From contig JBBQSO010000018.1 in the NCBI GenBank assembly GCA_038213805.1, positions 1 through 64,000 of the forward strand: a stretch of 64,000 bases of DNA, given 5' to 3'. Below the pieces are notes generated by a model that was not told the origin of the DNA, did not search any database, and worked only from the letters and a program-made list of their open reading frames with translations. Numbering within the stretch: position 1 is the stretch's first letter; every line of letters begins with the position of its first letter. Shown here piece by piece: positions 1 to 64,000 of the stretch. This DNA comes from Planctomycetota bacterium. Its GTDB lineage: Bacteria; Planctomycetota; UBA11346. The position numbers and the translations under genes were made by a program.

Positions 1-69
1 GAGGGCGCGGCCTCGGATCGAGGGATTTGGTTTCTGACCGCGCTTTGCGCTGGTAGGTTTGGTCTGCAT
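1..69 (-). CDS. N-terminal 23 codons of a gene running off the left edge (MQTKPTSAKRGQKPNPSIRGRAL...), product unknown
   Basis: ATG at 69 preceded by AAGGAGG (74-80) and TATAAT (89-94) on the minus strand; open to the window edge. Confidence 0.6.
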   Translation of the reverse strand, partial: MQTKPTSAKRGQKPNPSIRGRAL

Positions 70-216
70 GGGACCTCCTTAGCGCGCGATTATAGCGCTA
101 GGGTTTTCCGTCCTCTAGTACTCATGGTTGAACGCACACCGAGAATGCGACGCTTGGCCGACATGAACGGTTACGAATACCAGATCGCATGTCATGCGAA
201 TGTTACGGAAGATGGA

Positions 217-2334
217 CTAGCCCTCGCGACACCGCCGCCGCAGACCTGCCATCAGGGCGACCGCCACCAGGAAGACGAACATTGAGCCCAAACCGCATTT
301 CCCTGAGCTGCCACCACCGTTGCTCGACCCAGCGACCGGCGCAGCTGGGCCCGTGCCGACTCCGGAAGCCACGGTGACCGTCAGCGTCGCGGCGCTCGAC
401 ACGACATTGCCCGCGCTGTTGGTCACGGTGACGGTGTACGATCCTGCGTCCGCGCTCTGTGGGGTGGTGATGGTCAACGTCGCGCTGTCGGTGCCGACAT
501 TGGTCGACCCGCGCTTCCACTGGTAGCTGAGCGGGCCGGTACCGGTCGCCGCAACCGTGAGCGTCGCCGTCTGACCGGCAGACACCGTCTGGTTCCCTGG
601 CTGGGTGGTGATGGCTGGGGCCACGACCACGGCGTTCACCGTCAGCGTCGCCGCATGCGATATGACGTTGCCCGCACTGTTGCTGACCACGCAGCGGAAG
701 GTCGAACCATGGTCGCCGATCACCGTCGCTGGGGTGGTGTAGCTGGCGCTGGTCGCACCACTGATGGCGACGGTGTCCTTCTGCCATTGATACGTGGGCG
801 CAGGCATACCGGTCGCGCTCACGCTGAACAGGGCGGCGGCACCGGCTGCTACGCTCTGATTTTCGGGTTGCGCGGTGATGGTCGGCGTGCTCGCAGGCGT
901 CTCCCCATTGAGTCCGAACCATTCCGAGCCCGTATACACCGTACCTGTTCCCGAGGAACGCACCTGCACCGCATGATTCAGCGTGTTGTAGCCGGTGGTC
1001 GCCTCCCAGACGCCCGTGTTGGCAAGGTGGATGCTGTACTCTGGCCGGGCGTAGATCGAGGGGTAAGGATCGGGCAGATTGAGGATCACATCGTAGGTTC
1101 CGGCTGGCATGGACGACAAAATGCCACCGGTGATGGTCAAGGTCTTCGTTTCGTGCGACTTCGGCAGGTAGAGGCGATTGTAGCGGACGGCATCGTCACC
1201 AATGACATGCAGGATGTACTTGGCGCCATCCGACTGATTGCGCAGAATAATCTCGATCTTGCGCTCATTGAAGATGTTGCCGTATCCGTCGTTGATCATG
1301 GAAATGCTGAGCGACATGGTATCGCCAGGCCTGACCGCATCGGGGATCGCAGCAGAAATCAGTCGGTACCGGTAGCCGACGTTCGTGTCGATGATGCCAA
1401 GGGCTGCGCTGCTAAGTGTGCCATTGTCGAGAGACGCGAAGTCGAAGTGCTGCCTATCGAGATTATCAATGACCAGCTGGTCGCTGTAACCGCTGGCGCA
1501 ACTCATGTCCACGGCCAGATCGGGCGTGTATGACCCCTGCACCGCGGTGTAAGACCAAGGGCCCTCATCCGCATTGAATTCCGACGAGCCTTCGGCCAGA
1601 AAACAGTCGTTGTAGTGGCCAACTCTGGAGCGATCGGTACCGGTGAACGCCTCACTCTCGGGGCACGGCGCATCACCCAGCAACTGCCGGACTGCCGGCA
1701 TGTAACGCATCAACATCATACGGTTGCGCGGCACCGCATCGAGCATGGCGGCACAGATCCGCCGCGTGTTGTCGTTGACGTCCGAAGACCTGCCATTGAC
1801 GCTCGCGGTATTCTCGGTTCCCCACTGCTCGCCCCAGAAACCGTACATGCCCAGTCCCCCCAAGGCCATCACGTCCACATTCTTGACAAAGATCGGCTTG
1901 AGCTGGGCAAGGTGCCCGACCATGATCGCCGGAGTGGCGTCCCAGCCGGGGGGCGGTGGAAATACACCAAGCACATCGAATGAACTCAAACAGTAATTGA
2001 AGCGAGGAATGAGCTTGTAGCCGTTGGCGCGCGCCGTGGCGAAATCCGCATCAATCAGATCAATGACGTGCTGCGGAAGCTGGGCGGTGGTCTTCCATTG
2101 GCTCAGGCCGTAGGTGCACACCACGGTCGTCACCCCACGGCTCGTCCGCAAACCGCTCAGGAAGGCGGTCATGTCGGAAAGTGGCGACGGCAGTCCCTGT
2201 GAACCGAAATTATTGGAGTTGAATGCCCAATAGCCGCGCTCGGGATTGGCGATGATGCCATGGTCGGCGCTGTAGGTGATGGTGGCGGCATGCGCCGCGA
2301 AAGTCAGACAGCAGAGCACGAGGATGCGGATCAT
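217..2334 (-). CDS. Secreted DUF4874/DUF4832 putative glycoside hydrolase-like protein with two Ig-like domains and a C-terminal membrane anchor
   Basis: Signal peptide MIRILVLCCLTFAAHA after GGAGG; NPERG, GFWGEQW, RVGHYNDCFLA and VGYRYRL motifs; two P.ITxQP...YQW...N..G...S.AATLTV repeats; Gly/Ser-CGLG-TM-RRR tail. Confidence 0.8.
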   Translation of the reverse strand: MIRILVLCCLTFAAHAATITYSADHGIIANPERGYWAFNSNNFGSQGLPSPLSDMTAFLSGLRTSRGVTTVVCTYGLSQWKTTAQLPQHVIDLIDADFATARANGYKLIPRFNYCLSSFDVLGVFPPPPGWDATPAIMVGHLAQLKPIFVKNVDVMALGGLGMYGFWGEQWGTENTASVNGRSSDVNDNTRRICAAMLDAVPRNRMMLMRYMPAVRQLLGDAPCPESEAFTGTDRSRVGHYNDCFLAEGSSEFNADEGPWSYTAVQGSYTPDLAVDMSCASGYSDQLVIDNLDRQHFDFASLDNGTLSSAALGIIDTNVGYRYRLISAAIPDAVRPGDTMSLSISMINDGYGNIFNERKIEIILRNQSDGAKYILHVIGDDAVRYNRLYLPKSHETKTLTITGGILSSMPAGTYDVILNLPDPYPSIYARPEYSIHLANTGVWEATTGYNTLNHAVQVRSSGTGTVYTGSEWFGLNGETPASTPTITAQPENQSVAAGAAALFSVSATGMPAPTYQWQKDTVAISGATSASYTTPATVIGDHGSTFRCVVSNSAGNVISHAATLTVNAVVVAPAITTQPGNQTVSAGQTATLTVAATGTGPLSYQWKRGSTNVGTDSATLTITTPQSADAGSYTVTVTNSAGNVVSSAATLTVTVASGVGTGPAAPVAGSSNGGGSSGKCGLGSMFVFLVAVALMAGLRRRCREG

Positions 2335-2383
2335 AGGACCTCCGCCACTCATTGCGTCGCTGCGCCCACATCAGACAGCGAGC

Positions 2384-3529
2384 TCAGGGCGCGGGGCTGA
2401 GTTCCAGGGCCGACACCTCAAGCTGGACGCCGGGCTGCGGCGGCGTGCTGATCACCAGCACCAGCAGGCGGTCGAGGGGCAGGGGTAGGCGTTCGGCCTC
2501 ATTGCCTTGTTCGGTGACGGCGAAGGGGTCGACCACGCTTTCCTGCCACACTCCAGCCGGCCCAGGCGCGAGGGCGACGCCGCCGGACGAGGGCCGGGAG
2601 CTGCCAAACCAGCAAATGACCGGCGCCTGCTCGGCGCCCAGGATCCGCCAACGCAGGCGCAGGCGGCAGCCGGGGCTGAGCAGGGCGAGGCCGCCGTCCC
2701 GGACCAGGAAGATTCCGTGACTGGTCGGATGGTAGTCGTCACCAAGCAGAATATCCCCCTGTCGCCGACCGGCCTGCAGGCGCAGCGCGGTATTCGGCCA
2801 GCGGAAACCGCTCGGTGGCCCATCGGCAGCGGGTGTGCCGGCGCGCAGGTGGCTCAAGGCACCATCAACCACTTCGCACCAGGAGCCGGCGGAGCAGATC
2901 CGCTCACTGCCGCCGGCGGAGAAGGCGACGCGGCCCGCGCCCACCACCAAGCGGCTGCGCCCGGCTTGCTGCGCGAGCGCGAAGGCGGTGCCGAGCACCC
3001 GCACCCGCGCCACTCCCGCCTGCACGCAGAAGCTGCGCCCCGCCGTCTGATGAGCGATCTCGGCATCGACGCGGCCCTCGAGCAGTTCGACCCCGATGTC
3101 CGCGCCCCAGGGCCAGGCGGGGATTTCCCAGCGTACGCGCGTCCCCGCAGCCAGGTTGAGACGGCTGCCATCGCGCCAGCGCAGCTCGCCTCCCCTCTCC
3201 GCCGTCCAGTCACCGGCGGGCATCGCCTGGCCATCGCGCCAGGGCGTCAGCGCCGCGCGGGCCTCGTCGCGCCAGACCGTCACGCCCAGCGTGCTGGCCA
3301 GCAGCAGCCCCGCTGCCACCAGCCAGGGCCGCCAAGCCGCGCGCGCGCGGGCCGGCTGGCGGCGGCCGGGACGCGCCGCACGTTCGCGCAGGACTTCGCG
3401 CAACAGTCCATCGAGCCGCGCCTGGCGAGCGTGGTCACGGGCGAATGCGACATCGGCAGCCAGGCGGGAGTTCAGCTCCTCCGCGGCCTGGGCCTCGCCA
3501 TCGCGCCAGCGGTCGAGCAGCCCGCTCAT
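2384..3529 (-). CDS. FecR-family anti-sigma factor with C-terminal jelly-roll-like domain
   Basis: ATG overlaps the sigma stop (ATGA); N-terminal helical domain, TM helix WLVAAGLLLASTLGVTVW, FecR motifs DGSRLNL, LEGRVDAEI and VRVLGTAF. Confidence 0.85.
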   Translation of the reverse strand: MSGLLDRWRDGEAQAAEELNSRLAADVAFARDHARQARLDGLLREVLRERAARPGRRQPARARAAWRPWLVAAGLLLASTLGVTVWRDEARAALTPWRDGQAMPAGDWTAERGGELRWRDGSRLNLAAGTRVRWEIPAWPWGADIGVELLEGRVDAEIAHQTAGRSFCVQAGVARVRVLGTAFALAQQAGRSRLVVGAGRVAFSAGGSERICSAGSWCEVVDGALSHLRAGTPAADGPPSGFRWPNTALRLQAGRRQGDILLGDDYHPTSHGIFLVRDGGLALLSPGCRLRLRWRILGAEQAPVICWFGSSRPSSGGVALAPGPAGVWQESVVDPFAVTEQGNEAERLPLPLDRLLVLVISTPPQPGVQLEVSALELSPAP

Positions 3530-4047
3530 GCACCACCGGCCTGCGCCAGGCGCCGCCGCAGGCAGTCCCCCAGCCGTTCGCGCAGACGATGCAGGGCCCG
3601 CTGCACGGCGGTTGCACTGCCGCCCAGGCGCTTGGCCACCGCGGCGCAGTCGAGGCCCTCGGCATAGCGCAGCTCCAGCCAGCGGCGCTGCCGCCCGTCG
3701 ACCTCGTCCAGACAGCGGCGCAAGGCCTCCAACTCCTCCTCGTGCGAACCGTCGGGGTCCTCCCAGGCCGCCGTCAATGCCTCGATGGCCGCGGGCTCCA
3801 GGGCCTGGTGCTGCCGCGCCCGCCGCCACCAGGCCTTCAGCACCAGGCACGCGACCCCCCGCGCCCAGGCCCCGAAGGGTCGGCTGCGGTCGTAGTCGGC
3901 AAAGCGCCGCCACAGCACCAGGGTCACCTCCTGCACCACGTCATCACGCCCGGCCGGCTCGCGCACGCAGGCGGCGACAAAGGCCCGCAGATCGGGCTGC
4001 GCAGCGGTCAACAGGCGTAGGAAGTCCTCGTGGCCAGGCTCGTCCAT
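3526..4047 (-). CDS. ECF sigma-70 factor
   Basis: 173 aa; region 2 DDVVQEV..VLWRRFADYD.SRPFGAWARG; region 4 LELRYAEG...VAKRLG..V.RALHRLR. Confidence 0.93.
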   Translation of the reverse strand: MDEPGHEDFLRLLTAAQPDLRAFVAACVREPAGRDDVVQEVTLVLWRRFADYDRSRPFGAWARGVACLVLKAWWRRARQHQALEPAAIEALTAAWEDPDGSHEEELEALRRCLDEVDGRQRRWLELRYAEGLDCAAVAKRLGGSATAVQRALHRLRERLGDCLRRRLAQAGGA

Positions 4048-4410
4048 GTGCTCTTTGTCGACAGGGACCAGGGATCAGACAAGCGGATGTCTGTCGCTCA
4101 GGCCGCCTGGGCCCAGGTTGGCAAAAAACTGGAGGAAAGTCAGTGGCACCTGCCAGATACGTGGTGCGCGTCCGCAGCTGGCGCCCCGCGATCTTGCGGG
4201 CGCGGTTGCACCATCATCACCGGGGCAGGCTCAGCCACCCCGCAGAATGGGCCTGGTCGGGCAGCGGCGCGACCATCCTGAACAACGGCACGCTGCCGGA
4301 TGGTGCACTGACGCCCCAAGCAGACTTCCGGCGCGACGTCGTCCAGGGGTGTGATGCCATGGCGAGGAAAAGCGCTGCTGCGGTTCCGGTCCCGCAATGC
4401 CCCGGCGCCA

Positions 4411-5685
4411 TCAGGTCATCTCCAATCCACGCATCGTTTTCTGAGATGACGCAAATGCGGAGCATTCAACGCCCAGGCGCTGGAGCATGGAAACGAAGAG
4501 ATCGGGCAGCGGGTAGTTGTTGGTCTTGTCGAATGCCAGGTGCTGGCCGTGCTTGAAGCCACCACCAGCGAGGAGGACGGGCAGGTTGTGGGTATCGTGA
4601 TTGTTGCCATTACCGAGATTGCTGCCGTAGAGCACCTGGGTGCGATCCAGCAGGGTGGCTTCGCCCTCGGTGGTGGCGCTGAGTTTTTTCAGCAATCCAG
4701 CGAGCTGGCGGAACTGGGCGAGTTCGAGGTTCTTGAGCTGCTCGATCTTGTCTTCGCGTCCGACGTGGTGGGACAGGTTGTGGCTCTCACTGCCGACGCC
4801 GGGAATGTGCTCGCTGAAGCCGTCGAGACGGACCATCAGCGTGATCAGTCGCGTGCTGTCGGTGGCGACGGCCAGGTGCGCCAGGTCGTACATCGCGGCA
4901 AGCTTTTCGAGCAGGTACTCCGCGTCCTTGGGCACCGGTGCCGTGACCGTCGGCTTGGGCTTGCGCTCCCATTCCTCGGCGATGACCAGGCGGCGCTCCA
5001 CCTCGCGGACCGACGTGAAGTACTGGTCCACGCGCTGGCGGTCGGCAACGCCCAGCTGTTGCTGCAATGCGGCGGCGCGCTGCGCCACGGCATCCAGGAT
5101 GCTGCGGCCGGTACGCAGGTCTTCGACCTGGCGTTCGATCGCCGTGGTGTCACCGGCGACGAACAGCGCCTTGAATACCTGCGCGGCGCTGTTTTCGGCT
5201 GGCAGCATCACGCCGCTGGAGGTGAATGAGAGCGACTGGTTGCCGCTTTTCGCCACGACCAGCGACAGTGCCGGAACGCGCGTCAGGTGGCCGATGCGTT
5301 CAGCCGCGAACTGGTCGAGCGAGATGCTGTTGCGGAACGACGCCGAGCCAGGATGCGGCGCGGCAGTCAGGAAGGTGGCCTCCGCCGAATGGCCGCCCGT
5401 CACGTTCGGATGGGACGTTCCGGAAAAGACCGTGAACTGGTCGCGGAATTCCTTGAGCGTCTCCAGATACGGGGAGAGCGCATACCCGCGACCGGTTTCT
5501 GCCGGAAAGAAGTACCGCTCCAATACGCCGAGGTTGGTGCAGATGGCGATGATCCGTCGCGGGATCGTCGGCGCAGCAGCCCCAGCCGGCGGATTCATCG
5601 CATGCAGGAACGGCAGCGCGAGCGACACCCCGGCAGCACGCAGGAAGGTGCGACGCAACAACACGGATGCGGGACGGTTGATCAT
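4411..5685 (-). CDS. DUF1552 family Tat-exported protein
   Basis: RRTFLRAAGVSLALPFL Tat signal; GGH, NSISLDQ, SILD, HNLSHH, GSNLGNGNNH and NLPVLLAGG motifs. Confidence 0.92.
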   Translation of the reverse strand: MINRPASVLLRRTFLRAAGVSLALPFLHAMNPPAGAAAPTIPRRIIAICTNLGVLERYFFPAETGRGYALSPYLETLKEFRDQFTVFSGTSHPNVTGGHSAEATFLTAAPHPGSASFRNSISLDQFAAERIGHLTRVPALSLVVAKSGNQSLSFTSSGVMLPAENSAAQVFKALFVAGDTTAIERQVEDLRTGRSILDAVAQRAAALQQQLGVADRQRVDQYFTSVREVERRLVIAEEWERKPKPTVTAPVPKDAEYLLEKLAAMYDLAHLAVATDSTRLITLMVRLDGFSEHIPGVGSESHNLSHHVGREDKIEQLKNLELAQFRQLAGLLKKLSATTEGEATLLDRTQVLYGSNLGNGNNHDTHNLPVLLAGGGFKHGQHLAFDKTNNYPLPDLFVSMLQRLGVECSAFASSQKTMRGLEMT

Positions 5686-5697
5686 GGCGCTTCCGAT

Positions 5698-8600
5698 CTA
5701 TTTGCTTTGGAACAAGGGGCTGGCGACGACGCCCAGCAGCAGATCCCGAACCCCGTGGTGGGTCGGCCGGGTGCGGGCGATGATCGCTTCGATAGCGGCC
5801 CGATCAGAGAAGCGGATGCCGGTCCCGGTGGCGTAGATCAGCAGTTGGCGCACCAGGTTGCGCGCCAGGGCGTCTTCGTCCTGCAACAACAGGGCGCGCA
5901 GGCCCTGCACATCGGTGAAGGTGCGGCCGTCAGCCAATATGCCGCTGGCATCGACCTCCGATCCCAGGCGCATGCGGATGCGACTGAGGTAGTTCACGGC
6001 GGTGGAACTCACGACCATGATCGATGGTTCGTCGACCGACTCATTGCCCTTTTGGATCTTCCGCGGTGCGCCTTCCAAGCGGTAGCGGTCACGCCAGCCG
6101 CCGATGACATCAAAGCTTTCCAGCGCCAGTCCTGGAGGGTCCATCTTGGCGTGACAGGAGGCGCAGGCGCTGTCGGCGCGGTGCTTTTCGATCATCTGGC
6201 GGATGGTGACCGCGCCGGTCGCATCGGGCTCGACCGCCGGGATGTTTGGCGGCGGTGGCTGACGCGGAATGCCAAGCAGGCGCTCCATCACCCAGACGCC
6301 ACGCAGGACCGGCGAGGTGGCGGTGCCGTTGGCCGTCACCTTGAGCACCGCCGCCTGGGTCAGGAATCCACCGCGTGGCGAACCGGTCGGCAGCGGAATT
6401 TCGCGCAGTTCGGCGCCGCTGACGCCGTGGATGCCATATAATTCGGCCAAGCGCTGGTTGATCAGCAGCGTATCCGCCGCGACCAGACGGGTGACGCTGA
6501 GGTTCCGGTTCAGTAAGGTGCTGAAATAGCCACGCGATTCGGCAAGCATCGAGTCGCGCAACCACGGATCGAACTCGGGATACAGGTTGGGATCTGGCGT
6601 GGTGAAATCGATCTTCTTCAGTTCCAGCCATTCATCGAGGAAGTGCTCGATGAAGCGTTCGGCACGCGCATCGAGCAGCAACCGTTCCGTCTGTGCGCGC
6701 AGCGTCGCGGTCCGGGACAGGGCGCGCTCCTCCGCCAGCGCCAGCAACTCGGCATCCGGGGCTGAATTCCACAGAAAGAACGACAGCCGGGACGCCAGGG
6801 CGAGGTCGCCCAAGTGTGCGTCTCCGGCTTTGGGAATGCCCGCTTCGAGACCGATGAAGAGGAAGTCCGGCGCGCAGAGGATGGCTTTGTAGCCGGCGAT
6901 CATCGCTTCGTCGAAGGCTGCACCGCGGCCCAGCCGCAGGTCGACGATCTCCGCATACGGTGTAAGTTCAGCGCTGGTCACCGGCCGCCGGAATGCCCGT
7001 GTCGCAAATTGCAGCAGCAGCGTGCGGTAATCGGTCAGCTTTTCCGGCTGCGCCGCGACGGTCAGCGCCGGCGGTGCCTTCATGGTGATGTGGCTCAGGA
7101 ACAGATTGCGATCACGCAACTGCGGATCGGCATTCTTCCCATCGTAGAAGTCATTGACGAACTGCACGCCCACCGTCACCGGACCGACGCTCGCCACGCT
7201 GAAGCGTGCGCTGAATTTCTGCGGGGACGCACGTAAAGCAGTGACCGCGAAGCGCGCATGCGGCATTTCATGGCCCTCCACCATCAGGTACATCTGTGCC
7301 GGCTCGTCGCCCGCATGGGTCTCAAACGCGGTCACTTCCAGCTCATGGTCTCCCGGCACCGTGCAATTGACGACCATCGACACGGTTCCGTTGCTATTGA
7401 GGAGGCGATCCTCCCCGGACATCTGGCCGGTGCCCGCGAACGCGGTGAGCGGAAGCGTCACCGTCGTCCCGGCTTCGACCAGCGGTGCCCCAGCCACCGG
7501 AGGTCGCGGATAGGCGTTGGCGGCGCTCTCCCCGAACAGTCGCCGCTGGCTTTCGGGCGGCCACTGCGCGATCAGCGGGCCTTCGACTTCGAACCAGTCG
7601 AACGCCACGCCCGGCCCATCGTAATCGAGCACGCCCTGGCTGAATCCGCCTCCCGGCGCGCCATTGCCCGGCAGGGTCATCACATGGAACGAGATGCGTT
7701 CACCGGGATTCAGCCAGGCCTTGAACTCATGTGTCGTCGGCTGCAGCGATGGCGCGTTGAAATAGCCGAGCGGCACGCCATTCAGCGACGCGCGCACGAT
7801 ATGGGTGGACTCGCCAGGCCCGTAGAACTCGACGTTCTCCTGCCATTCGCCGACGACTCCGCCCTTGGCCGCGAGCTTTTCGGCCGACAGCGGCGTGGCT
7901 TGCCAGCGTCCGTCCGCATCCTTGATGAACGGCAGGCCGAACGGCTCATAGTACCGCACCATCCCACGCACCGCGGCCACTGCATGCGTGCGCTCCCAGC
8001 GCAGGCCCCAGGTGGAAAAACGCACGCGGTACCAGCCGGGCACGGTCGGATGGAAGCGATCGATCTGGAGCCCTTCCGGCTGGTGGGCGCCGATGACGCC
8101 TGACAACTGCACCAGAGACTCTGCTTCGCCGTCAAACCACGGCGCCCGGTAGGAATTCCCGTAATCCTCCACCGGATTCCCGGCGATCTGGCTCTTGAGT
8201 CCAGGCGCAACGTCACGGCCATTGATCGGAACAGCGCATTTCTGTGCCACCGATGCGCGCGCCGTGTCCTGGCGCATGGCTGGTTCGCGCCAGACCGTGG
8301 ACTCTGGCTTGTTCGCGCCAGGGACCATTGCCTGGCGCAGGGCGACGTCGGCGGCCTGCAGGTATTTGGTCATCTGGATGTACGAGATGTCGAGCGCCCC
8401 CGCCACCTTGTCGAAACCGAACTGCTGCCCGTCTTCTGGCAGGAGCTCCCTGACCCGCAACAACGGCAACGCCAACAGATCGCGTAACGCGCATTCATAC
8501 TCCACGCGATTCATGCGGCGCACGGTCGTCCGTCCACCGGCGGCCTTGATCACGTTGCCATCGGCGGCGGTCAACTCCTTGCCGAGCGCCGCGAGGAAGG

Positions 8601-8883
8601 CGCCGCGTTCCGCCTCCGCTGGACGGGCCTTTTTTTTCGGGGGCATCTCTCCTGATGCGACGCGATCGTAGACCTGCAGCCAGCGCGCTACGTTGTCGGG
8701 CTTGGCAAAATCCTCGGTCAGAACCCCCAGATCGAGATTTCCCTTTTTCGTCTCAGCGTCATGACATTCCGTGCAGTGCTGCTTGAACAGCGTCCGCGTC
8801 GCCGCCGGGACATCGCCCGCCCGCACCATCGGCGTGATCACGCAGAGCATCAATACCGACAGCAGCATTTTCGTGCCACGCAT
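5698..8883 (-). CDS. DUF1587/1595/1592/1588/1585 planctomycete cytochrome c protein with an inserted CBM60-like module
   Basis: Signal peptide; CTECH and CASCH heme motifs; RRMNRVEYE, LASRLSFFLWNSAPD, RGGFLTQ and SPVLRGVWV; start set at the ATG 7 nt after GAGGA. Confidence 0.92.
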   Translation of the reverse strand: MRGTKMLLSVLMLCVITPMVRAGDVPAATRTLFKQHCTECHDAETKKGNLDLGVLTEDFAKPDNVARWLQVYDRVASGEMPPKKKARPAEAERGAFLAALGKELTAADGNVIKAAGGRTTVRRMNRVEYECALRDLLALPLLRVRELLPEDGQQFGFDKVAGALDISYIQMTKYLQAADVALRQAMVPGANKPESTVWREPAMRQDTARASVAQKCAVPINGRDVAPGLKSQIAGNPVEDYGNSYRAPWFDGEAESLVQLSGVIGAHQPEGLQIDRFHPTVPGWYRVRFSTWGLRWERTHAVAAVRGMVRYYEPFGLPFIKDADGRWQATPLSAEKLAAKGGVVGEWQENVEFYGPGESTHIVRASLNGVPLGYFNAPSLQPTTHEFKAWLNPGERISFHVMTLPGNGAPGGGFSQGVLDYDGPGVAFDWFEVEGPLIAQWPPESQRRLFGESAANAYPRPPVAGAPLVEAGTTVTLPLTAFAGTGQMSGEDRLLNSNGTVSMVVNCTVPGDHELEVTAFETHAGDEPAQMYLMVEGHEMPHARFAVTALRASPQKFSARFSVASVGPVTVGVQFVNDFYDGKNADPQLRDRNLFLSHITMKAPPALTVAAQPEKLTDYRTLLLQFATRAFRRPVTSAELTPYAEIVDLRLGRGAAFDEAMIAGYKAILCAPDFLFIGLEAGIPKAGDAHLGDLALASRLSFFLWNSAPDAELLALAEERALSRTATLRAQTERLLLDARAERFIEHFLDEWLELKKIDFTTPDPNLYPEFDPWLRDSMLAESRGYFSTLLNRNLSVTRLVAADTLLINQRLAELYGIHGVSGAELREIPLPTGSPRGGFLTQAAVLKVTANGTATSPVLRGVWVMERLLGIPRQPPPPNIPAVEPDATGAVTIRQMIEKHRADSACASCHAKMDPPGLALESFDVIGGWRDRYRLEGAPRKIQKGNESVDEPSIMVVSSTAVNYLSRIRMRLGSEVDASGILADGRTFTDVQGLRALLLQDEDALARNLVRQLLIYATGTGIRFSDRAAIEAIIARTRPTHHGVRDLLLGVVASPLFQSK

Positions 8884-9215
8884 GGTCATTCCTCGGTGCT
8901 TTGCCGTAGTCCCGTCTGGCTTCCGGGACATTACAGGAACTTGCGCGGCAATGCGCACTGCGTGCACCTGCACCGAGATGCAGGTGCGTCGCCGCTGGCA
9001 GGGCTTCAGCCATTTGGCAGCCAACGGGCGCCTGGGCTGACGGAACCAGCGACGCAGAGCGTGGATAAGTAGACGCAAGTCAGCGGATGCCGTGAGCGGC
9101 ACTCCCAACCCGGCTGTATCCTGCATCTCCACGCCTCGCGTTCCGCCCTCCGTGTGTCTGTGTCCACACGGGATGTCCGCCTGCTCCTCAGCGGGCGGGC
9201 GATGAGCCGGTCGCT

Positions 9216-10799
9216 CTACGGGGTGGGTGGCTGGATCAGCGCGTGCAGCGCATCGACCTTCGTGACGTTCAGGGGATCGAAAACCAGCACATCGCCATTG
9301 GCCTTGGCCGCGGCCAGCACCGCGGGCGTCGGGTTGGCGCCGAACCACGGCAAGCGGACCACTGTGCGGCCGGGTGGTACCGCTTCATCACCCAGGGCGT
9401 GGCCTGCGGCGACCGCGGTATGGGCGATGGTGGCATTTTCGACGATCAACAGCACGTCCGGATGGCGCAACGCGACGGCGCGCAGCGCGGCGGCGGGAAC
9501 GCGGGCGGGCGAGGGGATCCCGGGTCCGGCGGTGTTGATGAAGAACACCGTGCAATCCCAGCGCTTGCGCGCATAGACGATGCGGCTGTCGATTTCAGCC
9601 TCGGCGCTCGCATTGTCGGCATGCTCGACGTCCTTGTGCCACGCGGCCCCCCGCTGTTCGAGTCGCCACGGTGAGATGGTGACGCCGACACGGAACCCGG
9701 CTGCGCGGATGCGTGCGAACAGCGCATCCGCAATGGCGTCGAACTCCGGTGCGAATTCAGCCACGCGGCGTGGATCACCAAGAAATCCGATGGTGTGTTG
9801 ATGGACTCCGCCTTCGATGCCGTAGAGCATGACGCCCTGGGCATCCGCCCGGCGCAGTCCGGCGATCGCCTGGTCGATCGCATCCGTCATGCGTGCGGAA
9901 AATGCAGCCGGCTGCAGATCGAGCACCGGATCGAACAGCCAGCCGCTGGGGTTGTTCGCTGGCTGGTGTCCAGGCGGTCCCATCAGACCACTGAGCACCA
10001 CGCAGCCGAGCGGACGGTGGTCGTTCCATGGCGGCGGCCCAAGCACGACCGTGCCGTCGGCGGCGATCATCCGCTGACCCGCGGTGGCGAACTGCGCATG
10101 GTCACCGCTGCGCAGCGCGACGCGGCCTTCACTGACGGTCACCACGCTGCAGTCATCCTCGACATCGACACGGAATCGCGTGCCCAGCACCGTGGCTTCG
10201 CCATGGGGTGTGGCGATGGCGAAACTGGTACCACCGGTCTGTGGCGCCACCTGCGCCTCGACGCTGCCCGCGGTCAGATCAAGACGCTTGCGTCGGGCAT
10301 CGCCACCCAGGCGCACGTGGCTGCGCGGTGCGACGATGACCAGGCTGTGATCAGCGAAACGCACATCGCGTACCGCAGGGGGGATGTCGGCGCCAACCGC
10401 CAGGGCGACGCCATCGCCCCGCGCCACCGTGCTGCCGATCGACCACCACCAAGCGACCAGCACGCAGGCCGCGGCCGCACTGGCACATGCCGACCACCAG
10501 CGCCGTGGCGAGCGGCGCCGCGCCCCGGCCATGACCTGCGCCACGGTCTGGGTGCGACTGGATTGGCGGTCCGCGATGATCAGGGCGCAGGTCCGTACGG
10601 CAGCGTCCCGCGCGGCAGCGGCACGCACATTCTCCGCAGTAGAGATGGCGCTCAGGTGATGGACGAAGCGGCGTTCGGCGGCGAGCGCCGCCTGCAAATC
10701 CTGGTCACGGGCGACGCGGGCGGTCCACGTGGCCAAGGCTTCGCCGACCAGGGTGCCGTCACACCAACGTTCCAGGTTTTCCAGGTCATCGGGCGTCAT
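9216..10799 (-). CDS. FecR-family anti-sigma factor fused to a C-terminal alpha/beta (TIM-barrel-like) domain
   Basis: ATGA overlap with the sigma gene; TM helix; FecR motifs TPHGEATVLGTRF and VSEGRV; extra alternating alpha/beta domain of about 270 aa. Confidence 0.85.
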   Translation of the reverse strand: MTPDDLENLERWCDGTLVGEALATWTARVARDQDLQAALAAERRFVHHLSAISTAENVRAAAARDAAVRTCALIIADRQSSRTQTVAQVMAGARRRSPRRWWSACASAAAACVLVAWWWSIGSTVARGDGVALAVGADIPPAVRDVRFADHSLVIVAPRSHVRLGGDARRKRLDLTAGSVEAQVAPQTGGTSFAIATPHGEATVLGTRFRVDVEDDCSVVTVSEGRVALRSGDHAQFATAGQRMIAADGTVVLGPPPWNDHRPLGCVVLSGLMGPPGHQPANNPSGWLFDPVLDLQPAAFSARMTDAIDQAIAGLRRADAQGVMLYGIEGGVHQHTIGFLGDPRRVAEFAPEFDAIADALFARIRAAGFRVGVTISPWRLEQRGAAWHKDVEHADNASAEAEIDSRIVYARKRWDCTVFFINTAGPGIPSPARVPAAALRAVALRHPDVLLIVENATIAHTAVAAGHALGDEAVPPGRTVVRLPWFGANPTPAVLAAAKANGDVLVFDPLNVTKVDALHALIQPPTP

Positions 10800-11353
10800 G
10801 CGGTCGGCCCCTGGGTGTCGACGCAGGCCCGCAGGGTCTTGCGCAGGCGATGGAACTGCACGGCCAAGGTTCCTGCCGTCTTGCCCAGGCGCGCCGCGAG
10901 CGCGTCCAGGTCGAGGTCATCGCGGTAGCGCAGATCGATCAACGTGCGCAGCGCCTCGCTCAGCCTTCCGATACATACGCGTAGCCGTTCCAGACGTGGG
11001 TCTTCGCCCTGGTCGAGCTGGGCATCGAGCGCAGCCGCATCGTGACGCGCCAGCAGCGTACCCAGATCGCGTCCAGCCGAGCGGGAGCGGTTGCTCAGCT
11101 CCTTGCGCAGGTGATTGAGTGCGATGCCCTTGACCCACGACACGAACGTACCGCGGGATTCGTACTTGGGCAGCACCCGCCAGCAGGTGATCAGCGCCGA
11201 CTGCACGACCTCTTCGACCAGATCGTCGGTGGCGCAGCGCACGGCGACAAATACCCGCACGTCATAGTGGATGATCTCCACCAGACGCTGGAAGGCGCCA
11301 TGATCGCCCTGCTGGGCCAGGGGCACCAGGCGGTTGATCTCATCCTCATCCAT
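10796..11353 (-). CDS. ECF sigma-70 factor
   Basis: AQQGD..AF, VEEVVQ, F.SWVKGIA.N, LIDLRY and LAARLGK..R.RK.LR.C motifs. Confidence 0.93.
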   Translation of the reverse strand: MDEDEINRLVPLAQQGDHGAFQRLVEIIHYDVRVFVAVRCATDDLVEEVVQSALITCWRVLPKYESRGTFVSWVKGIALNHLRKELSNRSRSAGRDLGTLLARHDAAALDAQLDQGEDPRLERLRVCIGRLSEALRTLIDLRYRDDLDLDALAARLGKTAGTLAVQFHRLRKTLRACVDTQGPTA

Positions 11354-11465
11354 GTCACCACGTAGTCCCTGTGCGTTGACCAGGGATTACAGGCGATTTT
11401 CCGAGGGTCTAGCGAGGGCAGAAATGGCGCATCCGGATCGCTCTGTCACGAGCACCACACTGCTC

Positions 11466-13904
11466 TTAAGGGGCGGCAGCGGCCGGAGTCGTGGGTGCGA
11501 AGAGTGCACGCACCTGCGCCCCTTCCGGGCCAGCCTTCGCAACGCGGTCCTCGGCTTCCTGGCGGCGCCCCGCGGCATAGAGGTGGAACGCCGCCAGCGC
11601 CTGGCCTTCGGCGTCATCGCCCGCCACGTCGCAGGCGAGATCGGCGAGATCGGCCTGGGCCAGCGCTTTCCACGGCAGTGAGATGGCGCCGCCATTGAGG
11701 ACCGCGCGCAGCGTGGCATCCCCATCCACCCCGGTGACTGTGACCGGCGCATGGAACGCGGATGAACGGTAGCGGGCCGGACGTCCAGCGGCCACGCTGC
11801 GCCCGACGCGCAGCCGCAAGCGCTGGTCCCAGGCCGCGCTGATCGCGGGCGGCAGGGTCGCCCCACGGGCGACCGGGGGTGAAGCCGGCGCGGCCGGGCG
11901 CGGGGCCGTCGTCGCCGGACGGGCAGCCGCAGCGTGCGACTTCGCCACCGCGGGCGCGCGGTAGTCCTCTCCAGAGGCCAGCACGTAGGGCGGCACGCCG
12001 TCCGCGCCACCCGCCCGGACCAGCACCGCGCTGCGGAATGCCGCCACCGGGATGGTCTTGCCAAGCGTGCCGCCCCCGGACAGCGCCCACCCGCCGGCCG
12101 GGGTGGGGAAGGCGTGCTCACGCATGGTGTCGTTGATGAGCAGCAGGATGGTGGCGCGTTCGACACGTGCGCCGGCGTCGGCCCACGGCGCGAGTTGCTG
12201 CCACGCGGCCACGTCATCGGCACGGCGGCCTCCGACCTGGACCAGGGCCAGGGTCGGCGACGCCACCAGCTGGGTACCTGACATATGTCCATACTGGGTA
12301 CCCTCCTCGGCATCGATGCAGCGTGCGATGTCATTGCCCTTCCAATCCGCGGGAATGTTCTCCGCCAGACGCAAGCGGCGGGGCGGATCCATGGCCCCGA
12401 GCAGATTGCCGGTGAAGGTGTTGTCCTGCACGTTCTTCTTGCCGCTGAGGTGAAGGCCGGCGATGCGGTTGCCGATCAGGACGTTGTCGGCGATGCGGCA
12501 GTGGTAGTTGTTGGTCAGGAACAAGCCATTCCCGCCGCTGCCGAATACGGTATTGCCGGTGATCACCTGATCGTGGAAATCGGAGAGGAATTCCGGCCAG
12601 ATGCCGTGGCCGAGCGGATACCAGGGATGGGAGGTGTCGAGGTTGCCGATGCAGTCCAGGATGATGTTGTCGCGGATCACGCATTCGCTGCAGTTGGCGT
12701 AGATCGCCGCGCCGTCGTTGAGCGACCCCATGCAGCGCACCAGCACGTTGCGCTCGACCACCTGCCCCGGCGAGCCGAGGAGCACGCCGGCGTAGCCGAT
12801 GTCGACGAAGCGGTTGCCGCGCACCACCACGCCCTTGCCGGCGTGCAGAATCACGCCCGCGGCGTGCCACGAGCCGCTGCCACCGTAGCCGAACTGCATG
12901 CCGATGCGCTCGAAGCGGTTGCCTTCGATGACCGTCCCGCCGACACCGGCAGGGTTCTCGATCCAGGAGATGGCGACGTTGCGCACATCGTGGAAGGTGC
13001 ATCCCGTGATACGCGTGCCTGCGGCATCGAACGTGCCCCCGATAGCATCCTCGCCGATGTCGCTGAACGAGCAGCCGGAGATGACCGACGCGCGCCCGAT
13101 GCGCAGCGCCGTGCCGCCGATGCGCGCGAACGCGATCCCATCCAGCGTGGCGCCGCTGCACTGGAACCCCTTCCCCTCCAACACCACCTCGACCGGCGCA
13201 TGGGCGGCGGCGTCCTCCGGCGGATAAACGTACAAGGTGCTGGTGGCCCGGTCCCACACCCACTCGCCCGGCGCATCCAGCTCGGACAAGCAGTTATCGA
13301 TGCAGAATGCCGAGCCGATACCGGTGAACGGGTCGGAGTAGCGTCCTTCGGCGCCCAGCGTCAGCTGCCCCTTGCCGTTGTCCGCGGTGATCGGCCGGGT
13401 CTCCCACCACCAGCTCCAACGACGCCAGCGCACCTGGGCGCCCGTCCAGCGCGGCGCCCCGGTGACGGCCGCATCCGCGACTGCCAACAGGTCCGGCGTA
13501 CTGCCCTGCTGCGCGCGCAGCCAGCCGCGATTGGGATACCGCGCCTGGACCAGGAAGCGGCCCGCCACATAGCATTCCAGCACGGGCCGGTCGACCCGGG
13601 CAGTCAGCACCTTGGGGTTCTTCGCCCACGGGGTCAGCACGGGGACGATGATGCTGGTGGTCAGCAACGGCGGCGGCGAGGCGGCCGGTCCATCCGCGCC
13701 GACCGCGACCCCGGCATGGAACTCGAGACCATCCGGCACGCGGTAGACGCCACCGCGCATCAGTACGAGGCGGTCACCGGACGCGGCGCGCGCCGCCGCG
13801 GCGACCAGCGCCGAGACGCTGCCGTCGGCAGCATCGGCAGGCACCGCGTGCTCGGCCGCGACGGCACGCACGAGCAGGCTGAGGAGAAGGAGCGTGCGCA
13901 GCAT
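11466..13904 (-). CDS. Secreted right-handed parallel beta-helix protein (putative glycan-active) with Pro/Ala linker and uncharacterised C-terminal domain
   Basis: Signal peptide MLRTLLLLSLLVRAVAA; ARYPN, ELDAPGEW.WD....LY and LNDGAAIY; repeated I..N.F/N.I beta-helix turns. Confidence 0.85.
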   Translation of the reverse strand: MLRTLLLLSLLVRAVAAEHAVPADAADGSVSALVAAAARAASGDRLVLMRGGVYRVPDGLEFHAGVAVGADGPAASPPPLLTTSIIVPVLTPWAKNPKVLTARVDRPVLECYVAGRFLVQARYPNRGWLRAQQGSTPDLLAVADAAVTGAPRWTGAQVRWRRWSWWWETRPITADNGKGQLTLGAEGRYSDPFTGIGSAFCIDNCLSELDAPGEWVWDRATSTLYVYPPEDAAAHAPVEVVLEGKGFQCSGATLDGIAFARIGGTALRIGRASVISGCSFSDIGEDAIGGTFDAAGTRITGCTFHDVRNVAISWIENPAGVGGTVIEGNRFERIGMQFGYGGSGSWHAAGVILHAGKGVVVRGNRFVDIGYAGVLLGSPGQVVERNVLVRCMGSLNDGAAIYANCSECVIRDNIILDCIGNLDTSHPWYPLGHGIWPEFLSDFHDQVITGNTVFGSGGNGLFLTNNYHCRIADNVLIGNRIAGLHLSGKKNVQDNTFTGNLLGAMDPPRRLRLAENIPADWKGNDIARCIDAEEGTQYGHMSGTQLVASPTLALVQVGGRRADDVAAWQQLAPWADAGARVERATILLLINDTMREHAFPTPAGGWALSGGGTLGKTIPVAAFRSAVLVRAGGADGVPPYVLASGEDYRAPAVAKSHAAAARPATTAPRPAAPASPPVARGATLPPAISAAWDQRLRLRVGRSVAAGRPARYRSSAFHAPVTVTGVDGDATLRAVLNGGAISLPWKALAQADLADLACDVAGDDAEGQALAAFHLYAAGRRQEAEDRVAKAGPEGAQVRALFAPTTPAAAAP

Positions 13905-14593
13905 CGATGATCCCCTGGCCGACATTGACGGGCGACATCCATGATGGGAAAGCCCGGTGCATGTCCGTGAATTTCTTTGACCTGACTGGGAAATCGTTTT
14001 CACGATCAGGGTGATCGTGCGCGGACACGGGGCCGAGTTCCTCCGTATCGATCGCCTCGACCACGTCTGCAGCATCCAGATATCCATCACCACGACGCAA
14101 CTTACCAACCCGCGGTTGGCGTTTTCTGTCACGAGCGCTCGCCATCCTTTACTACCCTCTGAGCGGGTTCGAGCGGCTTCGGCCCACGTGTACAATCGCC
14201 TGCGACGGAGGCCTGCGCTCCGAACGGCGTCGGAAATGAGCGGCTGTCGCGTCAGCCCAGGGAATATCCGCAGGAGTCCTCCGCCACAGCGCGGGACCGC
14301 GACCGCCCGCACACCGTGCTGGTAGGCTTCGTCACCAGCTACGCGTTCCTCAATCGCGACAACCGCTGACCTAAAATCCGTCCTACGCAAGAAATGCCCT
14401 ATCGACCCCCGCACCTGCCTAAAGGCCGGGCGGATAGCGATCACTGCCCGGTGCTGCGCGAGCCCATTTTCCCATGAGCGTGCCCCACGCCTCGGCGTGC
14501 GGTTGGAACGCCGCGGAAACTCACCTCCAAGCCCGGATTTCACACTGCGTCCACTGTTGTCCCGCGACCTGCCGGACGGTATGATGGGGAGCC

Positions 14594-16003
14594 ATGTCGT
14601 CGCCGCTCGCCGCGGTCACCGCCGGAGCCCAGTCGATGCGTGCAAGCACTCAGCTCTCCCGGTTCTGCGCGCTGGTGCTGGCAGCCTTGACCCACCATGC
14701 CGCTGCGGCCACCGTCGCCCTGCCATTCAGCGACCACCTGGTGCTGCAGAGGGACCAGCCGGATCCGATCTGGGGCACGGGCAGCGTGGGCGAGTCCATC
14801 GTCGTCACCATCGCCGGGCAGACGCAGCGGACGGTGGTGGACAAGGACGGCCACTGGCAGGTCATGCTCGCACCGCTGCCGGCGGGCGGACCGCATATCA
14901 TGACGGTGCAGGGCACCGCGCTGCTGACCATCGCCGACGTTCTGGTGGGCGAGGTGTGGCTGGCCAGCGGTCAGTCGAACATGGCGCGCACCCTTGGTGA
15001 CGAAGGCGATACTGCGCGCACGACCGAACACCCGACGCTGCGCTTCCTGACCACCCATCCCGGCAAGGGTGGTACGACCGGGGAGTGGAAGAGCTTCACG
15101 CCGACGGATGGTCCCGCCATGTCGGCGGTCGCGTTCCATTTCGCCCACGAGCTTCAGGAAAAGCTGCGCGTGCCGATCGGCATGGTCATCGGAGCGCAGG
15201 GCTCGGTATTCATCCAGCGCTGGTTCGATCCGCAGGTCGAGCCCGCGGATCCCGGCATGAAGCGCGGCGGCGACCTGTTTCAGGGCTACCTGGCCGCCGT
15301 GGTGCCGTACGGGGTGCGCGGCGCGATCTGGTACCAGGGCGAGGCAGATGCGCGCGCTGGTTACGACCACGTGTACCAGCAGCGTCTGACGGCGCTGATC
15401 CGCTATTGGCGGCGCACCTGGCAACGGCCCCAACTGCCATTCCTGATCGTGCAGCTCCCCAACACCGGTCCGCTGCAGACTGACGTCGACCAGGAAACCG
15501 CAGGCTGGCCCGTGGTGCGCAATGCGCAGCGCCTGGCGCTGGCCCTGCCGGAAACCGCGCTGGCGGTGGGGATCGACATCGGCGACGGGAAGGTGCACCC
15601 GACGCACAAGCAACCTTTCGGCTACCGTCTGAGCCTGGCCGCGCGCGCCCTCGCCTATGGCGAAAAAGGGCTGGTTTACGCCGGTCCGCTCTACGCTTCG
15701 GCAACCATCGCCGGGCGCACGGTGCGCGTGCGCTTCACCCAGGTCGGCGGCGGTCTCGTCGCCAAGGGCGGCGCGCTGACCGGCTTCGCCATCGCCGGCG
15801 CGGACGGGCACTGGGTGTGGGGAGAGGCGACCATAGCGGGCGACACCGTCACGGTCACGAGTCCCGCGGTCGCCGCCCCGACCCAGGTGCGCTATGCCTG
15901 GGCGGCAAACCCGCTCTTCAATCTCTTCAATGCGGAAGGCCTGCCTGCTTCCCCGTTCCAGACCAGCGAGCCCGCACCGGGCCCGGCAGAAGGAATCCCA
16001 TGA
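14594..16003 (+). CDS. Sialate O-acetylesterase family (SASA/DUF303) carbohydrate esterase; start may be 14636
   Basis: FSDHLVLQR, VGEVWLASGQSNM, GAIWYQGE, DIGD..VHP and VRYAW...LFN..GLPASPF. Confidence 0.92.
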   Translation: MSSPLAAVTAGAQSMRASTQLSRFCALVLAALTHHAAAATVALPFSDHLVLQRDQPDPIWGTGSVGESIVVTIAGQTQRTVVDKDGHWQVMLAPLPAGGPHIMTVQGTALLTIADVLVGEVWLASGQSNMARTLGDEGDTARTTEHPTLRFLTTHPGKGGTTGEWKSFTPTDGPAMSAVAFHFAHELQEKLRVPIGMVIGAQGSVFIQRWFDPQVEPADPGMKRGGDLFQGYLAAVVPYGVRGAIWYQGEADARAGYDHVYQQRLTALIRYWRRTWQRPQLPFLIVQLPNTGPLQTDVDQETAGWPVVRNAQRLALALPETALAVGIDIGDGKVHPTHKQPFGYRLSLAARALAYGEKGLVYAGPLYASATIAGRTVRVRFTQVGGGLVAKGGALTGFAIAGADGHWVWGEATIAGDTVTVTSPAVAAPTQVRYAWAANPLFNLFNAEGLPASPFQTSEPAPGPAEGIP

Positions 16004-17283
16004 TGCGCCTCTTCAGCCTATCACCGTACCCGGCGACGTCCCGCCACGCGGCGTGTGCGCAGGGCAGGGCGCAGCGCCGGATCGCGCTGCTGGTGCTCTG
16101 CGCGTGCACGTTGTGGTGCGCTCCGGTGCGCCTCGCCGCCTACGTGATCGAGAGCATGGACGGTCCGATCACGGCAAAGGAACTGGACAGCTTCCTCACA
16201 GAGATCCGCGGCCTGCAGCCGCAGACCTCGAACGCCGGCAACGCCATGGCGACGCACAAGAGCGGCACCGAGATCGCGGGTATCAGCAGGGTCTTCGAGG
16301 CGACCCGCGATCCCCGCATCCTGGCGCAGGCGGTGCGCTTCGCCGATGCCTTCTGCGCCTACCGCAACGATCAGCCAAAGGGCGGGCACACCGTGCAATG
16401 GACCGGTGCGGTCGAGCCGGTGTGGCCGATGTCCGCAGAAGCCGACGGTGCGGGCGGCGAGAGCGCGATGGTCGCGGGCCACGTCGCCTGCATCGCCTGG
16501 TTGATCTTCGACACCCCAGCGTTGTGGACAGCGACGGTGCCGGGTGGGGATCCCTACGGCTACGGTGCGACCTACAAGGAACGCGGGCTGACCTACCTGC
16601 GCATGACCGAAGAAGTCCTGCGGCGCTACCTGAGCAAATACTGCGTCATTCCCGGCACCTTCACCATCGTGAACCCGACCAAGACGCCCGAGAGCGGCAG
16701 CCCGCCGCCCTGGAACATCCAGGCGATGTACATGCTGCCGCACCTCTACGCGGCACGCTGCCACGACCTGCTCGGCGACCACCCGCCGGAGTTGGCGCTG
16801 TGGAAAGGCGTGGTCGAACGCTATGCCACATGGTTCGTCGCCTCGGCCCAATATGATGCGGCCGCCGACGGCACCAAAGTCGCGCGCTGGTTCTATCTGG
16901 TGCCGCCCGATCAGCAGCGCAAAGAGAACCAGGGCCACGCCCAGCACGACATCCGCGGCCTGATCACCGCGTTCACCTCTGGCTACACCACCGTCACCAC
17001 CGAGCAGATGCGGATCTTCGCCGCCACTGCGCGCCACGCGATGTATCGGGGCCCGCACCAGTGGTCCGACAATGTCCACGGCAGCGGCCCCGACCGCTCC
17101 AATCTCAAGGCCGATCTCATCCCGCTCGCGCAGTGGGAGCCCTCGCTGCTCGCCCTGGCCGGGGAGTCGAACCTGCTCAAGGATCCGCATGTGGTCGACG
17201 GCGGCTCGGAGACCTGCATCAATGCCGGGTTCATGCTGTATACCAAGCAGTTACTTGCGCAGCGTGGGCCAAAAAAGCCTTGA
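16000..17283 (+). CDS. Secreted uncharacterised protein, probably alpha/alpha-barrel-like
   Basis: ATGA overlap with the upstream gene; hydrophobic signal; coding-like codon bias; helical and Trp/His-rich (WTG..EPVWP, PWNIQ, ENQGHAQHD). Confidence 0.75.
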   Translation: MMRLFSLSPYPATSRHAACAQGRAQRRIALLVLCACTLWCAPVRLAAYVIESMDGPITAKELDSFLTEIRGLQPQTSNAGNAMATHKSGTEIAGISRVFEATRDPRILAQAVRFADAFCAYRNDQPKGGHTVQWTGAVEPVWPMSAEADGAGGESAMVAGHVACIAWLIFDTPALWTATVPGGDPYGYGATYKERGLTYLRMTEEVLRRYLSKYCVIPGTFTIVNPTKTPESGSPPPWNIQAMYMLPHLYAARCHDLLGDHPPELALWKGVVERYATWFVASAQYDAAADGTKVARWFYLVPPDQQRKENQGHAQHDIRGLITAFTSGYTTVTTEQMRIFAATARHAMYRGPHQWSDNVHGSGPDRSNLKADLIPLAQWEPSLLALAGESNLLKDPHVVDGGSETCINAGFMLYTKQLLAQRGPKKP

Positions 17284-17727
17284 GCGGAGCGCTGGACTGC
17301 GCGCAGAACGCGACCAGCCGACCCGGGAATCACCGAGCTTCTGGGCCTTAATGGTGCTTCCTGCGGCCGTCCCGGGATCGTCGGGCAGTTCGTGGTTCAG
17401 CTATGCGCATGGGCCACGAATTTTTGCATCTTTTTAGCAGGAATGATGCCATCGCCAGGTTTTAGCGCCCTGATCTTGACAGCTGGGCAGTGATCGTGGC
17501 GCAGCGCTTCGCCGGGGAGATGCGCGATGTGGTTGGGCATCATCGTCTGCACCTCGACTTCCCCGGTCGCCAGGACCGTGGCGCACGCCGGAGGGATCCC
17601 GTAGAAGTCCGCGAGGTCGACCGCGCATGGCTTGCGATTGCACGTGGGGCCGTCCGGACTCTGACCATTCCCTGATGTGCGAGCGCCACCGCGGATTTCT
17701 CCCGCAACGCCGCGGCACCCTGATCGC

Positions 17728-18507
17728 TCATTCACCGAGCCCAGCCGCACGCCGGCGGTAGGCGCCCGGGCCCATGCCGACGGCGCGCGTGAAGGCGGCG
17801 GTGAAGTAGGTGCGGTCGCAATAACCGCAGCGCGCGGCGATCGCGGTGATCGGCAGGGCGCCCTCCTGTAGCAGCCTGCAGGCGGCGGCGATGCGGCGCT
17901 GCGCGGCCCAGCGTTGTGGGGCGATCCCGACGTGGCGGAGGAACAACCGCAGGAAGCCGCTCTCGCTCATCCCGGCGGCTTCAGCGAGGTGCGCGTTGCC
18001 ATGCGCTGCCGCGGGATCCTGGTCGATGCTACTCAGCGCCGCGAGCACCCGCGGGTCGGCGATGCGCGTCGGCCAGTCATCGGCCGTGAAGGCCTCGAGC
18101 GCGGTCAGCACCAGGGCCGCGCCCCGCCACGGCGCGCTGATCTGGGGCTGGCCATGACCGGGCAGGTCGCGCACCAGATCATCGATGAGTGCGCGCTGCG
18201 CCGCGCCGCACGGGAGCAGCCACACGCGGTCGGTGAGGCGGTCGCGAGCGTGATCCGGACGGAAGTGCACGAACACGTGGCGATCGACCGGTCGCACCAC
18301 GCGCCTCACGAATGGGGTTTGTGGGGCGATGATGGCCAGCACCCCGGCGTCCATCGTGAACTGACGGTGCCGCCAGTGCAGAGCGGCGCCCGGATCGCCA
18401 TACCAGTGCAACCGCCAATGGGTGAGGAGCGGCTGCACCAGATCGGTGGCGACCCGGCGCTGCGCGCAGCGCACGACCTCCACGCTGACCTGCCAGGGCA
18501 GAGTCAT
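17728..18507 (-). CDS. AraC-family transcriptional regulator
   Basis: LAEAAGMSES.F.RLF...G..P and IAARCGY.D..YF..AF....G..PGAYR double HTH. Confidence 0.92.
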   Translation of the reverse strand: MTLPWQVSVEVVRCAQRRVATDLVQPLLTHWRLHWYGDPGAALHWRHRQFTMDAGVLAIIAPQTPFVRRVVRPVDRHVFVHFRPDHARDRLTDRVWLLPCGAAQRALIDDLVRDLPGHGQPQISAPWRGAALVLTALEAFTADDWPTRIADPRVLAALSSIDQDPAAAHGNAHLAEAAGMSESGFLRLFLRHVGIAPQRWAAQRRIAAACRLLQEGALPITAIAARCGYCDRTYFTAAFTRAVGMGPGAYRRRAAGLGE

Positions 18508-18546
18508 TGCTGCACAATGCCGGTATTGCTCACTTTTCTGCCCCTT

Positions 18547-18576
18547 CTCCTCATACCCTGTGGAGGGTATGAGGAG
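18547..18576. promoter_or_regulatory. Perfect 13-bp inverted repeat between the divergent AraC and SGNH genes
   Basis: CTCCTCATACCCT-GTGG-AGGGTATGAGGAG. Confidence 0.5.
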
Positions 18577-18890
18577 TGGTGGTTTTTTCCTGCAGCGTTG
18601 CAGGAGGTTCGCCGTACACCCTGACAGTTAATAATGACGTCAGAAAGACCATGGCGTTGCGTACTGATCCCCCAAGCCCCCCTGCACGGACCGTTGCCAT
18701 GCCTGCTGACAACACAGCAGGCAGCCTTGCAAGCGGCGCAGGCGCGATGCGCGCACCTCCTACAGCCCATGGCGGTGCGCGATGTCAGGGGCCACCGCAT
18801 CGCCTCGACCGACCCCTGCGATCGCGACTGCCGACCCGCCCTGTCCGTGCGCTCCGATTCCTGCTAAACTCCACGCTCATGGAACCACCG

Positions 18891-19562
18891 ATGCACGCCA
18901 TCCTGCTCCGCTCCACCAACCCACTCGTGCTGATCGCCGTGCTGACCGCAGTCATGCTGCGGCCACTGACCGCAGCCGAGCCGCCGGTCGGGGAGAAGAC
19001 GATCCGGGTGCTCTGCGCCGGAGACAGCATCACCCAGCGCGGCTACCCCGAGGTCCTGCAGACATTGCTGGGCGCCGGCTACACCGTGCGCAACGTCGGC
19101 CACAGCGGCACCACCGCGATGAAACACGCCGGCACCCGCTCATACCCGGATGCGGACCCGCGCCGCGACGACGCCGACATCGTCGTGATCATGCTCGGCA
19201 CCAACGACGCGAAGGTGGAGAGCTGGAGCACGCACCGCGACGAGTTCGCGGCGGACTACGGCGCGATCATCGCCTCGTTCAAGAGCCTGCACTCCCATCC
19301 CAAGGTCTGGATCTCGCTGTCGCCGCCGGTGTTCAAGGCTGAGGGTGGCGGTGGCTTTTCAGCCAAGAACGTCGAGGAGATGGTCGGCATCACCCGCACC
19401 CTCGCCGCCGCGCAAGGCTGCCCGCTCATCGACGTGCACGCCGCAGCGCTGGGCCAGGCGGACAAGTTCAGCGACGGCGTGCACCCCAACGATGCCGGCA
19501 AGCTGCTCATCGCGACCACGGTGAAGGCGGCGATCACCGCGCCGGCGCCAGCTGGAAAATGA
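18891..19562 (+). CDS. Secreted SGNH/GDSL esterase
   Basis: GDSIT, N.GHSG, MLGTND and DGVHPN blocks; signal peptide. Confidence 0.92.
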   Translation: MHAILLRSTNPLVLIAVLTAVMLRPLTAAEPPVGEKTIRVLCAGDSITQRGYPEVLQTLLGAGYTVRNVGHSGTTAMKHAGTRSYPDADPRRDDADIVVIMLGTNDAKVESWSTHRDEFAADYGAIIASFKSLHSHPKVWISLSPPVFKAEGGGGFSAKNVEEMVGITRTLAAAQGCPLIDVHAAALGQADKFSDGVHPNDAGKLLIATTVKAAITAPAPAGK

Positions 19563-19762
19563 GCCATTCGGCACGCGGACCCTGATGCACGAAACGCACA
19601 TTGGCGCAATCGGCGAAAGCGCCTGCACGGAACCGGAGAATCACTTTGGGCCCAGGGAGCACCCATTCCCCTCGGCACCCGCAGCCCAGCGGTGCGGACC
19701 GTGCACTGCGCGGTGTGCCGCCTACCGCCGGCACCACCGCTAGCGCTCCTGGACCGTCACCA

Positions 19763-20542
19763 TCATTTCTGCTGCATCGGCTTTTCGTCCAGCATGCTGG
19801 TAAGCAGCGGCTCCATCGCGTCGCTCCACAGCGTGTACCCGGATGCATCCGGATGGAGCCGATCGCTGCCCAGTCCTTTCCACGAGCTCGCGACCGTCCC
19901 ATCTGCCGCCGTGGTCGTGACCGGCGCCATCGCCGGCACCAGGTCGAGCCAGAAGACGGTCCGCCCATCGGCATAGCCGCTGATGATCGCGTTGGTGGCC
20001 ATCATCACCGCGTCAGCCCGCTGGTTGGGCATGATGCTGACCAGGATCGTCGTGATGCCGGGGAACAGGCCCTGGGTGCGCAGGATGATGGCCTTGATGC
20101 CGGCGGCGATCGCCACGGGACTGTCTTTGGCATTGTTCGTGCCGATGAGCAGCACGGCCACCCGTGGCCTGAGCGCGGCGAGGTCCATATGGTCCAGGCG
20201 CCAAAGGACGTTCTGGGTCTGGTCCGCGAAGCAGCCGAAATTCAACGCGTGGCGCGGCACGTACCTCCGCTCCCAGATGTCCTTGCCCGGGCCGAGCCAG
20301 CGGTCGGTGATAGAGTCGCCGATGAAGATCAGATCGCACGGCTTGCCGGCGGCCGCGGCCAGGCGCGCGCAGCACGCGTTGTACGGGCCGGGTTTCGACT
20401 GGTACCGCGGGTTGGGGACCGGCTGCGTGGTCGCCTCCGTCGCCGACGGTGTCAGTGGAGCCGATGGTGCGACGTCCTGCGCCACTGCAGCGATCAGGTG
20501 GCAGGCGAGCGCCAGTTGGATGACCACTCTGAATATGCGCAT
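19763..20542 (-). CDS. Secreted SGNH/GDSL esterase (PAF-acetylhydrolase-like)
   Basis: FIGDSIT, D.TQNVLWRL, LIGTNN and DRLHP. Confidence 0.92.
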   Translation of the reverse strand: MRIFRVVIQLALACHLIAAVAQDVAPSAPLTPSATEATTQPVPNPRYQSKPGPYNACCARLAAAAGKPCDLIFIGDSITDRWLGPGKDIWERRYVPRHALNFGCFADQTQNVLWRLDHMDLAALRPRVAVLLIGTNNAKDSPVAIAAGIKAIILRTQGLFPGITTILVSIMPNQRADAVMMATNAIISGYADGRTVFWLDLVPAMAPVTTTAADGTVASSWKGLGSDRLHPDASGYTLWSDAMEPLLTSMLDEKPMQQK

Positions 20543-20932
20543 GCGAAGTGGCTCCGCGAGTTTCCAACGCAGGCGCGAGCACACGCCCGTCGCCGCTCAC
20601 ACGATGGTACGGGTATTCCAGATCGACGCTGAGGGCATGCGCGTCACCGGCAGTTGCACTCCCGTCGCCAAGCGACGCTGTCCGCGACGTCTGGTGCGCT
20701 GCGACAGTTCCACCCGCAGTGCCCGTCTGGATGCGGATCCTCGCGATGGCGACGCCGATCCATTGGACGATCCGCTCCAGACGTTGGACTCTCATCGCAC
20801 TGGTTTACCGACGTCGAACGGGCACCGCGAATTGTGGTAATGGCCGTGATGATATCGGGAATAGCACCGCGACCGCGCAGCCGGAACCGACTACCCCGAC
20901 GCTCCCTCTCCACGTCGCAAAGGCCATCACCC

Positions 20933-23900
20933 GTGAAGCCCAATCTCTTCCTTCCGACCCTGTTCTGCGCCGCGGCCTGCGCCGCCGCCGAGGACTCCGG
21001 GCACACCGCCAACACAGGTGACGCGGTCATGCACAGCATCACCATCACCGACCCCAGGGACTTCATCAAGCCGCTGGAACTCGACCAGGCATTCAGCGCA
21101 CGGGTGTGGGCCGCGGGCGAGCCGGTGGCCAACATCGTCGCGATGGACGTCGACCACCAGAACCGCCTCTACGCCGCGCAGACCTTCCGCTTCCGCATCA
21201 AGGGCGTGGTCGACGTGCGCGAGGCGCTGTTCCTGTACCGCGACGACCTGCGCGCGCGCACCCTCGCGGACCGCGCGGCGTTCATGAAGAAGTGGACCGA
21301 CCAGGGCATGTTCAAGCCCGACTACTTCACCAAGTACGCCGAGCGCGTCTCACTGCTCCAGGACACCAAGGGACAGGGCGCCGCCGATCGCATCGGCATC
21401 TTCGCCGGCGGCTTCAATGACCCGCTCGACGGCACCGCGTCCGGCATCCTGGTCGGAGACACCGTCGGGAGCCGCACCACGGTCTACCTCGCCTGCATCC
21501 CCAAGGTCTGGGCGCTGACCGACAGCACGGGCACCGGCGTCGCGGACCAGCGCGTGGCGCTCAGCGACGGCTATGGACCACGCTTCAGCTTCAGCGGCCA
21601 CGATCTGCATGGCCTGGTGCGCGGCCCCGATGGGCGCGTGTACTGGTCGGTGGGCGACCGCGGTTACGACGTCACCACCAAGGAGGGCGGCCACCTCAGC
21701 GATCCGACCTCCGGGGCGGTGTTCCGCTCCGAGCCCGACGGCAGCGACGTCGAACTCTACTACACCGGCCTGCGCAATCCGGAGGAACTCGCCTTCAACG
21801 CCTCTGGCGACCTCTTCACCGTCGACAACAACGCCGATATGGGCGACGCCTCGCGGGTGAACTACATCTTGGAGGGCGGCACCTCTGGCTGGACGCATGG
21901 CTGGCAGCTGCTGCGTGGCGGCGCGCTGGCGAAGGCGGCGCTGCTTGACGGCACGCAGCCCGACCCGTGGCTGGAGGAGGGCATGTGGAAGGAGCGCTTC
22001 GTCGGCCAGCCAGCCCACCTCCTTCCGCCGGTCGGCTTCGCCACCAACGGGCCGTGCGGCCTGGCGGTAGTGCCCGCGACCGGCTGGCCGGCGGATCTGC
22101 AGGGCCGCTTCCTGGTCGCCGACTACCACGGCGGCACCGGCTCGGGCGTGCTGTCCTTCCTGCCCGTCGAACAGGGCGCCGGCTTCACCATGGACAAGCC
22201 CAAGCGCTTCGTGTGGGGCCTGGGCGCTACCGACGTGACCTTCGACTACGCCGGCAACTGTTTCGTCAGCGACTACCTCGGCGGCTGGGCGCAGGCCGAC
22301 AAGGGTGCGATCATCGCCATCCGCGCGAAGGGCGACAAGGCCCAGGACGCCGCGGTCGAGGCCGTGCGCGCCCTGGTCGCTGCGGGCTTTGGAGCGCGGC
22401 CAGTGACCGAGCTGCGCGCGTATCTTGGCCACGCCGACCAGCGCGTGCGCCAGTTCGCCCAGTTCGAACTCGCGCGCCGCGGTCAGGATGGCTTGACGGC
22501 GCTGATCGCGGCCGCCACCGCCAACGGTCCGGTCTACCCGCGCTTGCATGGCATCTGGGGGATCGGCCAGATCGGCCGCCACGATGCGGCGGCGCTGACC
22601 GCGCTGCTGCCGCTGCTGCGTGACGCTGAGCCGCACGTGCGCGAGCAGGCCGCCAAAATGCTTGGCGACGACCGCTGCGCACCTGCCGCCAGCGGACTGA
22701 TCGGCCTGCTCAAAGACCCGAGCGCGCGGGTGCGCGCCTTCGCCTGCATCGCGCTCGGCCGGATCAAGGCCCAGGCGGCGATCCCCGAGCTGCTCCACGT
22801 ACTTTCCGTGAACGACGACCAGGACGCCTGGCTGCGCCACGCGGCGGTGATGGGCCTGGTCGGCGCCAGCGGCGGCGACGGTGCAGCGCTCGCGCGCTAC
22901 GCCGGCGAGGGCTCCAAGGCGGTACGGATGGGCGTGCTGCTGGCACTGCGCCGCCTGGGCGACGCGCACATCGCGACCCTGCTCGCTGATACCGATCCGG
23001 GGATCCGCGCCGAAGCCGTGCGCGCCATCTACGACGTGCCGATCGCCGGGGCCATGCCTGCGCTGATCGCAGGGCTTGCCAAGCCGCTTGACGCCAGCGT
23101 CCCACCCGAGCTCGCGAAAATGCTGACCCTGCGCCTGATCAATGCTACGCAACGTTATGGGGATGACGGCGCCCCGGCCGCGCTGGTCGCCTTCGCCGCG
23201 GGCACTGCGGCGCCGCCGGCACTGCGCGCGCAAGCACTCGTCGCGGTCGCGAGGTGGCCGCACCCGACCACGGTCGACCCGGTCATCGGCCTCTACCGCC
23301 CGGGCCCGCCGCATGAGCACCCGCTCGATGCCGCAGCGCTCAAGGAGCCGATCCTGCGCATCATCGCGAGTGGTGAGCGCGAACTGCTCAAGCCCGCGGT
23401 GATGCTCGCGGCTCAGCTTGGTTACGGGCTCGACGCCAAGACGCTGCTCGCGCTGCTCGAGGATCGCGGGATGCCCGCAGCTGTGCGGACCGAAGCGCTG
23501 CGGCAGCTCGCGGTCCACCCCCCTGTGGATTACGCGAAGCGCCTCGGGCGGCTACTTGACGATGCAAGCGCCGAGATGCGCATCGCCGCCTTCGACGCGC
23601 TGGTCGCCGCGGACCCCGCGGCGCTGCTGCCGAGCGCGCAGCACGTCCTTGAACCCGCCGCCACTCCGCCGTCAAACGCGGCCGTGGTGGTGGTCGACCG
23701 CGCAGCCGGCGGTTGGGAAGAACTCGCGATGCACGCGCCTGCGGCCAAGGGGGAGGCCGATAGCGATCCGGCGAAGGGTGCCCACCTGATGCAGTGGGTG
23801 GATGGCTTCGCGAAGCCGGGCCGCGATGCCGGCGCCGCGGGCCACGACCTGCCCCGTCTCACCAGCGCCGCACTGCCGCGCACCGAAAACGACGGCGAGC

Positions 23901-24958
23901 GCGCCGTGTGGGCCGACGGCGGCGAGAGCCGTTTCGTACTCGACCTCAGCAAGCCCATCGCCGTGGCGCAGGTCGACACCTATTCGTGGCACAAGTCCAA
24001 CCGCGCCCAGCAGATGTTCGTGCTGTGGGGCGCCGGCGGCGATCACCAGCCGGCCACCAGCGGCGAGCCCGGCAAGGCGGGCTGGACGTCCCTGGCCAAG
24101 GTCGACACCAGCCCGCTGGGCGACGGCGGCAAGCACGGCAGCGCCGTGCGGGGCGAGGGCGGCGATGGTCTCGGGCGCTTCCGCTGGCTGATGTGGCAGA
24201 ACTTGCCGCGTGGCACCACCGGCACATTCTATGCGCAGATAGACGTCTTCGCGAAGGGCCATGAGCAGGCGGTCCTCGCCAACCCCGGGGCCGACCGCGC
24301 CATCATGCCGACCCGGCAGCACGCGCTGCTTGCACTCGGCGCGTCCAAGACGCCTGCGGCCGGTGCACTCATCGGGACGTGGTTCGACCGTCTGGTTGCC
24401 GGTACCGCACCGGCCGGCCTGGCGCTTGAAATCACCGACGCGGCCAAGGCGCAGGGCGACCCGGCGCTGGCCGCCAAACTCGAGAAGTACCGCTCCGCAT
24501 GGAAAGCGGGCGATGCGCTCGCCCTCTACCGCGATGCGCTGCTGGGCGGAGACAGCGAGCGCGGCCGCGCCATTTTCACCCAGCACGCCGCACAGTGCAT
24601 CCGCTGCCACGCCGTCGACGGCGAGGGTGGCACCGTCGGCCCGGACCTGCGCGGCGCTCCCAACCGCCTGAGCCGCGACAAGATCCTCGAATCACTGATC
24701 ATGCCCAGCGCCGAGATCGCCCCAGGCTATGGCCTCGCGACGCTCACCCTCACCGACGGCACCAGCATGGTCGGGGGTGTGCTCAACCAGGACGCGAACG
24801 CGGTGGTGCTGCGCATGCCTGACGGCACGCGGCAGACCCTGCCGATGGCCAGGGTCGCGCATATCTCACCGCCGGTGTCGCCGATGCCCCCGATGGGGGA
24901 GATCCTGAACCGGTATGAGCTTCGCGATGCGATCGCGTACGTGATGAGCCTGCGGTAA
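20933..24958 (+). CDS. PVC-type heme-binding protein: sorbosone/glucose dehydrogenase-like propeller, HEAT repeats and cytochrome c
   Basis: GTG start with signal peptide; GHDLHGL..GPDGR.Y.SVGDRG and GLRNPEELAF...GDLF..DN; HEAT-like repeats; GD..RGR.IF...CIRCH...GG.VGPDL. Confidence 0.92.
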   Translation: MKPNLFLPTLFCAAACAAAEDSGHTANTGDAVMHSITITDPRDFIKPLELDQAFSARVWAAGEPVANIVAMDVDHQNRLYAAQTFRFRIKGVVDVREALFLYRDDLRARTLADRAAFMKKWTDQGMFKPDYFTKYAERVSLLQDTKGQGAADRIGIFAGGFNDPLDGTASGILVGDTVGSRTTVYLACIPKVWALTDSTGTGVADQRVALSDGYGPRFSFSGHDLHGLVRGPDGRVYWSVGDRGYDVTTKEGGHLSDPTSGAVFRSEPDGSDVELYYTGLRNPEELAFNASGDLFTVDNNADMGDASRVNYILEGGTSGWTHGWQLLRGGALAKAALLDGTQPDPWLEEGMWKERFVGQPAHLLPPVGFATNGPCGLAVVPATGWPADLQGRFLVADYHGGTGSGVLSFLPVEQGAGFTMDKPKRFVWGLGATDVTFDYAGNCFVSDYLGGWAQADKGAIIAIRAKGDKAQDAAVEAVRALVAAGFGARPVTELRAYLGHADQRVRQFAQFELARRGQDGLTALIAAATANGPVYPRLHGIWGIGQIGRHDAAALTALLPLLRDAEPHVREQAAKMLGDDRCAPAASGLIGLLKDPSARVRAFACIALGRIKAQAAIPELLHVLSVNDDQDAWLRHAAVMGLVGASGGDGAALARYAGEGSKAVRMGVLLALRRLGDAHIATLLADTDPGIRAEAVRAIYDVPIAGAMPALIAGLAKPLDASVPPELAKMLTLRLINATQRYGDDGAPAALVAFAAGTAAPPALRAQALVAVARWPHPTTVDPVIGLYRPGPPHEHPLDAAALKEPILRIIASGERELLKPAVMLAAQLGYGLDAKTLLALLEDRGMPAAVRTEALRQLAVHPPVDYAKRLGRLLDDASAEMRIAAFDALVAADPAALLPSAQHVLEPAATPPSNAAVVVVDRAAGGWEELAMHAPAAKGEADSDPAKGAHLMQWVDGFAKPGRDAGAAGHDLPRLTSAALPRTENDGERAVWADGGESRFVLDLSKPIAVAQVDTYSWHKSNRAQQMFVLWGAGGDHQPATSGEPGKAGWTSLAKVDTSPLGDGGKHGSAVRGEGGDGLGRFRWLMWQNLPRGTTGTFYAQIDVFAKGHEQAVLANPGADRAIMPTRQHALLALGASKTPAAGALIGTWFDRLVAGTAPAGLALEITDAAKAQGDPALAAKLEKYRSAWKAGDALALYRDALLGGDSERGRAIFTQHAAQCIRCHAVDGEGGTVGPDLRGAPNRLSRDKILESLIMPSAEIAPGYGLATLTLTDGTSMVGGVLNQDANAVVLRMPDGTRQTLPMARVAHISPPVSPMPPMGEILNRYELRDAIAYVMSLR

Positions 24959-24983
24959 ACGTCCCGGGCGGCCGCAGGAACGC

Positions 24984-25004
24984 CGCTGCACATGTCGTGC
25001 AGCG
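24984..25004. terminator. Hairpin between convergent genes, possible terminator
   Basis: CGCTGCAC-ATGTC-GTGCAGCG; no U-tract. Confidence 0.3.
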
Positions 25005-25036
25005 CACGCCGCACCGTGCGGCGTCCAGGGGCGAAG

Positions 25037-27568
25037 CTACTCCGCCCCGAGCAGCGCCTGGTGATCACGGGCGATGGCAACGCGCGTGCGACCGTCCTTG
25101 CCGGGGGCGAACGTGATCTGGTCGACCTGGTCCTGCCAGGCGACGGTCACGGTGCGGTGGTCGACGCTCCATGTCGTCTCCGGCAGCGCCTGGCCCTGCC
25201 GGTAGGGCAGCAGGAGCAGCTTGAAATCAGCGCTCACCGCCTGGCTGGGAATATGGAGCTTGGTGATCTGCATGTCCTTCTGGGGCGGGTTGGGCACGCT
25301 CATCAGGTCGACCGTCGCTGGCGCGGCCGCGTCGAGCTGCGCGGCCTCAAGGACGCGCACCAGCAGGTGGCGGTCGGCGGCAGGCGCGGGCTGGCCCTTG
25401 GCGGGCGGCTTCGGCCGTTCGTCCAGAATGATGTCGGCCTGCGGGTGGGCGGCGTCGCCGGTACGCTGCGCTGAGCCCAGGGCGAGGTCGTCGGCGAGGA
25501 TCATCCCCCAGTCGTAGGCGTGCGGCTGGTCGTCCTTCTGCAGGTCATCGACGATCAACGCGTAGGGGTGCGTGCCGCGCACCAGGACCGCGGTGCGGAA
25601 GGCCTTCTTCACCTGCACCGCGCGCCGGTACCAGTCGGCGCGCTCGTGGTCATCGGCGGGCGGCTTCTCGGACGTGTACCAGTTGGGCAGGTCGCCGAGC
25701 GGCATGCCCATCCACGCGATCGGCGAGGGCTGCAGGCGGAAATCGTTGAAGGTGTAGGGCAGGGCGCCGGTGGCGACGCCCGTGGGCGGCTTGGCGAAGC
25801 CCTTGCTCTGCCAGTTCCACGCGATGCCGAGATCGGTGGCGATGACGGTGGCCAATGGCCGGTCGGTCATTTGCACGCACCTGCCCTCGGCGATCGACGG
25901 ACCCTCGCCGTCGGCGAGCAGCACCGAACGGTTGGCCGGCAGGTACTGCTCGTGCACCTGGCGCATGACGCGGTAGATGCTCCAGTAGCGGCCGAGCCCG
26001 TAGAGGCTGAAGTGCGAGCGGTCGCAGTAGACGTGGCCGCCGGGGATCGCACGCGTCAGGTAGTCCAGGTAGAGCGCATCCTTGTCCCAGGCCGAACGCG
26101 TCACCAGGTTGCAGGTGTCCTGGCTGAAGTAGGTCAGCGGCCGTCCGCGCGTGACCTGCGCAAACTCGGAGTCCCAGGTCGCCCCCGGCGTGAAGTCCGT
26201 GGCGAAGATCGCGCAGCACAGGCTGTCCATGACCGCGAACGGGTGGTGGGTGTTGACCCGGCCGCCGGTGATGTTCGCGTAATCGCCACCCAGCTGGTTG
26301 CGGTACATGAAGTCGCCGCTGACGTCCTTGGGGAAGAGCGCGTGGTAAATCATCACGTCGGCGTTGCGGCTGATCTTGTTGCCCGTGCCACCAAGGGAGT
26401 CGCAGAAGGTGAAGGCGTCGCCCCAGGGGTTCATCGACGCGACGAAGCAGTCGTTGTAGGCGGCGCGGATGGCGGCGCTGGCGATGACCTCGCGGCCGCG
26501 CTTGGCCATGATGATCAGGTGCTCCATGAACATGAAGTTCTTGCCCCAGCCCTCATAGGCCTCGCCGGTGGCGAACATCGACGCGATGAAGTTGGTCTGC
26601 GCGTCCGCGCAGCGCCGATAGGTCTCCGGGTCGCCGCCCGGCTCGCCCTCGATGGCGGCGGCGAGAAAGATCAGCCGCGCCGACCACGAGATCCAGTTGC
26701 TGGTCCCCGAATGCAGCGCGCGCAGCGTCTCGCAACCGATGTTGGTCATGCCGGCGGAGGCGTGGGCGATGGTCTGGCGCACCGTGGCGCGCTGCTCTGC
26801 GGTCATCCAGACGTAGGCGAAGTCATAGTCCAGGCCCAGGGTGCCCTCGTGGGTCGGGCCTTGGCCGACGACCCGCCAGTCATCCGGCGCACCCTTCGCG
26901 CCCTTGGCTTTTTCCTTCGCGATGTTTTCCGCGAGCTTCACCTCGTCCATCTGCGCGAGCGTGGTCACCGCGGCTGCGACCCTGCGCCCACCCTCCTGGT
27001 CGTCGTCGACCAGGCAGCGGAAGGCCTCGTACATCAGGCAGTAGGGGATGTTGCCATTGGTCCACACCGCGGCGCCCTGGTCGCCGGCGATGAGCTTGTC
27101 GTAATCCGCGCGGCACTCCGCCTTGAGTCCGGTCAGGGTCGCACTGAGGTGCGCGCGGATGTCGCCCATCACCGCCTTGCCGGCGGCGGTCTTCGCCAGA
27201 CGCTCACGGATTTCCGGCAGATCGTCGGGGTTGAAGATGACGCGCGGGTGTACGCCCGGTGCGGGCGGCGGACGGATGAAGCTGCGCTGCATCCCGGTCT
27301 CGTCGAGGGTGATGGTGACGGGCGCGCCGAACCACTTCTGCAGCTCCGCATCGGTGTAGCCGAAGTTCTTGTGGCGCTTGATCATCTCGTGGTCGATGGG
27401 CAGCACGCAGGGCTTCAGGTCCTGGCCCAGGAAGGGCGCCACGCAGGCGATGAGGTGGTCACCCTCGCGCAGGCTGGGATAGACTTCCGGGGGCAGCGAC
27501 TCGGCGGCCACTCGGCCCGTGGCCATGAGCCAGAGAAAAAAGAGCAGGGCGTTGCGGGGACTGGGCAT
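25037..27568 (-). CDS. Secreted heparinase II/III-like putative polysaccharide lyase
   Basis: Signal peptide after GAGG; HPRVIF...LPEIRERL, NW, GEAYEG, RSAW and GGH...DRSHFSLYGLGRYW; helical N-half and beta-rich C-half. Confidence 0.7.
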   Translation of the reverse strand: MPSPRNALLFFLWLMATGRVAAESLPPEVYPSLREGDHLIACVAPFLGQDLKPCVLPIDHEMIKRHKNFGYTDAELQKWFGAPVTITLDETGMQRSFIRPPPAPGVHPRVIFNPDDLPEIRERLAKTAAGKAVMGDIRAHLSATLTGLKAECRADYDKLIAGDQGAAVWTNGNIPYCLMYEAFRCLVDDDQEGGRRVAAAVTTLAQMDEVKLAENIAKEKAKGAKGAPDDWRVVGQGPTHEGTLGLDYDFAYVWMTAEQRATVRQTIAHASAGMTNIGCETLRALHSGTSNWISWSARLIFLAAAIEGEPGGDPETYRRCADAQTNFIASMFATGEAYEGWGKNFMFMEHLIIMAKRGREVIASAAIRAAYNDCFVASMNPWGDAFTFCDSLGGTGNKISRNADVMIYHALFPKDVSGDFMYRNQLGGDYANITGGRVNTHHPFAVMDSLCCAIFATDFTPGATWDSEFAQVTRGRPLTYFSQDTCNLVTRSAWDKDALYLDYLTRAIPGGHVYCDRSHFSLYGLGRYWSIYRVMRQVHEQYLPANRSVLLADGEGPSIAEGRCVQMTDRPLATVIATDLGIAWNWQSKGFAKPPTGVATGALPYTFNDFRLQPSPIAWMGMPLGDLPNWYTSEKPPADDHERADWYRRAVQVKKAFRTAVLVRGTHPYALIVDDLQKDDQPHAYDWGMILADDLALGSAQRTGDAAHPQADIILDERPKPPAKGQPAPAADRHLLVRVLEAAQLDAAAPATVDLMSVPNPPQKDMQITKLHIPSQAVSADFKLLLLPYRQGQALPETTWSVDHRTVTVAWQDQVDQITFAPGKDGRTRVAIARDHQALLGAE

Positions 27569-27620
27569 GGGATGACCTCGTGAGGGGCGGGCGGAGGCGG
27601 GATCCGCGCGCCCTGTATAA

Positions 27621-27635
27621 TGTAACATGATACGT
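27621..27635. promoter_or_regulatory. Candidate operator TGTAWCATGWTACGT, copy 1
   Basis: TGTAACATGATACGT near-palindrome 52 bp upstream of the lyase-like gene, next to minus-strand TTGAGA. Confidence 0.65.
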
Positions 27636-27929
27636 TTATCTCAAGAGTACGGAACATCCCCTGAAGCGTTGTGGGGCCGCAGCGGTGCACAGGTGCGCCA
27701 GACCCAGGATACCACCTGCCAGCGGTGCGGGAGACCAGCACCGCTCCGTAGCCTTCTGGCAATGCGAGCAGGCGGCATGCCGACCTTCCGCGGCAGCAGC
27801 CCGATCAGCGGGACGACTGCCAGCGTTCAGACCGCGACGACGTGCACGCCCGCGGGCACGGCGCCGAGGCCGGCGAAGCAGCAGGACCTGCGCTCTAATT
27901 CCCCCACCCTCCCAGCGCCGGTCGTGGTA

Positions 27930-30065
27930 TCATGCGCCAACGGTGACCACGGCCCACAGCACCAGCAGCACCACCGCGACCATCAGCCAGCCGAGACCGA
28001 AGCCGAGCCAGTCGGAGCGCGTCCACACCGTGAATTCCCACGACGACCGCGGGAACAGCTTGAGATGGTCGAAGCGCCACGGCTCGGCCTCGCTGGCCGC
28101 GACCGCGCGCGCGTCCTCCTCGGGTGTTGCGCCGATGCAGGTCTTGGTCTTGGCGAAGAAGCGGTCGTCGCGCGTCCGCTGCGCGCGCTCGCGCGGGCCG
28201 TCGCGCCCGCAGCACAGCGCACTGATCAGCAGCAGCAGCACATAAGGGAAGCAGGCGTCGAACATCCACCGGCAGGTGGTCAGGCCGGCCGGTCCGAAGT
28301 CCGCCACCGGAACCCCGACCTTGGCGAGCAGCCAGGTCTCGATGACGAAGCGGCCGATGCCCTCCGGCGGCGAGGCGGGATCGGCGGGGTCGCTGCGCGC
28401 GACCTTCTCGAAGAACACCGCGGATGGGGCGAGCTCCTGCTGCCGGGTGATGCGCTCGCCCGCGCGCACGGCGCGGCCGGCCTGGACGTCGGCGGCGGTC
28501 GCGACGCCGACCACCGCGACGCTGCGCGGCGGGCTCTGCACGACCAGCGCCGGGTCGCGGCGGAAATCAGCAAACTGCGGCAGGACCCACGGCAGCAGCC
28601 CGATCACCACCAGGTGCGCGGCCATGGTCGCGTAGATCGCCGGCGGCCGCAGCCGGCGCCAGAAGAACACCAGGAAGCAGACGCCGCCGAAGAGCGTGGT
28701 GAAGGTGATGATGGTCGAGAGCAGTGAGATGACATTGGCGAAGAACATGCTGATCAACACGCTGGCCGCGAGCACCGCAGGGATGCAGAGCTTGGCGACG
28801 CGCAGGTAGTGCGCGGGCGGGCGTCCCGGCAGCAGGGTCTCATAGACGTTGCGAGTGAACAGCGCCGAGGCGCTGACGGCGTTGAAACCGACCAGCGGCA
28901 TGTGCCCGAGGAGCATCCCGGAGATCATCAGCCCGAGCAGGCCAGGGGCGAGCAGGGTCACGGCGAGCACTCCCCAGGCGCTGTCCGGGTCGGCGAGTCC
29001 GGCGGGGAACAGCGCCGCGACCAGCAGCCCGCAGAGCATCCACGCGATCAGCACGAAGCGTTTGGCGAGGGCGCCGCCCAGCGAGCCGGTGCGCAGCGCG
29101 CGCTCATTGCGCCCCGCCGCCGCGCTCGGGCCAACCGAGCCGGCCGCGCCGGGGGTGACCACCAGCGCCACGAAGAACATCGCACCGATCGAATACCACG
29201 TGTACTCGCTCATCGCGGCGCTGCCGAACAGCGCGAACTTTTCCTCGGGGACCAGACGGTGCAGGCCGGCGAAACCACCGATCCGGGCCAGTCCGATGGG
29301 GACCATGACCACCGAAAACACCACGATGAGCACACCCTGCACCGCATCGGTGAGCGCCGCCGCGCGCAGACCGCCCAGCATGATGTAGACCGAGACCACC
29401 AGCGCGTAGGCCACCGCGAACCACGTCGGCTGCAGCCACGAGACGTAGGAGTGCAGGTCGCCATGCCGGCTCTGTGCGATCAGCGCGTGATAACGCTCGC
29501 GTGCCACCGCCGGAAGCGCGCCGGCGCCAGCCTGCGCCGTGAGCTGCTGCAACTCGCGGAAGCCCTCCACCGAGGTGCGCTCCGCCGGCGACCACTCCAC
29601 CTCGGCCTTGACCACCATCGCCGAGGAGACCTTGTAGGAGATGATGTTGCCCATGCCCAGCACCAGCATCGAGATGACGATCTGCAGCAGGGCGTACCCC
29701 ATGGCCAGACCGCGGTTGGCGAAGCGGTCCGCAAGCAGATCGCCGACCGTCATCGCGCGTGTGCGACGGAACCAGATGCTGCTGAACCAGTAGAAGGGCG
29801 TGCAGAACAATACCTGGAGCGAGATCCACATCCCGCCCACGCCCTGGCGGGCGACCTCGGTGGCTACCGTGGGCGCGCCGTTGGAATCGGACATCATGCC
29901 GAAATTGAGGAAGAACTGCAGCCAGCCGCCGAGGTTGCGCCCACCGACGAAGAAGTCGGACTCACCGGTGATGCCGCGCGCCAGCACCGCACCCATCACC
30001 AGCAGGGCGATCAGGAAGGCGACGACGATCGCGATGTCGAGGATGTGCAGGCCGAAGACGTGCAT
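27930..30065 (-). CDS. Sodium:solute symporter (SSS) family transporter
   Basis: DFFVGGR.LG, YIMLGGLRAAALTD.VQG and many TM helices. Confidence 0.92.
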   Translation of the reverse strand: MHVFGLHILDIAIVVAFLIALLVMGAVLARGITGESDFFVGGRNLGGWLQFFLNFGMMSDSNGAPTVATEVARQGVGGMWISLQVLFCTPFYWFSSIWFRRTRAMTVGDLLADRFANRGLAMGYALLQIVISMLVLGMGNIISYKVSSAMVVKAEVEWSPAERTSVEGFRELQQLTAQAGAGALPAVARERYHALIAQSRHGDLHSYVSWLQPTWFAVAYALVVSVYIMLGGLRAAALTDAVQGVLIVVFSVVMVPIGLARIGGFAGLHRLVPEEKFALFGSAAMSEYTWYSIGAMFFVALVVTPGAAGSVGPSAAAGRNERALRTGSLGGALAKRFVLIAWMLCGLLVAALFPAGLADPDSAWGVLAVTLLAPGLLGLMISGMLLGHMPLVGFNAVSASALFTRNVYETLLPGRPPAHYLRVAKLCIPAVLAASVLISMFFANVISLLSTIITFTTLFGGVCFLVFFWRRLRPPAIYATMAAHLVVIGLLPWVLPQFADFRRDPALVVQSPPRSVAVVGVATAADVQAGRAVRAGERITRQQELAPSAVFFEKVARSDPADPASPPEGIGRFVIETWLLAKVGVPVADFGPAGLTTCRWMFDACFPYVLLLLISALCCGRDGPRERAQRTRDDRFFAKTKTCIGATPEEDARAVAASEAEPWRFDHLKLFPRSSWEFTVWTRSDWLGFGLGWLMVAVVLLVLWAVVTVGA

Positions 30066-30268
30066 GCGCAGGATCCGGAGGCGGCGGGGGTGCGGCGGGG
30101 GAAGGTTACTCCGCGCGCCGGCTCGAAGCCACCGGCGCCACGGTGGCGCGGGCGAGAGGATGGAGGAGCCCGGCGGCGTCCGCAATTGGGCATTTCCCAC
30201 CGTCGCGGGTCACGAACACGCTCAGCCGCGCCGTCCAGGCTGCGGCGCGGCCGCCGGTCCGGAAGCCG

Positions 30269-31345
30269 TCAGGGAGCAGGCGAGATCTCGGGCGCGATCA
30301 CCACCGTGCGCCGTGGCCGTCGCGGCTCGGCGATGCGTTCAAGGAGCAGGTCCACCGCTGCGGCGGCGATGGCCTCGCAGCCGATGTCGATGTTGTCAAT
30401 CGCGTGCGGCAGGGCCGCGAGCAGGTCGCGGTCGTGACAGCAGGCGACGACCGCGATCTTCGGACGCTTCCCGGCTGCGCGTCCAGCCTCGGCCACCACC
30501 TGCACGACCAGACTGACGACCAGGCCGGTGCCGGGCATGAACACCCCGAGCCCGGCGGGGGCGAGGTGCGCCGTGACCTGGCCGCGCAGCTGCTCGGGAT
30601 CAGCGACGGCCACCGCGAGGTAACTGGTCGACACGCCGAGCTCGGCGGCGCGCCGGTCGAAGGCCACGCGGCGCGCAGCGTGCGCGGGGTTGTGCGGCGT
30701 GTCGTCGATCAGCAACAGGTGGCGGCAGCCACGCTGCGCCAGGCGTTCGGCGGCAAGTCGGCCGATCAGCGGGCTGTCCGGCATGACCAGGTCGCAAGCC
30801 GGGGTGCGCGCGGTCTCGAACATCACCACCGCGGGGAAGCCGCGCAGCGCGGGCACCACCCACTCCGGACCGCTGCGGATCAGCACGCCGTCGGCTTGGC
30901 GCGGATCGAGGCAGTCGGGCAGCGTCTCCAACGTTGGCAGGCGCGTGACGATCAGCTGCAGGTGCTGGTCGGCGATGCGCCGGTCGATGCCCTCGATCAG
31001 GCGCGCGCTCAGCGGCGTGCGCATCGCCGCGAGGGTGACGTCCGGGAACAGCAGGGCGATGCGCCCGGTGTGCAGGCCGCGCCGTGCGCGCGAACCCTGG
31101 CGCCGGCCATCGCTGGTCGCGCGCGGCACGTAGCCGAGCGCGGTCATGGCGGCACGCACCGCCGCGGCGGTGGCGGTGCTGACACGCGGGTCGCCGTTGA
31201 TCACGCGCGATACCGTCATGGTCGAGACTCCGGCCTGCGCGGCGACAGCGCTCAGGGGCAGCGGTCGTGAGGTGCGCTTGGGACGCGGGGCGTCCGTGGC
31301 GGCGGGCGTAGCGGGACGCCGGGGGGATGGCGGTCGCGCGCTCAT
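30269..31345 (-). CDS. LacI-family transcriptional regulator
   Basis: LSAVAAQAGVSTMTVSRVIN...VS..T...V..AM..LGY.P HTH; periplasmic-binding-like core. Confidence 0.92.
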   Translation of the reverse strand: MSARPPSPRRPATPAATDAPRPKRTSRPLPLSAVAAQAGVSTMTVSRVINGDPRVSTATAAAVRAAMTALGYVPRATSDGRRQGSRARRGLHTGRIALLFPDVTLAAMRTPLSARLIEGIDRRIADQHLQLIVTRLPTLETLPDCLDPRQADGVLIRSGPEWVVPALRGFPAVVMFETARTPACDLVMPDSPLIGRLAAERLAQRGCRHLLLIDDTPHNPAHAARRVAFDRRAAELGVSTSYLAVAVADPEQLRGQVTAHLAPAGLGVFMPGTGLVVSLVVQVVAEAGRAAGKRPKIAVVACCHDRDLLAALPHAIDNIDIGCEAIAAAAVDLLLERIAEPRRPRRTVVIAPEISPAP

Positions 31346-31530
31346 GGGACTGCCCCTGACCGCACGCCTGTGACCGCGCCAGCCGGCAATCGGCAGCGCC
31401 GGATCGGTGCGGCACGATGTCGGGCAGAGCGGGGCATCAGGGTGGAGCTCGTGAGGATGGTGGACGAGGCGTCCAGTGGCGGATGCAGCATGCGGCGCCC
31501 ATGCGACGCTCAACGGGGGCCTTCAATTTC

Positions 31531-31545
31531 TGTATCATGTTACGT
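31531..31545. promoter_or_regulatory. Candidate operator TGTAWCATGWTACGT, copy 2
   Basis: TGTATCATGTTACGT between divergent lacI and esterase, next to minus-strand TTGAAA. Confidence 0.65.
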
Positions 31546-31760
31546 ATTTCAAGCCCGCTCTCCTGCGAGATCGCATGCCAAGCCTTTCCCGGATCGCGCG
31601 TGCACTGCACTCCGGCACCGTGGTGCTCGCAGAGGCGGTGGCGGATGCCGCCACCGCGCCGCCAAGAGGACCAGGCCGACGCGCTGCACCTCGCGGTCGG
31701 ACTCGACCACCTCACGAGTGTGGCGATCAGCAGCGTCGCGAACAGCGTTGTGCAGAGGAA

Positions 31761-32789
31761 TTGATCCGCCCGTCCGCACGCCACGACCGGACGTGGCGCC
31801 GCTGGATCGGAGCCTGGAACGCGGCGGCACTGCGCTTGTACGCAGCCGCGCTGCTCGTCGCGATGACCAGCGGCGCGCAGCTCGCCGCTGCCGCTCTCGA
31901 GACCTACGTGCGCAGCACGCAGGCACCGACGCCGATCCCCTACAAGACCGTCGACGGCGCGACCCTGAACCTATGGATGCTGCCGGCGGCGGGCGCGCCT
32001 GGCGACGAGCGCCATGCGGCGCTGCTGCTGATCCACGGTGGAGCGTGGCGCGCGGGCGACGCCAAGGTCTTCTTCCCGCATGCCCGCTATTTCGCCACCC
32101 GCGGGCTGGCCACGTTCAGCGTCGACTACCGTCTGCTCACCCCGACCGGGCCCGGCATCGGCGAGTGCCTGGCGGATTGCGCCTCGGCAGTGCGCTACAT
32201 CCGAGCGCACGCAGCAGCGCTGGGCGTGGATCCTGGGCGCATCGCAGTGCTCGGCGACTCCGCGGGTGGCCACCTCGCCGCGGCTCTGGGCACGCTCCGC
32301 GGTTTCGACGACGAGCACGGTGATCCGCTGGTGAGCGCGCTGCCGGATGCGCTGATCCTGTGCAACCCGATCCTCGACCTGACCGAGGGCGACTGGATGC
32401 AATTCATCATCCGCGGCCCCGCGCTGCAACGTGGGGCGGACCCCGCGGCACTGCGCCCGTCGCCCGCGCAGACGCAGCTCGCGCAGCGGCTCTCACCGCA
32501 ATCAGCGGTCCGCACCGGACTGCCGCCGACCCTGCTCATGCATGGACTCGACGACCATGTCGTCAATCCCGATCAGGCCCGCCGTTTCGCCGCGGCCACG
32601 CGCGCCGCCGGCAACCGCTGCGACCTGACGCTGATCCCCAACGCCCGGCACGCCTTCATCATCGCCGGCTACACTGCACCCGCGACGCAGGTGGTGGAGG
32701 CGATCCGCGCGGCGGATCTGTTCCTGATGTCGCTCGGGTTTGTGCAAGGACCGCCGACGATCATGGCAGAAGCGGATGCGGGGAAATGA
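31761..32789 (+). CDS. Secreted alpha/beta-hydrolase esterase (HGGxW type); start uncertain
   Basis: IHGGAW..G, VDYRL, GDSAGGHLA, PPTLLMHG..D and H.F. Confidence 0.88.
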   Translation: MIRPSARHDRTWRRWIGAWNAAALRLYAAALLVAMTSGAQLAAAALETYVRSTQAPTPIPYKTVDGATLNLWMLPAAGAPGDERHAALLLIHGGAWRAGDAKVFFPHARYFATRGLATFSVDYRLLTPTGPGIGECLADCASAVRYIRAHAAALGVDPGRIAVLGDSAGGHLAAALGTLRGFDDEHGDPLVSALPDALILCNPILDLTEGDWMQFIIRGPALQRGADPAALRPSPAQTQLAQRLSPQSAVRTGLPPTLLMHGLDDHVVNPDQARRFAAATRAAGNRCDLTLIPNARHAFIIAGYTAPATQVVEAIRAADLFLMSLGFVQGPPTIMAEADAGK

Positions 32790-32834
32790 CGGAAGCAGAG
32801 CGTGGTCGAGGGATCTGGTGACGAGATGCCCCGG

Positions 32835-34301
32835 CTACCTTGTCGCCGCGGTGACGGCGACCCGCTCGCCAGCGATCTCAACCACGACGACCGTGGCCAT
32901 CACGTCCGGGGCGTAATGCGGCAGCTGCACGACCCGCTCGCCGTCCGCGGCGCCGGTGACGGCCAGCGGCTGGCCAGGATCACCGAGCAGATACGCCTTG
33001 GTAATCTCGTTGGCGAAGCGCGGCAGCCGCAAACCGCTCGCGGACCAGTGGAAAATGCTGAAGTACAGCTTCCCCGGCGCGGTGGTGCAACGCCAGTTGG
33101 TGAAGGGGATGTGCGGCACCCGCGCCGCATCGTCCTTGGGCGTGCGCCCGTAGGTCGGGAAGCCTTCGCCGAACGGCGACGTCCCCCGACCGTAGACCGC
33201 CTCGCCGTTGGCCTTGAGCCAGCGCCCGACGGTGACGAGGTTGCTGGCAGCGACTTCGGGAATGGTGCCGAGCGCGGTCGGGCCCACGTCGAGCAGGTAG
33301 TTGCCGCCTTTGCTGGCCACATCGATGAGGGTGAGTAGGACCTGGCTGGGCGCCTTGTAATCACCGTCGTTCCGGTCGAAACCCCAATTGTGGTTCAGCT
33401 CGCCCGGGGTCTCCCAATCCCCGCCCACCGCCGCGCTGGGGATGCCGTTGTCGCCCATGGTCGCATAGTCCCCCGGCACGCCCAGCCGCCCGTCGATGAG
33501 ACAGGCGGGCTGGAGCGCGTGCACCAGATCACTGATGCGCCGGCCACGCGCCTCGTTCATCAGCGCCGGCGTGTCGAAGAAGAGTTCGCACACCGGACCG
33601 TAGCCGGTGAGGAGCTCCTTGACCTGCGGCTCGACCTTGGTCTGCAGGTAGTGGTCGAAGGAGCCGTCGCGGTCCTTCTCGGAATCGCGGGCGAAGTCCC
33701 AGGAATTGCCCTCGCCGCCGGGTTCATGCCAATCCACCGCTTGCGAATAGTAGAAGCCGAGGCGCAGGCCGTGCTTCGCGCATGCGACCGCCAGCTCGCG
33801 GAGCGGATCACGGTGGAAGGGTGTGGCGTCGTAGATGTTGTAGGCGGAGGCCTGCGAACGGTACATGGCGAAGCCATCGCCGTGCTTGGCGGTGATGACG
33901 ATGTAGCGCATGCCCGCATCCTGGGCGAGCTGCGCCCACTGGTCGGCGTCGAAGCGCACGGGGTTGAACTGCGGCGCGAGCTGCTCGTACTCCTTCACCG
34001 GTATCGGCACGTGCGCCATGATCCACTCGCTGCTCGGGCGCACGCGCTTGCCCTGCCACTCGCCGGCCGGAATGGCGTAGAGGCCCCAGTGGATGAACAG
34101 GCCGTATTTGGCCTCGCGGAACCACGCCATCTTCGCGTCTTGCGACGGCGCAGCTGGAAGTGCCGGCGGCAGGTCGGCGACAGCGGGCGCCGGGACGGTT
34201 ACGGCCGCGTCGGCCGCCCAACCACCGGGGGCGAACAGCATACCCGTCGCCAACGCGAGGGCGTGGATGGGCGATGCAGAGGAACGGGCGCCGCGGGACA
34301 T
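32835..34301 (-). CDS. GH29 alpha-L-fucosidase family
   Basis: WFREAKYGLFIHWG, EW, FNP..FDA..W, AGMRY...TAKHGDGF, GFYYS..DW, FDTP, WET and SKGGNYLL. Confidence 0.92.
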   Translation of the reverse strand: MSRGARSSASPIHALALATGMLFAPGGWAADAAVTVPAPAVADLPPALPAAPSQDAKMAWFREAKYGLFIHWGLYAIPAGEWQGKRVRPSSEWIMAHVPIPVKEYEQLAPQFNPVRFDADQWAQLAQDAGMRYIVITAKHGDGFAMYRSQASAYNIYDATPFHRDPLRELAVACAKHGLRLGFYYSQAVDWHEPGGEGNSWDFARDSEKDRDGSFDHYLQTKVEPQVKELLTGYGPVCELFFDTPALMNEARGRRISDLVHALQPACLIDGRLGVPGDYATMGDNGIPSAAVGGDWETPGELNHNWGFDRNDGDYKAPSQVLLTLIDVASKGGNYLLDVGPTALGTIPEVAASNLVTVGRWLKANGEAVYGRGTSPFGEGFPTYGRTPKDDAARVPHIPFTNWRCTTAPGKLYFSIFHWSASGLRLPRFANEITKAYLLGDPGQPLAVTGAADGERVVQLPHYAPDVMATVVVVEIAGERVAVTAATR

Positions 34302-34781
34302 GGCATGGATCCTTGGTTGTAAGTTGGTGCGGGCCGGCCGGTCACACCACGCACACAACCGAGGTACCGGATGCGGGCTGCTTCCGTTTATAGGACTTGG
34401 GTCCCCCACCACGGTCGCCTTGTCACCTGTTTCGGAAGCAGACTTCGTCGAGTGACAGGAGTCTCATTCTTTGCGACATGTCGTCACTCAACCCCACCGC
34501 CAGGACGGGTATCCACTACACATGGCCCAGACCCCGAACTGGTCACCCCGAAGGCGAACCCCCGAGAAGTGGCACTGGTGCGCCTGCGCCGCGCTCGCCG
34601 CACTCCTTGCGGCAGATGACCCGGCCTGCGCTTGGCCGCCAGCCGTGAACCAACCAGTGGGGGCTGGGCGGAACCATCGCTCGCCCCGGCTTGGCGCGCG
34701 GGTTCGAGCACAACCGCCTCGCCGGCCTCGGTGGCGTGCTTCTCATCCTCGTGGCCCGCTCCGCCTGTACGTGATCGCACC

Positions 34782-35654
34782 ATGATCCTGCCTGCCCCGC
34801 ACGGCGACCTCGAACCCCTCGCCCTGGCCCTGTCCGGACTGCGCGCCGAGCGCCACCGCGACCACCCGCCCGAGGGCGTCATGGTCGCGCTGCGCACCGT
34901 GCAGCACCTGCGGGTGACGCGCGGGCGCTTCGGTCCGAGCTGGTCGCCGCGTCTGGTCCTGGCCAAATGGTGCATCTCCGGTGCCGCAGTCATGGAGCTG
35001 GACGGCGAGCGTCTACCGATCCTTCCCGGCCAGGTGGCCATCTATCTGCCGACCAGTCCACATCGCTTCTGGGCGCTCGAAGCCAGCAACGAGATGTGCT
35101 GGTTCACCACCGATGGACCGTGCGCCGAGCAGCTGGTGCTGGAGCTCGGGCTACGCCCGGGCGTCTACACCGTACCGCCGCCCAGCCCCGAAAGCCTGCG
35201 GCAGATGGCGGAGAGTCTGGCCGACCCCTCAACCGCGGCACGGCGCAGCGCCAGCCTGCTGGTCATCGCGGAGTGGCACCGCCTCGCCGACGTCATCGGC
35301 GTGCAGCCGCGCGTCTCGCTCATCGGCCGCGTCACCGAGATCATCGCCCAGGAGTTCGCCGACCCGGAACTGTCGGCGGCGAGCATCGCACAGCGCACCG
35401 GCTACCACCGCGGCTCGCTGAGCCGCATCTTCACGCGCGAGACTGGCGAGACCATCATCGGCCACCTCACCAGCGTGCGCCTGCGCGAAGCCCGCGCCCT
35501 GCTGAACCACACCCGGGAGCCGGTGGTGGCGATCGCGCGGCAATGCGGTTTCCGCGACGTCGCCTACTTCTGCCGCTGGTTCCGCAAGCACACCGGCACG
35601 TCGCCCGGCGGGGGGCGACGTGGATCGCAGGAGGGCGGCTCAGTGGTGAGGTGA
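34782..35654 (+). CDS. AraC-family transcriptional regulator
   Basis: DPELS..SIA...G...LSRIF..ETG and IARQCGF.D..YFCRWFRK.TG.SP. Confidence 0.9.
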   Translation: MILPAPHGDLEPLALALSGLRAERHRDHPPEGVMVALRTVQHLRVTRGRFGPSWSPRLVLAKWCISGAAVMELDGERLPILPGQVAIYLPTSPHRFWALEASNEMCWFTTDGPCAEQLVLELGLRPGVYTVPPPSPESLRQMAESLADPSTAARRSASLLVIAEWHRLADVIGVQPRVSLIGRVTEIIAQEFADPELSAASIAQRTGYHRGSLSRIFTRETGETIIGHLTSVRLREARALLNHTREPVVAIARQCGFRDVAYFCRWFRKHTGTSPGGGRRGSQEGGSVVR

Positions 35655-35692
35655 AGGTCCGCGCTGGATCGGGACCGGGGTCATGGCCCCGC

Positions 35693-38161
35693 CTACGGTG
35701 GTCGAGTGAGCGTGATCTCGACGCGGCCATCTACGCGTACCACCACCGCCAGGGGCCGAGCGCTGATCAGCGCATAGGACGTCACCTTCCCATCCTGCCA
35801 GGCGACGTCGACCGACATGCCGCCGCGCGCCCGCAGACCGGAGACAGAACCACTGCGCCAACGTGCCGGCAAGGCGGGAAGCAGCGAGAGGATGAACGGC
35901 GCGCGGGGCTGTGCACCGGAGTCGGTAAAGCCATCCAGGGCCGGAATCGGCTCGTGCGATTGCAACAACATCTCCGCGATGCCGGCGGTGGCGCCGAAAT
36001 TGCCGTCGATCTGGAAGGGCGGGCAGGTGTCGAGCAGATTGGGCAGGGTGGAGGTGGCGAGCGCCCCGCGGAGCAGCGCCTCGGCATGGTCACCGTCCTC
36101 CAGGCGCGCCCACAGGCTGATCTTCCACGCCCGGCTCCAACCGGTTCCGCCGTCCCCGCGCGCGGCCAGCGACCGGCGCGCCGCAGCGGCCAGCTCAGGG
36201 GTTCCGCGCACCGTGATGTCGGCGGCGGGGAACAGCCCGAAGAGGTGCGAGACGTGACGATGCTGCGGCTCGGTCTCGGCGAAGTCCTCGCGCCATTCCT
36301 GTAGCCGGCCGCCCGCGGCCACGCGCCAGGGCGCGAGCTTCGCCAGGGCGCTGCGCAGGTCGGCGCGGAAGGCGTCGTCGACGCCCAGCGCCGCCGCGTC
36401 GGCCAGGGTGTTTGCGAACAGGTCGTGGATGATCGAGAGGTCCATGGTGCTGCCCCGGCTGACTGCGGCGGTGCGCTCCTTCCCGGCCGCGTCGCGGTAG
36501 CGGAAGGCGTTCTCGGGTGAGGTGCTGACCGGCGTGATCAGCTGCCCCTTGCCGTCGTCGACCAGCCAATCCAGGTAGAAGAGGCAGGCATCCTTCAACA
36601 GCGGATAGGCATCCTCAGCCAGGAAGCGGCGGTCGCCGCTGAACAGCCAGTGTTCGTGCAATTGGCGGCACAGCCAGCCGCTGCCCAACGGCCAGAAGGC
36701 CACCTGCGCCTGGTTGTCGACCGGTTGGGCGTCGCGCCACAGCGTGGTGTTGTGGTGCGCAACCCAGCCGCGACAGCCGTACATGGCGTGCGCGACCTTA
36801 CTGCCCTCGACGGCGAGCTCGCCGATCATGCGCAGCAACGGTTCGGAGCATTCCGCGAGGTTGCAGGGCTCGGCCGGCCAATAGTTCATCTCGGCGTTGA
36901 TGTTGAGGGTATAGCCGCACGCCCACGGCGGGATCACCTGGTCATTCCAGATGCCCTGCAGGTTGAGCGGCTGGGTGCCGGGGCGCGAGCCGGCGATCAT
37001 CAGATAACGGCCGAAGCGGAAGAGCAGCGCCTCGAGCGCCGGGTCCGGGGCCTTCAACCGCTGGTCGGTGGGAGTCCCGGCCGCAGTGGACGCCGCGACG
37101 GCATCGCCGAGCTCGAGGCGTACCCGACCGTACAGGGCGCGGTAGTCGGCGTCATGGCGCGCGCGCAGTTCGTCGTACGAGCGCTGCGTGGCCGCGGCCA
37201 GCACCGTCGCGGTGCGCGGCGCCGGCTCGACCGCAGGCCTGCCGTAACCGTCGTAGCCGGACGCCGCGGCGAGGATGATGGTCGCCTCGTCGGCGCCCGT
37301 GACGGCGAGACCATCGGCGGTGGCGGCGACGCTGCCGCCACTCAGGCGCAGCCGCGCGACGGCGTGGAAAGCCAGCCCCTGGCCGTCGTACAGGACCTGC
37401 GCCGCCTGCGCGCGGCGCTTGCCCGCGGCGTCCCACAGCGCGGGATACTTCCAGGTGTCGTGCCGCCGCTCGACCCAGTCGAGGGTGCGGCGCAACACGA
37501 AGCCGGGCAGGCGCCCGGTCATCGCCACACCGTCGGCGCCGGCGCTGACCGCCACGGGGTGCGGCGAGCCGAGCGTCAGCCGGAAGGAGATGCTGCCCGG
37601 GCTGCTGGCCGTGCAGTGCAGGACCAGGGCGTCATCGGGATGGCTGACGAAGCACTCGCGGGTGAAGGTGACCTCGCCGCTCGTGAAGCGCACCCGGCAC
37701 AGCGCATGACCGAGGTCCAATTCGCGCCGGTAGCCACTCGTAGCCCCGGGCAGGGCGAAGCTCAGGCGCAGGTCGCCGAGCGGCTGGTAGCAGGCCCACG
37801 ACGCGCCGAGCCAGTGCGCGTCCATCAGCTGCTCGGCCTCCTTGAACTTCCGCTCCGTCAGCATGCCGGTGACCAGCGGCAGCTCGGCGCGGATGTCGAG
37901 CGGCAGGTCGCGGTAGCCGGGATGGCCCGAGGTCAGGGTGTCCTCGTTGAGCTGCAGGTGCTCCTCGGCCGCATCGCCGAAGACCATGGCCCCGAGGTGG
38001 CCGTTGCCGATGGGCAGGGCCTCGTCCCAGCTGGCCGCGGGGCGCCCGAACCAGACCTTGTCCAGGTCATCGGCGCCGCTGCCCGCCAGCACCGCGATGA
38101 CCAGGACGGCGACGCAGCGCAGGACCCGGCACAAGCGGGCGATCGCGGGCGGGCGGGACAT
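35693..38161 (-). CDS. GH95 alpha-L-fucosidase/alpha-L-galactosidase family
   Basis: WDEALPIGNG.LGAM, QLNEDT, FGRYLMI..SR, NLQGIWN, YTLNIN.EMNYW, SPEN, HRHVSHL and PPFQIDGNFG. Confidence 0.95.
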   Translation of the reverse strand: MSRPPAIARLCRVLRCVAVLVIAVLAGSGADDLDKVWFGRPAASWDEALPIGNGHLGAMVFGDAAEEHLQLNEDTLTSGHPGYRDLPLDIRAELPLVTGMLTERKFKEAEQLMDAHWLGASWACYQPLGDLRLSFALPGATSGYRRELDLGHALCRVRFTSGEVTFTRECFVSHPDDALVLHCTASSPGSISFRLTLGSPHPVAVSAGADGVAMTGRLPGFVLRRTLDWVERRHDTWKYPALWDAAGKRRAQAAQVLYDGQGLAFHAVARLRLSGGSVAATADGLAVTGADEATIILAAASGYDGYGRPAVEPAPRTATVLAAATQRSYDELRARHDADYRALYGRVRLELGDAVAASTAAGTPTDQRLKAPDPALEALLFRFGRYLMIAGSRPGTQPLNLQGIWNDQVIPPWACGYTLNINAEMNYWPAEPCNLAECSEPLLRMIGELAVEGSKVAHAMYGCRGWVAHHNTTLWRDAQPVDNQAQVAFWPLGSGWLCRQLHEHWLFSGDRRFLAEDAYPLLKDACLFYLDWLVDDGKGQLITPVSTSPENAFRYRDAAGKERTAAVSRGSTMDLSIIHDLFANTLADAAALGVDDAFRADLRSALAKLAPWRVAAGGRLQEWREDFAETEPQHRHVSHLFGLFPAADITVRGTPELAAAARRSLAARGDGGTGWSRAWKISLWARLEDGDHAEALLRGALATSTLPNLLDTCPPFQIDGNFGATAGIAEMLLQSHEPIPALDGFTDSGAQPRAPFILSLLPALPARWRSGSVSGLRARGGMSVDVAWQDGKVTSYALISARPLAVVVRVDGRVEITLTRPP

Positions 38162-38546
38162 GGCGTGGTCTTCCAGCGCGCTTGGGACGGCGCAGCGCAG
38201 CACCCTACCCTGGCGTTGCCATCGCTGCGGGGAACGGCTTTGTTGTCATCGCGATGGGAAAGGCGTCGCCACCAGGAACCGTGATCCGATACGATGCGAT
38301 ATCCGGCCATGAGAACTGGATGTTTCTGATGCGATAGTGCCGATCTTTCACAGGAAGACCTGCGCTGCGATCCGCAATGGTCGCCCGCAAGAGTACCGTG
38401 AACGTCACGAAAATCCTAAGCACATCGGCGTCGAACGCACTATCCATGACACCATCACGGACATTGAGTGGCGACCTATCCGCATGCCGTGTGGCGACGG
38501 CGTAGCGGTCGACGCCGGATTCCGCCGCCCACGACCGAGAGCCCTC

Positions 38547-41489
38547 ATGCCCGACGCGCGTGCCCTCCATCGACACCTGAGTCGGGCCTGCCGTTTCGCG
38601 TCCGGGCTGCTTGCCGCCATCGCAGGTGTGATGGCGGCCCCCTGCCCGGCCTGCGCAGGCGAGGCCAAGGTCGATTTCAACCGCGAGGTGCGGCCGGTGC
38701 TCTCCGAGTACTGCTTCGCCTGCCACGGCCCGGACCAGGAGCAGCGCAAGCGGGTGAAGACCGACCTGCGCCTCGACACCCGCGCAGGGCTGGCGGCAAA
38801 GCTCGACGACATCGTCCCGGTGGTGGCCGGCGATCCCGCGCACAGCGCGGTCTATCAGCGCCTGTGCGCCAGCGACCTCGACGACCGCATGCCGCCGGAA
38901 AAGACCGGCAAGCGCCCGAGCGCAGCGCAGGTCGCCACCATCAAGCGCTGGATCGAGCAGGGCGCGACCTGGGAGCAGCATTGGGCCTTCGTCCCGCCCG
39001 CGCGCGCTGCGGCCCCAGCCGTCGCCGAGGTGGGGTGGCCGGTCAACGACATCGACCGCTTCGTGCTCGCGCGCCTCGAGCGCGAGGTTTTGCGCCACGC
39101 GGTGGCCGCCACGCGGGCGACGCTGCTGCGCCGCGTCAGCCTGGATCTGACCGGGTTGCCGCCGACGCCGGCAGAGGTCGAGAGTTTCGCCGCCGACGCC
39201 TCGCCCCAGGCGTATGAGCGGGTGGTCGACCGGCTGTTGGCATCGCCGCATTACGGCGAGCGCCTGGCGATGGCCTGGCTGGACGGGGCGCGCTACGCCG
39301 ACAGCAACGGCTATCAGGCCGACCATGAGCGCGCGATGTGGCGCTGGCGCGACTGGGTGATCGACGCGTGCAACAGCAACATGCCGTTCGACCAATTCAC
39401 CGTCGAGCAGCTCGCCGGCGACCTGCTGCCGAGCGCCACTGACGGCCAACGCATCGCCACCGGCTTCAACCGCAACCACCGCATCAACACCGAGGGCGGC
39501 ATCATCCCCGAGGAGTGGCTGGTTGAGACCGTCATCGACCGCGTCGACACCACTGGCCAGGTGTGGCTGGGCCTGACCCTGGGCTGCGCGCGCTGCCACG
39601 ACCACAAGTACGACCCGATCTCGCAGCGCGACTTCTACCGGCTGTTTGCCTACTACAACCGCGTGCCCGAACCGGGCATGGGCAAGGAGGTCCTGGCCGG
39701 CACGCCGCCGACGATGCAGGCGCCAACTCCCGAGCAGCGCACCCGTCTCGCCACGTTGGTCGCGGCGGCGGTCGCAGCGCAGCGCCACGCCGCAACTTTC
39801 GCCTCGCCGTGGCAGGCGCTGCCGATCAGCGCGGCCAAGGCCGGGAAGGACACGCGCCTGACCAAGCAGAAGGATGGCAGCGTGCTCGCCACCAAGCCGG
39901 CGGAACACGACACCTTCACCGTCCAGGTCACCGCGCCCGCCGGCCGCCTGCACGCGCTGCGCATCGAAGCGCTCACCGACCCGGGCCTGCCCGGCATGGG
40001 TCCTGGGACGGGCGGGGACGGCGGCTTTGCAATCAGCGCGATCTCGCTGGCGTGGGCTGGTCCCGGTGGCGAGCAGGCGGTGCCGATCACGGTCGCGTCG
40101 CTCGACGGGGTCGCACCTGCCTCCGGCAAGGAGGGCCAGGCCAGCGCCGCGTGGACGCTGGCCAAGGGCGGCGCCGCGCATCAGCTCGTGGTCACCCCGG
40201 TCGCCCCGCTGGATCTGCCCGCGGGGACGACGCTCACCCTGACGCTCGGTTTCGCAGGCAAGGAGGCGCGGCGCCTGCTCGGCCACTTCCGCCTGGGCTT
40301 CAGTCCCAGCGCCGCGTTCGTCGCGCCACCCGACCAGGTCGCCGCTGAGCACGAGCTGGCCGCCGCCGAAGCGGCGCGCGACGCCTACGACACCGCGCTG
40401 CCGACAGTGATGGTCATGGAGGACATGCCCAAGCCACGGCCGACGTGGATCCTGCAGCGTGGCCAGTACGACAAGCACGGTGACGCGGTCGAGCCCGGCA
40501 CCCCAGCGGCCTTCGCGCCGCTGCCGCCGGGCGCACCCGCCAACCGCCTGGGCTTGGCGCGCTGGATCACCGACCCTGGCAACCCCCTGACTGCGCGCGT
40601 GGCGGTGAACCGCATGTGGGAGCGGCTCTTCGGCACCGGCCTGGTCAAGAGCAGCGACAACTTCGGCGCCCAGGGCGACCTGCCCAGCCACCCAGAATTG
40701 CTCGACTGGCTGGCGATCGAGTTCGTGCGCCTGAAGTGGGACATGAAGGCGATGGTCAAGATCATGGTCATGAGTGCCACCTACCGCCAGGCGTCGGTGA
40801 TCGACCCCGCGCAGGCGGCGGCCGATCCCGAAAACCGCCTGCTCGCGCACGGGCCGCGCTTCCGCCTGCAGGCGGAGACCATCCGCGACCAGGCGCTGGC
40901 GGTCGCGGGTCTGCTCACCGAGCGCGTCGGCGGGCCATCGGTGCGGCCCTACCAGCCGCCCGGCATCTGGGACGAGCTCAGCAACTACGGCAACCTTCAC
41001 AACTACCAGCACGCCACCGGGCCCGACCTCTACCAGCGCAGCCTCTACACCATCTGGAAGCGCACCACGCCGCCACCCGACATGGTGCTGTTCGACATGC
41101 CCAGCCGCGAATACTGCCAAGTGCGCCGCGCGCGCACCGACACTCCGCTGCAGGCGCTGGCGCTGCTCAATGACGAGACCTTTGTCGAGGCCGCACGCGT
41201 CCTCGGCGGCCTGATGCTGGGCGCCGGCGGCACCAGCAGCGACACGCGCCTGGCCTACGGCTTCCGCCGCGCTCTGGCGCGCGCGCCCAGCGACCAGGAG
41301 CTGGCCATCCTGCGCGCCGGCTTCGCGCGCCGCCTGGCCCGCTTCCGCGCCGATCCGGCGGCCGCGCAGCGCCTGGTGGCGCAGGGCGCGACCCCCGCCG
41401 ACCCCGGGCAGGACCCCGTCGAGCTCGCGGCCTACGCCACGGTCGCCAGCACCATCCTCAACCTCGATGAGACGATCACCAAGGAATGA
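38547..41489 (+). CDS. DUF1549/DUF1553 planctomycete cytochrome c protein
   Basis: VDFNREVRPVLS..CFACHGPD, HWAF, SPHYGER...WLD.ARYADS, CARCHDHKYDP, NPLTARVAVNR and TPLQAL.LLN. Confidence 0.95.
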   Translation: MPDARALHRHLSRACRFASGLLAAIAGVMAAPCPACAGEAKVDFNREVRPVLSEYCFACHGPDQEQRKRVKTDLRLDTRAGLAAKLDDIVPVVAGDPAHSAVYQRLCASDLDDRMPPEKTGKRPSAAQVATIKRWIEQGATWEQHWAFVPPARAAAPAVAEVGWPVNDIDRFVLARLEREVLRHAVAATRATLLRRVSLDLTGLPPTPAEVESFAADASPQAYERVVDRLLASPHYGERLAMAWLDGARYADSNGYQADHERAMWRWRDWVIDACNSNMPFDQFTVEQLAGDLLPSATDGQRIATGFNRNHRINTEGGIIPEEWLVETVIDRVDTTGQVWLGLTLGCARCHDHKYDPISQRDFYRLFAYYNRVPEPGMGKEVLAGTPPTMQAPTPEQRTRLATLVAAAVAAQRHAATFASPWQALPISAAKAGKDTRLTKQKDGSVLATKPAEHDTFTVQVTAPAGRLHALRIEALTDPGLPGMGPGTGGDGGFAISAISLAWAGPGGEQAVPITVASLDGVAPASGKEGQASAAWTLAKGGAAHQLVVTPVAPLDLPAGTTLTLTLGFAGKEARRLLGHFRLGFSPSAAFVAPPDQVAAEHELAAAEAARDAYDTALPTVMVMEDMPKPRPTWILQRGQYDKHGDAVEPGTPAAFAPLPPGAPANRLGLARWITDPGNPLTARVAVNRMWERLFGTGLVKSSDNFGAQGDLPSHPELLDWLAIEFVRLKWDMKAMVKIMVMSATYRQASVIDPAQAAADPENRLLAHGPRFRLQAETIRDQALAVAGLLTERVGGPSVRPYQPPGIWDELSNYGNLHNYQHATGPDLYQRSLYTIWKRTTPPPDMVLFDMPSREYCQVRRARTDTPLQALALLNDETFVEAARVLGGLMLGAGGTSSDTRLAYGFRRALARAPSDQELAILRAGFARRLARFRADPAAAQRLVAQGATPADPGQDPVELAAYATVASTILNLDETITKE

Positions 41490-42976
41490 GGCCCATGCGC
41501 GATCCCCACCTCCCGCGCGGCGCCTGCGACCGCCGCGCGTTCCTCACTGGCGCGGTCGGCGGTCTCGGTCTCACCGCGCTCGGCGGCCTGGCCGCGTCCC
41601 TGCACGCAGGCGACCTGCCGGCGACCCGCGCTGTCGCCGCCGACGCCGCGGGCGGCCTGCCCGGCTTGCCGCACTTCCCGGCGAAGGCCAAGCGCGTCAT
41701 CCACCTCTTCCAGTCTGGCGCGCCTTCGCAGTTCGAGACCTTCGACTACAAGCCGGAGCTGCTCAAATTGCGCGGCAAGGACCTGCCTGATTCGGTGCGG
41801 AACGGCCAGCGGCTGACCGGGATGTCATCGGGGCAGAAGTCCTTTCCGGTGGCACCGTCCGCCTACGGCTTCGCGCGCGCCGGCAAGAGCGGCGTGTGGC
41901 TGAGCGAGCTGCTGCCGCACACCGCAGGCGTGGTCGACGACATCGCCATCATCCGCACCATGTACACCGAGGCGATCAACCACGACCCGGCCATCACCTT
42001 CTTCCAGACCGGTTCGCAGATCGCGGGGCGGCCCAGCCTGGGCGCGTGGGTGGCGTATGCGCTGGGCAGTGAGAACCGCGACCTGCCGGCCTTCGTGGTG
42101 CTGACCTCGAACGGCAGCGGGCGCAAGAACGACCAGCCGCTCTACGACCGCCTGTGGGCGAGCGGCTTCCTGCCCGGCCGCTTCCAGGGCGTGAAGTTCC
42201 GCAACGCCGGCGATCCGGTGCTGTTCCTGAACGACCCGGCCGGCATCGACCGCATGCTGCGCCGCGACATGCTCGACGACCTCGGCGGCCTGAACCGGCT
42301 GCGCCAGCAGGCGGTGGGCGACCCCGAGATCGCCACGCGCACCGCCCAGTACGAGCTCGCCTTCCGCATGCAGGCGGCGGTCCCCGAACTGACGGACCTC
42401 GGCAAGGAGCCGGCCGCGGTGGTGGACAGCTACGGTCCGGAGGCGCGCACGCCGGGGACCTACGCGTCGAACTGCCTGCTCGGCCGCCGCCTGCTCGAGC
42501 GCGGCGTGCGCTTCGTGCAGCTCTACCACCGCGGGTGGGACCACCACGCCAACCTGCCGCACGACATCAAGAACCAGTGCCAGGACATCGACCAGCCCTC
42601 GGCGGCCCTGATCACGGACCTCAAGCAGCGCGGGATGTTCGATGACACCCTGATCGTGTGGGGCGGCGAGTTCGGCCGCACCGTCTACTCGCAGGGCGAA
42701 CTGACGGCGACGAACTACGGGCGCGACCACCACCCGCGCTGCTTCCCGCTGTGGCTGGCCGGCGCTGGCATCAAGGCCGGCACGGTGTTCGGCGAGACCG
42801 ACGACTTCAGCTACAACATCATCACGCCGGACCAGAAGGCGCACGTCCACGATCTCAACGCGACCATCCTGCACCTGCTCGGCATCGACCACACGCGCCT
42901 GACCTACCGCTTCCAGGGCCGGGACTTCCGGCTGACGGACGTGCATGGCGAGGTGGTGAAGGGCGTCCTGGCCTAG
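41486..42976 (+). CDS. DUF1501 family Tat-exported sulfatase-like protein
   Basis: RRAFL Tat motif; KAKRVIHLFQSGAPSQ, GVRFVQL, WDHH, GEFGRT and GRDHHP; ATGA overlap. Confidence 0.95.
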   Translation: MRPMRDPHLPRGACDRRAFLTGAVGGLGLTALGGLAASLHAGDLPATRAVAADAAGGLPGLPHFPAKAKRVIHLFQSGAPSQFETFDYKPELLKLRGKDLPDSVRNGQRLTGMSSGQKSFPVAPSAYGFARAGKSGVWLSELLPHTAGVVDDIAIIRTMYTEAINHDPAITFFQTGSQIAGRPSLGAWVAYALGSENRDLPAFVVLTSNGSGRKNDQPLYDRLWASGFLPGRFQGVKFRNAGDPVLFLNDPAGIDRMLRRDMLDDLGGLNRLRQQAVGDPEIATRTAQYELAFRMQAAVPELTDLGKEPAAVVDSYGPEARTPGTYASNCLLGRRLLERGVRFVQLYHRGWDHHANLPHDIKNQCQDIDQPSAALITDLKQRGMFDDTLIVWGGEFGRTVYSQGELTATNYGRDHHPRCFPLWLAGAGIKAGTVFGETDDFSYNIITPDQKAHVHDLNATILHLLGIDHTRLTYRFQGRDFRLTDVHGEVVKGVLA

Positions 42977-43107
42977 TTCCCAGGAGATGCGTCAGCCTTC
43001 ATGGCGCGAGATCGCCGCTCATGGCACGTTCACCGACAACGCCTGCATGGTCGCCCCGGACGGCGACGATCATGGCCGCGATCAGGGCTTCCACCCGCGC
43101 TCCCGCA

Positions 43108-44622
43108 TCACGGCGCCGGCACCGGCAGGGTGTCGGTGCGGAACGGCGCCGCGGGCAGGCCGTCGCGGTTGCCGAAGTTCGGGTCGGCCGTCTCGTCGAA
43201 GGCGAAGCGCACGTCCGTGGGCTCCGCCACCTCGGCACTGGTGACGACGATGGCATCGCCGGAGATCTCGGCGTTGGCGGGATGGAACTTCCCATCGGCG
43301 CCCGCGGCGCTGAACCAGGTCAGCGGCTTGCCGTCGCGCGACGCGAGGCCCTTGCCGACGTGGTCGAAGTGCAGGACGGCCTTCGGGCCTTCACGCTCGA
43401 TGCTGCCCGCACGGTAGATGGGGCCGGAGGGCGTGAGGTCCTTCTTCCCGTATTCCCGCGCCAGGGCCCACAGCGCGAGGCGCTCGCCGACCTGCTTCTT
43501 GCGCGGCGGGTGCATGTTCGTGAGGTCACCGACGTCGGTGGTCACCACCATGCCGGTGCCGGGCAGCTTCAGCGCCTGGGTCTGCGCCTCGCGGAACAGC
43601 GGTTCTGCCAGCGGTGCGCTGGCCGGTCCGGTACGCGCCGAGTAGAGCAGCGGCGGCAGCTGCACGTAGTAGAACGGCAGTTCCCGGCCCCAGGCCGCGC
43701 GCCAGCCGGTGATCAGCGCCGTCATCTTGTTGGCGTAGATCGCGCCGTCCCCGGCGATCAGGTTCGATTCGCCCTGGTACCACAGCAGACCGCGCAGCGC
43801 GAACGGCACCAGCGGGTGGATCATGCCGTTGTAGAGCGTGGTCAGCGGCGTGCCGTGGAACCTGACCGTGGGCGTCAGCGCCGCGGTCGCGTAGTCAGCC
43901 AGGGCGGGGTCGGCGGCGAAGGCGCCGGCGGGAGTCCAGTTCTCGATCGAGGTGCCGCCCGCGCTGGCCTCGATGACGCCGATCGGCACGCCCAACTCCT
44001 GCGCCAGGCGGCAGGCGAAGAAATAGCCGACGGCTGAGAACTTGATCTCGTCGAGCGAAGCGGGTGTGCACGCCACCCAGCCCTTCCACGGGTAGTCCTG
44101 CTTGGGACGGACAGCGGTGGCGAGGTCCCAGGCGGGCGCAGCCACGGTGGCGATCTCGATGTTCATCAGGTGGATGAGCGGGTGATCGGCGGCGGCCAGT
44201 TCGCGCTCGGCATCGACCGTGGTGACCGGCTGCCCACGCCAGGTGCCCACCGGCTTCTGCATGTTCGACTGGCCGGCGCACAGCCAGACCTCGCCGACCA
44301 GCACGTCGTGGAAGACCACCTCCTGGGTGGTGGCGATGGTGAGGTCGGCCGGCTGGGCGGAAACCGCCAGGGGCTCGAGCACGACGCGCCAAGCGCCGTT
44401 CCCTGACGCCGCCGTCGCCTGCGCGCGCTGGCCGGCGAAGGTCACGGTGACGGTCGCGCCGGGTGCGGCGGTCCCCCAGATCGGCACCGGCGTCCCGGTC
44501 TGCAGGACCATGTGGTCGCCGAACACGTGCGGCAGGACCGGCGCCGTCTCGGCGCGCAGCGTGGCGGCCCAGGACGACAGCAGGAACATGGCGAGGAGCG
44601 GAAGCTTGGGAGCGAAGGTCAT
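43108..44622 (-). CDS. Sialate O-acetylesterase family (SASA/DUF303) carbohydrate esterase
   Basis: FGDHMVLQ, VGEVWLCAGQSNM, LYNGMIHPL, WYQGESN, MHP..K..VGERLA and GLPAAPFRTD. Confidence 0.93.
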   Translation of the reverse strand: MTFAPKLPLLAMFLLSSWAATLRAETAPVLPHVFGDHMVLQTGTPVPIWGTAAPGATVTVTFAGQRAQATAASGNGAWRVVLEPLAVSAQPADLTIATTQEVVFHDVLVGEVWLCAGQSNMQKPVGTWRGQPVTTVDAERELAAADHPLIHLMNIEIATVAAPAWDLATAVRPKQDYPWKGWVACTPASLDEIKFSAVGYFFACRLAQELGVPIGVIEASAGGTSIENWTPAGAFAADPALADYATAALTPTVRFHGTPLTTLYNGMIHPLVPFALRGLLWYQGESNLIAGDGAIYANKMTALITGWRAAWGRELPFYYVQLPPLLYSARTGPASAPLAEPLFREAQTQALKLPGTGMVVTTDVGDLTNMHPPRKKQVGERLALWALAREYGKKDLTPSGPIYRAGSIEREGPKAVLHFDHVGKGLASRDGKPLTWFSAAGADGKFHPANAEISGDAIVVTSAEVAEPTDVRFAFDETADPNFGNRDGLPAAPFRTDTLPVPAP

Positions 44623-44655
44623 GGACTTTCCGGATGCGGCGGTGACGGCAAGATG

Positions 44656-47379
44656 CTACGGCGCGAATTCCTTGGCCAGCTGCATGGTGGTCAGCACGTT
44701 GAGCGCCCACTGCGCGACCCCCGGCGTGTCGAACGGCGGGGGCATCTCCTGCACCGGCTCCGCCACCTCCGGACCGGTGATCAGCACAGGAGCCGCCAGG
44801 AAGCGCGCCCGCCCGCCGACCACCAGGCTGTCCTTCATCAGCTGCCAGGCCCGCGCCTTCAGCGCCGGGTCGCGCTTGGCGTTGGCGAGGAACGCGGTGA
44901 CGCGCATCCGCGAGTAGAAGTCGCGCTTCTCCGCCACCCACCGCCCGCACAGGCCCAGCCACGCCGCGGTGAACTCCGGGCAGGGGATGAGCTCGCCGAG
45001 CTCGACCATGATCTGATCGCCGCCGAACAGCACCAGGAACTCGCCGACTTTCAGGTTGGGCTCGCCGACGTCGGTCAACTGCTTGGTGACGGGATCGAGG
45101 CGGAAGGCCTGGCGGGTCGCGAAGGCCTCGGGCATCGCACCGATCGCCTTCATCCCGGCCAGGACGAAGTCGCGGTAGCGCAGGTCGCCGGTGCGCTCCC
45201 ACTCGGTCATCCAGTTGCTCGCCATGGCGAGCCAGTCCGGAGCGATGCGGTAGAGCACCGGCTCGTCGGGGCGCGTCAGTTCGTGGCGCAGCGGCTGGAC
45301 CCGGGCGATGGTCTCGTCGACGGTCAGCACCTCGCGCATCAGGTCGCCGGTGCGCTCGTCGGTGGTGAGGTAGTAGAAGCAGCGCTTGAGCCACGCTTCG
45401 CTGATGCGCGCCTCCTTGGCGCCGCAGCCCCAATGGCTGACGTTGTGCCGCGAGCCGAGGCCCATGAACGGCCCGCTGTGGTAGACGTCGACCTCACCAG
45501 TGTTGCGCGTCATCGCCGCGGCGAGGCGGAACGCGTCGCCGCGGCCGCTGCGCAGAAACGCGAACCACAGCCAGGCGTTCGGCATCAACTCAGTGTTGTT
45601 CCAGGCGTGCCCGCCGATGTCGTAGAGCCAGCCGTGGCGCACGTCGCTGTAGGTGCGCATGACGTCGCCAAAGTCCCAGAAGCCGTACCAGCGCCGCCGT
45701 TCGATCTCGCCAGCGTAGAAGTTCCAGGCACGATCGAGCTGCTCCTCGACCACTGCGGCGTCGGGATCGGCGCGGTCGGGCAGGCTCCAGATGCCGAGGG
45801 TGCGCGTGGCGTGGTAGTGCGCGGGAGTGCACACCAGCAGCGGGGGCACGTCCGCGCTCTTAGCCCAGGCGGCGAGAGTGGTGTTGTCCGGGGTCTCGCC
45901 CGCCGCCCACAGGGTCAGCTCCTGGGTATTGGCCACGCCCGTCGGCGTGCTGTAGCCTTCCTGGTGGTCCTCGTACGTGATCTTCCCCTCATGCCCGACG
46001 GTGTCGTAGTGGCGCAGGTCCATGGCCGGCGCGTCCGGCGACCAGAACCATGCGGTCAGTTCGCCCGCCGCGCCCGCCGCGCCGCCGATCTCCAGCGCCG
46101 CCGGGTACTTCTCCCAGAAGTCCTTCACGCCGACCGCCAGGCCACCCGAGACGTCGCCGAGGAAGGCCAGCCCGCGCGCGCGCCGGCCGTTGAGATGGTG
46201 CAGCCACGAGCTCGCCGCACCGGTGCGCTTGGCGATGCTGAACGAATCCGGAGCGAGCTGGTCGAGCTTGAAGCCGTCCCACACCGGCACCGCGGCGAAG
46301 CCGTCCTGCACTTTGGGGTCGAGCGCAGCCAGGTTCGGGATGCGCCGCCCCTGCAGCTGGTCGCGGTTCATCTGCAACGCGCCCTTGACCAGCACCTCGC
46401 GGTAGCCCGGAGCCATCAGCACCGGTTCGGCCCACACCCCGTCGTCGTCGGTGGCGAAGCGCGCGTGGCGGTTCTGCCGCTCTTCGCGGAAGGGCACGGT
46501 GCACGTGATGCCCAGACCGCGGATGAAGTCCTGCTGCGCGTCGCCGTCGAAAACCACGGAATGCACCACGCGCAACGAGGTCAGGCCGGCGGTGAAGTAG
46601 AGCCGCACCGTGAAGGGCAGCCACGCGCGGTCGGCGCCGGCGTGCACCCCGGCGATGCGCACCACCGCGCGCAACGGACCGGCCTGCTCCACCGTCACCG
46701 CGGTGACGCGGCTGACGTAGTCCAGCACACGCAGCACGCCCTGGCTGGCGAGGGCGCTGCGGTCCTCGCGGCTGGCCACCAGGCGCAGCGCGCGGCCGAC
46801 CTCGCGGCCGTCGACGCTGAGCGACTCGATGAGGTTGGCGCCGTGGCGCGCGATTCGACAAGTCAGCGGACCGGTCGCGATCTCGACCGCCGCCGCATCC
46901 TCGCGCACCCGTAGCGGCTGGGTCAGCGTCGGAGTGGCGCCGGCGGCGATGCGCAGCGGTCCGTCCAGCCGCGCATCGGCGGCGATCGCCACTCCGCACC
47001 ACTTGAGCGAACCGTCCGGCCAGAATGCCAGCGGCCAGGTCTGAGTCGGGACCGCGGCGCCGGTGCGGTCGCGCACCACCATCTGCACGTCCCGCGCCAC
47101 CGTGCCGCGCGCCCAGGGCACGCCCCAGCTCACGCCAGCCGGGGTCTGCGGCGGCGCACCGTCCAGCCAGGACAGTTCCGCGCTCGGCGGGACGTCGCCG
47201 GCGCTGGGAGGCTCGGCGGCGGCAGCCCACGGCACCCGCCCCTGCGTGGCGAGCACCGCCAGGCCGGCACCGCCCCGCGCCAGCCCGCGCAGGAAGTCGC
47301 GTCGGGTTCCGTCCATGGCGAGGCGGAGGGGACGAGCGTCAGGAGGCGTCGCGCCGCGAGCATCGGAGTGGCTGGTCAT
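44656..47379 (-). CDS. Tat-exported YetA/PcRGLX-like exo-rhamnogalacturonan lyase family protein
   Basis: TRRDFL signal; GVPW..G, WPLAFWPDGSLKW, MDLRHYD, WYGFWDFGDVM, AWNNTE, EVDVYH, GLGSRHNV.HWGCGAKEARIS and TDERTGD. Confidence 0.9.
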   Translation of the reverse strand: MTSHSDARGATPPDARPLRLAMDGTRRDFLRGLARGGAGLAVLATQGRVPWAAAAEPPSAGDVPPSAELSWLDGAPPQTPAGVSWGVPWARGTVARDVQMVVRDRTGAAVPTQTWPLAFWPDGSLKWCGVAIAADARLDGPLRIAAGATPTLTQPLRVREDAAAVEIATGPLTCRIARHGANLIESLSVDGREVGRALRLVASREDRSALASQGVLRVLDYVSRVTAVTVEQAGPLRAVVRIAGVHAGADRAWLPFTVRLYFTAGLTSLRVVHSVVFDGDAQQDFIRGLGITCTVPFREERQNRHARFATDDDGVWAEPVLMAPGYREVLVKGALQMNRDQLQGRRIPNLAALDPKVQDGFAAVPVWDGFKLDQLAPDSFSIAKRTGAASSWLHHLNGRRARGLAFLGDVSGGLAVGVKDFWEKYPAALEIGGAAGAAGELTAWFWSPDAPAMDLRHYDTVGHEGKITYEDHQEGYSTPTGVANTQELTLWAAGETPDNTTLAAWAKSADVPPLLVCTPAHYHATRTLGIWSLPDRADPDAAVVEEQLDRAWNFYAGEIERRRWYGFWDFGDVMRTYSDVRHGWLYDIGGHAWNNTELMPNAWLWFAFLRSGRGDAFRLAAAMTRNTGEVDVYHSGPFMGLGSRHNVSHWGCGAKEARISEAWLKRCFYYLTTDERTGDLMREVLTVDETIARVQPLRHELTRPDEPVLYRIAPDWLAMASNWMTEWERTGDLRYRDFVLAGMKAIGAMPEAFATRQAFRLDPVTKQLTDVGEPNLKVGEFLVLFGGDQIMVELGELIPCPEFTAAWLGLCGRWVAEKRDFYSRMRVTAFLANAKRDPALKARAWQLMKDSLVVGGRARFLAAPVLITGPEVAEPVQEMPPPFDTPGVAQWALNVLTTMQLAKEFAP

Positions 47380-47714
47380 GGGATGAGGGTACCCTGTCGC
47401 GTCGGTGCCGCCCCGGCCTTTCCAGGGCGGCGGGCTGGCTTGCCACGGCCCATGTGCGATGCGCCGCGAGCCCCAGCCTCGTCGATTCGCAAGCAGTACC
47501 GCACGCCGCCTGCGCCGTTCACGTCGCCTCTGTCACCGGCGCTGGAGAATCGTGACGCCCCGCGGCGGACCCCCTCCCCCGGAGACGAAAGTCTGATTCC
47601 GGTGACAGCTGTTCTGTCAGCGCGCGCTCCTGGTGTATGGTAGTACACGCACCCCAGCGGGCAGTCGGCCGAGGACTCGCTCGACGCCGGAGGCCGTGCT
47701 CCCCAGGAACCTCC

Positions 47715-50700
47715 ATGACCGTCCCGCCCCGCCCCAGCCCACCCATCGCAGCGCACCCGATCCCCCTGACGCGGCGCTGGCAGATGCTGGCGACCGCCGC
47801 GCTGCTCGTCGTGCTGCGCGGAGCGGGAGCGGCGGCCGAGCCTGCGGGCGAGCCGGCCACCAAAGTCACCGGCACCGGCGCGCCGGTGACGGTGGCCGAT
47901 CGCGGCGACGGCACGGTGACGATGTCCAACGGCATCGCCACCATCGTGGCGGTGAAGAAAACCGGCCGTCTCAACTCGGTGAAGTACACCTACGAGCACG
48001 CCGGAGCGGCAACGACCACCGAGACGCTGCTCGGCAACGGCCAGTACTACTACGGCGGGTTTTCGCTCGGCAGTGGCGAGTTCGAGTACAGCCTGGCCAC
48101 GGACCCGGCCACCAACGGCGGCGATTACGGCGACCTCCGCCTACTCAGCACCAGCCCCACGAACGGCGTCATGGAGATCCACTTCTCGATGCTGCGCGGC
48201 TCGCCGGGTTTCTACTCAACCGCTTCCATGACTCACCGCGCGCAGGACGAAGCCTTCGAAGTCGGCGCCTGGGGCGTCGTCACCCGCGTGCCGCGCGCCT
48301 TCAACTGGATCAGCGCCGACGCGCGGCGCGACTTCTTCATCGGCGTGCCCACCTCGAAGGGCGGCAAGGGCAACGACGCGCCCCACGAGATCAGCCTCAA
48401 CCTCGACGGCACTCAGCAGGGCGCGTACGCCGACAAGTTCATCTACAGCCAGGACCACTGCGACCTCGACGCCTGGGGCTGGAGCAGCGTGGGCCCGGGC
48501 GGATTGAACGTCGGCCGCTGGATGATGACGACGATGGAGTTCAGCAACGGCGGGCCGCTGAAGCGCGACGTCTCCGCCTACGCGTACAGCGAGCTGAACA
48601 ACTCGATCCTGACCGGTGAGCTCGGCCAGGGCTCGGACGGATACATGGACAAGGGCGAAATCTGGACCAAGACCTGCGGCCCCTGGTTCACCTACCTCAA
48701 TCACGTCCCCGCGACCGTGGCCGACCCCAAGGAAGCCGCGCACCAGCTCTTCGCCGACGCGCGCGCCCGCGCCGCGGCCGAAGCCAAGGCGTGGCCCTAC
48801 CCCTGGTTCACCCACGCCGGCTTCGTGCCCCCCGCCGGGCGCGGACGGGTCAGCGGCCGGATCGTCATCGCCGATCCCGGCGATCCCGGCGCCTCGGCGC
48901 AGGGGCTATGGGTGGGCCTGCAGATCCAGCCGCAGACCCACAAGGGCTTCTATGATTTCCAGAAGTGGTCGAAGACCTACCAGTTCTGGACGCGGACCGC
49001 GGCGGACGGCAGCTTCACCATCCCCGACGTCATCGCCGGCAGCGGTTACACGCTGTGGGCGTTCGGACCGGGCGCGGCCGGAACCTTCATGTCGCACCCC
49101 CTGACGGGAGGCGCCCCGCCGTTCACGTGCGACCTCCCGGAGGCGCCCTTCACCGTCGCGGTGGTGGCGGGAAAAACCACGCAACTGGAAACCATCCGCT
49201 GGGTCCCGCAGCGCGTCGGCGCGACGGTCTTCGAACTCGGCGTCCCCGACCGCAAGGCCGGCGAGTTCCGCCACGGCGAGGACTACTGGAACCCGGGTAC
49301 CCCGCCCAAGCTCGGCTTCCCCACCCCGGTGTGGGGCGGTCAGATGGAGTTTCCCGTCGATTTCCCGGACGGCATGACCTACGAGGTCGGCACCGGTCAG
49401 TGGCCCCGGGACTGGAACTACGTGCTGCCGGCGATGGCCGATCCGGAGGGCAAGTACCAGCCGTGCTCGGGCACTATCGCCTTCACCCTGGCGCAGGCGC
49501 CCGTCGCCGGGGCGAAGGCCTCGCTCTACCTCGCCCTGGCCGGCAACGACGGCGACCACGTCCGTATCGCCGTCAACGACACCGACCTGGGCGCCGCCAG
49601 CGATGTGGTGGCGGCGCCGAACGCGCTCGCGCCCGACGGCTTCAAGCCCCCCTACTCCGACACCAGCAGCATCCACTTCAGCGATCACGGCCCGTTCTGC
49701 GACCAGCGCGTCACCTTCCCCGCGTCATTGCTCAAGGCCGGGCGCAACACCCTGCGTATCACCATGGACACGCGCCAGTTTGTCGCCTACCTGATGGTGG
49801 ACTACCTGCGCCTGGAGCTGACCGGCCACGTGCCCCCGGCCCCGGCCGCGGTCAGCGCGAGTGCGGGCAACGGGCGGGTCGTGGTCACCTGGCCTGCCGT
49901 GCCCGGCGCGACCAGCTACGCGATCCTGCGCGCGGAGGGCGGCGGCGCCCCGGTCGCGCTCGCGCCCGAGATCACGGGGCCGGTCTGCGGCAGCGGCACG
50001 GGCCCGGCCACCTACCTCGACACCACCGCCGCCAACGGCGCGTCCTACACCTACACCGTGCGCTCGCGTAACCCGATCGGACAGAGCGCGCCGTCGGCTC
50101 CCAGCCGGGCGGCGCAGCCGCAGGCGACGGCGCCGACGGGACCACCGGCCGCGCCGGCCGCACCGGTCATCACCGCGTCAAGCCACCACCGCGTCGCGCT
50201 GCGCTGGAGCGCCGTCCCGGGAGCCACCGGCTTCCGCCTCTGGCGCACCACCATGCACACCGACGGGGTGGGCGGGACGTATCCGCTGCGCACCATCCTG
50301 CTCGACACCACCACCGCCATGGAGTCCGTCGACACCTCGCCGTCCGATGGCCGCATCTACTCTTACCACCTGACGGCCGTAAACGCGGCCGGCGCCAGCC
50401 AGGCGTCGCCCGCGGTGGCGGCGATACCGCTCCCCGCCCCACCCACGGTAGCGACGTCGGGGCTCAGCGGCACCTGGACGAAGACCCGCGGAGGTCCGGC
50501 GATCACGCTGTCCTGGTCCGCGGTTCCCGGCGCGACCGGGTACGTCATTTACCGTTCCACCAAGTCCGGAACGACCTTCACGTGGCCCGGGGATTACCTC
50601 ACGGCGCTGGTGGAGACCACCTACACGGACCGGGGCAACACCGACAAGAACGCACGCGTCAAGGGGCTCGACCTGACCGGCGACTACTCGTACCAGGTGA

Positions 50701-50759
50701 CGGCGGTAAACGCCGGCGGGGTCTCACCTCCAGCGACGGTGCACGTCGGGGCGCGGTGA
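47715..50759 (+). CDS. PL4 rhamnogalacturonan endolyase-like protein with C-terminal fibronectin III domains
   Basis: DKF, GGPLK, WTK..GPW..YLN, WPY.WF, YQFW....DG.FTI, G.PDRKA.EF, DWNY and DYLRLE; three FN3-like repeats. Confidence 0.9.
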   Translation: MTVPPRPSPPIAAHPIPLTRRWQMLATAALLVVLRGAGAAAEPAGEPATKVTGTGAPVTVADRGDGTVTMSNGIATIVAVKKTGRLNSVKYTYEHAGAATTTETLLGNGQYYYGGFSLGSGEFEYSLATDPATNGGDYGDLRLLSTSPTNGVMEIHFSMLRGSPGFYSTASMTHRAQDEAFEVGAWGVVTRVPRAFNWISADARRDFFIGVPTSKGGKGNDAPHEISLNLDGTQQGAYADKFIYSQDHCDLDAWGWSSVGPGGLNVGRWMMTTMEFSNGGPLKRDVSAYAYSELNNSILTGELGQGSDGYMDKGEIWTKTCGPWFTYLNHVPATVADPKEAAHQLFADARARAAAEAKAWPYPWFTHAGFVPPAGRGRVSGRIVIADPGDPGASAQGLWVGLQIQPQTHKGFYDFQKWSKTYQFWTRTAADGSFTIPDVIAGSGYTLWAFGPGAAGTFMSHPLTGGAPPFTCDLPEAPFTVAVVAGKTTQLETIRWVPQRVGATVFELGVPDRKAGEFRHGEDYWNPGTPPKLGFPTPVWGGQMEFPVDFPDGMTYEVGTGQWPRDWNYVLPAMADPEGKYQPCSGTIAFTLAQAPVAGAKASLYLALAGNDGDHVRIAVNDTDLGAASDVVAAPNALAPDGFKPPYSDTSSIHFSDHGPFCDQRVTFPASLLKAGRNTLRITMDTRQFVAYLMVDYLRLELTGHVPPAPAAVSASAGNGRVVVTWPAVPGATSYAILRAEGGGAPVALAPEITGPVCGSGTGPATYLDTTAANGASYTYTVRSRNPIGQSAPSAPSRAAQPQATAPTGPPAAPAAPVITASSHHRVALRWSAVPGATGFRLWRTTMHTDGVGGTYPLRTILLDTTTAMESVDTSPSDGRIYSYHLTAVNAAGASQASPAVAAIPLPAPPTVATSGLSGTWTKTRGGPAITLSWSAVPGATGYVIYRSTKSGTTFTWPGDYLTALVETTYTDRGNTDKNARVKGLDLTGDYSYQVTAVNAGGVSPPATVHVGAR

Positions 50760-50953
50760 CACGGGACGCTCCAACGGCTCGCGCTTTCATTCTTGCTAGG
50801 GCCGCTTGAGAGCATCACCAGGATGACCTCGGTTTCGGCGTACAGACCACGGTTATTCGCGCCCGGCAATGGCTCACCCAGCGTCCCGTGACGTTTCCGC
50901 TTTCACCCGACTTCCCCACCGCGGACCGAACTTCGGTCTGCCCCAAGCCGTAA

Positions 50954-51813
50954 GAAGCTGTCTGGAAACGCTCATGGCTGACGCCGGATGAACACTCGGA
51001 TTATAGCGAGTCGGATGAAAGCCTCTGTATGCTTCGAGCAGCACTCATATTCGCTGCGCCAGTCGCCGACATGCAACCATCCATGCGGTGGTGTGCTCAA
51101 TCACCCATCGTCTTGATAGGACGGCGAATCCGCGCTGTCCTGGTTCTTTGTCGACAATGCACATGGTGAGGCGGCGACGTTGGCGCAGGTTGTGTACGCT
51201 ACGCACTGCAGGAGCTTGCCGCGATACCCGCCGTCGGCCCAGATGAGCCTGACTCGGGTCATGGTGGTGGCGAGGCCCTTGAGTATCAGCTGCGCTCCGT
51301 CGCGATCCTGGAAGTCGGCGGCGTGCACCACCACATCGACCAGATTTTCCTGTGAATCCACGAGCAAATGACCATTTCCTCCCATGATCTTCCTCCCGGC
51401 ATCATATCCGAAATCCCGCGTGGCTGAGCTCGATCCTTTGACACTTTGGCTGTCGATGATCAGCGCCGACGGATCGGCCTGACGTTTGATGCGGCGGCGC
51501 TCACCCCGACGAAGTCGGCGCAGAGCCTTCTCCGTGATGCCGGCGGCGACACAGCCTGACCAATGCCGATAGACAGTCTTCCATGGAGAGAACTCGGGCG
51601 CAAATTGCGCCACTGACAACCGCTTTCGAGCAGATTGAAGACCGACTCGAACAACCGCTTTGTCGTGTGCTGACGCGGACGACCAGTTCGGTCAAGTGAA
51701 GGGAAAAGGCGGTAAATCAGGCCCCAGGAGCTGTCGGAAAGGTCATTGTGCGAATTCTCTCAGGCGACTGAGAGATCAACGCACCCAGGCGTTCGAGGCT
51801 TCCAGGCAGCTTC
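50954..51813 (-). mobile_element. Decayed IS5-family (IS1031-like) insertion sequence, 860 bp
   Basis: Terminal IRs GAAGCTGTCTGGAA (50954-67) and TTCCAGGCAGCTTC (51800-13), 13/14 match; flanks TAA and TCA. Confidence 0.8.
51000..51760 (-). pseudogene. Frameshifted IS5-family transposase
   Basis: Fragments in different frames: DLSDSSWGLI, GCQWRNL, PWKTVY, IIDSQSVK..GYDAG, QDRDGA, WADGGY and RWVIE. Confidence 0.88.
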
Positions 51814-52056
51814 TCAACGATTCGTTGTTTGACCTTACGGTCGTCTGTACAATCCTTGGAGTCCGGATGCGTGGCCAGCTGTTTCCCACGTAACTTTTAA
51901 CATTCAGTACTTTCTGACTGTTCATACCGGCGCACTGTCTGTGCAATCTCGTGTGCACTTTGGACGGTCTTGGAGCTTGCGACGGACGGCGATTGCGTCC
52001 GGACCGCGAGCGAGATGATACCGCCCACCAAAAGAAGGTCAGGCAAGGAACTGAAA

Positions 52057-52137
52057 TGCTCCAGCTTGGCTGCGATGCGAACGATCACGGCGGAGATCAC
52101 CTCGCACGTGATCCCGGTCATGTTGGCGTAGGGGAAC
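52057..52137 (+). ncRNA. Degenerate TPP (thi-box) riboswitch; 5' boundary approximate
   Basis: GGCGGAGA..CACC..ACGTGATCCCGGTCATGTTGGCGTAGGGGA versus consensus GGCTGAGA..ACCC..ACCTGATCnGGnnATnCCnGCGTAGGGA; lies upstream of a thiC relic. Confidence 0.65.
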
Positions 52138-52220
52138 AAAATGACCGCACCCGTTCCATGGTAACACACGTCACCGCGCCGCCCTTTATCTTCTTTACTC
52201 CCGCCCTTACGAGTTCCCTC

Positions 52221-52451
52221 ATGCGCTCCGCCTACCTCCGAGACCGCCACACTCGCCCCAAGGTTACCCAACTGCACTACGCGCGCCGCTGCGTCATCAT
52301 TGATGAGATCTGCCGGGTCGCCGATCACGAATTCCTGTCCCCGGAACTGGTGGTAAGCGTGGCGGAAACAGGGCGCACGACCATTTCCGCCGAGGCGGTC
52401 CGCGAGGGACAGGCGGAACACAAGGCACGCCTCGCCGGAATGACGGGCTAA
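52221..52451 (+). pseudogene. thiC: Truncated thiC (HMP-P synthase) remnant, 76 aa
   Basis: MRS......KVTQLHYARR.VI.DE...VA..E.L.PE.V...A..GR..I.A resembles the short-form ThiC N-terminus (VTQMHYAR.G.ITEEM..VA.RE.L.PE.IR.EVARGR.IIPAN); catalytic body absent. Confidence 0.78.
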
Positions 52452-52456
52452 CCCGC

Positions 52457-52795
52457 GTGCTGCGCAAGGCCTTTGTGATGGCAGTTCACCCCGGCTGCGA
52501 AGCCGTGTACGAGAGCCGACACCGCCCGATTTGGCCAGAATTGGAGGCAGTGTTGCGCGCGCATGGCGTACGCGGCTATTCGATCTTTCTGCACGCCCCT
52601 ACACGCCAGCTCTTTGCTTACGCCGAGATCGAGAGCGAGGAGCGCTGGCAAGCGATTGCCTCTACCCTGGTGTGCCAGCGCTGGTGGACGACAATGGCCG
52701 AGCTCATGCCGACCAACCTGGACGGCAGCCCGCAGGCAGTGGACCTGCGCGAGGTGTTCCACATGAGTGAGACGCAGGGCGAGAACATGAGGTAG
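52457..52795 (+). CDS. rhaM: L-rhamnose mutarotase
   Basis: RKAFVM......YE.RH.PIWPEL, YSIFL, LFAY.EIESEERW..IA...VCQRWW..M...M..N.D.SP...DLREVFH. Confidence 0.93.
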   Translation: MLRKAFVMAVHPGCEAVYESRHRPIWPELEAVLRAHGVRGYSIFLHAPTRQLFAYAEIESEERWQAIASTLVCQRWWTTMAELMPTNLDGSPQAVDLREVFHMSETQGENMR

Positions 52796-52820
52796 ACCCA
52801 TGCGGGCCCAGTACGAAAAC

Positions 52821-54248
52821 CGTACTGCGCAGATATCCATCGCGATCATTTTCTTCGGATTCCCCCGCAGATTATTCCTCGACGGCGTATCCCCGATTCA
52901 ATAATCCGTCACTGTGACGCCGCCTGCCCATCAAAAATCACCTCGCGGCCTGCCGCCCGACATCGCGTCGGCGGATCGAGTAACGATCAATCCGATAGAT
53001 TCAGGCGGCGACGCGGTGGTAGTGCCGCACGACCCCGCCGCAGCGGGTCACGCAGCGGATCTGGCTGGTCGTAAATCCCGCGATGGGTTTCTGCGCAGGT
53101 GCAGGAGCAGCCTGAGAATCGCCGTTCAGCGGTCGGTTGCCCATTCCCTGATGCGGCCGCTCCCGGCTGTAATGCTCGTCGACGAACTCGTTCAGCACCC
53201 GGCAGAGTCCGGCAGAGCCCAGGAACCAGACGCGGCGCGTGCACTCCCGCTTGACGGTGCGCACCCATCGTTCGGCGATGGCATTGCAGTTGGGACTTCT
53301 CGGCGGGATGGGAACTGTCTCGATGCCGGCAGCATTGAGCACCTCCTTCCAGCGTCCGCAGAATTTGGTGTCCCGGTCGTGGATCAGGTAGCGGCAGCCC
53401 GCCTGCTTCAGCCAGCCCGTGCCTTCCATGGTCTCATTCCGGGCGATCTGGGTCATGTACTCAGCGTTGGCGTGCTCGGTGACGCCCAGGATCTTCACCT
53501 GTCTGGTCTTGTGGTGGATGGCGAACAGCACGTCGTAGGTCGTCTTGCCCAGCCAACCCATCACATCGACGGTGAAGAAGTCGGTGGCCACCAAGGCGTC
53601 GGCCTTCTCGGTCACAAACCGTTTCCAGGACCAATCGGTGCTACGCTCGGGTGCTGGCGTGAGTCCATGTCGATCCAGAATGGCGGCGATGGTGCGCGGC
53701 GAGAGGGGAATCAGCAGCAGCACCAGCATGCCGGCGATGCGCAGCTGTCCCCAGGTTGGGTTCTCTTTGGCCAGGCGCAGGACGACCTGCTCGATCTCGG
53801 TATCCACACGCGGCCGACCGGGACCGGCTCGCTTCGTGCCGAGCTTCCCCGTCAGCATCAGACGATGCCAGCCACGGATGGTGGCCGCCTTGGCAATGGT
53901 GGCGATCTCATCCAGGCGCTTCCAGCCAACACCGCTGGCGGTTCTGGCCAGGCGTTTGCGCCATCGGTCAGTGAAGCGCAAGGGCTGTCCCATGGGGATT
54001 TGCTCACGGAGGTAGGCGATTTCGGTGCGCAGGTACGCGACCTCGGCGATGAGCGTTTTGTTCTTTTTGGCCAGGATGGTGGCGGCGATGAGCCGGGCGA
54101 GAAAGGGAAGGCTATCCATAGGGCGATGGAGCCTGGAGAACCGGTCGGGTGGCTCAAGCGTTGGGGGCGGGCGGCGTGATGAGGCAGAGGGGGATTCGGG
54201 ATGGCTCGGGCGGCGGGATCCGGCCTGGGTGAATTTCTGAGCACTACG
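52821..54248 (-). mobile_element. IS481-like insertion sequence with CGTA termini
   Basis: Imperfect IRs CGTACTGCGCAGATATCC (52821-38) and GAATTTCTGAGCACTACG (54231-48), 14/18 match, around an rve gene; no target duplication. Confidence 0.65.
53001..54119 (-). CDS. Integrase-core (rve) DDE transposase
   Basis: GRP, LAKENPTWG..RI.G, ATDFFTVD, YLIHDRDTKF, SPNCNAIAERWVRTVKREC and ERPHQG. Confidence 0.93.
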   Translation of the reverse strand: MDSLPFLARLIAATILAKKNKTLIAEVAYLRTEIAYLREQIPMGQPLRFTDRWRKRLARTASGVGWKRLDEIATIAKAATIRGWHRLMLTGKLGTKRAGPGRPRVDTEIEQVVLRLAKENPTWGQLRIAGMLVLLLIPLSPRTIAAILDRHGLTPAPERSTDWSWKRFVTEKADALVATDFFTVDVMGWLGKTTYDVLFAIHHKTRQVKILGVTEHANAEYMTQIARNETMEGTGWLKQAGCRYLIHDRDTKFCGRWKEVLNAAGIETVPIPPRSPNCNAIAERWVRTVKRECTRRVWFLGSAGLCRVLNEFVDEHYSRERPHQGMGNRPLNGDSQAAPAPAQKPIAGFTTSQIRCVTRCGGVVRHYHRVAA

Positions 54249-54338
54249 TGGTCGTGGTCAGGTCGCCGGTCAGGTCAATTTGAAGTACGGACAGGAGCCG
54301 GGAGTGCAATTCTACACCCACATTTCTGACCAGTACGA

Positions 54339-54758
54339 CTGCGGGATATGGGCCGCATAGAACGGACGCTATTTGCCCTGGACTGGATGCAGCATGTCGA
54401 ACTACGACGCCGTGTGCAGGCCGGCTTGAACAAGGGTGAGGCCAAAAATGCCCTGGCCCGTGCTGTGATTCTGAACCGGCTGGGCGAGATCCGTGACCGC
54501 GGATTCGAGAACCAGCGATACCGTGCCAGCGGCCTCAACCTGGTGGTGTCCGCCATCGTGTTGTGGAACACAGTCTACCTGGAACGGGCGATCCAGGCGC
54601 TTCGGGCGGCGGGCCGTGACATCGATGAGAAACTCCTCCCGCACCTGTCGCCGCTGAGCTGGGAGCACATCAACCTGACCGGCGACTACGTCTGGCGGCA
54701 GCGTAAGCCGCTTGAGAAAAATGGGTTCCGAAAGCTACGGGAACCTGGAAATGCTTAG
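54339..54758 (+). pseudogene. tnpA: C-terminal fragment of a Tn3-family transposase
   Basis: [11 protein letters not shown]...[34 protein letters not shown] and [15 protein letters not shown]. Confidence 0.93.
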
Positions 54759-54791
54759 CGTACGATATTGTCCGTTTCGTGAGCAGACCCC
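54754..54791 (-). repeat. Tn3-family 38-bp terminal inverted repeat
   Basis: Minus strand reads GGGGTCTGCTCACGAAACGGACAATATCGTACGCTAAG (GGGG...ACGCTAAG) and overlaps the tnpA stop. Confidence 0.92.
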
Positions 54792-55418
54792 GAGATGGTC
54801 CGGGCGTTGGTCACGACAGTAACTCTATGGACAATGATAACCCATCAAGGGTTATCGTCTAAAGTACAGTTATTGATGGTTTTAGGCGCACAGAGTACAG
54901 CGGGCGCAATGCGTCATGCAATGTTACCCAAAGAGCCGGCCAGTATGTAATTGTTCGATATCTTAAAGCGGTCTCGCAGGTTGGAGGGTGGATCAATGAT
55001 CAATCTGATCGGGGAGCATTGCTTCGACGATGCCAGCCGAAACACCATTGATGGTCTCCACCACGCGCAGATGGGCTGATTCCTTGATGCGGAGCATGCG
55101 ACTGAGCGTCTAAGGCCATCGCTCATTGAACGGCGGCCTCACGCGCAAGACAGCGTCCAGAATTCAGAGAACCAGCCGTAATCGGTAAAACCCACCTCGG
55201 TCATACATATGATTGTGAGGTCACGGTTAATCGCTGGGTAGCGATGGCTTCGGTGTTCGTTAGGGCAGGAACGAAGCGGGCGAGTGATCCCGTTGGATGG
55301 AACGATGATCGCATCGCAAGCATGCCGTTGGACTCCTGCCAACCTTGGACTTGGGCTCTCCCGTCTCGTATTAAAAGTTTCGTCCGGGTCATGGTCGTCA
55401 ACGGTGCCAGTCCGAAGA

Positions 55419-57920
55419 ATGTCTCGTCGGATCTGCTGTTCGTTTGTCGTCGTATGGGGTTTGTTCATGAGCACCGCAGTAGCGATGGCGGAAGAAGGTA
55501 ATTATGTTGGTTTTATCCAACATAATTGCCTCGAATGTCATGATCAGGATACCGGGAAGGGTGGCATCGTCCTGGAAGGATGCGAGCGTCGCTTGGAGAA
55601 TCCGGCCAATGCCAGGATGTGGGAACGAGTCTACGACCAAGTCGAGAGCGGACGGATGCCGCCAGCCAAGAAGTCGCGCCCGGAGCCTCTGCAGAGACGC
55701 GCGTACCTCTCTGAACTCGGAGAGCAGTTGACGCTGGCCTCGCTCGCGCACCAACAGCGTGAGGGACGCGTTCCCGTGCGCCGCCTGTCGAACGGTGCCT
55801 ATGAGAACACGGTGCGCTGCCTGCTTAAGATCGAGACGCCACTGACGGGATTCTTTCCCTGCGAGGTGTGCAATGCCGGCTTCGATACCGTGGCCGCCGG
55901 GCAGGGTTTCTCGGCCGCGCTGTTCATCGCTTACCAGGAGGCCGCCGATCGCGCCCTGGACGAAGCCATGGCCGCGAACATATACGCGTCGTTGACGCGC
56001 ACCGAGACGCTGCGCACCGGCGAGCAACTGATGAGCCAGAAGGTCGACGAGTTCCGTCACTATGGATGTTGGGTGAAGGATGGCGCGCTCGTGGTGCCAT
56101 CGCAGATGGGCTTTCCCTATACGACCATCCTCTTGCCAGCAGCACCGCGCAACGGTCGGTACCGCCTGACCTATACCGCGCAGGCGCTCCAGAACGACGG
56201 GAAGCCGCTGTCCATCGCTGTGTCCATCGACAACCGCTTGAGCATTCCCTGGTCACCGTCAGCCGTGGACTGGCATGACGTCCCTGCTGACCAGCCCAAG
56301 ATCGTGACCGCTGAATATACGCTCGAGCAAGGTGATCGGCTGCACCTCTTTGGCTGGACGTTGACGCATCGCAACCACGTCCAAGACGAATTAAAGAAGA
56401 GAGCGAAGGATCCGGATCTTGGTTGGCATTGGCCAGGGCCATCGTTCGCACTCGGCGATCTGGCCATTGAAGGTCCACTCAAGGAGGATGGCACCGTCGA
56501 TAGCTGGCCTCCCGATAGCTATCGTATGCTCTTCGACCAGCTTCCCCTGCGCCAGGTGCCGCCGCGCGTGGGCGCGAGCCAAACTGGGCAAGCTGATACT
56601 TGGGTTCCCGTATCCGATCAGCCGCTAGCCGATGCGCAGCGGCTGCTCCGGCGCTTTATCCCGTTGGCCTTCCGCCGCACGGTGTCAGAGGAGGAGATGA
56701 AGCCCTACTTTCGGCGCGTGAGCGCTGACCTCGACCACGGCGTGGCGTTCCACTCGGCGATGCGTACCGCCTACAAGGCCATCTTATGCTCGCCTCGTTT
56801 GATCTTCTTCGACGAACGCCCAGGCCCGCTCGACCCTGCTGCGATCGCGAACCGGATGGCGTATTTCATCTGGTGCTCGCCGCCGGATGGCGAATTGCAG
56901 CGCGCCGCAGCGGCGGGCGAGCTGAATTGCGATGACGGTCGTCGGGCGCAGGTCGAGCGAATGCTGCGCCATCCGCTGGCCGAACGCTTCGTGCGGACGT
57001 TTACCGACCAGTGGCTCGATCTACAAAAGATCAACGCCACGGCTCCGGATGACGTGCTGTACCCCGAGTACGACCGCATGCTCAAGGAATCGTCGCTGCG
57101 TGAAACCCGGCTGTTCTTCCAGAGATTAATCGATGGCGATCGTCCCCTCCTGGAGTGCATCTCATCGGATTGGACCTTCCTCAACGAGCGGCTGGCGCGC
57201 CATTACGGGCTACCGGCCGTCACTGGTTCCGAGCTGCGCTGCGTAACGCTGCCGGCCGGTAGCAGTCGCGGCGGACTGCTGACCCAGGCCAGTGTGCTCA
57301 AGGTCACTGCCGACGGGGCAAAAACCTCGCCGATCCTGCGCGGTCATTGGGTCTGCGAGCGTATCCTGGGCATCATACCGCCGCCCCCGCCGCCGGATGT
57401 CGCCAAGCTCGAGCCCGACACGCGCGGGGCGACCACCATCCGGCAGCAGCTGGATAAGCACCGTTCCAATCCTTCATGCGCGAGCTGCCATGCTGTCATC
57501 GATCCGCCCGGGTTCGCGCTGGAATCCTTCGATGTCATCGGCGGCTGGCGCGATGCTTACCGGGTGCGCCAGCCGACGGCGCGCAGTGTCACCGTCAGCA
57601 GCCCTGGCGATGCCAGCGTTGATCCGGGGCCCACCAGCACGCTGGTCCATCTGGGGATGTCGGTGGAACTCGGGTATATGTTGCCTGATGGCCGTGCGTT
57701 CAGCGATGTCGACGATTACAAGCGCCGGCTCCTGGAGGAGCCGCAACGGATCGCCCGCTCGCTCGCAGGCAAACTGCTCACCTTTGCCACCGGTGCCCCT
57801 GTCCAATTCGCAGATCGCAGCGATGTCGACGCGGTCGTGTCGCGGATCGCCGCGCATGATTATGGCCTGCGCTCGCTCATCATCGAGATCATCAACTCGC
57901 GCCCCTTCCTGAACAAGTGA
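55419..57920 (+). CDS. DUF1587/1595/1592/1588/1585 planctomycete cytochrome c protein, second paralogue
   Basis: Signal peptide; CLECH and CASCH; RRLSN..YENTV, RGGLLTQ, SPILRG.WV and DPPGFALESFD. Confidence 0.92.
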   Translation: MSRRICCSFVVVWGLFMSTAVAMAEEGNYVGFIQHNCLECHDQDTGKGGIVLEGCERRLENPANARMWERVYDQVESGRMPPAKKSRPEPLQRRAYLSELGEQLTLASLAHQQREGRVPVRRLSNGAYENTVRCLLKIETPLTGFFPCEVCNAGFDTVAAGQGFSAALFIAYQEAADRALDEAMAANIYASLTRTETLRTGEQLMSQKVDEFRHYGCWVKDGALVVPSQMGFPYTTILLPAAPRNGRYRLTYTAQALQNDGKPLSIAVSIDNRLSIPWSPSAVDWHDVPADQPKIVTAEYTLEQGDRLHLFGWTLTHRNHVQDELKKRAKDPDLGWHWPGPSFALGDLAIEGPLKEDGTVDSWPPDSYRMLFDQLPLRQVPPRVGASQTGQADTWVPVSDQPLADAQRLLRRFIPLAFRRTVSEEEMKPYFRRVSADLDHGVAFHSAMRTAYKAILCSPRLIFFDERPGPLDPAAIANRMAYFIWCSPPDGELQRAAAAGELNCDDGRRAQVERMLRHPLAERFVRTFTDQWLDLQKINATAPDDVLYPEYDRMLKESSLRETRLFFQRLIDGDRPLLECISSDWTFLNERLARHYGLPAVTGSELRCVTLPAGSSRGGLLTQASVLKVTADGAKTSPILRGHWVCERILGIIPPPPPPDVAKLEPDTRGATTIRQQLDKHRSNPSCASCHAVIDPPGFALESFDVIGGWRDAYRVRQPTARSVTVSSPGDASVDPGPTSTLVHLGMSVELGYMLPDGRAFSDVDDYKRRLLEEPQRIARSLAGKLLTFATGAPVQFADRSDVDAVVSRIAAHDYGLRSLIIEIINSRPFLNK

Positions 57921-57927
57921 GCACGTA

Positions 57928-59202
57928 GTGAATTTCCATCTCCGCACCCCGCTCTTTCGACGCGCGTTCCTGCGCGCCGGCGCCATCTGCCTCGCGCTTC
58001 CCTACCTGCATGCCATGGAACCGCCGCGGCCTGGCCCGCTCGTCGCCGCCCCGCGGCGGCTATTGTTGATCGCCCGCAACCTTGGTCTGCACGCGCCATT
58101 CTTGTTTCCGGAAACACCTGGCCTGACCTATGAATCGACCCGCTACCTGAAGCATTTGAATGAGCACCGCGGCACCTTCACGATCTTCTCGGGGATGTCG
58201 CACCTGCGCTACAGCAACCACCACAGCGAGCCCGGACTGTTCACCGGTGTCGATTGGGATCGCATCAAGGATCCCGCCAAGGAGCACCGCAACAGCATTT
58301 CCCTCGACCAGTACGCCTCTGAGCGCATCGGCGGCGATACGCGCTTCTCAAATCTGGTCATCGGTTCCTCCGTACAGTGGCCATTCTCATGGACCGATCG
58401 CGGACTGCCGGTGCCCAGCGAAGGCCGACACCACCACGTTTTCAACCAGCTATTCATGGAAGGCTCCGCGGACGAGGTCGGCATCGAGGTGCAGCGGCTC
58501 ATTAATGGTCGCAGTATCCTGGATCAGATCCAATCCGAGGCGGCGGCCCTGGGGCGCCAACTCGGAGCAGAGGATCGTCAGCGCATTGATCTGATGTTCA
58601 GTTCCATCCGGGACGCTGAACGTCGCCTGCAACGCGCACAGGAATGGGCGAACAAGCCGAAGCCGGCGGTCTCATTCGCAATGCCTGATCAGGAACCAAC
58701 CAACGACCACATGGTGGAACGCCAGACCCTGTGGCTTGATCTCGTGCGCTTGGCATTCGAGACCGACTCCACGCGCGTGATTCTGCTCACCCTGGGCGAT
58801 GTCGGCCGGGCGAAGCTCGACGGTCTCACCATGGGACACCATGACGCTTCCCATCATGGAAAGGAGGACAGCAAAATCGCACAACTGGCACTGATCGAGG
58901 AGGCGGAACTCCAGGTCTTCAGCCGCTTCCTTGCCACTATGAAGCAGAGCGCCAGCGTCGGTGGGACTCTATTTGATCACACTGCGATCGTGCATGTCAG
59001 CAACCTGGGCAATGCCTCCGCCCATACGTGCGAAAACCTTCCCGTGATCCTCGCTGGCGGCGGGTTCCGTCATCAAGGCCATGTCCTGCATGACCGCATG
59101 CGGAACGTACCTCTCAGCAACCTCTATACGCGCGTCCTTCAGCAAACCGGCATTGCCACCGAATCGTTCGGGTGCAGTACGGAGGTCTACCAATTCGTGT
59201 AA
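57928..59202 (+). CDS. DUF1552 family Tat-exported protein, second paralogue
   Basis: RRAFLRAG..LALP.L, NSISLDQ, SILD, HDASHHG, SNLGNAS.H and NLPVILAGG. Confidence 0.92.
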   Translation: MNFHLRTPLFRRAFLRAGAICLALPYLHAMEPPRPGPLVAAPRRLLLIARNLGLHAPFLFPETPGLTYESTRYLKHLNEHRGTFTIFSGMSHLRYSNHHSEPGLFTGVDWDRIKDPAKEHRNSISLDQYASERIGGDTRFSNLVIGSSVQWPFSWTDRGLPVPSEGRHHHVFNQLFMEGSADEVGIEVQRLINGRSILDQIQSEAAALGRQLGAEDRQRIDLMFSSIRDAERRLQRAQEWANKPKPAVSFAMPDQEPTNDHMVERQTLWLDLVRLAFETDSTRVILLTLGDVGRAKLDGLTMGHHDASHHGKEDSKIAQLALIEEAELQVFSRFLATMKQSASVGGTLFDHTAIVHVSNLGNASAHTCENLPVILAGGGFRHQGHVLHDRMRNVPLSNLYTRVLQQTGIATESFGCSTEVYQFV

Positions 59203-59593
59203 GTATGTTTTCCAGTAAATCCGTCGCCAGGCGTTGACGTTATTCCCAGAAACGATAGCATATCCTGCAACAGGCAGTGCCCAAGCAGACTCAATGGGTA
59301 CCAATGCCCATGCCATAGCACGCCGCTACCGGGTTCGTTCAGTGAGTAATAGGCTGTGCACATCGTGCGCCTGCATCGAATGGTGATGCTGTTCCAGCTC
59401 ACCCGCATGGCCGAGATGGCTATTGGAAGCTGGTTCGAGCTAGCCTCTGCATTCGCTAGCGACCGAGGGCCTAACTCGTTCCTCGATGATCGGCCTGCTC
59501 TCCACCAGTAGGAGACGCACACCGTCACCCTCCTCCACGTCGTTTCACAAAGAATCCTCCGGTAAAGATGTTTCCTGGTGTACGTATTCCCTC

Positions 59594-60148
59594 ATGGAGC
59601 CACTTCTTCCCACGCCCGCTACCGGTGCCGCGGCAAGCGACCGCAATGAGCAGTTCGTGGTTTTGCTTCAGGGGGCGCAGCGTCGTCTTCAGGCTTACCT
59701 CGCGACCCTACTCGGCAATCGGCATGACGCCGAGGATGCATTGCAGCGGGTGAGCATCATTCTTTGGCGGAAGTTTGCCGACTTCGAGTTGGGGAGCGAT
59801 TTCCTGGCCTGGGCGATCACCGTCGCGCGTTTCGAGGCCCGTAACTTCCAACGTGTGTCCGGCCGCTCGCGCCTGCGTTTCGGCGATGACCTGATGGAGC
59901 TGCTGGCGGAGGAGCGCGCCCCGGACCTTCTTCTGCTGGATAACCGGCTGGACGCGCTCGATGAATGCCTGCGGGAGCTCGATCCACCGAGCCGATCCCT
60001 TCTGGAGTCGGCCTACCAGCAGGACTCTACCATCGCTGATCTCGCCGCCCGCCTCGGCAAGGCGCCGCAAACTTTGTATAACCGCCTCAATACCCTACGT
60101 CGCAGCCTGGTCGCTTGCATTGAGCATCGGATCGGGGAACCCGCGTGA
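59594..60148 (+). CDS. ECF sigma-70 factor
   Basis: DAEDALQ....LWRKF..FE.GSDFLAWA..VARF and LAARLG....LY..L..LRR.L..CI. Confidence 0.93.
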   Translation: MEPLLPTPATGAAASDRNEQFVVLLQGAQRRLQAYLATLLGNRHDAEDALQRVSIILWRKFADFELGSDFLAWAITVARFEARNFQRVSGRSRLRFGDDLMELLAEERAPDLLLLDNRLDALDECLRELDPPSRSLLESAYQQDSTIADLAARLGKAPQTLYNRLNTLRRSLVACIEHRIGEPA

Positions 60149-61611
60149 ACGGCGACGGCGGTTCTGATCCAGACGCAGCGGAGCTGCGGCGCCAAGAACT
60201 CTTCCGGCTCTTCGGGGCCATCGGCGACGGCACCATCAATGACGCTGATCACGAGCGGCTGCAGGCCCTGCTCGCCAGCGATGCGCGGGCTCGTCATCTT
60301 TGGTTCATCTACAACGATCTCGAGGCCGGACTCGATACCTGGGCCGCTGCGCAACCGCGACCCGTGCATGCCAGCTCTCGAACTGCCATCGAAGAATCGC
60401 TCATGGCAGCTCAGGATCCTTCGTCGAGTAAGCGCGGAATGCTCGTGCCGACACGCGCCGGACGCCATTTCCTGCGGTCGAGTTGGAGATTCATCGCCGT
60501 AGCTGCTGCGATGGTAGTTGCGGTCCTGGGGATCAACCTGCACGTCCTTCCTATCTCGGCTCCGGCAGCTTTAGCAGCGCCAGCAGCCTTTGCTGCGCTC
60601 AGCGGCGAGATCGACGCTCGGTGGGGCGATGATGCGTTGTCGCGTCTGCTCGCGGCGGGCGCGCTGCCCACTGATCTGGTGCACCTAGTATCCGGCAGCG
60701 CGCAATTCACCTTCGCCAGCGGCGCTACCGTCGTCATCCAGGGTCCGGCCGAATTCGCGCTGCGCGGGCCGCTCCGCATAGAGATGCTGTCAGGCAAAGT
60801 TCTTTGCCGGTGCCCGCTTGAGCCTTCGCGCCTGACCGTCGTTACACCGGCGATAGAGGTCACTGACCTCGGCACGGAGTTCGTGGTGGATGCGGGCGGC
60901 GAGCAGAGGACGCGCGTCGCGGTGATCCAGGGTGAGGTCCTCGTCGCCCGCAACGGCCAGCGCTTCCACATGCGCACCGGCCAGACCTTTGCGGTGAGCC
61001 TAGATGGTCATGTCGAATACGATGCGCCCTTCCGCGATCGCTTTCTTCCCATCGTCAGAATTGACGAAGCGGAGAGACCTGGAACAGCCGTCGGCGCCAA
61101 CCTGCTCGCCGATCCAGGCTTTGAGGTCCACCAGCTGATCGCGAGCGACGCAGGCCCTGGGGTTTGGCATGGAACGGCTGGCGCCACGGCCCGCCTGCCC
61201 GGCCGTGGGCGCGCAGGCTCGGTTGCCGCGTGCATCGATTCGGCGATGGGGCTGACCTACCCGCTCGTCAGACAACTGGTTACTACCGGGGATGTCGGTG
61301 GCCGAGAGGTCCAGGCCAGTGTCTGGCTGGCGCAGCCGCGCGAGAATCCCTTACGTGGCACGCAGGATGCCATCCTTAAGCTGACGTTCCGAGATCATGC
61401 CGGTCACTACGCCTGGGCGCAGCGTCGTCTGCCCGTGGCATCCAATGAAGCTGAGCATTTCCTGCAGTCGCGCCTGTCCGCCGTCGCGCCCCCCGGCACC
61501 GACCAGGTGCTCTTCGAAGTGCTGGTGAACACCGCGGGGAGGATGCATGGTTCCATCCTCATTGACGATGCGGCAGTCGTGATCGCCGAACCCGTCGCAG
61601 CGCGTCCATGA
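60145..61611 (+). CDS. FecR-family anti-sigma factor with C-terminal CBM4/9-like domain
   Basis: GTGA overlap; TM helix; F.SGA.V.IQGPA.F, VTDLGTEF.V and V.QGEV; C-terminal NLL.DPGFE...IDDA jelly-roll signature. Confidence 0.88.
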   Translation: MNGDGGSDPDAAELRRQELFRLFGAIGDGTINDADHERLQALLASDARARHLWFIYNDLEAGLDTWAAAQPRPVHASSRTAIEESLMAAQDPSSSKRGMLVPTRAGRHFLRSSWRFIAVAAAMVVAVLGINLHVLPISAPAALAAPAAFAALSGEIDARWGDDALSRLLAAGALPTDLVHLVSGSAQFTFASGATVVIQGPAEFALRGPLRIEMLSGKVLCRCPLEPSRLTVVTPAIEVTDLGTEFVVDAGGEQRTRVAVIQGEVLVARNGQRFHMRTGQTFAVSLDGHVEYDAPFRDRFLPIVRIDEAERPGTAVGANLLADPGFEVHQLIASDAGPGVWHGTAGATARLPGRGRAGSVAACIDSAMGLTYPLVRQLVTTGDVGGREVQASVWLAQPRENPLRGTQDAILKLTFRDHAGHYAWAQRRLPVASNEAEHFLQSRLSAVAPPGTDQVLFEVLVNTAGRMHGSILIDDAAVVIAEPVAARP

Positions 61612-63068
61612 GCCGCCAAGTTCGCGGCCGGCTGCCGATGAGCGCAGCCGGTGCCAATTTTCTTCAGTGCATGGCCTGCTTGGCTCTGGTGGCCGGCGCC
61701 AACGGCGATGACGTTGCCAGCGCCGCCGTTGTCACCATGCCTCCCTTCGTGGACGGTGACCGCGTCTGCTTCGTCGGTGACAGCATCACCAAGGGTGGCG
61801 ACTTCCACGCGTTCATCGAGCTCTTCTATGCGACGCGCTGCGCCGATCGGGCAATCGCTTGGTACAATTGCGGCGTGGGGGGCGACCGAGCCAAGGCCAT
61901 GATGCAGGTCGCGCGGTATCGCATCGAAACCGACGTCCTCACGCACCGTCCGACGGTGGTCGTCGTGATGCTCGGCATGAACGATGTCGATCGCAACGCC
62001 TATGCCCTCACCCCCGGCGCACCGGCTACCGATCGCCAGCGCCAGGGCATGCAGGACTATGAAACCGGGATGATCGCGCTCATCGCCGCGCTCAGGGCGG
62101 ATGGCGCGCGCGCGATCCTGCTCACCCCGTCGCCCTACGACGAGACGGCGGCGATCCCCCAGCGCGAAACCATCGTCGGCGTCGACGGGGCGCTGGCCCG
62201 GTGTTCCGTGCTGGTCACGGGCTGGTCAGCGAGCCTGCATACCGGGCTGGTCGACCTGCACGGGCCGATGACCGCAATCAGCCGCAGGGAGCAGGCGCGC
62301 GATCCGCGCTTCTCGCTCATTGGCGCCGGCAAGGACTGGAACGACCGCGTGCATCCTGGACCGGTCGCGAATCTGGTCATGGCCTACGCCTTCCTAATGG
62401 CTCAGGGCCTGCCCCGGGAAGTCGCGCGCATCTCCATCGACGGTCGCACCGGCTCACCCGCCGCCCCGCAGCGCTGTCGGATCGAGGGCGCCACCGCCAC
62501 GCCGACGCGGATCGCATTTATCTGCAAAGAGGAGGGCATCCCCTTCGTCGCTCCCGAGGCAGCCCGCGCCGCCATGGACCTCGTCCCCTTCCTGGCGGAC
62601 CTCGACCGTGAGACGCTGCAGGTCGCCAACCTGGACGAAGGCCGCTGGAAACTCTCGATCGACGACCAGGAGATCGCGACCTGGACGGCGGCACAATTGG
62701 CCGTCGGCATCGAACTCGCCGAGAACACCAGCACGCCTCAGCATCAGCAGTCCCGTCGAGCGCTGCAGGTGTGCATCGAGCGCCGACGTCTCGGCGAGCA
62801 ACTGCGCGAGCTGGCGACGCTGAAGTACGGCATGGCCAAGGACGGACTCGATCCGGGCGACGTGCAGGCGGTTGCGCGCTATATCGATGAACGCATCGCG
62901 ATCGCCACCCGGTCCGGTGGTCAAGTCCCGGGCTACCTGGCTGATGGCCGACGCCCGCTGCTGGAGCCCGGCCGGTGGGAAAAACAATACGATGCGCTCA
63001 GCGTCGCCATGCGCGAGGCATGCAGGCCTGTCAGCCACCGCTTCGTTCTGATCAGGGAAACGCCATGA
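61608..63068 (+). CDS. SGNH/GDSL hydrolase with C-terminal extension
   Basis: FVGDSIT, NCGVGGD, MLGMND and DRVHPG. Confidence 0.9.
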   Translation: MSRQVRGRLPMSAAGANFLQCMACLALVAGANGDDVASAAVVTMPPFVDGDRVCFVGDSITKGGDFHAFIELFYATRCADRAIAWYNCGVGGDRAKAMMQVARYRIETDVLTHRPTVVVVMLGMNDVDRNAYALTPGAPATDRQRQGMQDYETGMIALIAALRADGARAILLTPSPYDETAAIPQRETIVGVDGALARCSVLVTGWSASLHTGLVDLHGPMTAISRREQARDPRFSLIGAGKDWNDRVHPGPVANLVMAYAFLMAQGLPREVARISIDGRTGSPAAPQRCRIEGATATPTRIAFICKEEGIPFVAPEAARAAMDLVPFLADLDRETLQVANLDEGRWKLSIDDQEIATWTAAQLAVGIELAENTSTPQHQQSRRALQVCIERRRLGEQLRELATLKYGMAKDGLDPGDVQAVARYIDERIAIATRSGGQVPGYLADGRRPLLEPGRWEKQYDALSVAMREACRPVSHRFVLIRETP

Positions 63069-64000
63069 ACCTCGGTCGCACTCCTTTGGACGCCTGCCAA
63101 GGTTCACGCTCCGGATGCCCGCGACCGCAAGCGCTCGTGCAAAACATGGTGATAGCGACGTTGATCTGGCTTGCGCCGCTCGCCTGCGCCCGTGCGGCAG
63201 ACGTCGGTCCAACTGTCTGGACCCTCGATACCGGCGGGATCGCCGGTCAGGATGAATCGTACTTGGTCGGAGCTCTGCAGGGGCTGGTCAACCGCGATCA
63301 CCCGCGGCTCTATCTCAACCATGCGAGCCCACAATGCGCCGGGGCGGGCAACGTGTTCGCGCACTTCCTGCAGGAACGCAAAGGCATCGTCTTTGGTGTC
63401 TTGCCCACGCTGCAGGAAGCGGTCACGCGCTTCGCCGCGACCACTGGCGCCGACGGCAAGAAGCTCATCAAGGGACTGGTGGTATACGATCCAGGCCATG
63501 GACGCTCCTACCTGCATTGGATCGCGGGGAATATCGCCGCGCAGGAGGGGCTGCTGCCGGTCACTCCTGGCATCATGGCTGGCGAAACCTCCCTGCTGTC
63601 GGGTCGGGACCGCTGGAGCGATGACATCGCGATGCATGGATGGGATGACATGTTCGCTGGCGCGACCGCCACGCCCCACGGGCTCGAGATCCGCGGCAGC
63701 GACGACCAGTTCCGCTGCGGCAAGCTCGGCTCTTACCGGCATAAATGGATCCAGCTCGACCTCGCTCGCACCCCCAAGCTCGAGATCACCATTGCCGCGT
63801 TGTCGCCTGGCGGCAGCTGGGGACTCGCGGTCGACCTGGGATCGACGATCAGGACGGACCTGAATCCGACCGGGACCGTGGTAGCGGCTAACCGTACGGA
63901 CACCGGAACCTTCGTCTTTGATCTTGCCGCTAGCGGCAAGTTCGACCCCACCGCCGGGCGGGCCGACCTGCATCTGTGCGTGACCACGGCTAAGGCGACG
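63065..64000 (+). CDS. GxGYxYP-family putative glycoside hydrolase, N-terminal part (runs off the window; absent from the ORF track)
   Basis: ATGA overlap at 63065; my translation is open to the edge; signal ..LIWLAPLACARA, ALQGLVNR..PRLYL, IKGLVVYDP and A..IAA.EGLLPVTP. Confidence 0.8.
   Translation, partial: MNLGRTPLDACQGSRSGCPRPQALVQNMVIATLIWLAPLACARAADVGPTVWTLDTGGIAGQDESYLVGALQGLVNRDHPRLYLNHASPQCAGAGNVFAHFLQERKGIVFGVLPTLQEAVTRFAATTGADGKKLIKGLVVYDPGHGRSYLHWIAGNIAAQEGLLPVTPGIMAGETSLLSGRDRWSDDIAMHGWDDMFAGATATPHGLEIRGSDDQFRCGKLGSYRHKWIQLDLARTPKLEITIAALSPGGSWGLAVDLGSTIRTDLNPTGTVVAANRTDTGTFVFDLAASGKFDPTAGRADLHLCVTTAKAT

Follow-up and report, generated by a model that had tools for sequence, protein, structure and literature searches.

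Candidate ECF sigma/FecR modules with glycan-related cargo, including a DUF1592/DUF1552 pair, in a Planctomycetota genome

The DNA analysed here, a window of 64,000 nt from a Planctomycetota genome, is best explained as a set of three modules that share one design and act independently, and less well as a single system of five parts. In each of them an ECF sigma factor would be accompanied by a FecR-type anti-sigma factor, single-pass and translationally coupled to it, and by one or more adjacent exported glycan-processing genes; in module A1 the cargo would be a DUF1592/DUF1552 pair. A probability of roughly 0.6 is given to this reading, in which such pairs are one cargo type among several of the sigma/FecR units, and the modules termed A2 and B are separate operons that happen to sit 3′ of DUF pairs. 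A duplicated, predicted promoter motif is the decisive evidence for the pair being a regulated target.

Gene order in the two cassettes

Cassette A occupies the minus strand and begins with ECF sigma factor A1 (10796–11353; Sigma70_r2 and r4_2, from Pfam, as are the other domain assignments of this section), the gene for which shares an ATGA overlap with that of the FecR-type anti-sigma A1 (9216–10799; FecR). There follow a DUF1592-type di-haem protein (DUF1592A; 5698–8883), harbouring PSCyt1, PSD3, CBM60, PSD5, PSD4, PSCyt3 and PSD2 behind a signal-peptide-like N-terminus, and a DUF1552/HXXSHH protein (DUF1552A; 4411–5685; 258 bits) with the RRTFL motif of a Tat-type signal. A spacer of 363 bp, read directly (4048–4410), separates this pair from ECF sigma factor A2 (3526–4047) and FecR A2 (2384–3529; 381 aa; FecR); the latter ORF as listed reaches 3913, but its ATGA overlap with the sigma A2 stop indicates a likely start at 3529. 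The next gene, starting 31 bp past FecR A2, encodes a DUF4874/DUF4832 protein with two Ig domains (217–2352), the C-terminus of which carries a hydrophobic helix and an Arg cluster, and for which PDB sequence matches cover the Ig part alone. Sigma A2, FecR A2 and this cargo protein would form module A2.

Cassette B lies on the plus strand and contains a second di-haem protein (DUF1592B; 55419–57920), with two CxxCH motifs as in DUF1592A, followed by DUF1552B (57928–59202; 204 bits), which has RRAFL at its N-terminus, so that both DUF1552 proteins display the RR-x-F-L pattern. Sigma B (59486–60148, likely start 59594) overlaps FecR B (60145–61611; FecR) by GTGA, and FecR B in turn overlaps a GDSL/SGNH hydrolase (61608–63068) by ATGA; a GxGYxYP-family protein (62975–64000, extending to contig position 66001) completes what would be module B. 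Transposase remnants (DDE_Tnp_1, rve and a Tn3 fragment; 51101–54758) are located directly 5′ of this cassette, and from about 50 kb onward in the window GC is down to 0.58–0.65.

A preliminary description of this DNA had reported this gene order as a repeated cassette built from divergent paralogues, with an extra sigma/FecR pair ahead of cassette A and spacers of approximately 360–390 bp. Pfam content and gene order bear this out for both cassettes: the extra pair is sigma A1 with FecR A1, and the spacer measures 363 bp in A, whereas in B its length is 283 bp if the ORF start is taken as its end and 391 bp if the ATG at 59594 is. The paralogues are indeed divergent, with DUF1552A and DUF1552B not being sisters in the tree, and FecR A2 and FecR B having no mutual match at E < 1e-3; a block duplication between A and B was rejected on these grounds. 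The same description had placed a DUF1553–DUF1501 pair amongst fucosidases and lyases, and the DUF1553-type gene (38337–41489, plus strand; PSCyt1, PSCyt2 and PSD1) and its DUF1501 partner (41486–42976) do sit among GH29, GH95, SASA esterase, PcRGLX-like and PL4-like genes.

A predicted promoter shared by sigma A1 and DUF1592A

The evidence that would place the DUF pair under a sigma factor comes from a motif search. Sigma A1 is preceded by a predicted promoter of the ECF type (CCTGTAAT, 16 nt, GGGACTACG; 11361–11393, minus strand), and a second copy of the motif is present at 8905–8937 on the same strand, 22–54 nt ahead of the DUF1592A start codon (ATG at 8883). These two sites (core positions 11390 and 8934) are the only occurrences of GTAAT-N16-GGGACTAC in the 5.5 Mb of the genome, against 0.04 expected from composition. 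An alignment of nine upstream regions from four genomes of the genus, five ahead of DUF1592 genes and four ahead of sigma genes, reveals that GTAAT and GGGACTACG are invariant and their spacing fixed, with a variable spacer sequence. The motif is kept ahead of the orthologous sigma genes in genomes G005, G007 and G010, and in G007, where sigma and DUF1592 are transcribed in opposite directions from a common intergenic region, there is one motif per side. Since two copies precede sigma A1 and DUF1592A and the motif is conserved at nine sites, the upstream sigma/FecR pair would appear to drive the DUF pair, with sigma A1 predicted to transcribe both its own operon and DUF1592A–DUF1552A.

This arrangement runs counter to the central proposal of the preliminary description, which casts the haem c/Tat-exported pair as a periplasmic module responding to glycans in the position that SusC/D would hold. 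Spelled out, the pair would pass its signal to the FecR encoded downstream and replace SusC/D or a TonB-dependent transducer. The order of a DUF pair followed by sigma and FecR, seen twice in the window and repeated behind the corresponding orthologues in G010 and G005, speaks for such a role, as do FecR proteins with no transducer partner and the CBM60 of DUF1592A. A pair standing behind the predicted promoter of the upstream sigma factor speaks against it, and with the distribution and domain evidence below, this role for the pair is considered very improbable.

For sigma A2, sigma B and DUF1592B the searches yielded no promoter, and the 363 bp that separate DUF1552A from sigma A2 contain neither a terminator-like site nor a motif common to the other spacers. 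With no assignable sigma A2 promoter and no such terminator, transcription from the DUF pair could still read through into sigma A2.

Linkage of sigma/FecR genes and DUF pairs

An ECF sigma gene, a FecR-type anti-sigma gene and a secreted cargo gene form a recurring unit across the genome. The sigma gene is directly 5′ of the FecR gene in 23 of 24 cases, and in 17 of the 24 units the cargo can be recognised as a glycan enzyme or a haem protein. The gene after FecR encodes a protein with a GH, esterase, CBM, lectin, beta-helix or DUF4874/4832 domain in 11 units, a PSCyt-type pair in five, another haem protein in one and an unrecognised or unrelated product in seven. The sigma factors of the window match TIGR02989, with scores of 137.6 bits (sigma A2, above the cut-off of 124.55), 155.7 bits (sigma B) and 107.9 bits (sigma A1, below it, though still its best NCBIfam match). 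It appears that the sigma/FecR switch senses sugars itself and turns on the adjacent gene. For 19 of the 24 sigma/FecR pairs there is no DUF1592/DUF1552 pair nearby, which is difficult to reconcile with the latter being their sensor.

DUF1592-type and DUF1552 genes are paired in 27 of 28 instances in this genome, and 23 of the 28 pairs have no FecR within 6 kb, again arguing against a sensory role. The five DUF1552 genes with a FecR domain within that distance nonetheless exceed the chance expectation of 1.47, estimated by placing them at random 5000 times (P = 0.012), and all five fall within a single clade of six amongst the 28 paralogues, which has a support of 88/69 and encloses an inner group of five with 100/97. 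In four of these five linked pairs (C18a, C42, C36 and C54) the sigma/FecR genes are 5′ of the pair, as they are in Stieleria sedimenti; the order with sigma downstream is confined, among the 28, to the two copies in the window. The enrichment anticipated by the preliminary description is therefore present in this genome, but not in 80 loci from other genomes, where both FecR (3 found, 3.3 expected) and sigma (7 found, 7.0 expected) are at background level. Thus, sigma/FecR genes are not enriched beside DUF pairs outside the genus, and the closest relatives (L024, L027, L028 and L045; about 80 % identity) display no sigma/FecR match in the flanking DNA searched; both results weigh against the pair as sensor.

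Within the genus, a sigma/FecR pair follows the orthologous DUF pair in three genomes, with different cargo in each: DUF4874/4832-Ig in G000, fn3-PA14-DUF1349 in G010, and GH27, behind a FecR-LamG protein, in G005. The downstream sigma–FecR–enzyme unit is a separate, swappable module, and the variation of its FecR next to a constant pair, like the 5′ position of most linked sigma/FecR genes, is at odds with signalling from the one to the other. Recurrence in three genomes could point to a connection in function and not just to proximity. A rival reading is a relay: a polymer sensed by module A1 would lead to induction of the DUF pair, whose product would act as inducer for the next FecR and so switch on the next enzyme, adjacency then mirroring successive steps of a pathway. 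The presence of such a unit directly after the orthologous pair in all three genomes would suit this, but the downstream enzymes (DUF4874/4832, PA14-DUF1349 and GH27) are unrelated, and no sigma match lies in the 1.7 kb searched downstream of the G001 relative of DUF1552B, making a relay quite unlikely.

FecR outer domains, the nature of the pair and known systems

With regard to sensing, the preliminary description was correct that no TonB-dependent receptor or SusD exists in the window. The genome (90 % complete) has two TonB-dependent receptor matches, on contigs C73 and C3, neither of which adjoins any FecR, and no match to SusD_RagB; the sole STN/FecR_C-like match sits elsewhere, on C130. 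With 24 FecR proteins set against two non-adjoining receptors and this lone match, gene content supports the view that the FecR proteins of the region cannot use a classical TonB-dependent transducer, although one could be encoded in the missing part of the genome. A glycan-gene region working without SusC/D is therefore supported; the DUF pair as the sensor in their place is not.

The FecR protein itself probably senses the signal. The AF2 model of FecR A1 (pLDDT 77.9) displays a cytoplasmic N-terminus, one hydrophobic span, a FecR beta-domain (residues 134–254) that matches PupR over 120 residues (Z 16.0, rmsd 2.4) and a C-terminal glycosidase-like TIM barrel (residues about 257–527) resembling GH13/GH36/GH31-type barrels (Z 13–14); the FecR at C36 shares this C-terminus. 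Outer modules are recognised by Pfam in eight of the 24 FecR proteins (Laminin_G_3 in four, PA14 in three and NPCBM in one), the outer domain of 14, as of FecR A2 and FecR B, has no match at Pfam thresholds, and none of the 24 matches FecR_C, the transporter-docking domain. The C-terminal part of FecR B gives weak leads to CBM_4_9-like clusters (scores 0.82–0.86). The periplasmic end would accordingly be a predicted barrel or a LamG, PA14 or NPCBM module, not a transducer dock, and putative glycan binding there would free the sigma factor. FecR proteins with predicted binding modules of their own argue further against sensing by the pair.

The DUF1592/DUF1552 pair would therefore be cargo, most likely a periplasmic two-protein enzyme. 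In its AF2 model (pLDDT 81) DUF1552A adopts an alkaline-phosphatase-superfamily fold, with matches to NPP enzymes, alkaline phosphatase and sulfatases (Z 12.5–14.6) that are remote (Foldseek best E 3.8e-3); DUF1552 has no PDB sequence match, and carries invariant His and Asp residues. DUF1552 would be a Tat-exported, His/Asp-rich member of this superfamily and DUF1592 its di-haem partner, with CBM60 on copy A, the two acting on glycans or their decorations. A different possibility is an envelope redox or metal-homeostasis system of the sort originally suggested for PSCyt/DUF1501 modules, with no glycan role, that merely lies inside a glycan island. Haem c motifs, Tat export, the naming of FecR after iron signalling and the electron transport proposed by Kamneva et al. 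2012 (PMC3542564) are all in keeping with this; the CBM60 within DUF1592A, the modelled barrel of FecR A1, the LamG, PA14 and NPCBM modules of its paralogues, the mainly glycoside hydrolase and esterase cargo of sister modules and the CBMs found in PSCyt proteins by He et al. 2017 (PMC5615132) are not, and it is regarded as unlikely.

Amongst known systems, the proposed modules resemble FecI/FecR/FecA of E. coli and PupI/PupR/PupB of Pseudomonas in the translational coupling of sigma to a single-pass FecR-domain anti-sigma, in the superposition of the modelled FecR A1 beta-domain on the PupR periplasmic domain, and in a promoter pattern that fits autoregulation. They differ in having no TonB-dependent transducer or STN signalling domain, in the replacement of the FecR_C/STN-like subdomain by a TIM barrel or LamG/PA14/NPCBM, and in what they would control, with glycan enzymes and haem/DUF1552 pairs taking the place of an iron transporter. 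Some RsgI proteins bear glycoside-hydrolase-like sensors. In the Sigma-I/RsgI systems of cellulolytic clostridia, polysaccharides are described as being sensed by the outer carbohydrate-binding module of the anti-sigma factor, PA14 included, with many paralogous pairs per genome each controlling glycan-degrading genes (PMC6852018, PMC4711584). The likeness is one of working principle, not membership, as here the sigma factors are ECF proteins of TIGR02989 type, the anti-sigma domain is FecR and not RsgI, and the organism is a diderm with a periplasm. Polysaccharide utilization loci of Bacteroidota with ECF10/ECF240 sigma/anti-sigma factors and a SusC-like transducer, assigned to carbohydrate scavenging (Casas-Pastor et al. 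2021, PMC7826278), similarly have FecI-like and FecR-like proteins in many copies per genome, but in the present modules SusC/SusD are absent and the sensor domain would be on the anti-sigma itself.

The pairs themselves agree with the PSCyt/PSD proteins and their DUF1552 or DUF1501 partners described from Planctomycetota and Verrucomicrobiota in domain architecture and pairing, in having Tat or signal peptides and in the insertion of CBMs (PMC5615132, PMC3542564, both citing Studholme et al. 2004). The word 'sigma' does not occur in the main texts of these two papers, which make no mention of sigma/FecR control; the predicted promoter link and its restriction to one DUF1552 clade are new with respect to this literature. 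The DUF1552 and DUF1501 partners are themselves connected by a weak profile link (probability 30 %, E 5.5e-4).

Cassette composition and genomic setting

The window covers the first 64 kb of contig C18, which is 73.5 kb long and belongs to a draft genome (G000) of 5.5 Mb in 180 contigs, which is 90 % complete and has 69 % G+C. Pfam assignments bear out the content and order of both cassettes as they had been given in the preliminary description, with cassette A (minus strand) running from sigma A1, FecR A1, DUF1592A and DUF1552A to sigma A2, FecR A2 and a DUF4874/DUF4832-Ig protein, and cassette B (plus strand) from DUF1592B and DUF1552B to sigma B, FecR B, a GDSL hydrolase and a GxGYxYP protein. 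The set of PSCyt1, PSD3, PSD5, PSD4, PSCyt3 and PSD2 domains adjoins an HXXSHH (DUF1552) protein, DUF1592A and DUF1592B each possess a signal-peptide-like N-terminus and two CxxCH motifs, and both DUF1552 proteins display a Tat-type RR-x-F-L motif at the N-terminus, which identifies DUF1592-type/DUF1552 pairs. Each FecR gene of the cassettes overlaps the sigma gene before it by ATGA or GTGA, and an ATGA overlap likewise joins FecR B to the GDSL gene. The remaining genes of the window are largely concerned with glycan use (GH29, GH95, an SASA esterase, PcRGLX-like and PL4-like lyases, and esterases), alongside a sodium:solute symporter, LacI- and AraC-type regulators and a DUF1553/DUF1501 pair. 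The enzymes among them point towards pectic and fucosylated oligosaccharides. The stretch is contained in two DNA metagenome runs of a single study, with no RNA run listed.

The two cassettes are not copies of one another. The cassette arrangement is best understood as a set of neighbouring modules that follow one regulatory design. Within the genus, the block formed by DUF1552A, DUF1592A and FecR A1 is 83–86 % identical at the DNA level in G010 and G005, and neither genome has a counterpart to the DNA below position 4408, where sigma A2, FecR A2 and the enzyme are encoded. Genus-wide, this lower region yields only short matches, namely a repeat at 1–139, an Ig-domain stretch and a 95-bp piece of spacer. 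At the same position G010 carries a sigma–FecR–enzyme unit with an fn3-PA14-DUF1349 protein, and G005 a sigma gene, a FecR ending in Laminin_G_3 and a GH27 alpha-galactosidase. The sigma–FecR–enzyme module downstream of DUF1552A is thus a separate one. For cassette B, DNA relatives in the genus are limited to DUF1552B and the final ~370 bp of DUF1592B (83 %, G001), with no sigma gene in the 1.7 kb downstream of that DUF1552B relative; the sigma B–FecR B–GDSL part has no DNA match among 10 genus-mates.

From 50000 to 64000, and on to contig position 73485, G+C content falls from ~0.70 to 0.58–0.65. The start of this stretch contains remnants of a DDE_Tnp_1 transposase (51101–51619) and an rve transposase (53001–54119) together with a Tn3 fragment (54348–54758), which immediately precede cassette B. 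Cassette B, with the esterase and glycosidase genes that follow it, may be an acquired block. At the opposite end of the window, positions 1–139 match contigs C90 (88 %), C121 (92 %) and C77 (73 %) as well as G010 (85 %); this is a dispersed repeat, and probably caused the contig break. The Ig-domain DNA at 217–830, encoding the C-terminal part of the 217–2352 protein, is 70–82 % identical to sigma/FecR cargo genes on C87 and C99 and to sequences of genus-mates, and the end of the protein, where a stretch rich in Gly/Ser is followed by a hydrophobic helix and RRR, resembles a C-terminal sorting anchor.

A predicted promoter and the regulatory units of the genome

Just 5′ of the sigma A1 ATG lies a two-part motif, CCTGTAAT and GGGACTACG separated by 16 nt, and a second copy is found 22–54 nt 5′ of the DUF1592A ATG, within the 333-bp gap that follows FecR A1. 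The exact motif occurs at these two places only in the G000 genome, and its core, GTAAT-N16-GGGACTAC, likewise has exactly two occurrences, as against 0.04 expected from base composition. It is kept 5′ of the orthologous sigma genes of G005, G007 and G010, and 5′ of DUF1592 genes in the same three genomes (two of them in G005). An alignment of nine sequences reveals that GTAAT and GGGACTACG are invariant and their spacing fixed, with the intervening 16 nt variable; in G007, whose sigma gene and DUF1592 are transcribed divergently, a single motif points in each direction. We infer that the motif is a promoter, and its distribution is the pattern expected for an autoregulated ECF sigma factor with one extra target. 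On the strength of this pattern, DUF1592A–DUF1552A would constitute the regulon of sigma A1/FecR A1. The preliminary description had proposed the haem/Tat pair as a glycan-responsive module in the place of SusC/D; the gene order behind that proposal is as observed, but the sensor role has to be corrected, since the predicted sigma A1 promoter makes the pair a putative target rather than a sensor.

With regard to the other switches, a loosened form of the motif (GTAA[T/C], gap, AC.A) gave only one loose match in the upstream regions of the 22 remaining sigma genes linked to FecR. When upstream regions were compared in pairs, with recovery of the sigma A1 motif serving as control, no shared motif emerged for sigma A2 and the enzyme junction, for sigma B and the region upstream of DUF1592B, or for sigma A2 and that same region, and nothing convincing at the DUF-linked loci on C42, C36 and C54. 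Matching two-part words across the whole genome, to locate promoters for sigma A2, sigma B and DUF1592B, yielded ~1400 hits with one probe, most of them due to chance. A scan of 2300–11600 for terminators and sigma-70 promoters identified three terminator-like sites, against 3.9 expected, none of them in spacers.

Across G000 there are 28 full DUF1552 genes and one fragment, 27 DUF1592 genes and 24 FecR genes. A DUF1592 gene stands beside DUF1552 in 27 of 28 cases, and a sigma gene lies directly upstream of FecR in 23 of 24, giving the ECF sigma and single-pass FecR anti-sigma arrangement of Fec signalling. A FecR gene is found within 6 kb of 5/28 DUF pairs, compared with 1.47 expected (P = 0.012). 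Sigma/FecR is upstream of the pair in four of these five (the window A1 pair, C42, C36 and C54, with DUF1552 preceding DUF1592 at C36 and C54), and only the two window pairs, among all 28, have sigma/FecR downstream. In a maximum-likelihood tree of the 28 DUF1552 paralogues, the five FecR-linked genes all fall in one clade of six (support 88/69; 100/97 for the inner five). A hidden sigma/FecR was sought near the sixth member, on C17, and not found; the neighbours of this pair are ThuA-like and GDSL-DUF7133-cytochrome c proteins.

Of the genes that follow the 24 FecR genes, five belong to PSCyt-type pairs, four times DUF1592/DUF1552 and once a DUF1553 with PA14. A further 11 encode domains of glycoside hydrolases, esterases, CBMs, lectins, beta-helix proteins or DUF4874/4832; among them are GH29, GH53, a GH39-like protein with malectin, a protein resembling GH36, a CBM6/35 protein, two GDSL loci, and a sugar dehydrogenase that carries cytochrome c and ricin lectins. 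A DUF7133-HEAT-cytochrome c protein accounts for one more, and seven are unrecognised or unrelated. The recurring unit is thus sigma–FecR–cargo, and the haem/DUF1552 pair represents one type of such cargo. The window also encodes a DUF7133-HEAT-cytochrome c protein of 1434 aa (20654–24958), a paralogue of which on C58 comes directly after a sigma/FecR-PA14 pair; the DUF7133-cytochrome c proteins form another haem protein family, the second one connected with sigma/FecR switches.

FecR outer domains and the probable site of sensing

FecR_C is the subdomain by which FecR proteins dock onto their transducer. It is present in none of the 24 FecR proteins of G000 (PF16344, 0/24), and the sole PF16344/STN match of the genome falls in a different protein, on C130, which is not a TonB-dependent receptor. 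The earlier statement that the window lacks a TonB-dependent receptor and SusD stands: the 90 % complete genome has two receptors, on C73 and C3, neither of them near a FecR gene, and SusD_RagB has no match anywhere in it, so that a SusC-like/SusD-like pair as in Bacteroidota-type PULs is not present. The arrangement shares with Fec signalling the sigma factor and single-pass FecR, but differs from it in having neither a FecR_C dock nor an adjacent transducer.

In place of the dock, Pfam recognises C-terminal Laminin_G_3 in four of the 24 proteins, PA14 in three and NPCBM in one, and two more have weak GH5-like or beta-helix matches in the outer part; the outer part of the remaining 14, which include the three in the window, has no Pfam match. 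For FecR A1, a predicted model (pLDDT 77.9) was built from 17 aligned sequences of 19 homologues found, at 40–77 % identity. Residues 134–254 of the model match the first PupR subdomain in structure (Z 16.0), and after this beta-domain residues ~257–527 form a beta/alpha (TIM) barrel that matches the catalytic domains of GH13, GH36, GH31 and GH29 (Z 13–14 over 220–248 residues). The FecR on C36, which also precedes a DUF pair, has this C-terminus in common with it. ESM Atlas returned only leads below 0.9, to glycosidase families for the FecR A1 C-terminus and to CBM_4_9/DUF642 for that of FecR B. The predicted fold and the Pfam domains suggest a way in which bacteria without SusC/D and almost without TonB-dependent receptors could sense polysaccharides, in that the sensor domain would belong to the anti-sigma factor itself.

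A more far-reaching reading, given a probability of a little under one half, is that Planctomycetota, and probably Verrucomicrobiota, possess a large modular family of transducer-independent FecR switches. Each would have its own ECF sigma factor and promoter specificity, a glycan-binding or glycosidase-like sensor (LamG, PA14, NPCBM or TIM barrel) would replace the transporter dock, and each would switch on one adjacent exported enzyme, the haem-c/DUF1552 pairs being glycan-induced periplasmic enzymes within the network. If true, such a family would correspond, in PVC bacteria, to clostridial sigma-I/RsgI and to Bacteroidota SusC-linked signalling. In its working principle sigma-I/RsgI comes closest, with anti-sigma factors that carry CBM or PA14 sensors; only the design of a binding module on the anti-sigma factor is shared, as the proteins here are ECF sigma factors, for which TIGR02989 is the best family, and FecR anti-sigmas. 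Against the cut-off of 124.55 bits for TIGR02989 (the Rhodopirellula/Verrucomicrobium family), sigma A2 (137.6) and sigma B (155.7) score above and sigma A1 (107.9) below. Casas-Pastor et al. 2021 (PMC7826278) associate the FecI-like groups ECF239–243 with anti-sigma factors of FecR-like type, and for ECF240 they describe a link with carbohydrate scavenging in Bacteroidetes. Within literature outside subscription journals, no account was found of FecR with glycan-binding ends in PVC bacteria, or of work joining FecR/anti-sigma, Verrucomicrobia and polysaccharide. The proposed design combines a transducer-free FecR, bearing its own glycan-type sensor domain, with a clean, if putative, promoter link to a long-unexplained gene pair.

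The DUF1592/DUF1552 pair and its occurrence elsewhere

The PSCyt/PSD proteins and their DUF1552/DUF1501 partners are amongst the most expanded unexplained families of Planctomycetota and Verrucomicrobiota. A DUF1552A model built from 40 sequences (pLDDT 81) has the core alpha/beta fold of the alkaline phosphatase superfamily (VIA-align Z 12.5–14.6 over 222–267 residues, rmsd 3.3–4.8), with nucleotide pyrophosphatases (NPP), alkaline phosphatase, type I sulfatases and phosphoethanolamine transferases as matches. All 30 rows listed from the Foldseek top 50 belong to the same superfamily, but are weak (best E 3.8e-3). PDB sequence searches with DUF1552A, DUF1592A, FecR A1 and a DUF1552 profile returned nothing meaningful. 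Six His, two Asp and one Asn are invariant in the 40 sequences, among them His99, Asp124, Asp276, His302, His306, His363, Asn367 and His379, and these residues suggest a metal site; the position after strand 1 (TNLG), where the superfamily nucleophile is located, is not invariant. The last 100 residues of DUF1552 have a weak profile link to DUF1501. Prediction of a complex between the C-terminal half of DUF1592A and DUF1552A scored 0.14 (mark 0.32), which speaks neither for nor against such a complex. The pair would function in the periplasm as an enzyme of two proteins that acts on glycans or their decorations, the di-haem protein being its CBM-bearing partner.

He et al. 2017 (PMC5615132) describe PSCyt3 genes as adjoining an unknown family, carrying CBMs and possibly acting on carbohydrates, and Kamneva et al. 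2012 (PMC3542564) describe a DUF1501/PSCyt module for which electron transport is proposed; the word 'sigma' is absent from the main text of both. A defined, though predicted, promoter with a dedicated sigma/anti-sigma pair offers an experimental handle on DUF1592/DUF1552 pairs, and, should the far-reaching reading hold, the inducer and sigma factor would give a direct one on their function.

The closest relatives of DUF1552A returned by a scan of one genome per species comprise 80 loci of 46–81 % identity in Verrucomicrobiota and Planctomycetota, which were searched with home-made profiles from the FecR, sigma, DUF1592 and DUF1552 genes of G000. In about 0.75 Mb of flank there were three FecR matches against 3.3 expected and seven sigma matches against 7.0, these expectations being borrowed from the densities of G000, a genome other than those scanned, and many loci being short. 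A sigma or FecR match lies within roughly 6 kb at about six of the 80 loci, and in the four closest relatives (L024, L027, L028 and L045) tandem DUF pairs occur with no such match. The link between sigma/FecR and the DUF pair thus recurs in other genomes without being general. At L027, L028, L045 and L102, two or three DUF1592/DUF1552 pairs stand in tandem, and no regulator was detected in between.

The clearest linked case is Stieleria sedimenti (L050), where sigma–FecR heads DUF1553 and DUF1501 fragments, DUF1592, DUF1552 and a sulfatase fragment. Two short ORFs between FecR and DUF1592 (3652–5328 of the locus) match only C-terminal DUF1553 (PSD1) and DUF1501, and the sulfatase fragment after DUF1552 is 207 aa long; these may be decayed genes or mis-called starts. 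For G000, a linkage of DUF pairs to sulfatases was considered and rejected: because a single weak Sulfatase match stands against 28 DUF1552 genes, the pairs do not accompany classical sulfatases. G000 differs in this from marine relatives, whose DUF pairs sit among sulfatases. The expansion of DUF1552 is patchy and lineage-specific, the family being found, among the genomes searched, in neither of two other genera of the family, in 3/8 other families of the phylum, and in 10/10 genus-mates, with 2 to 38 matches each.
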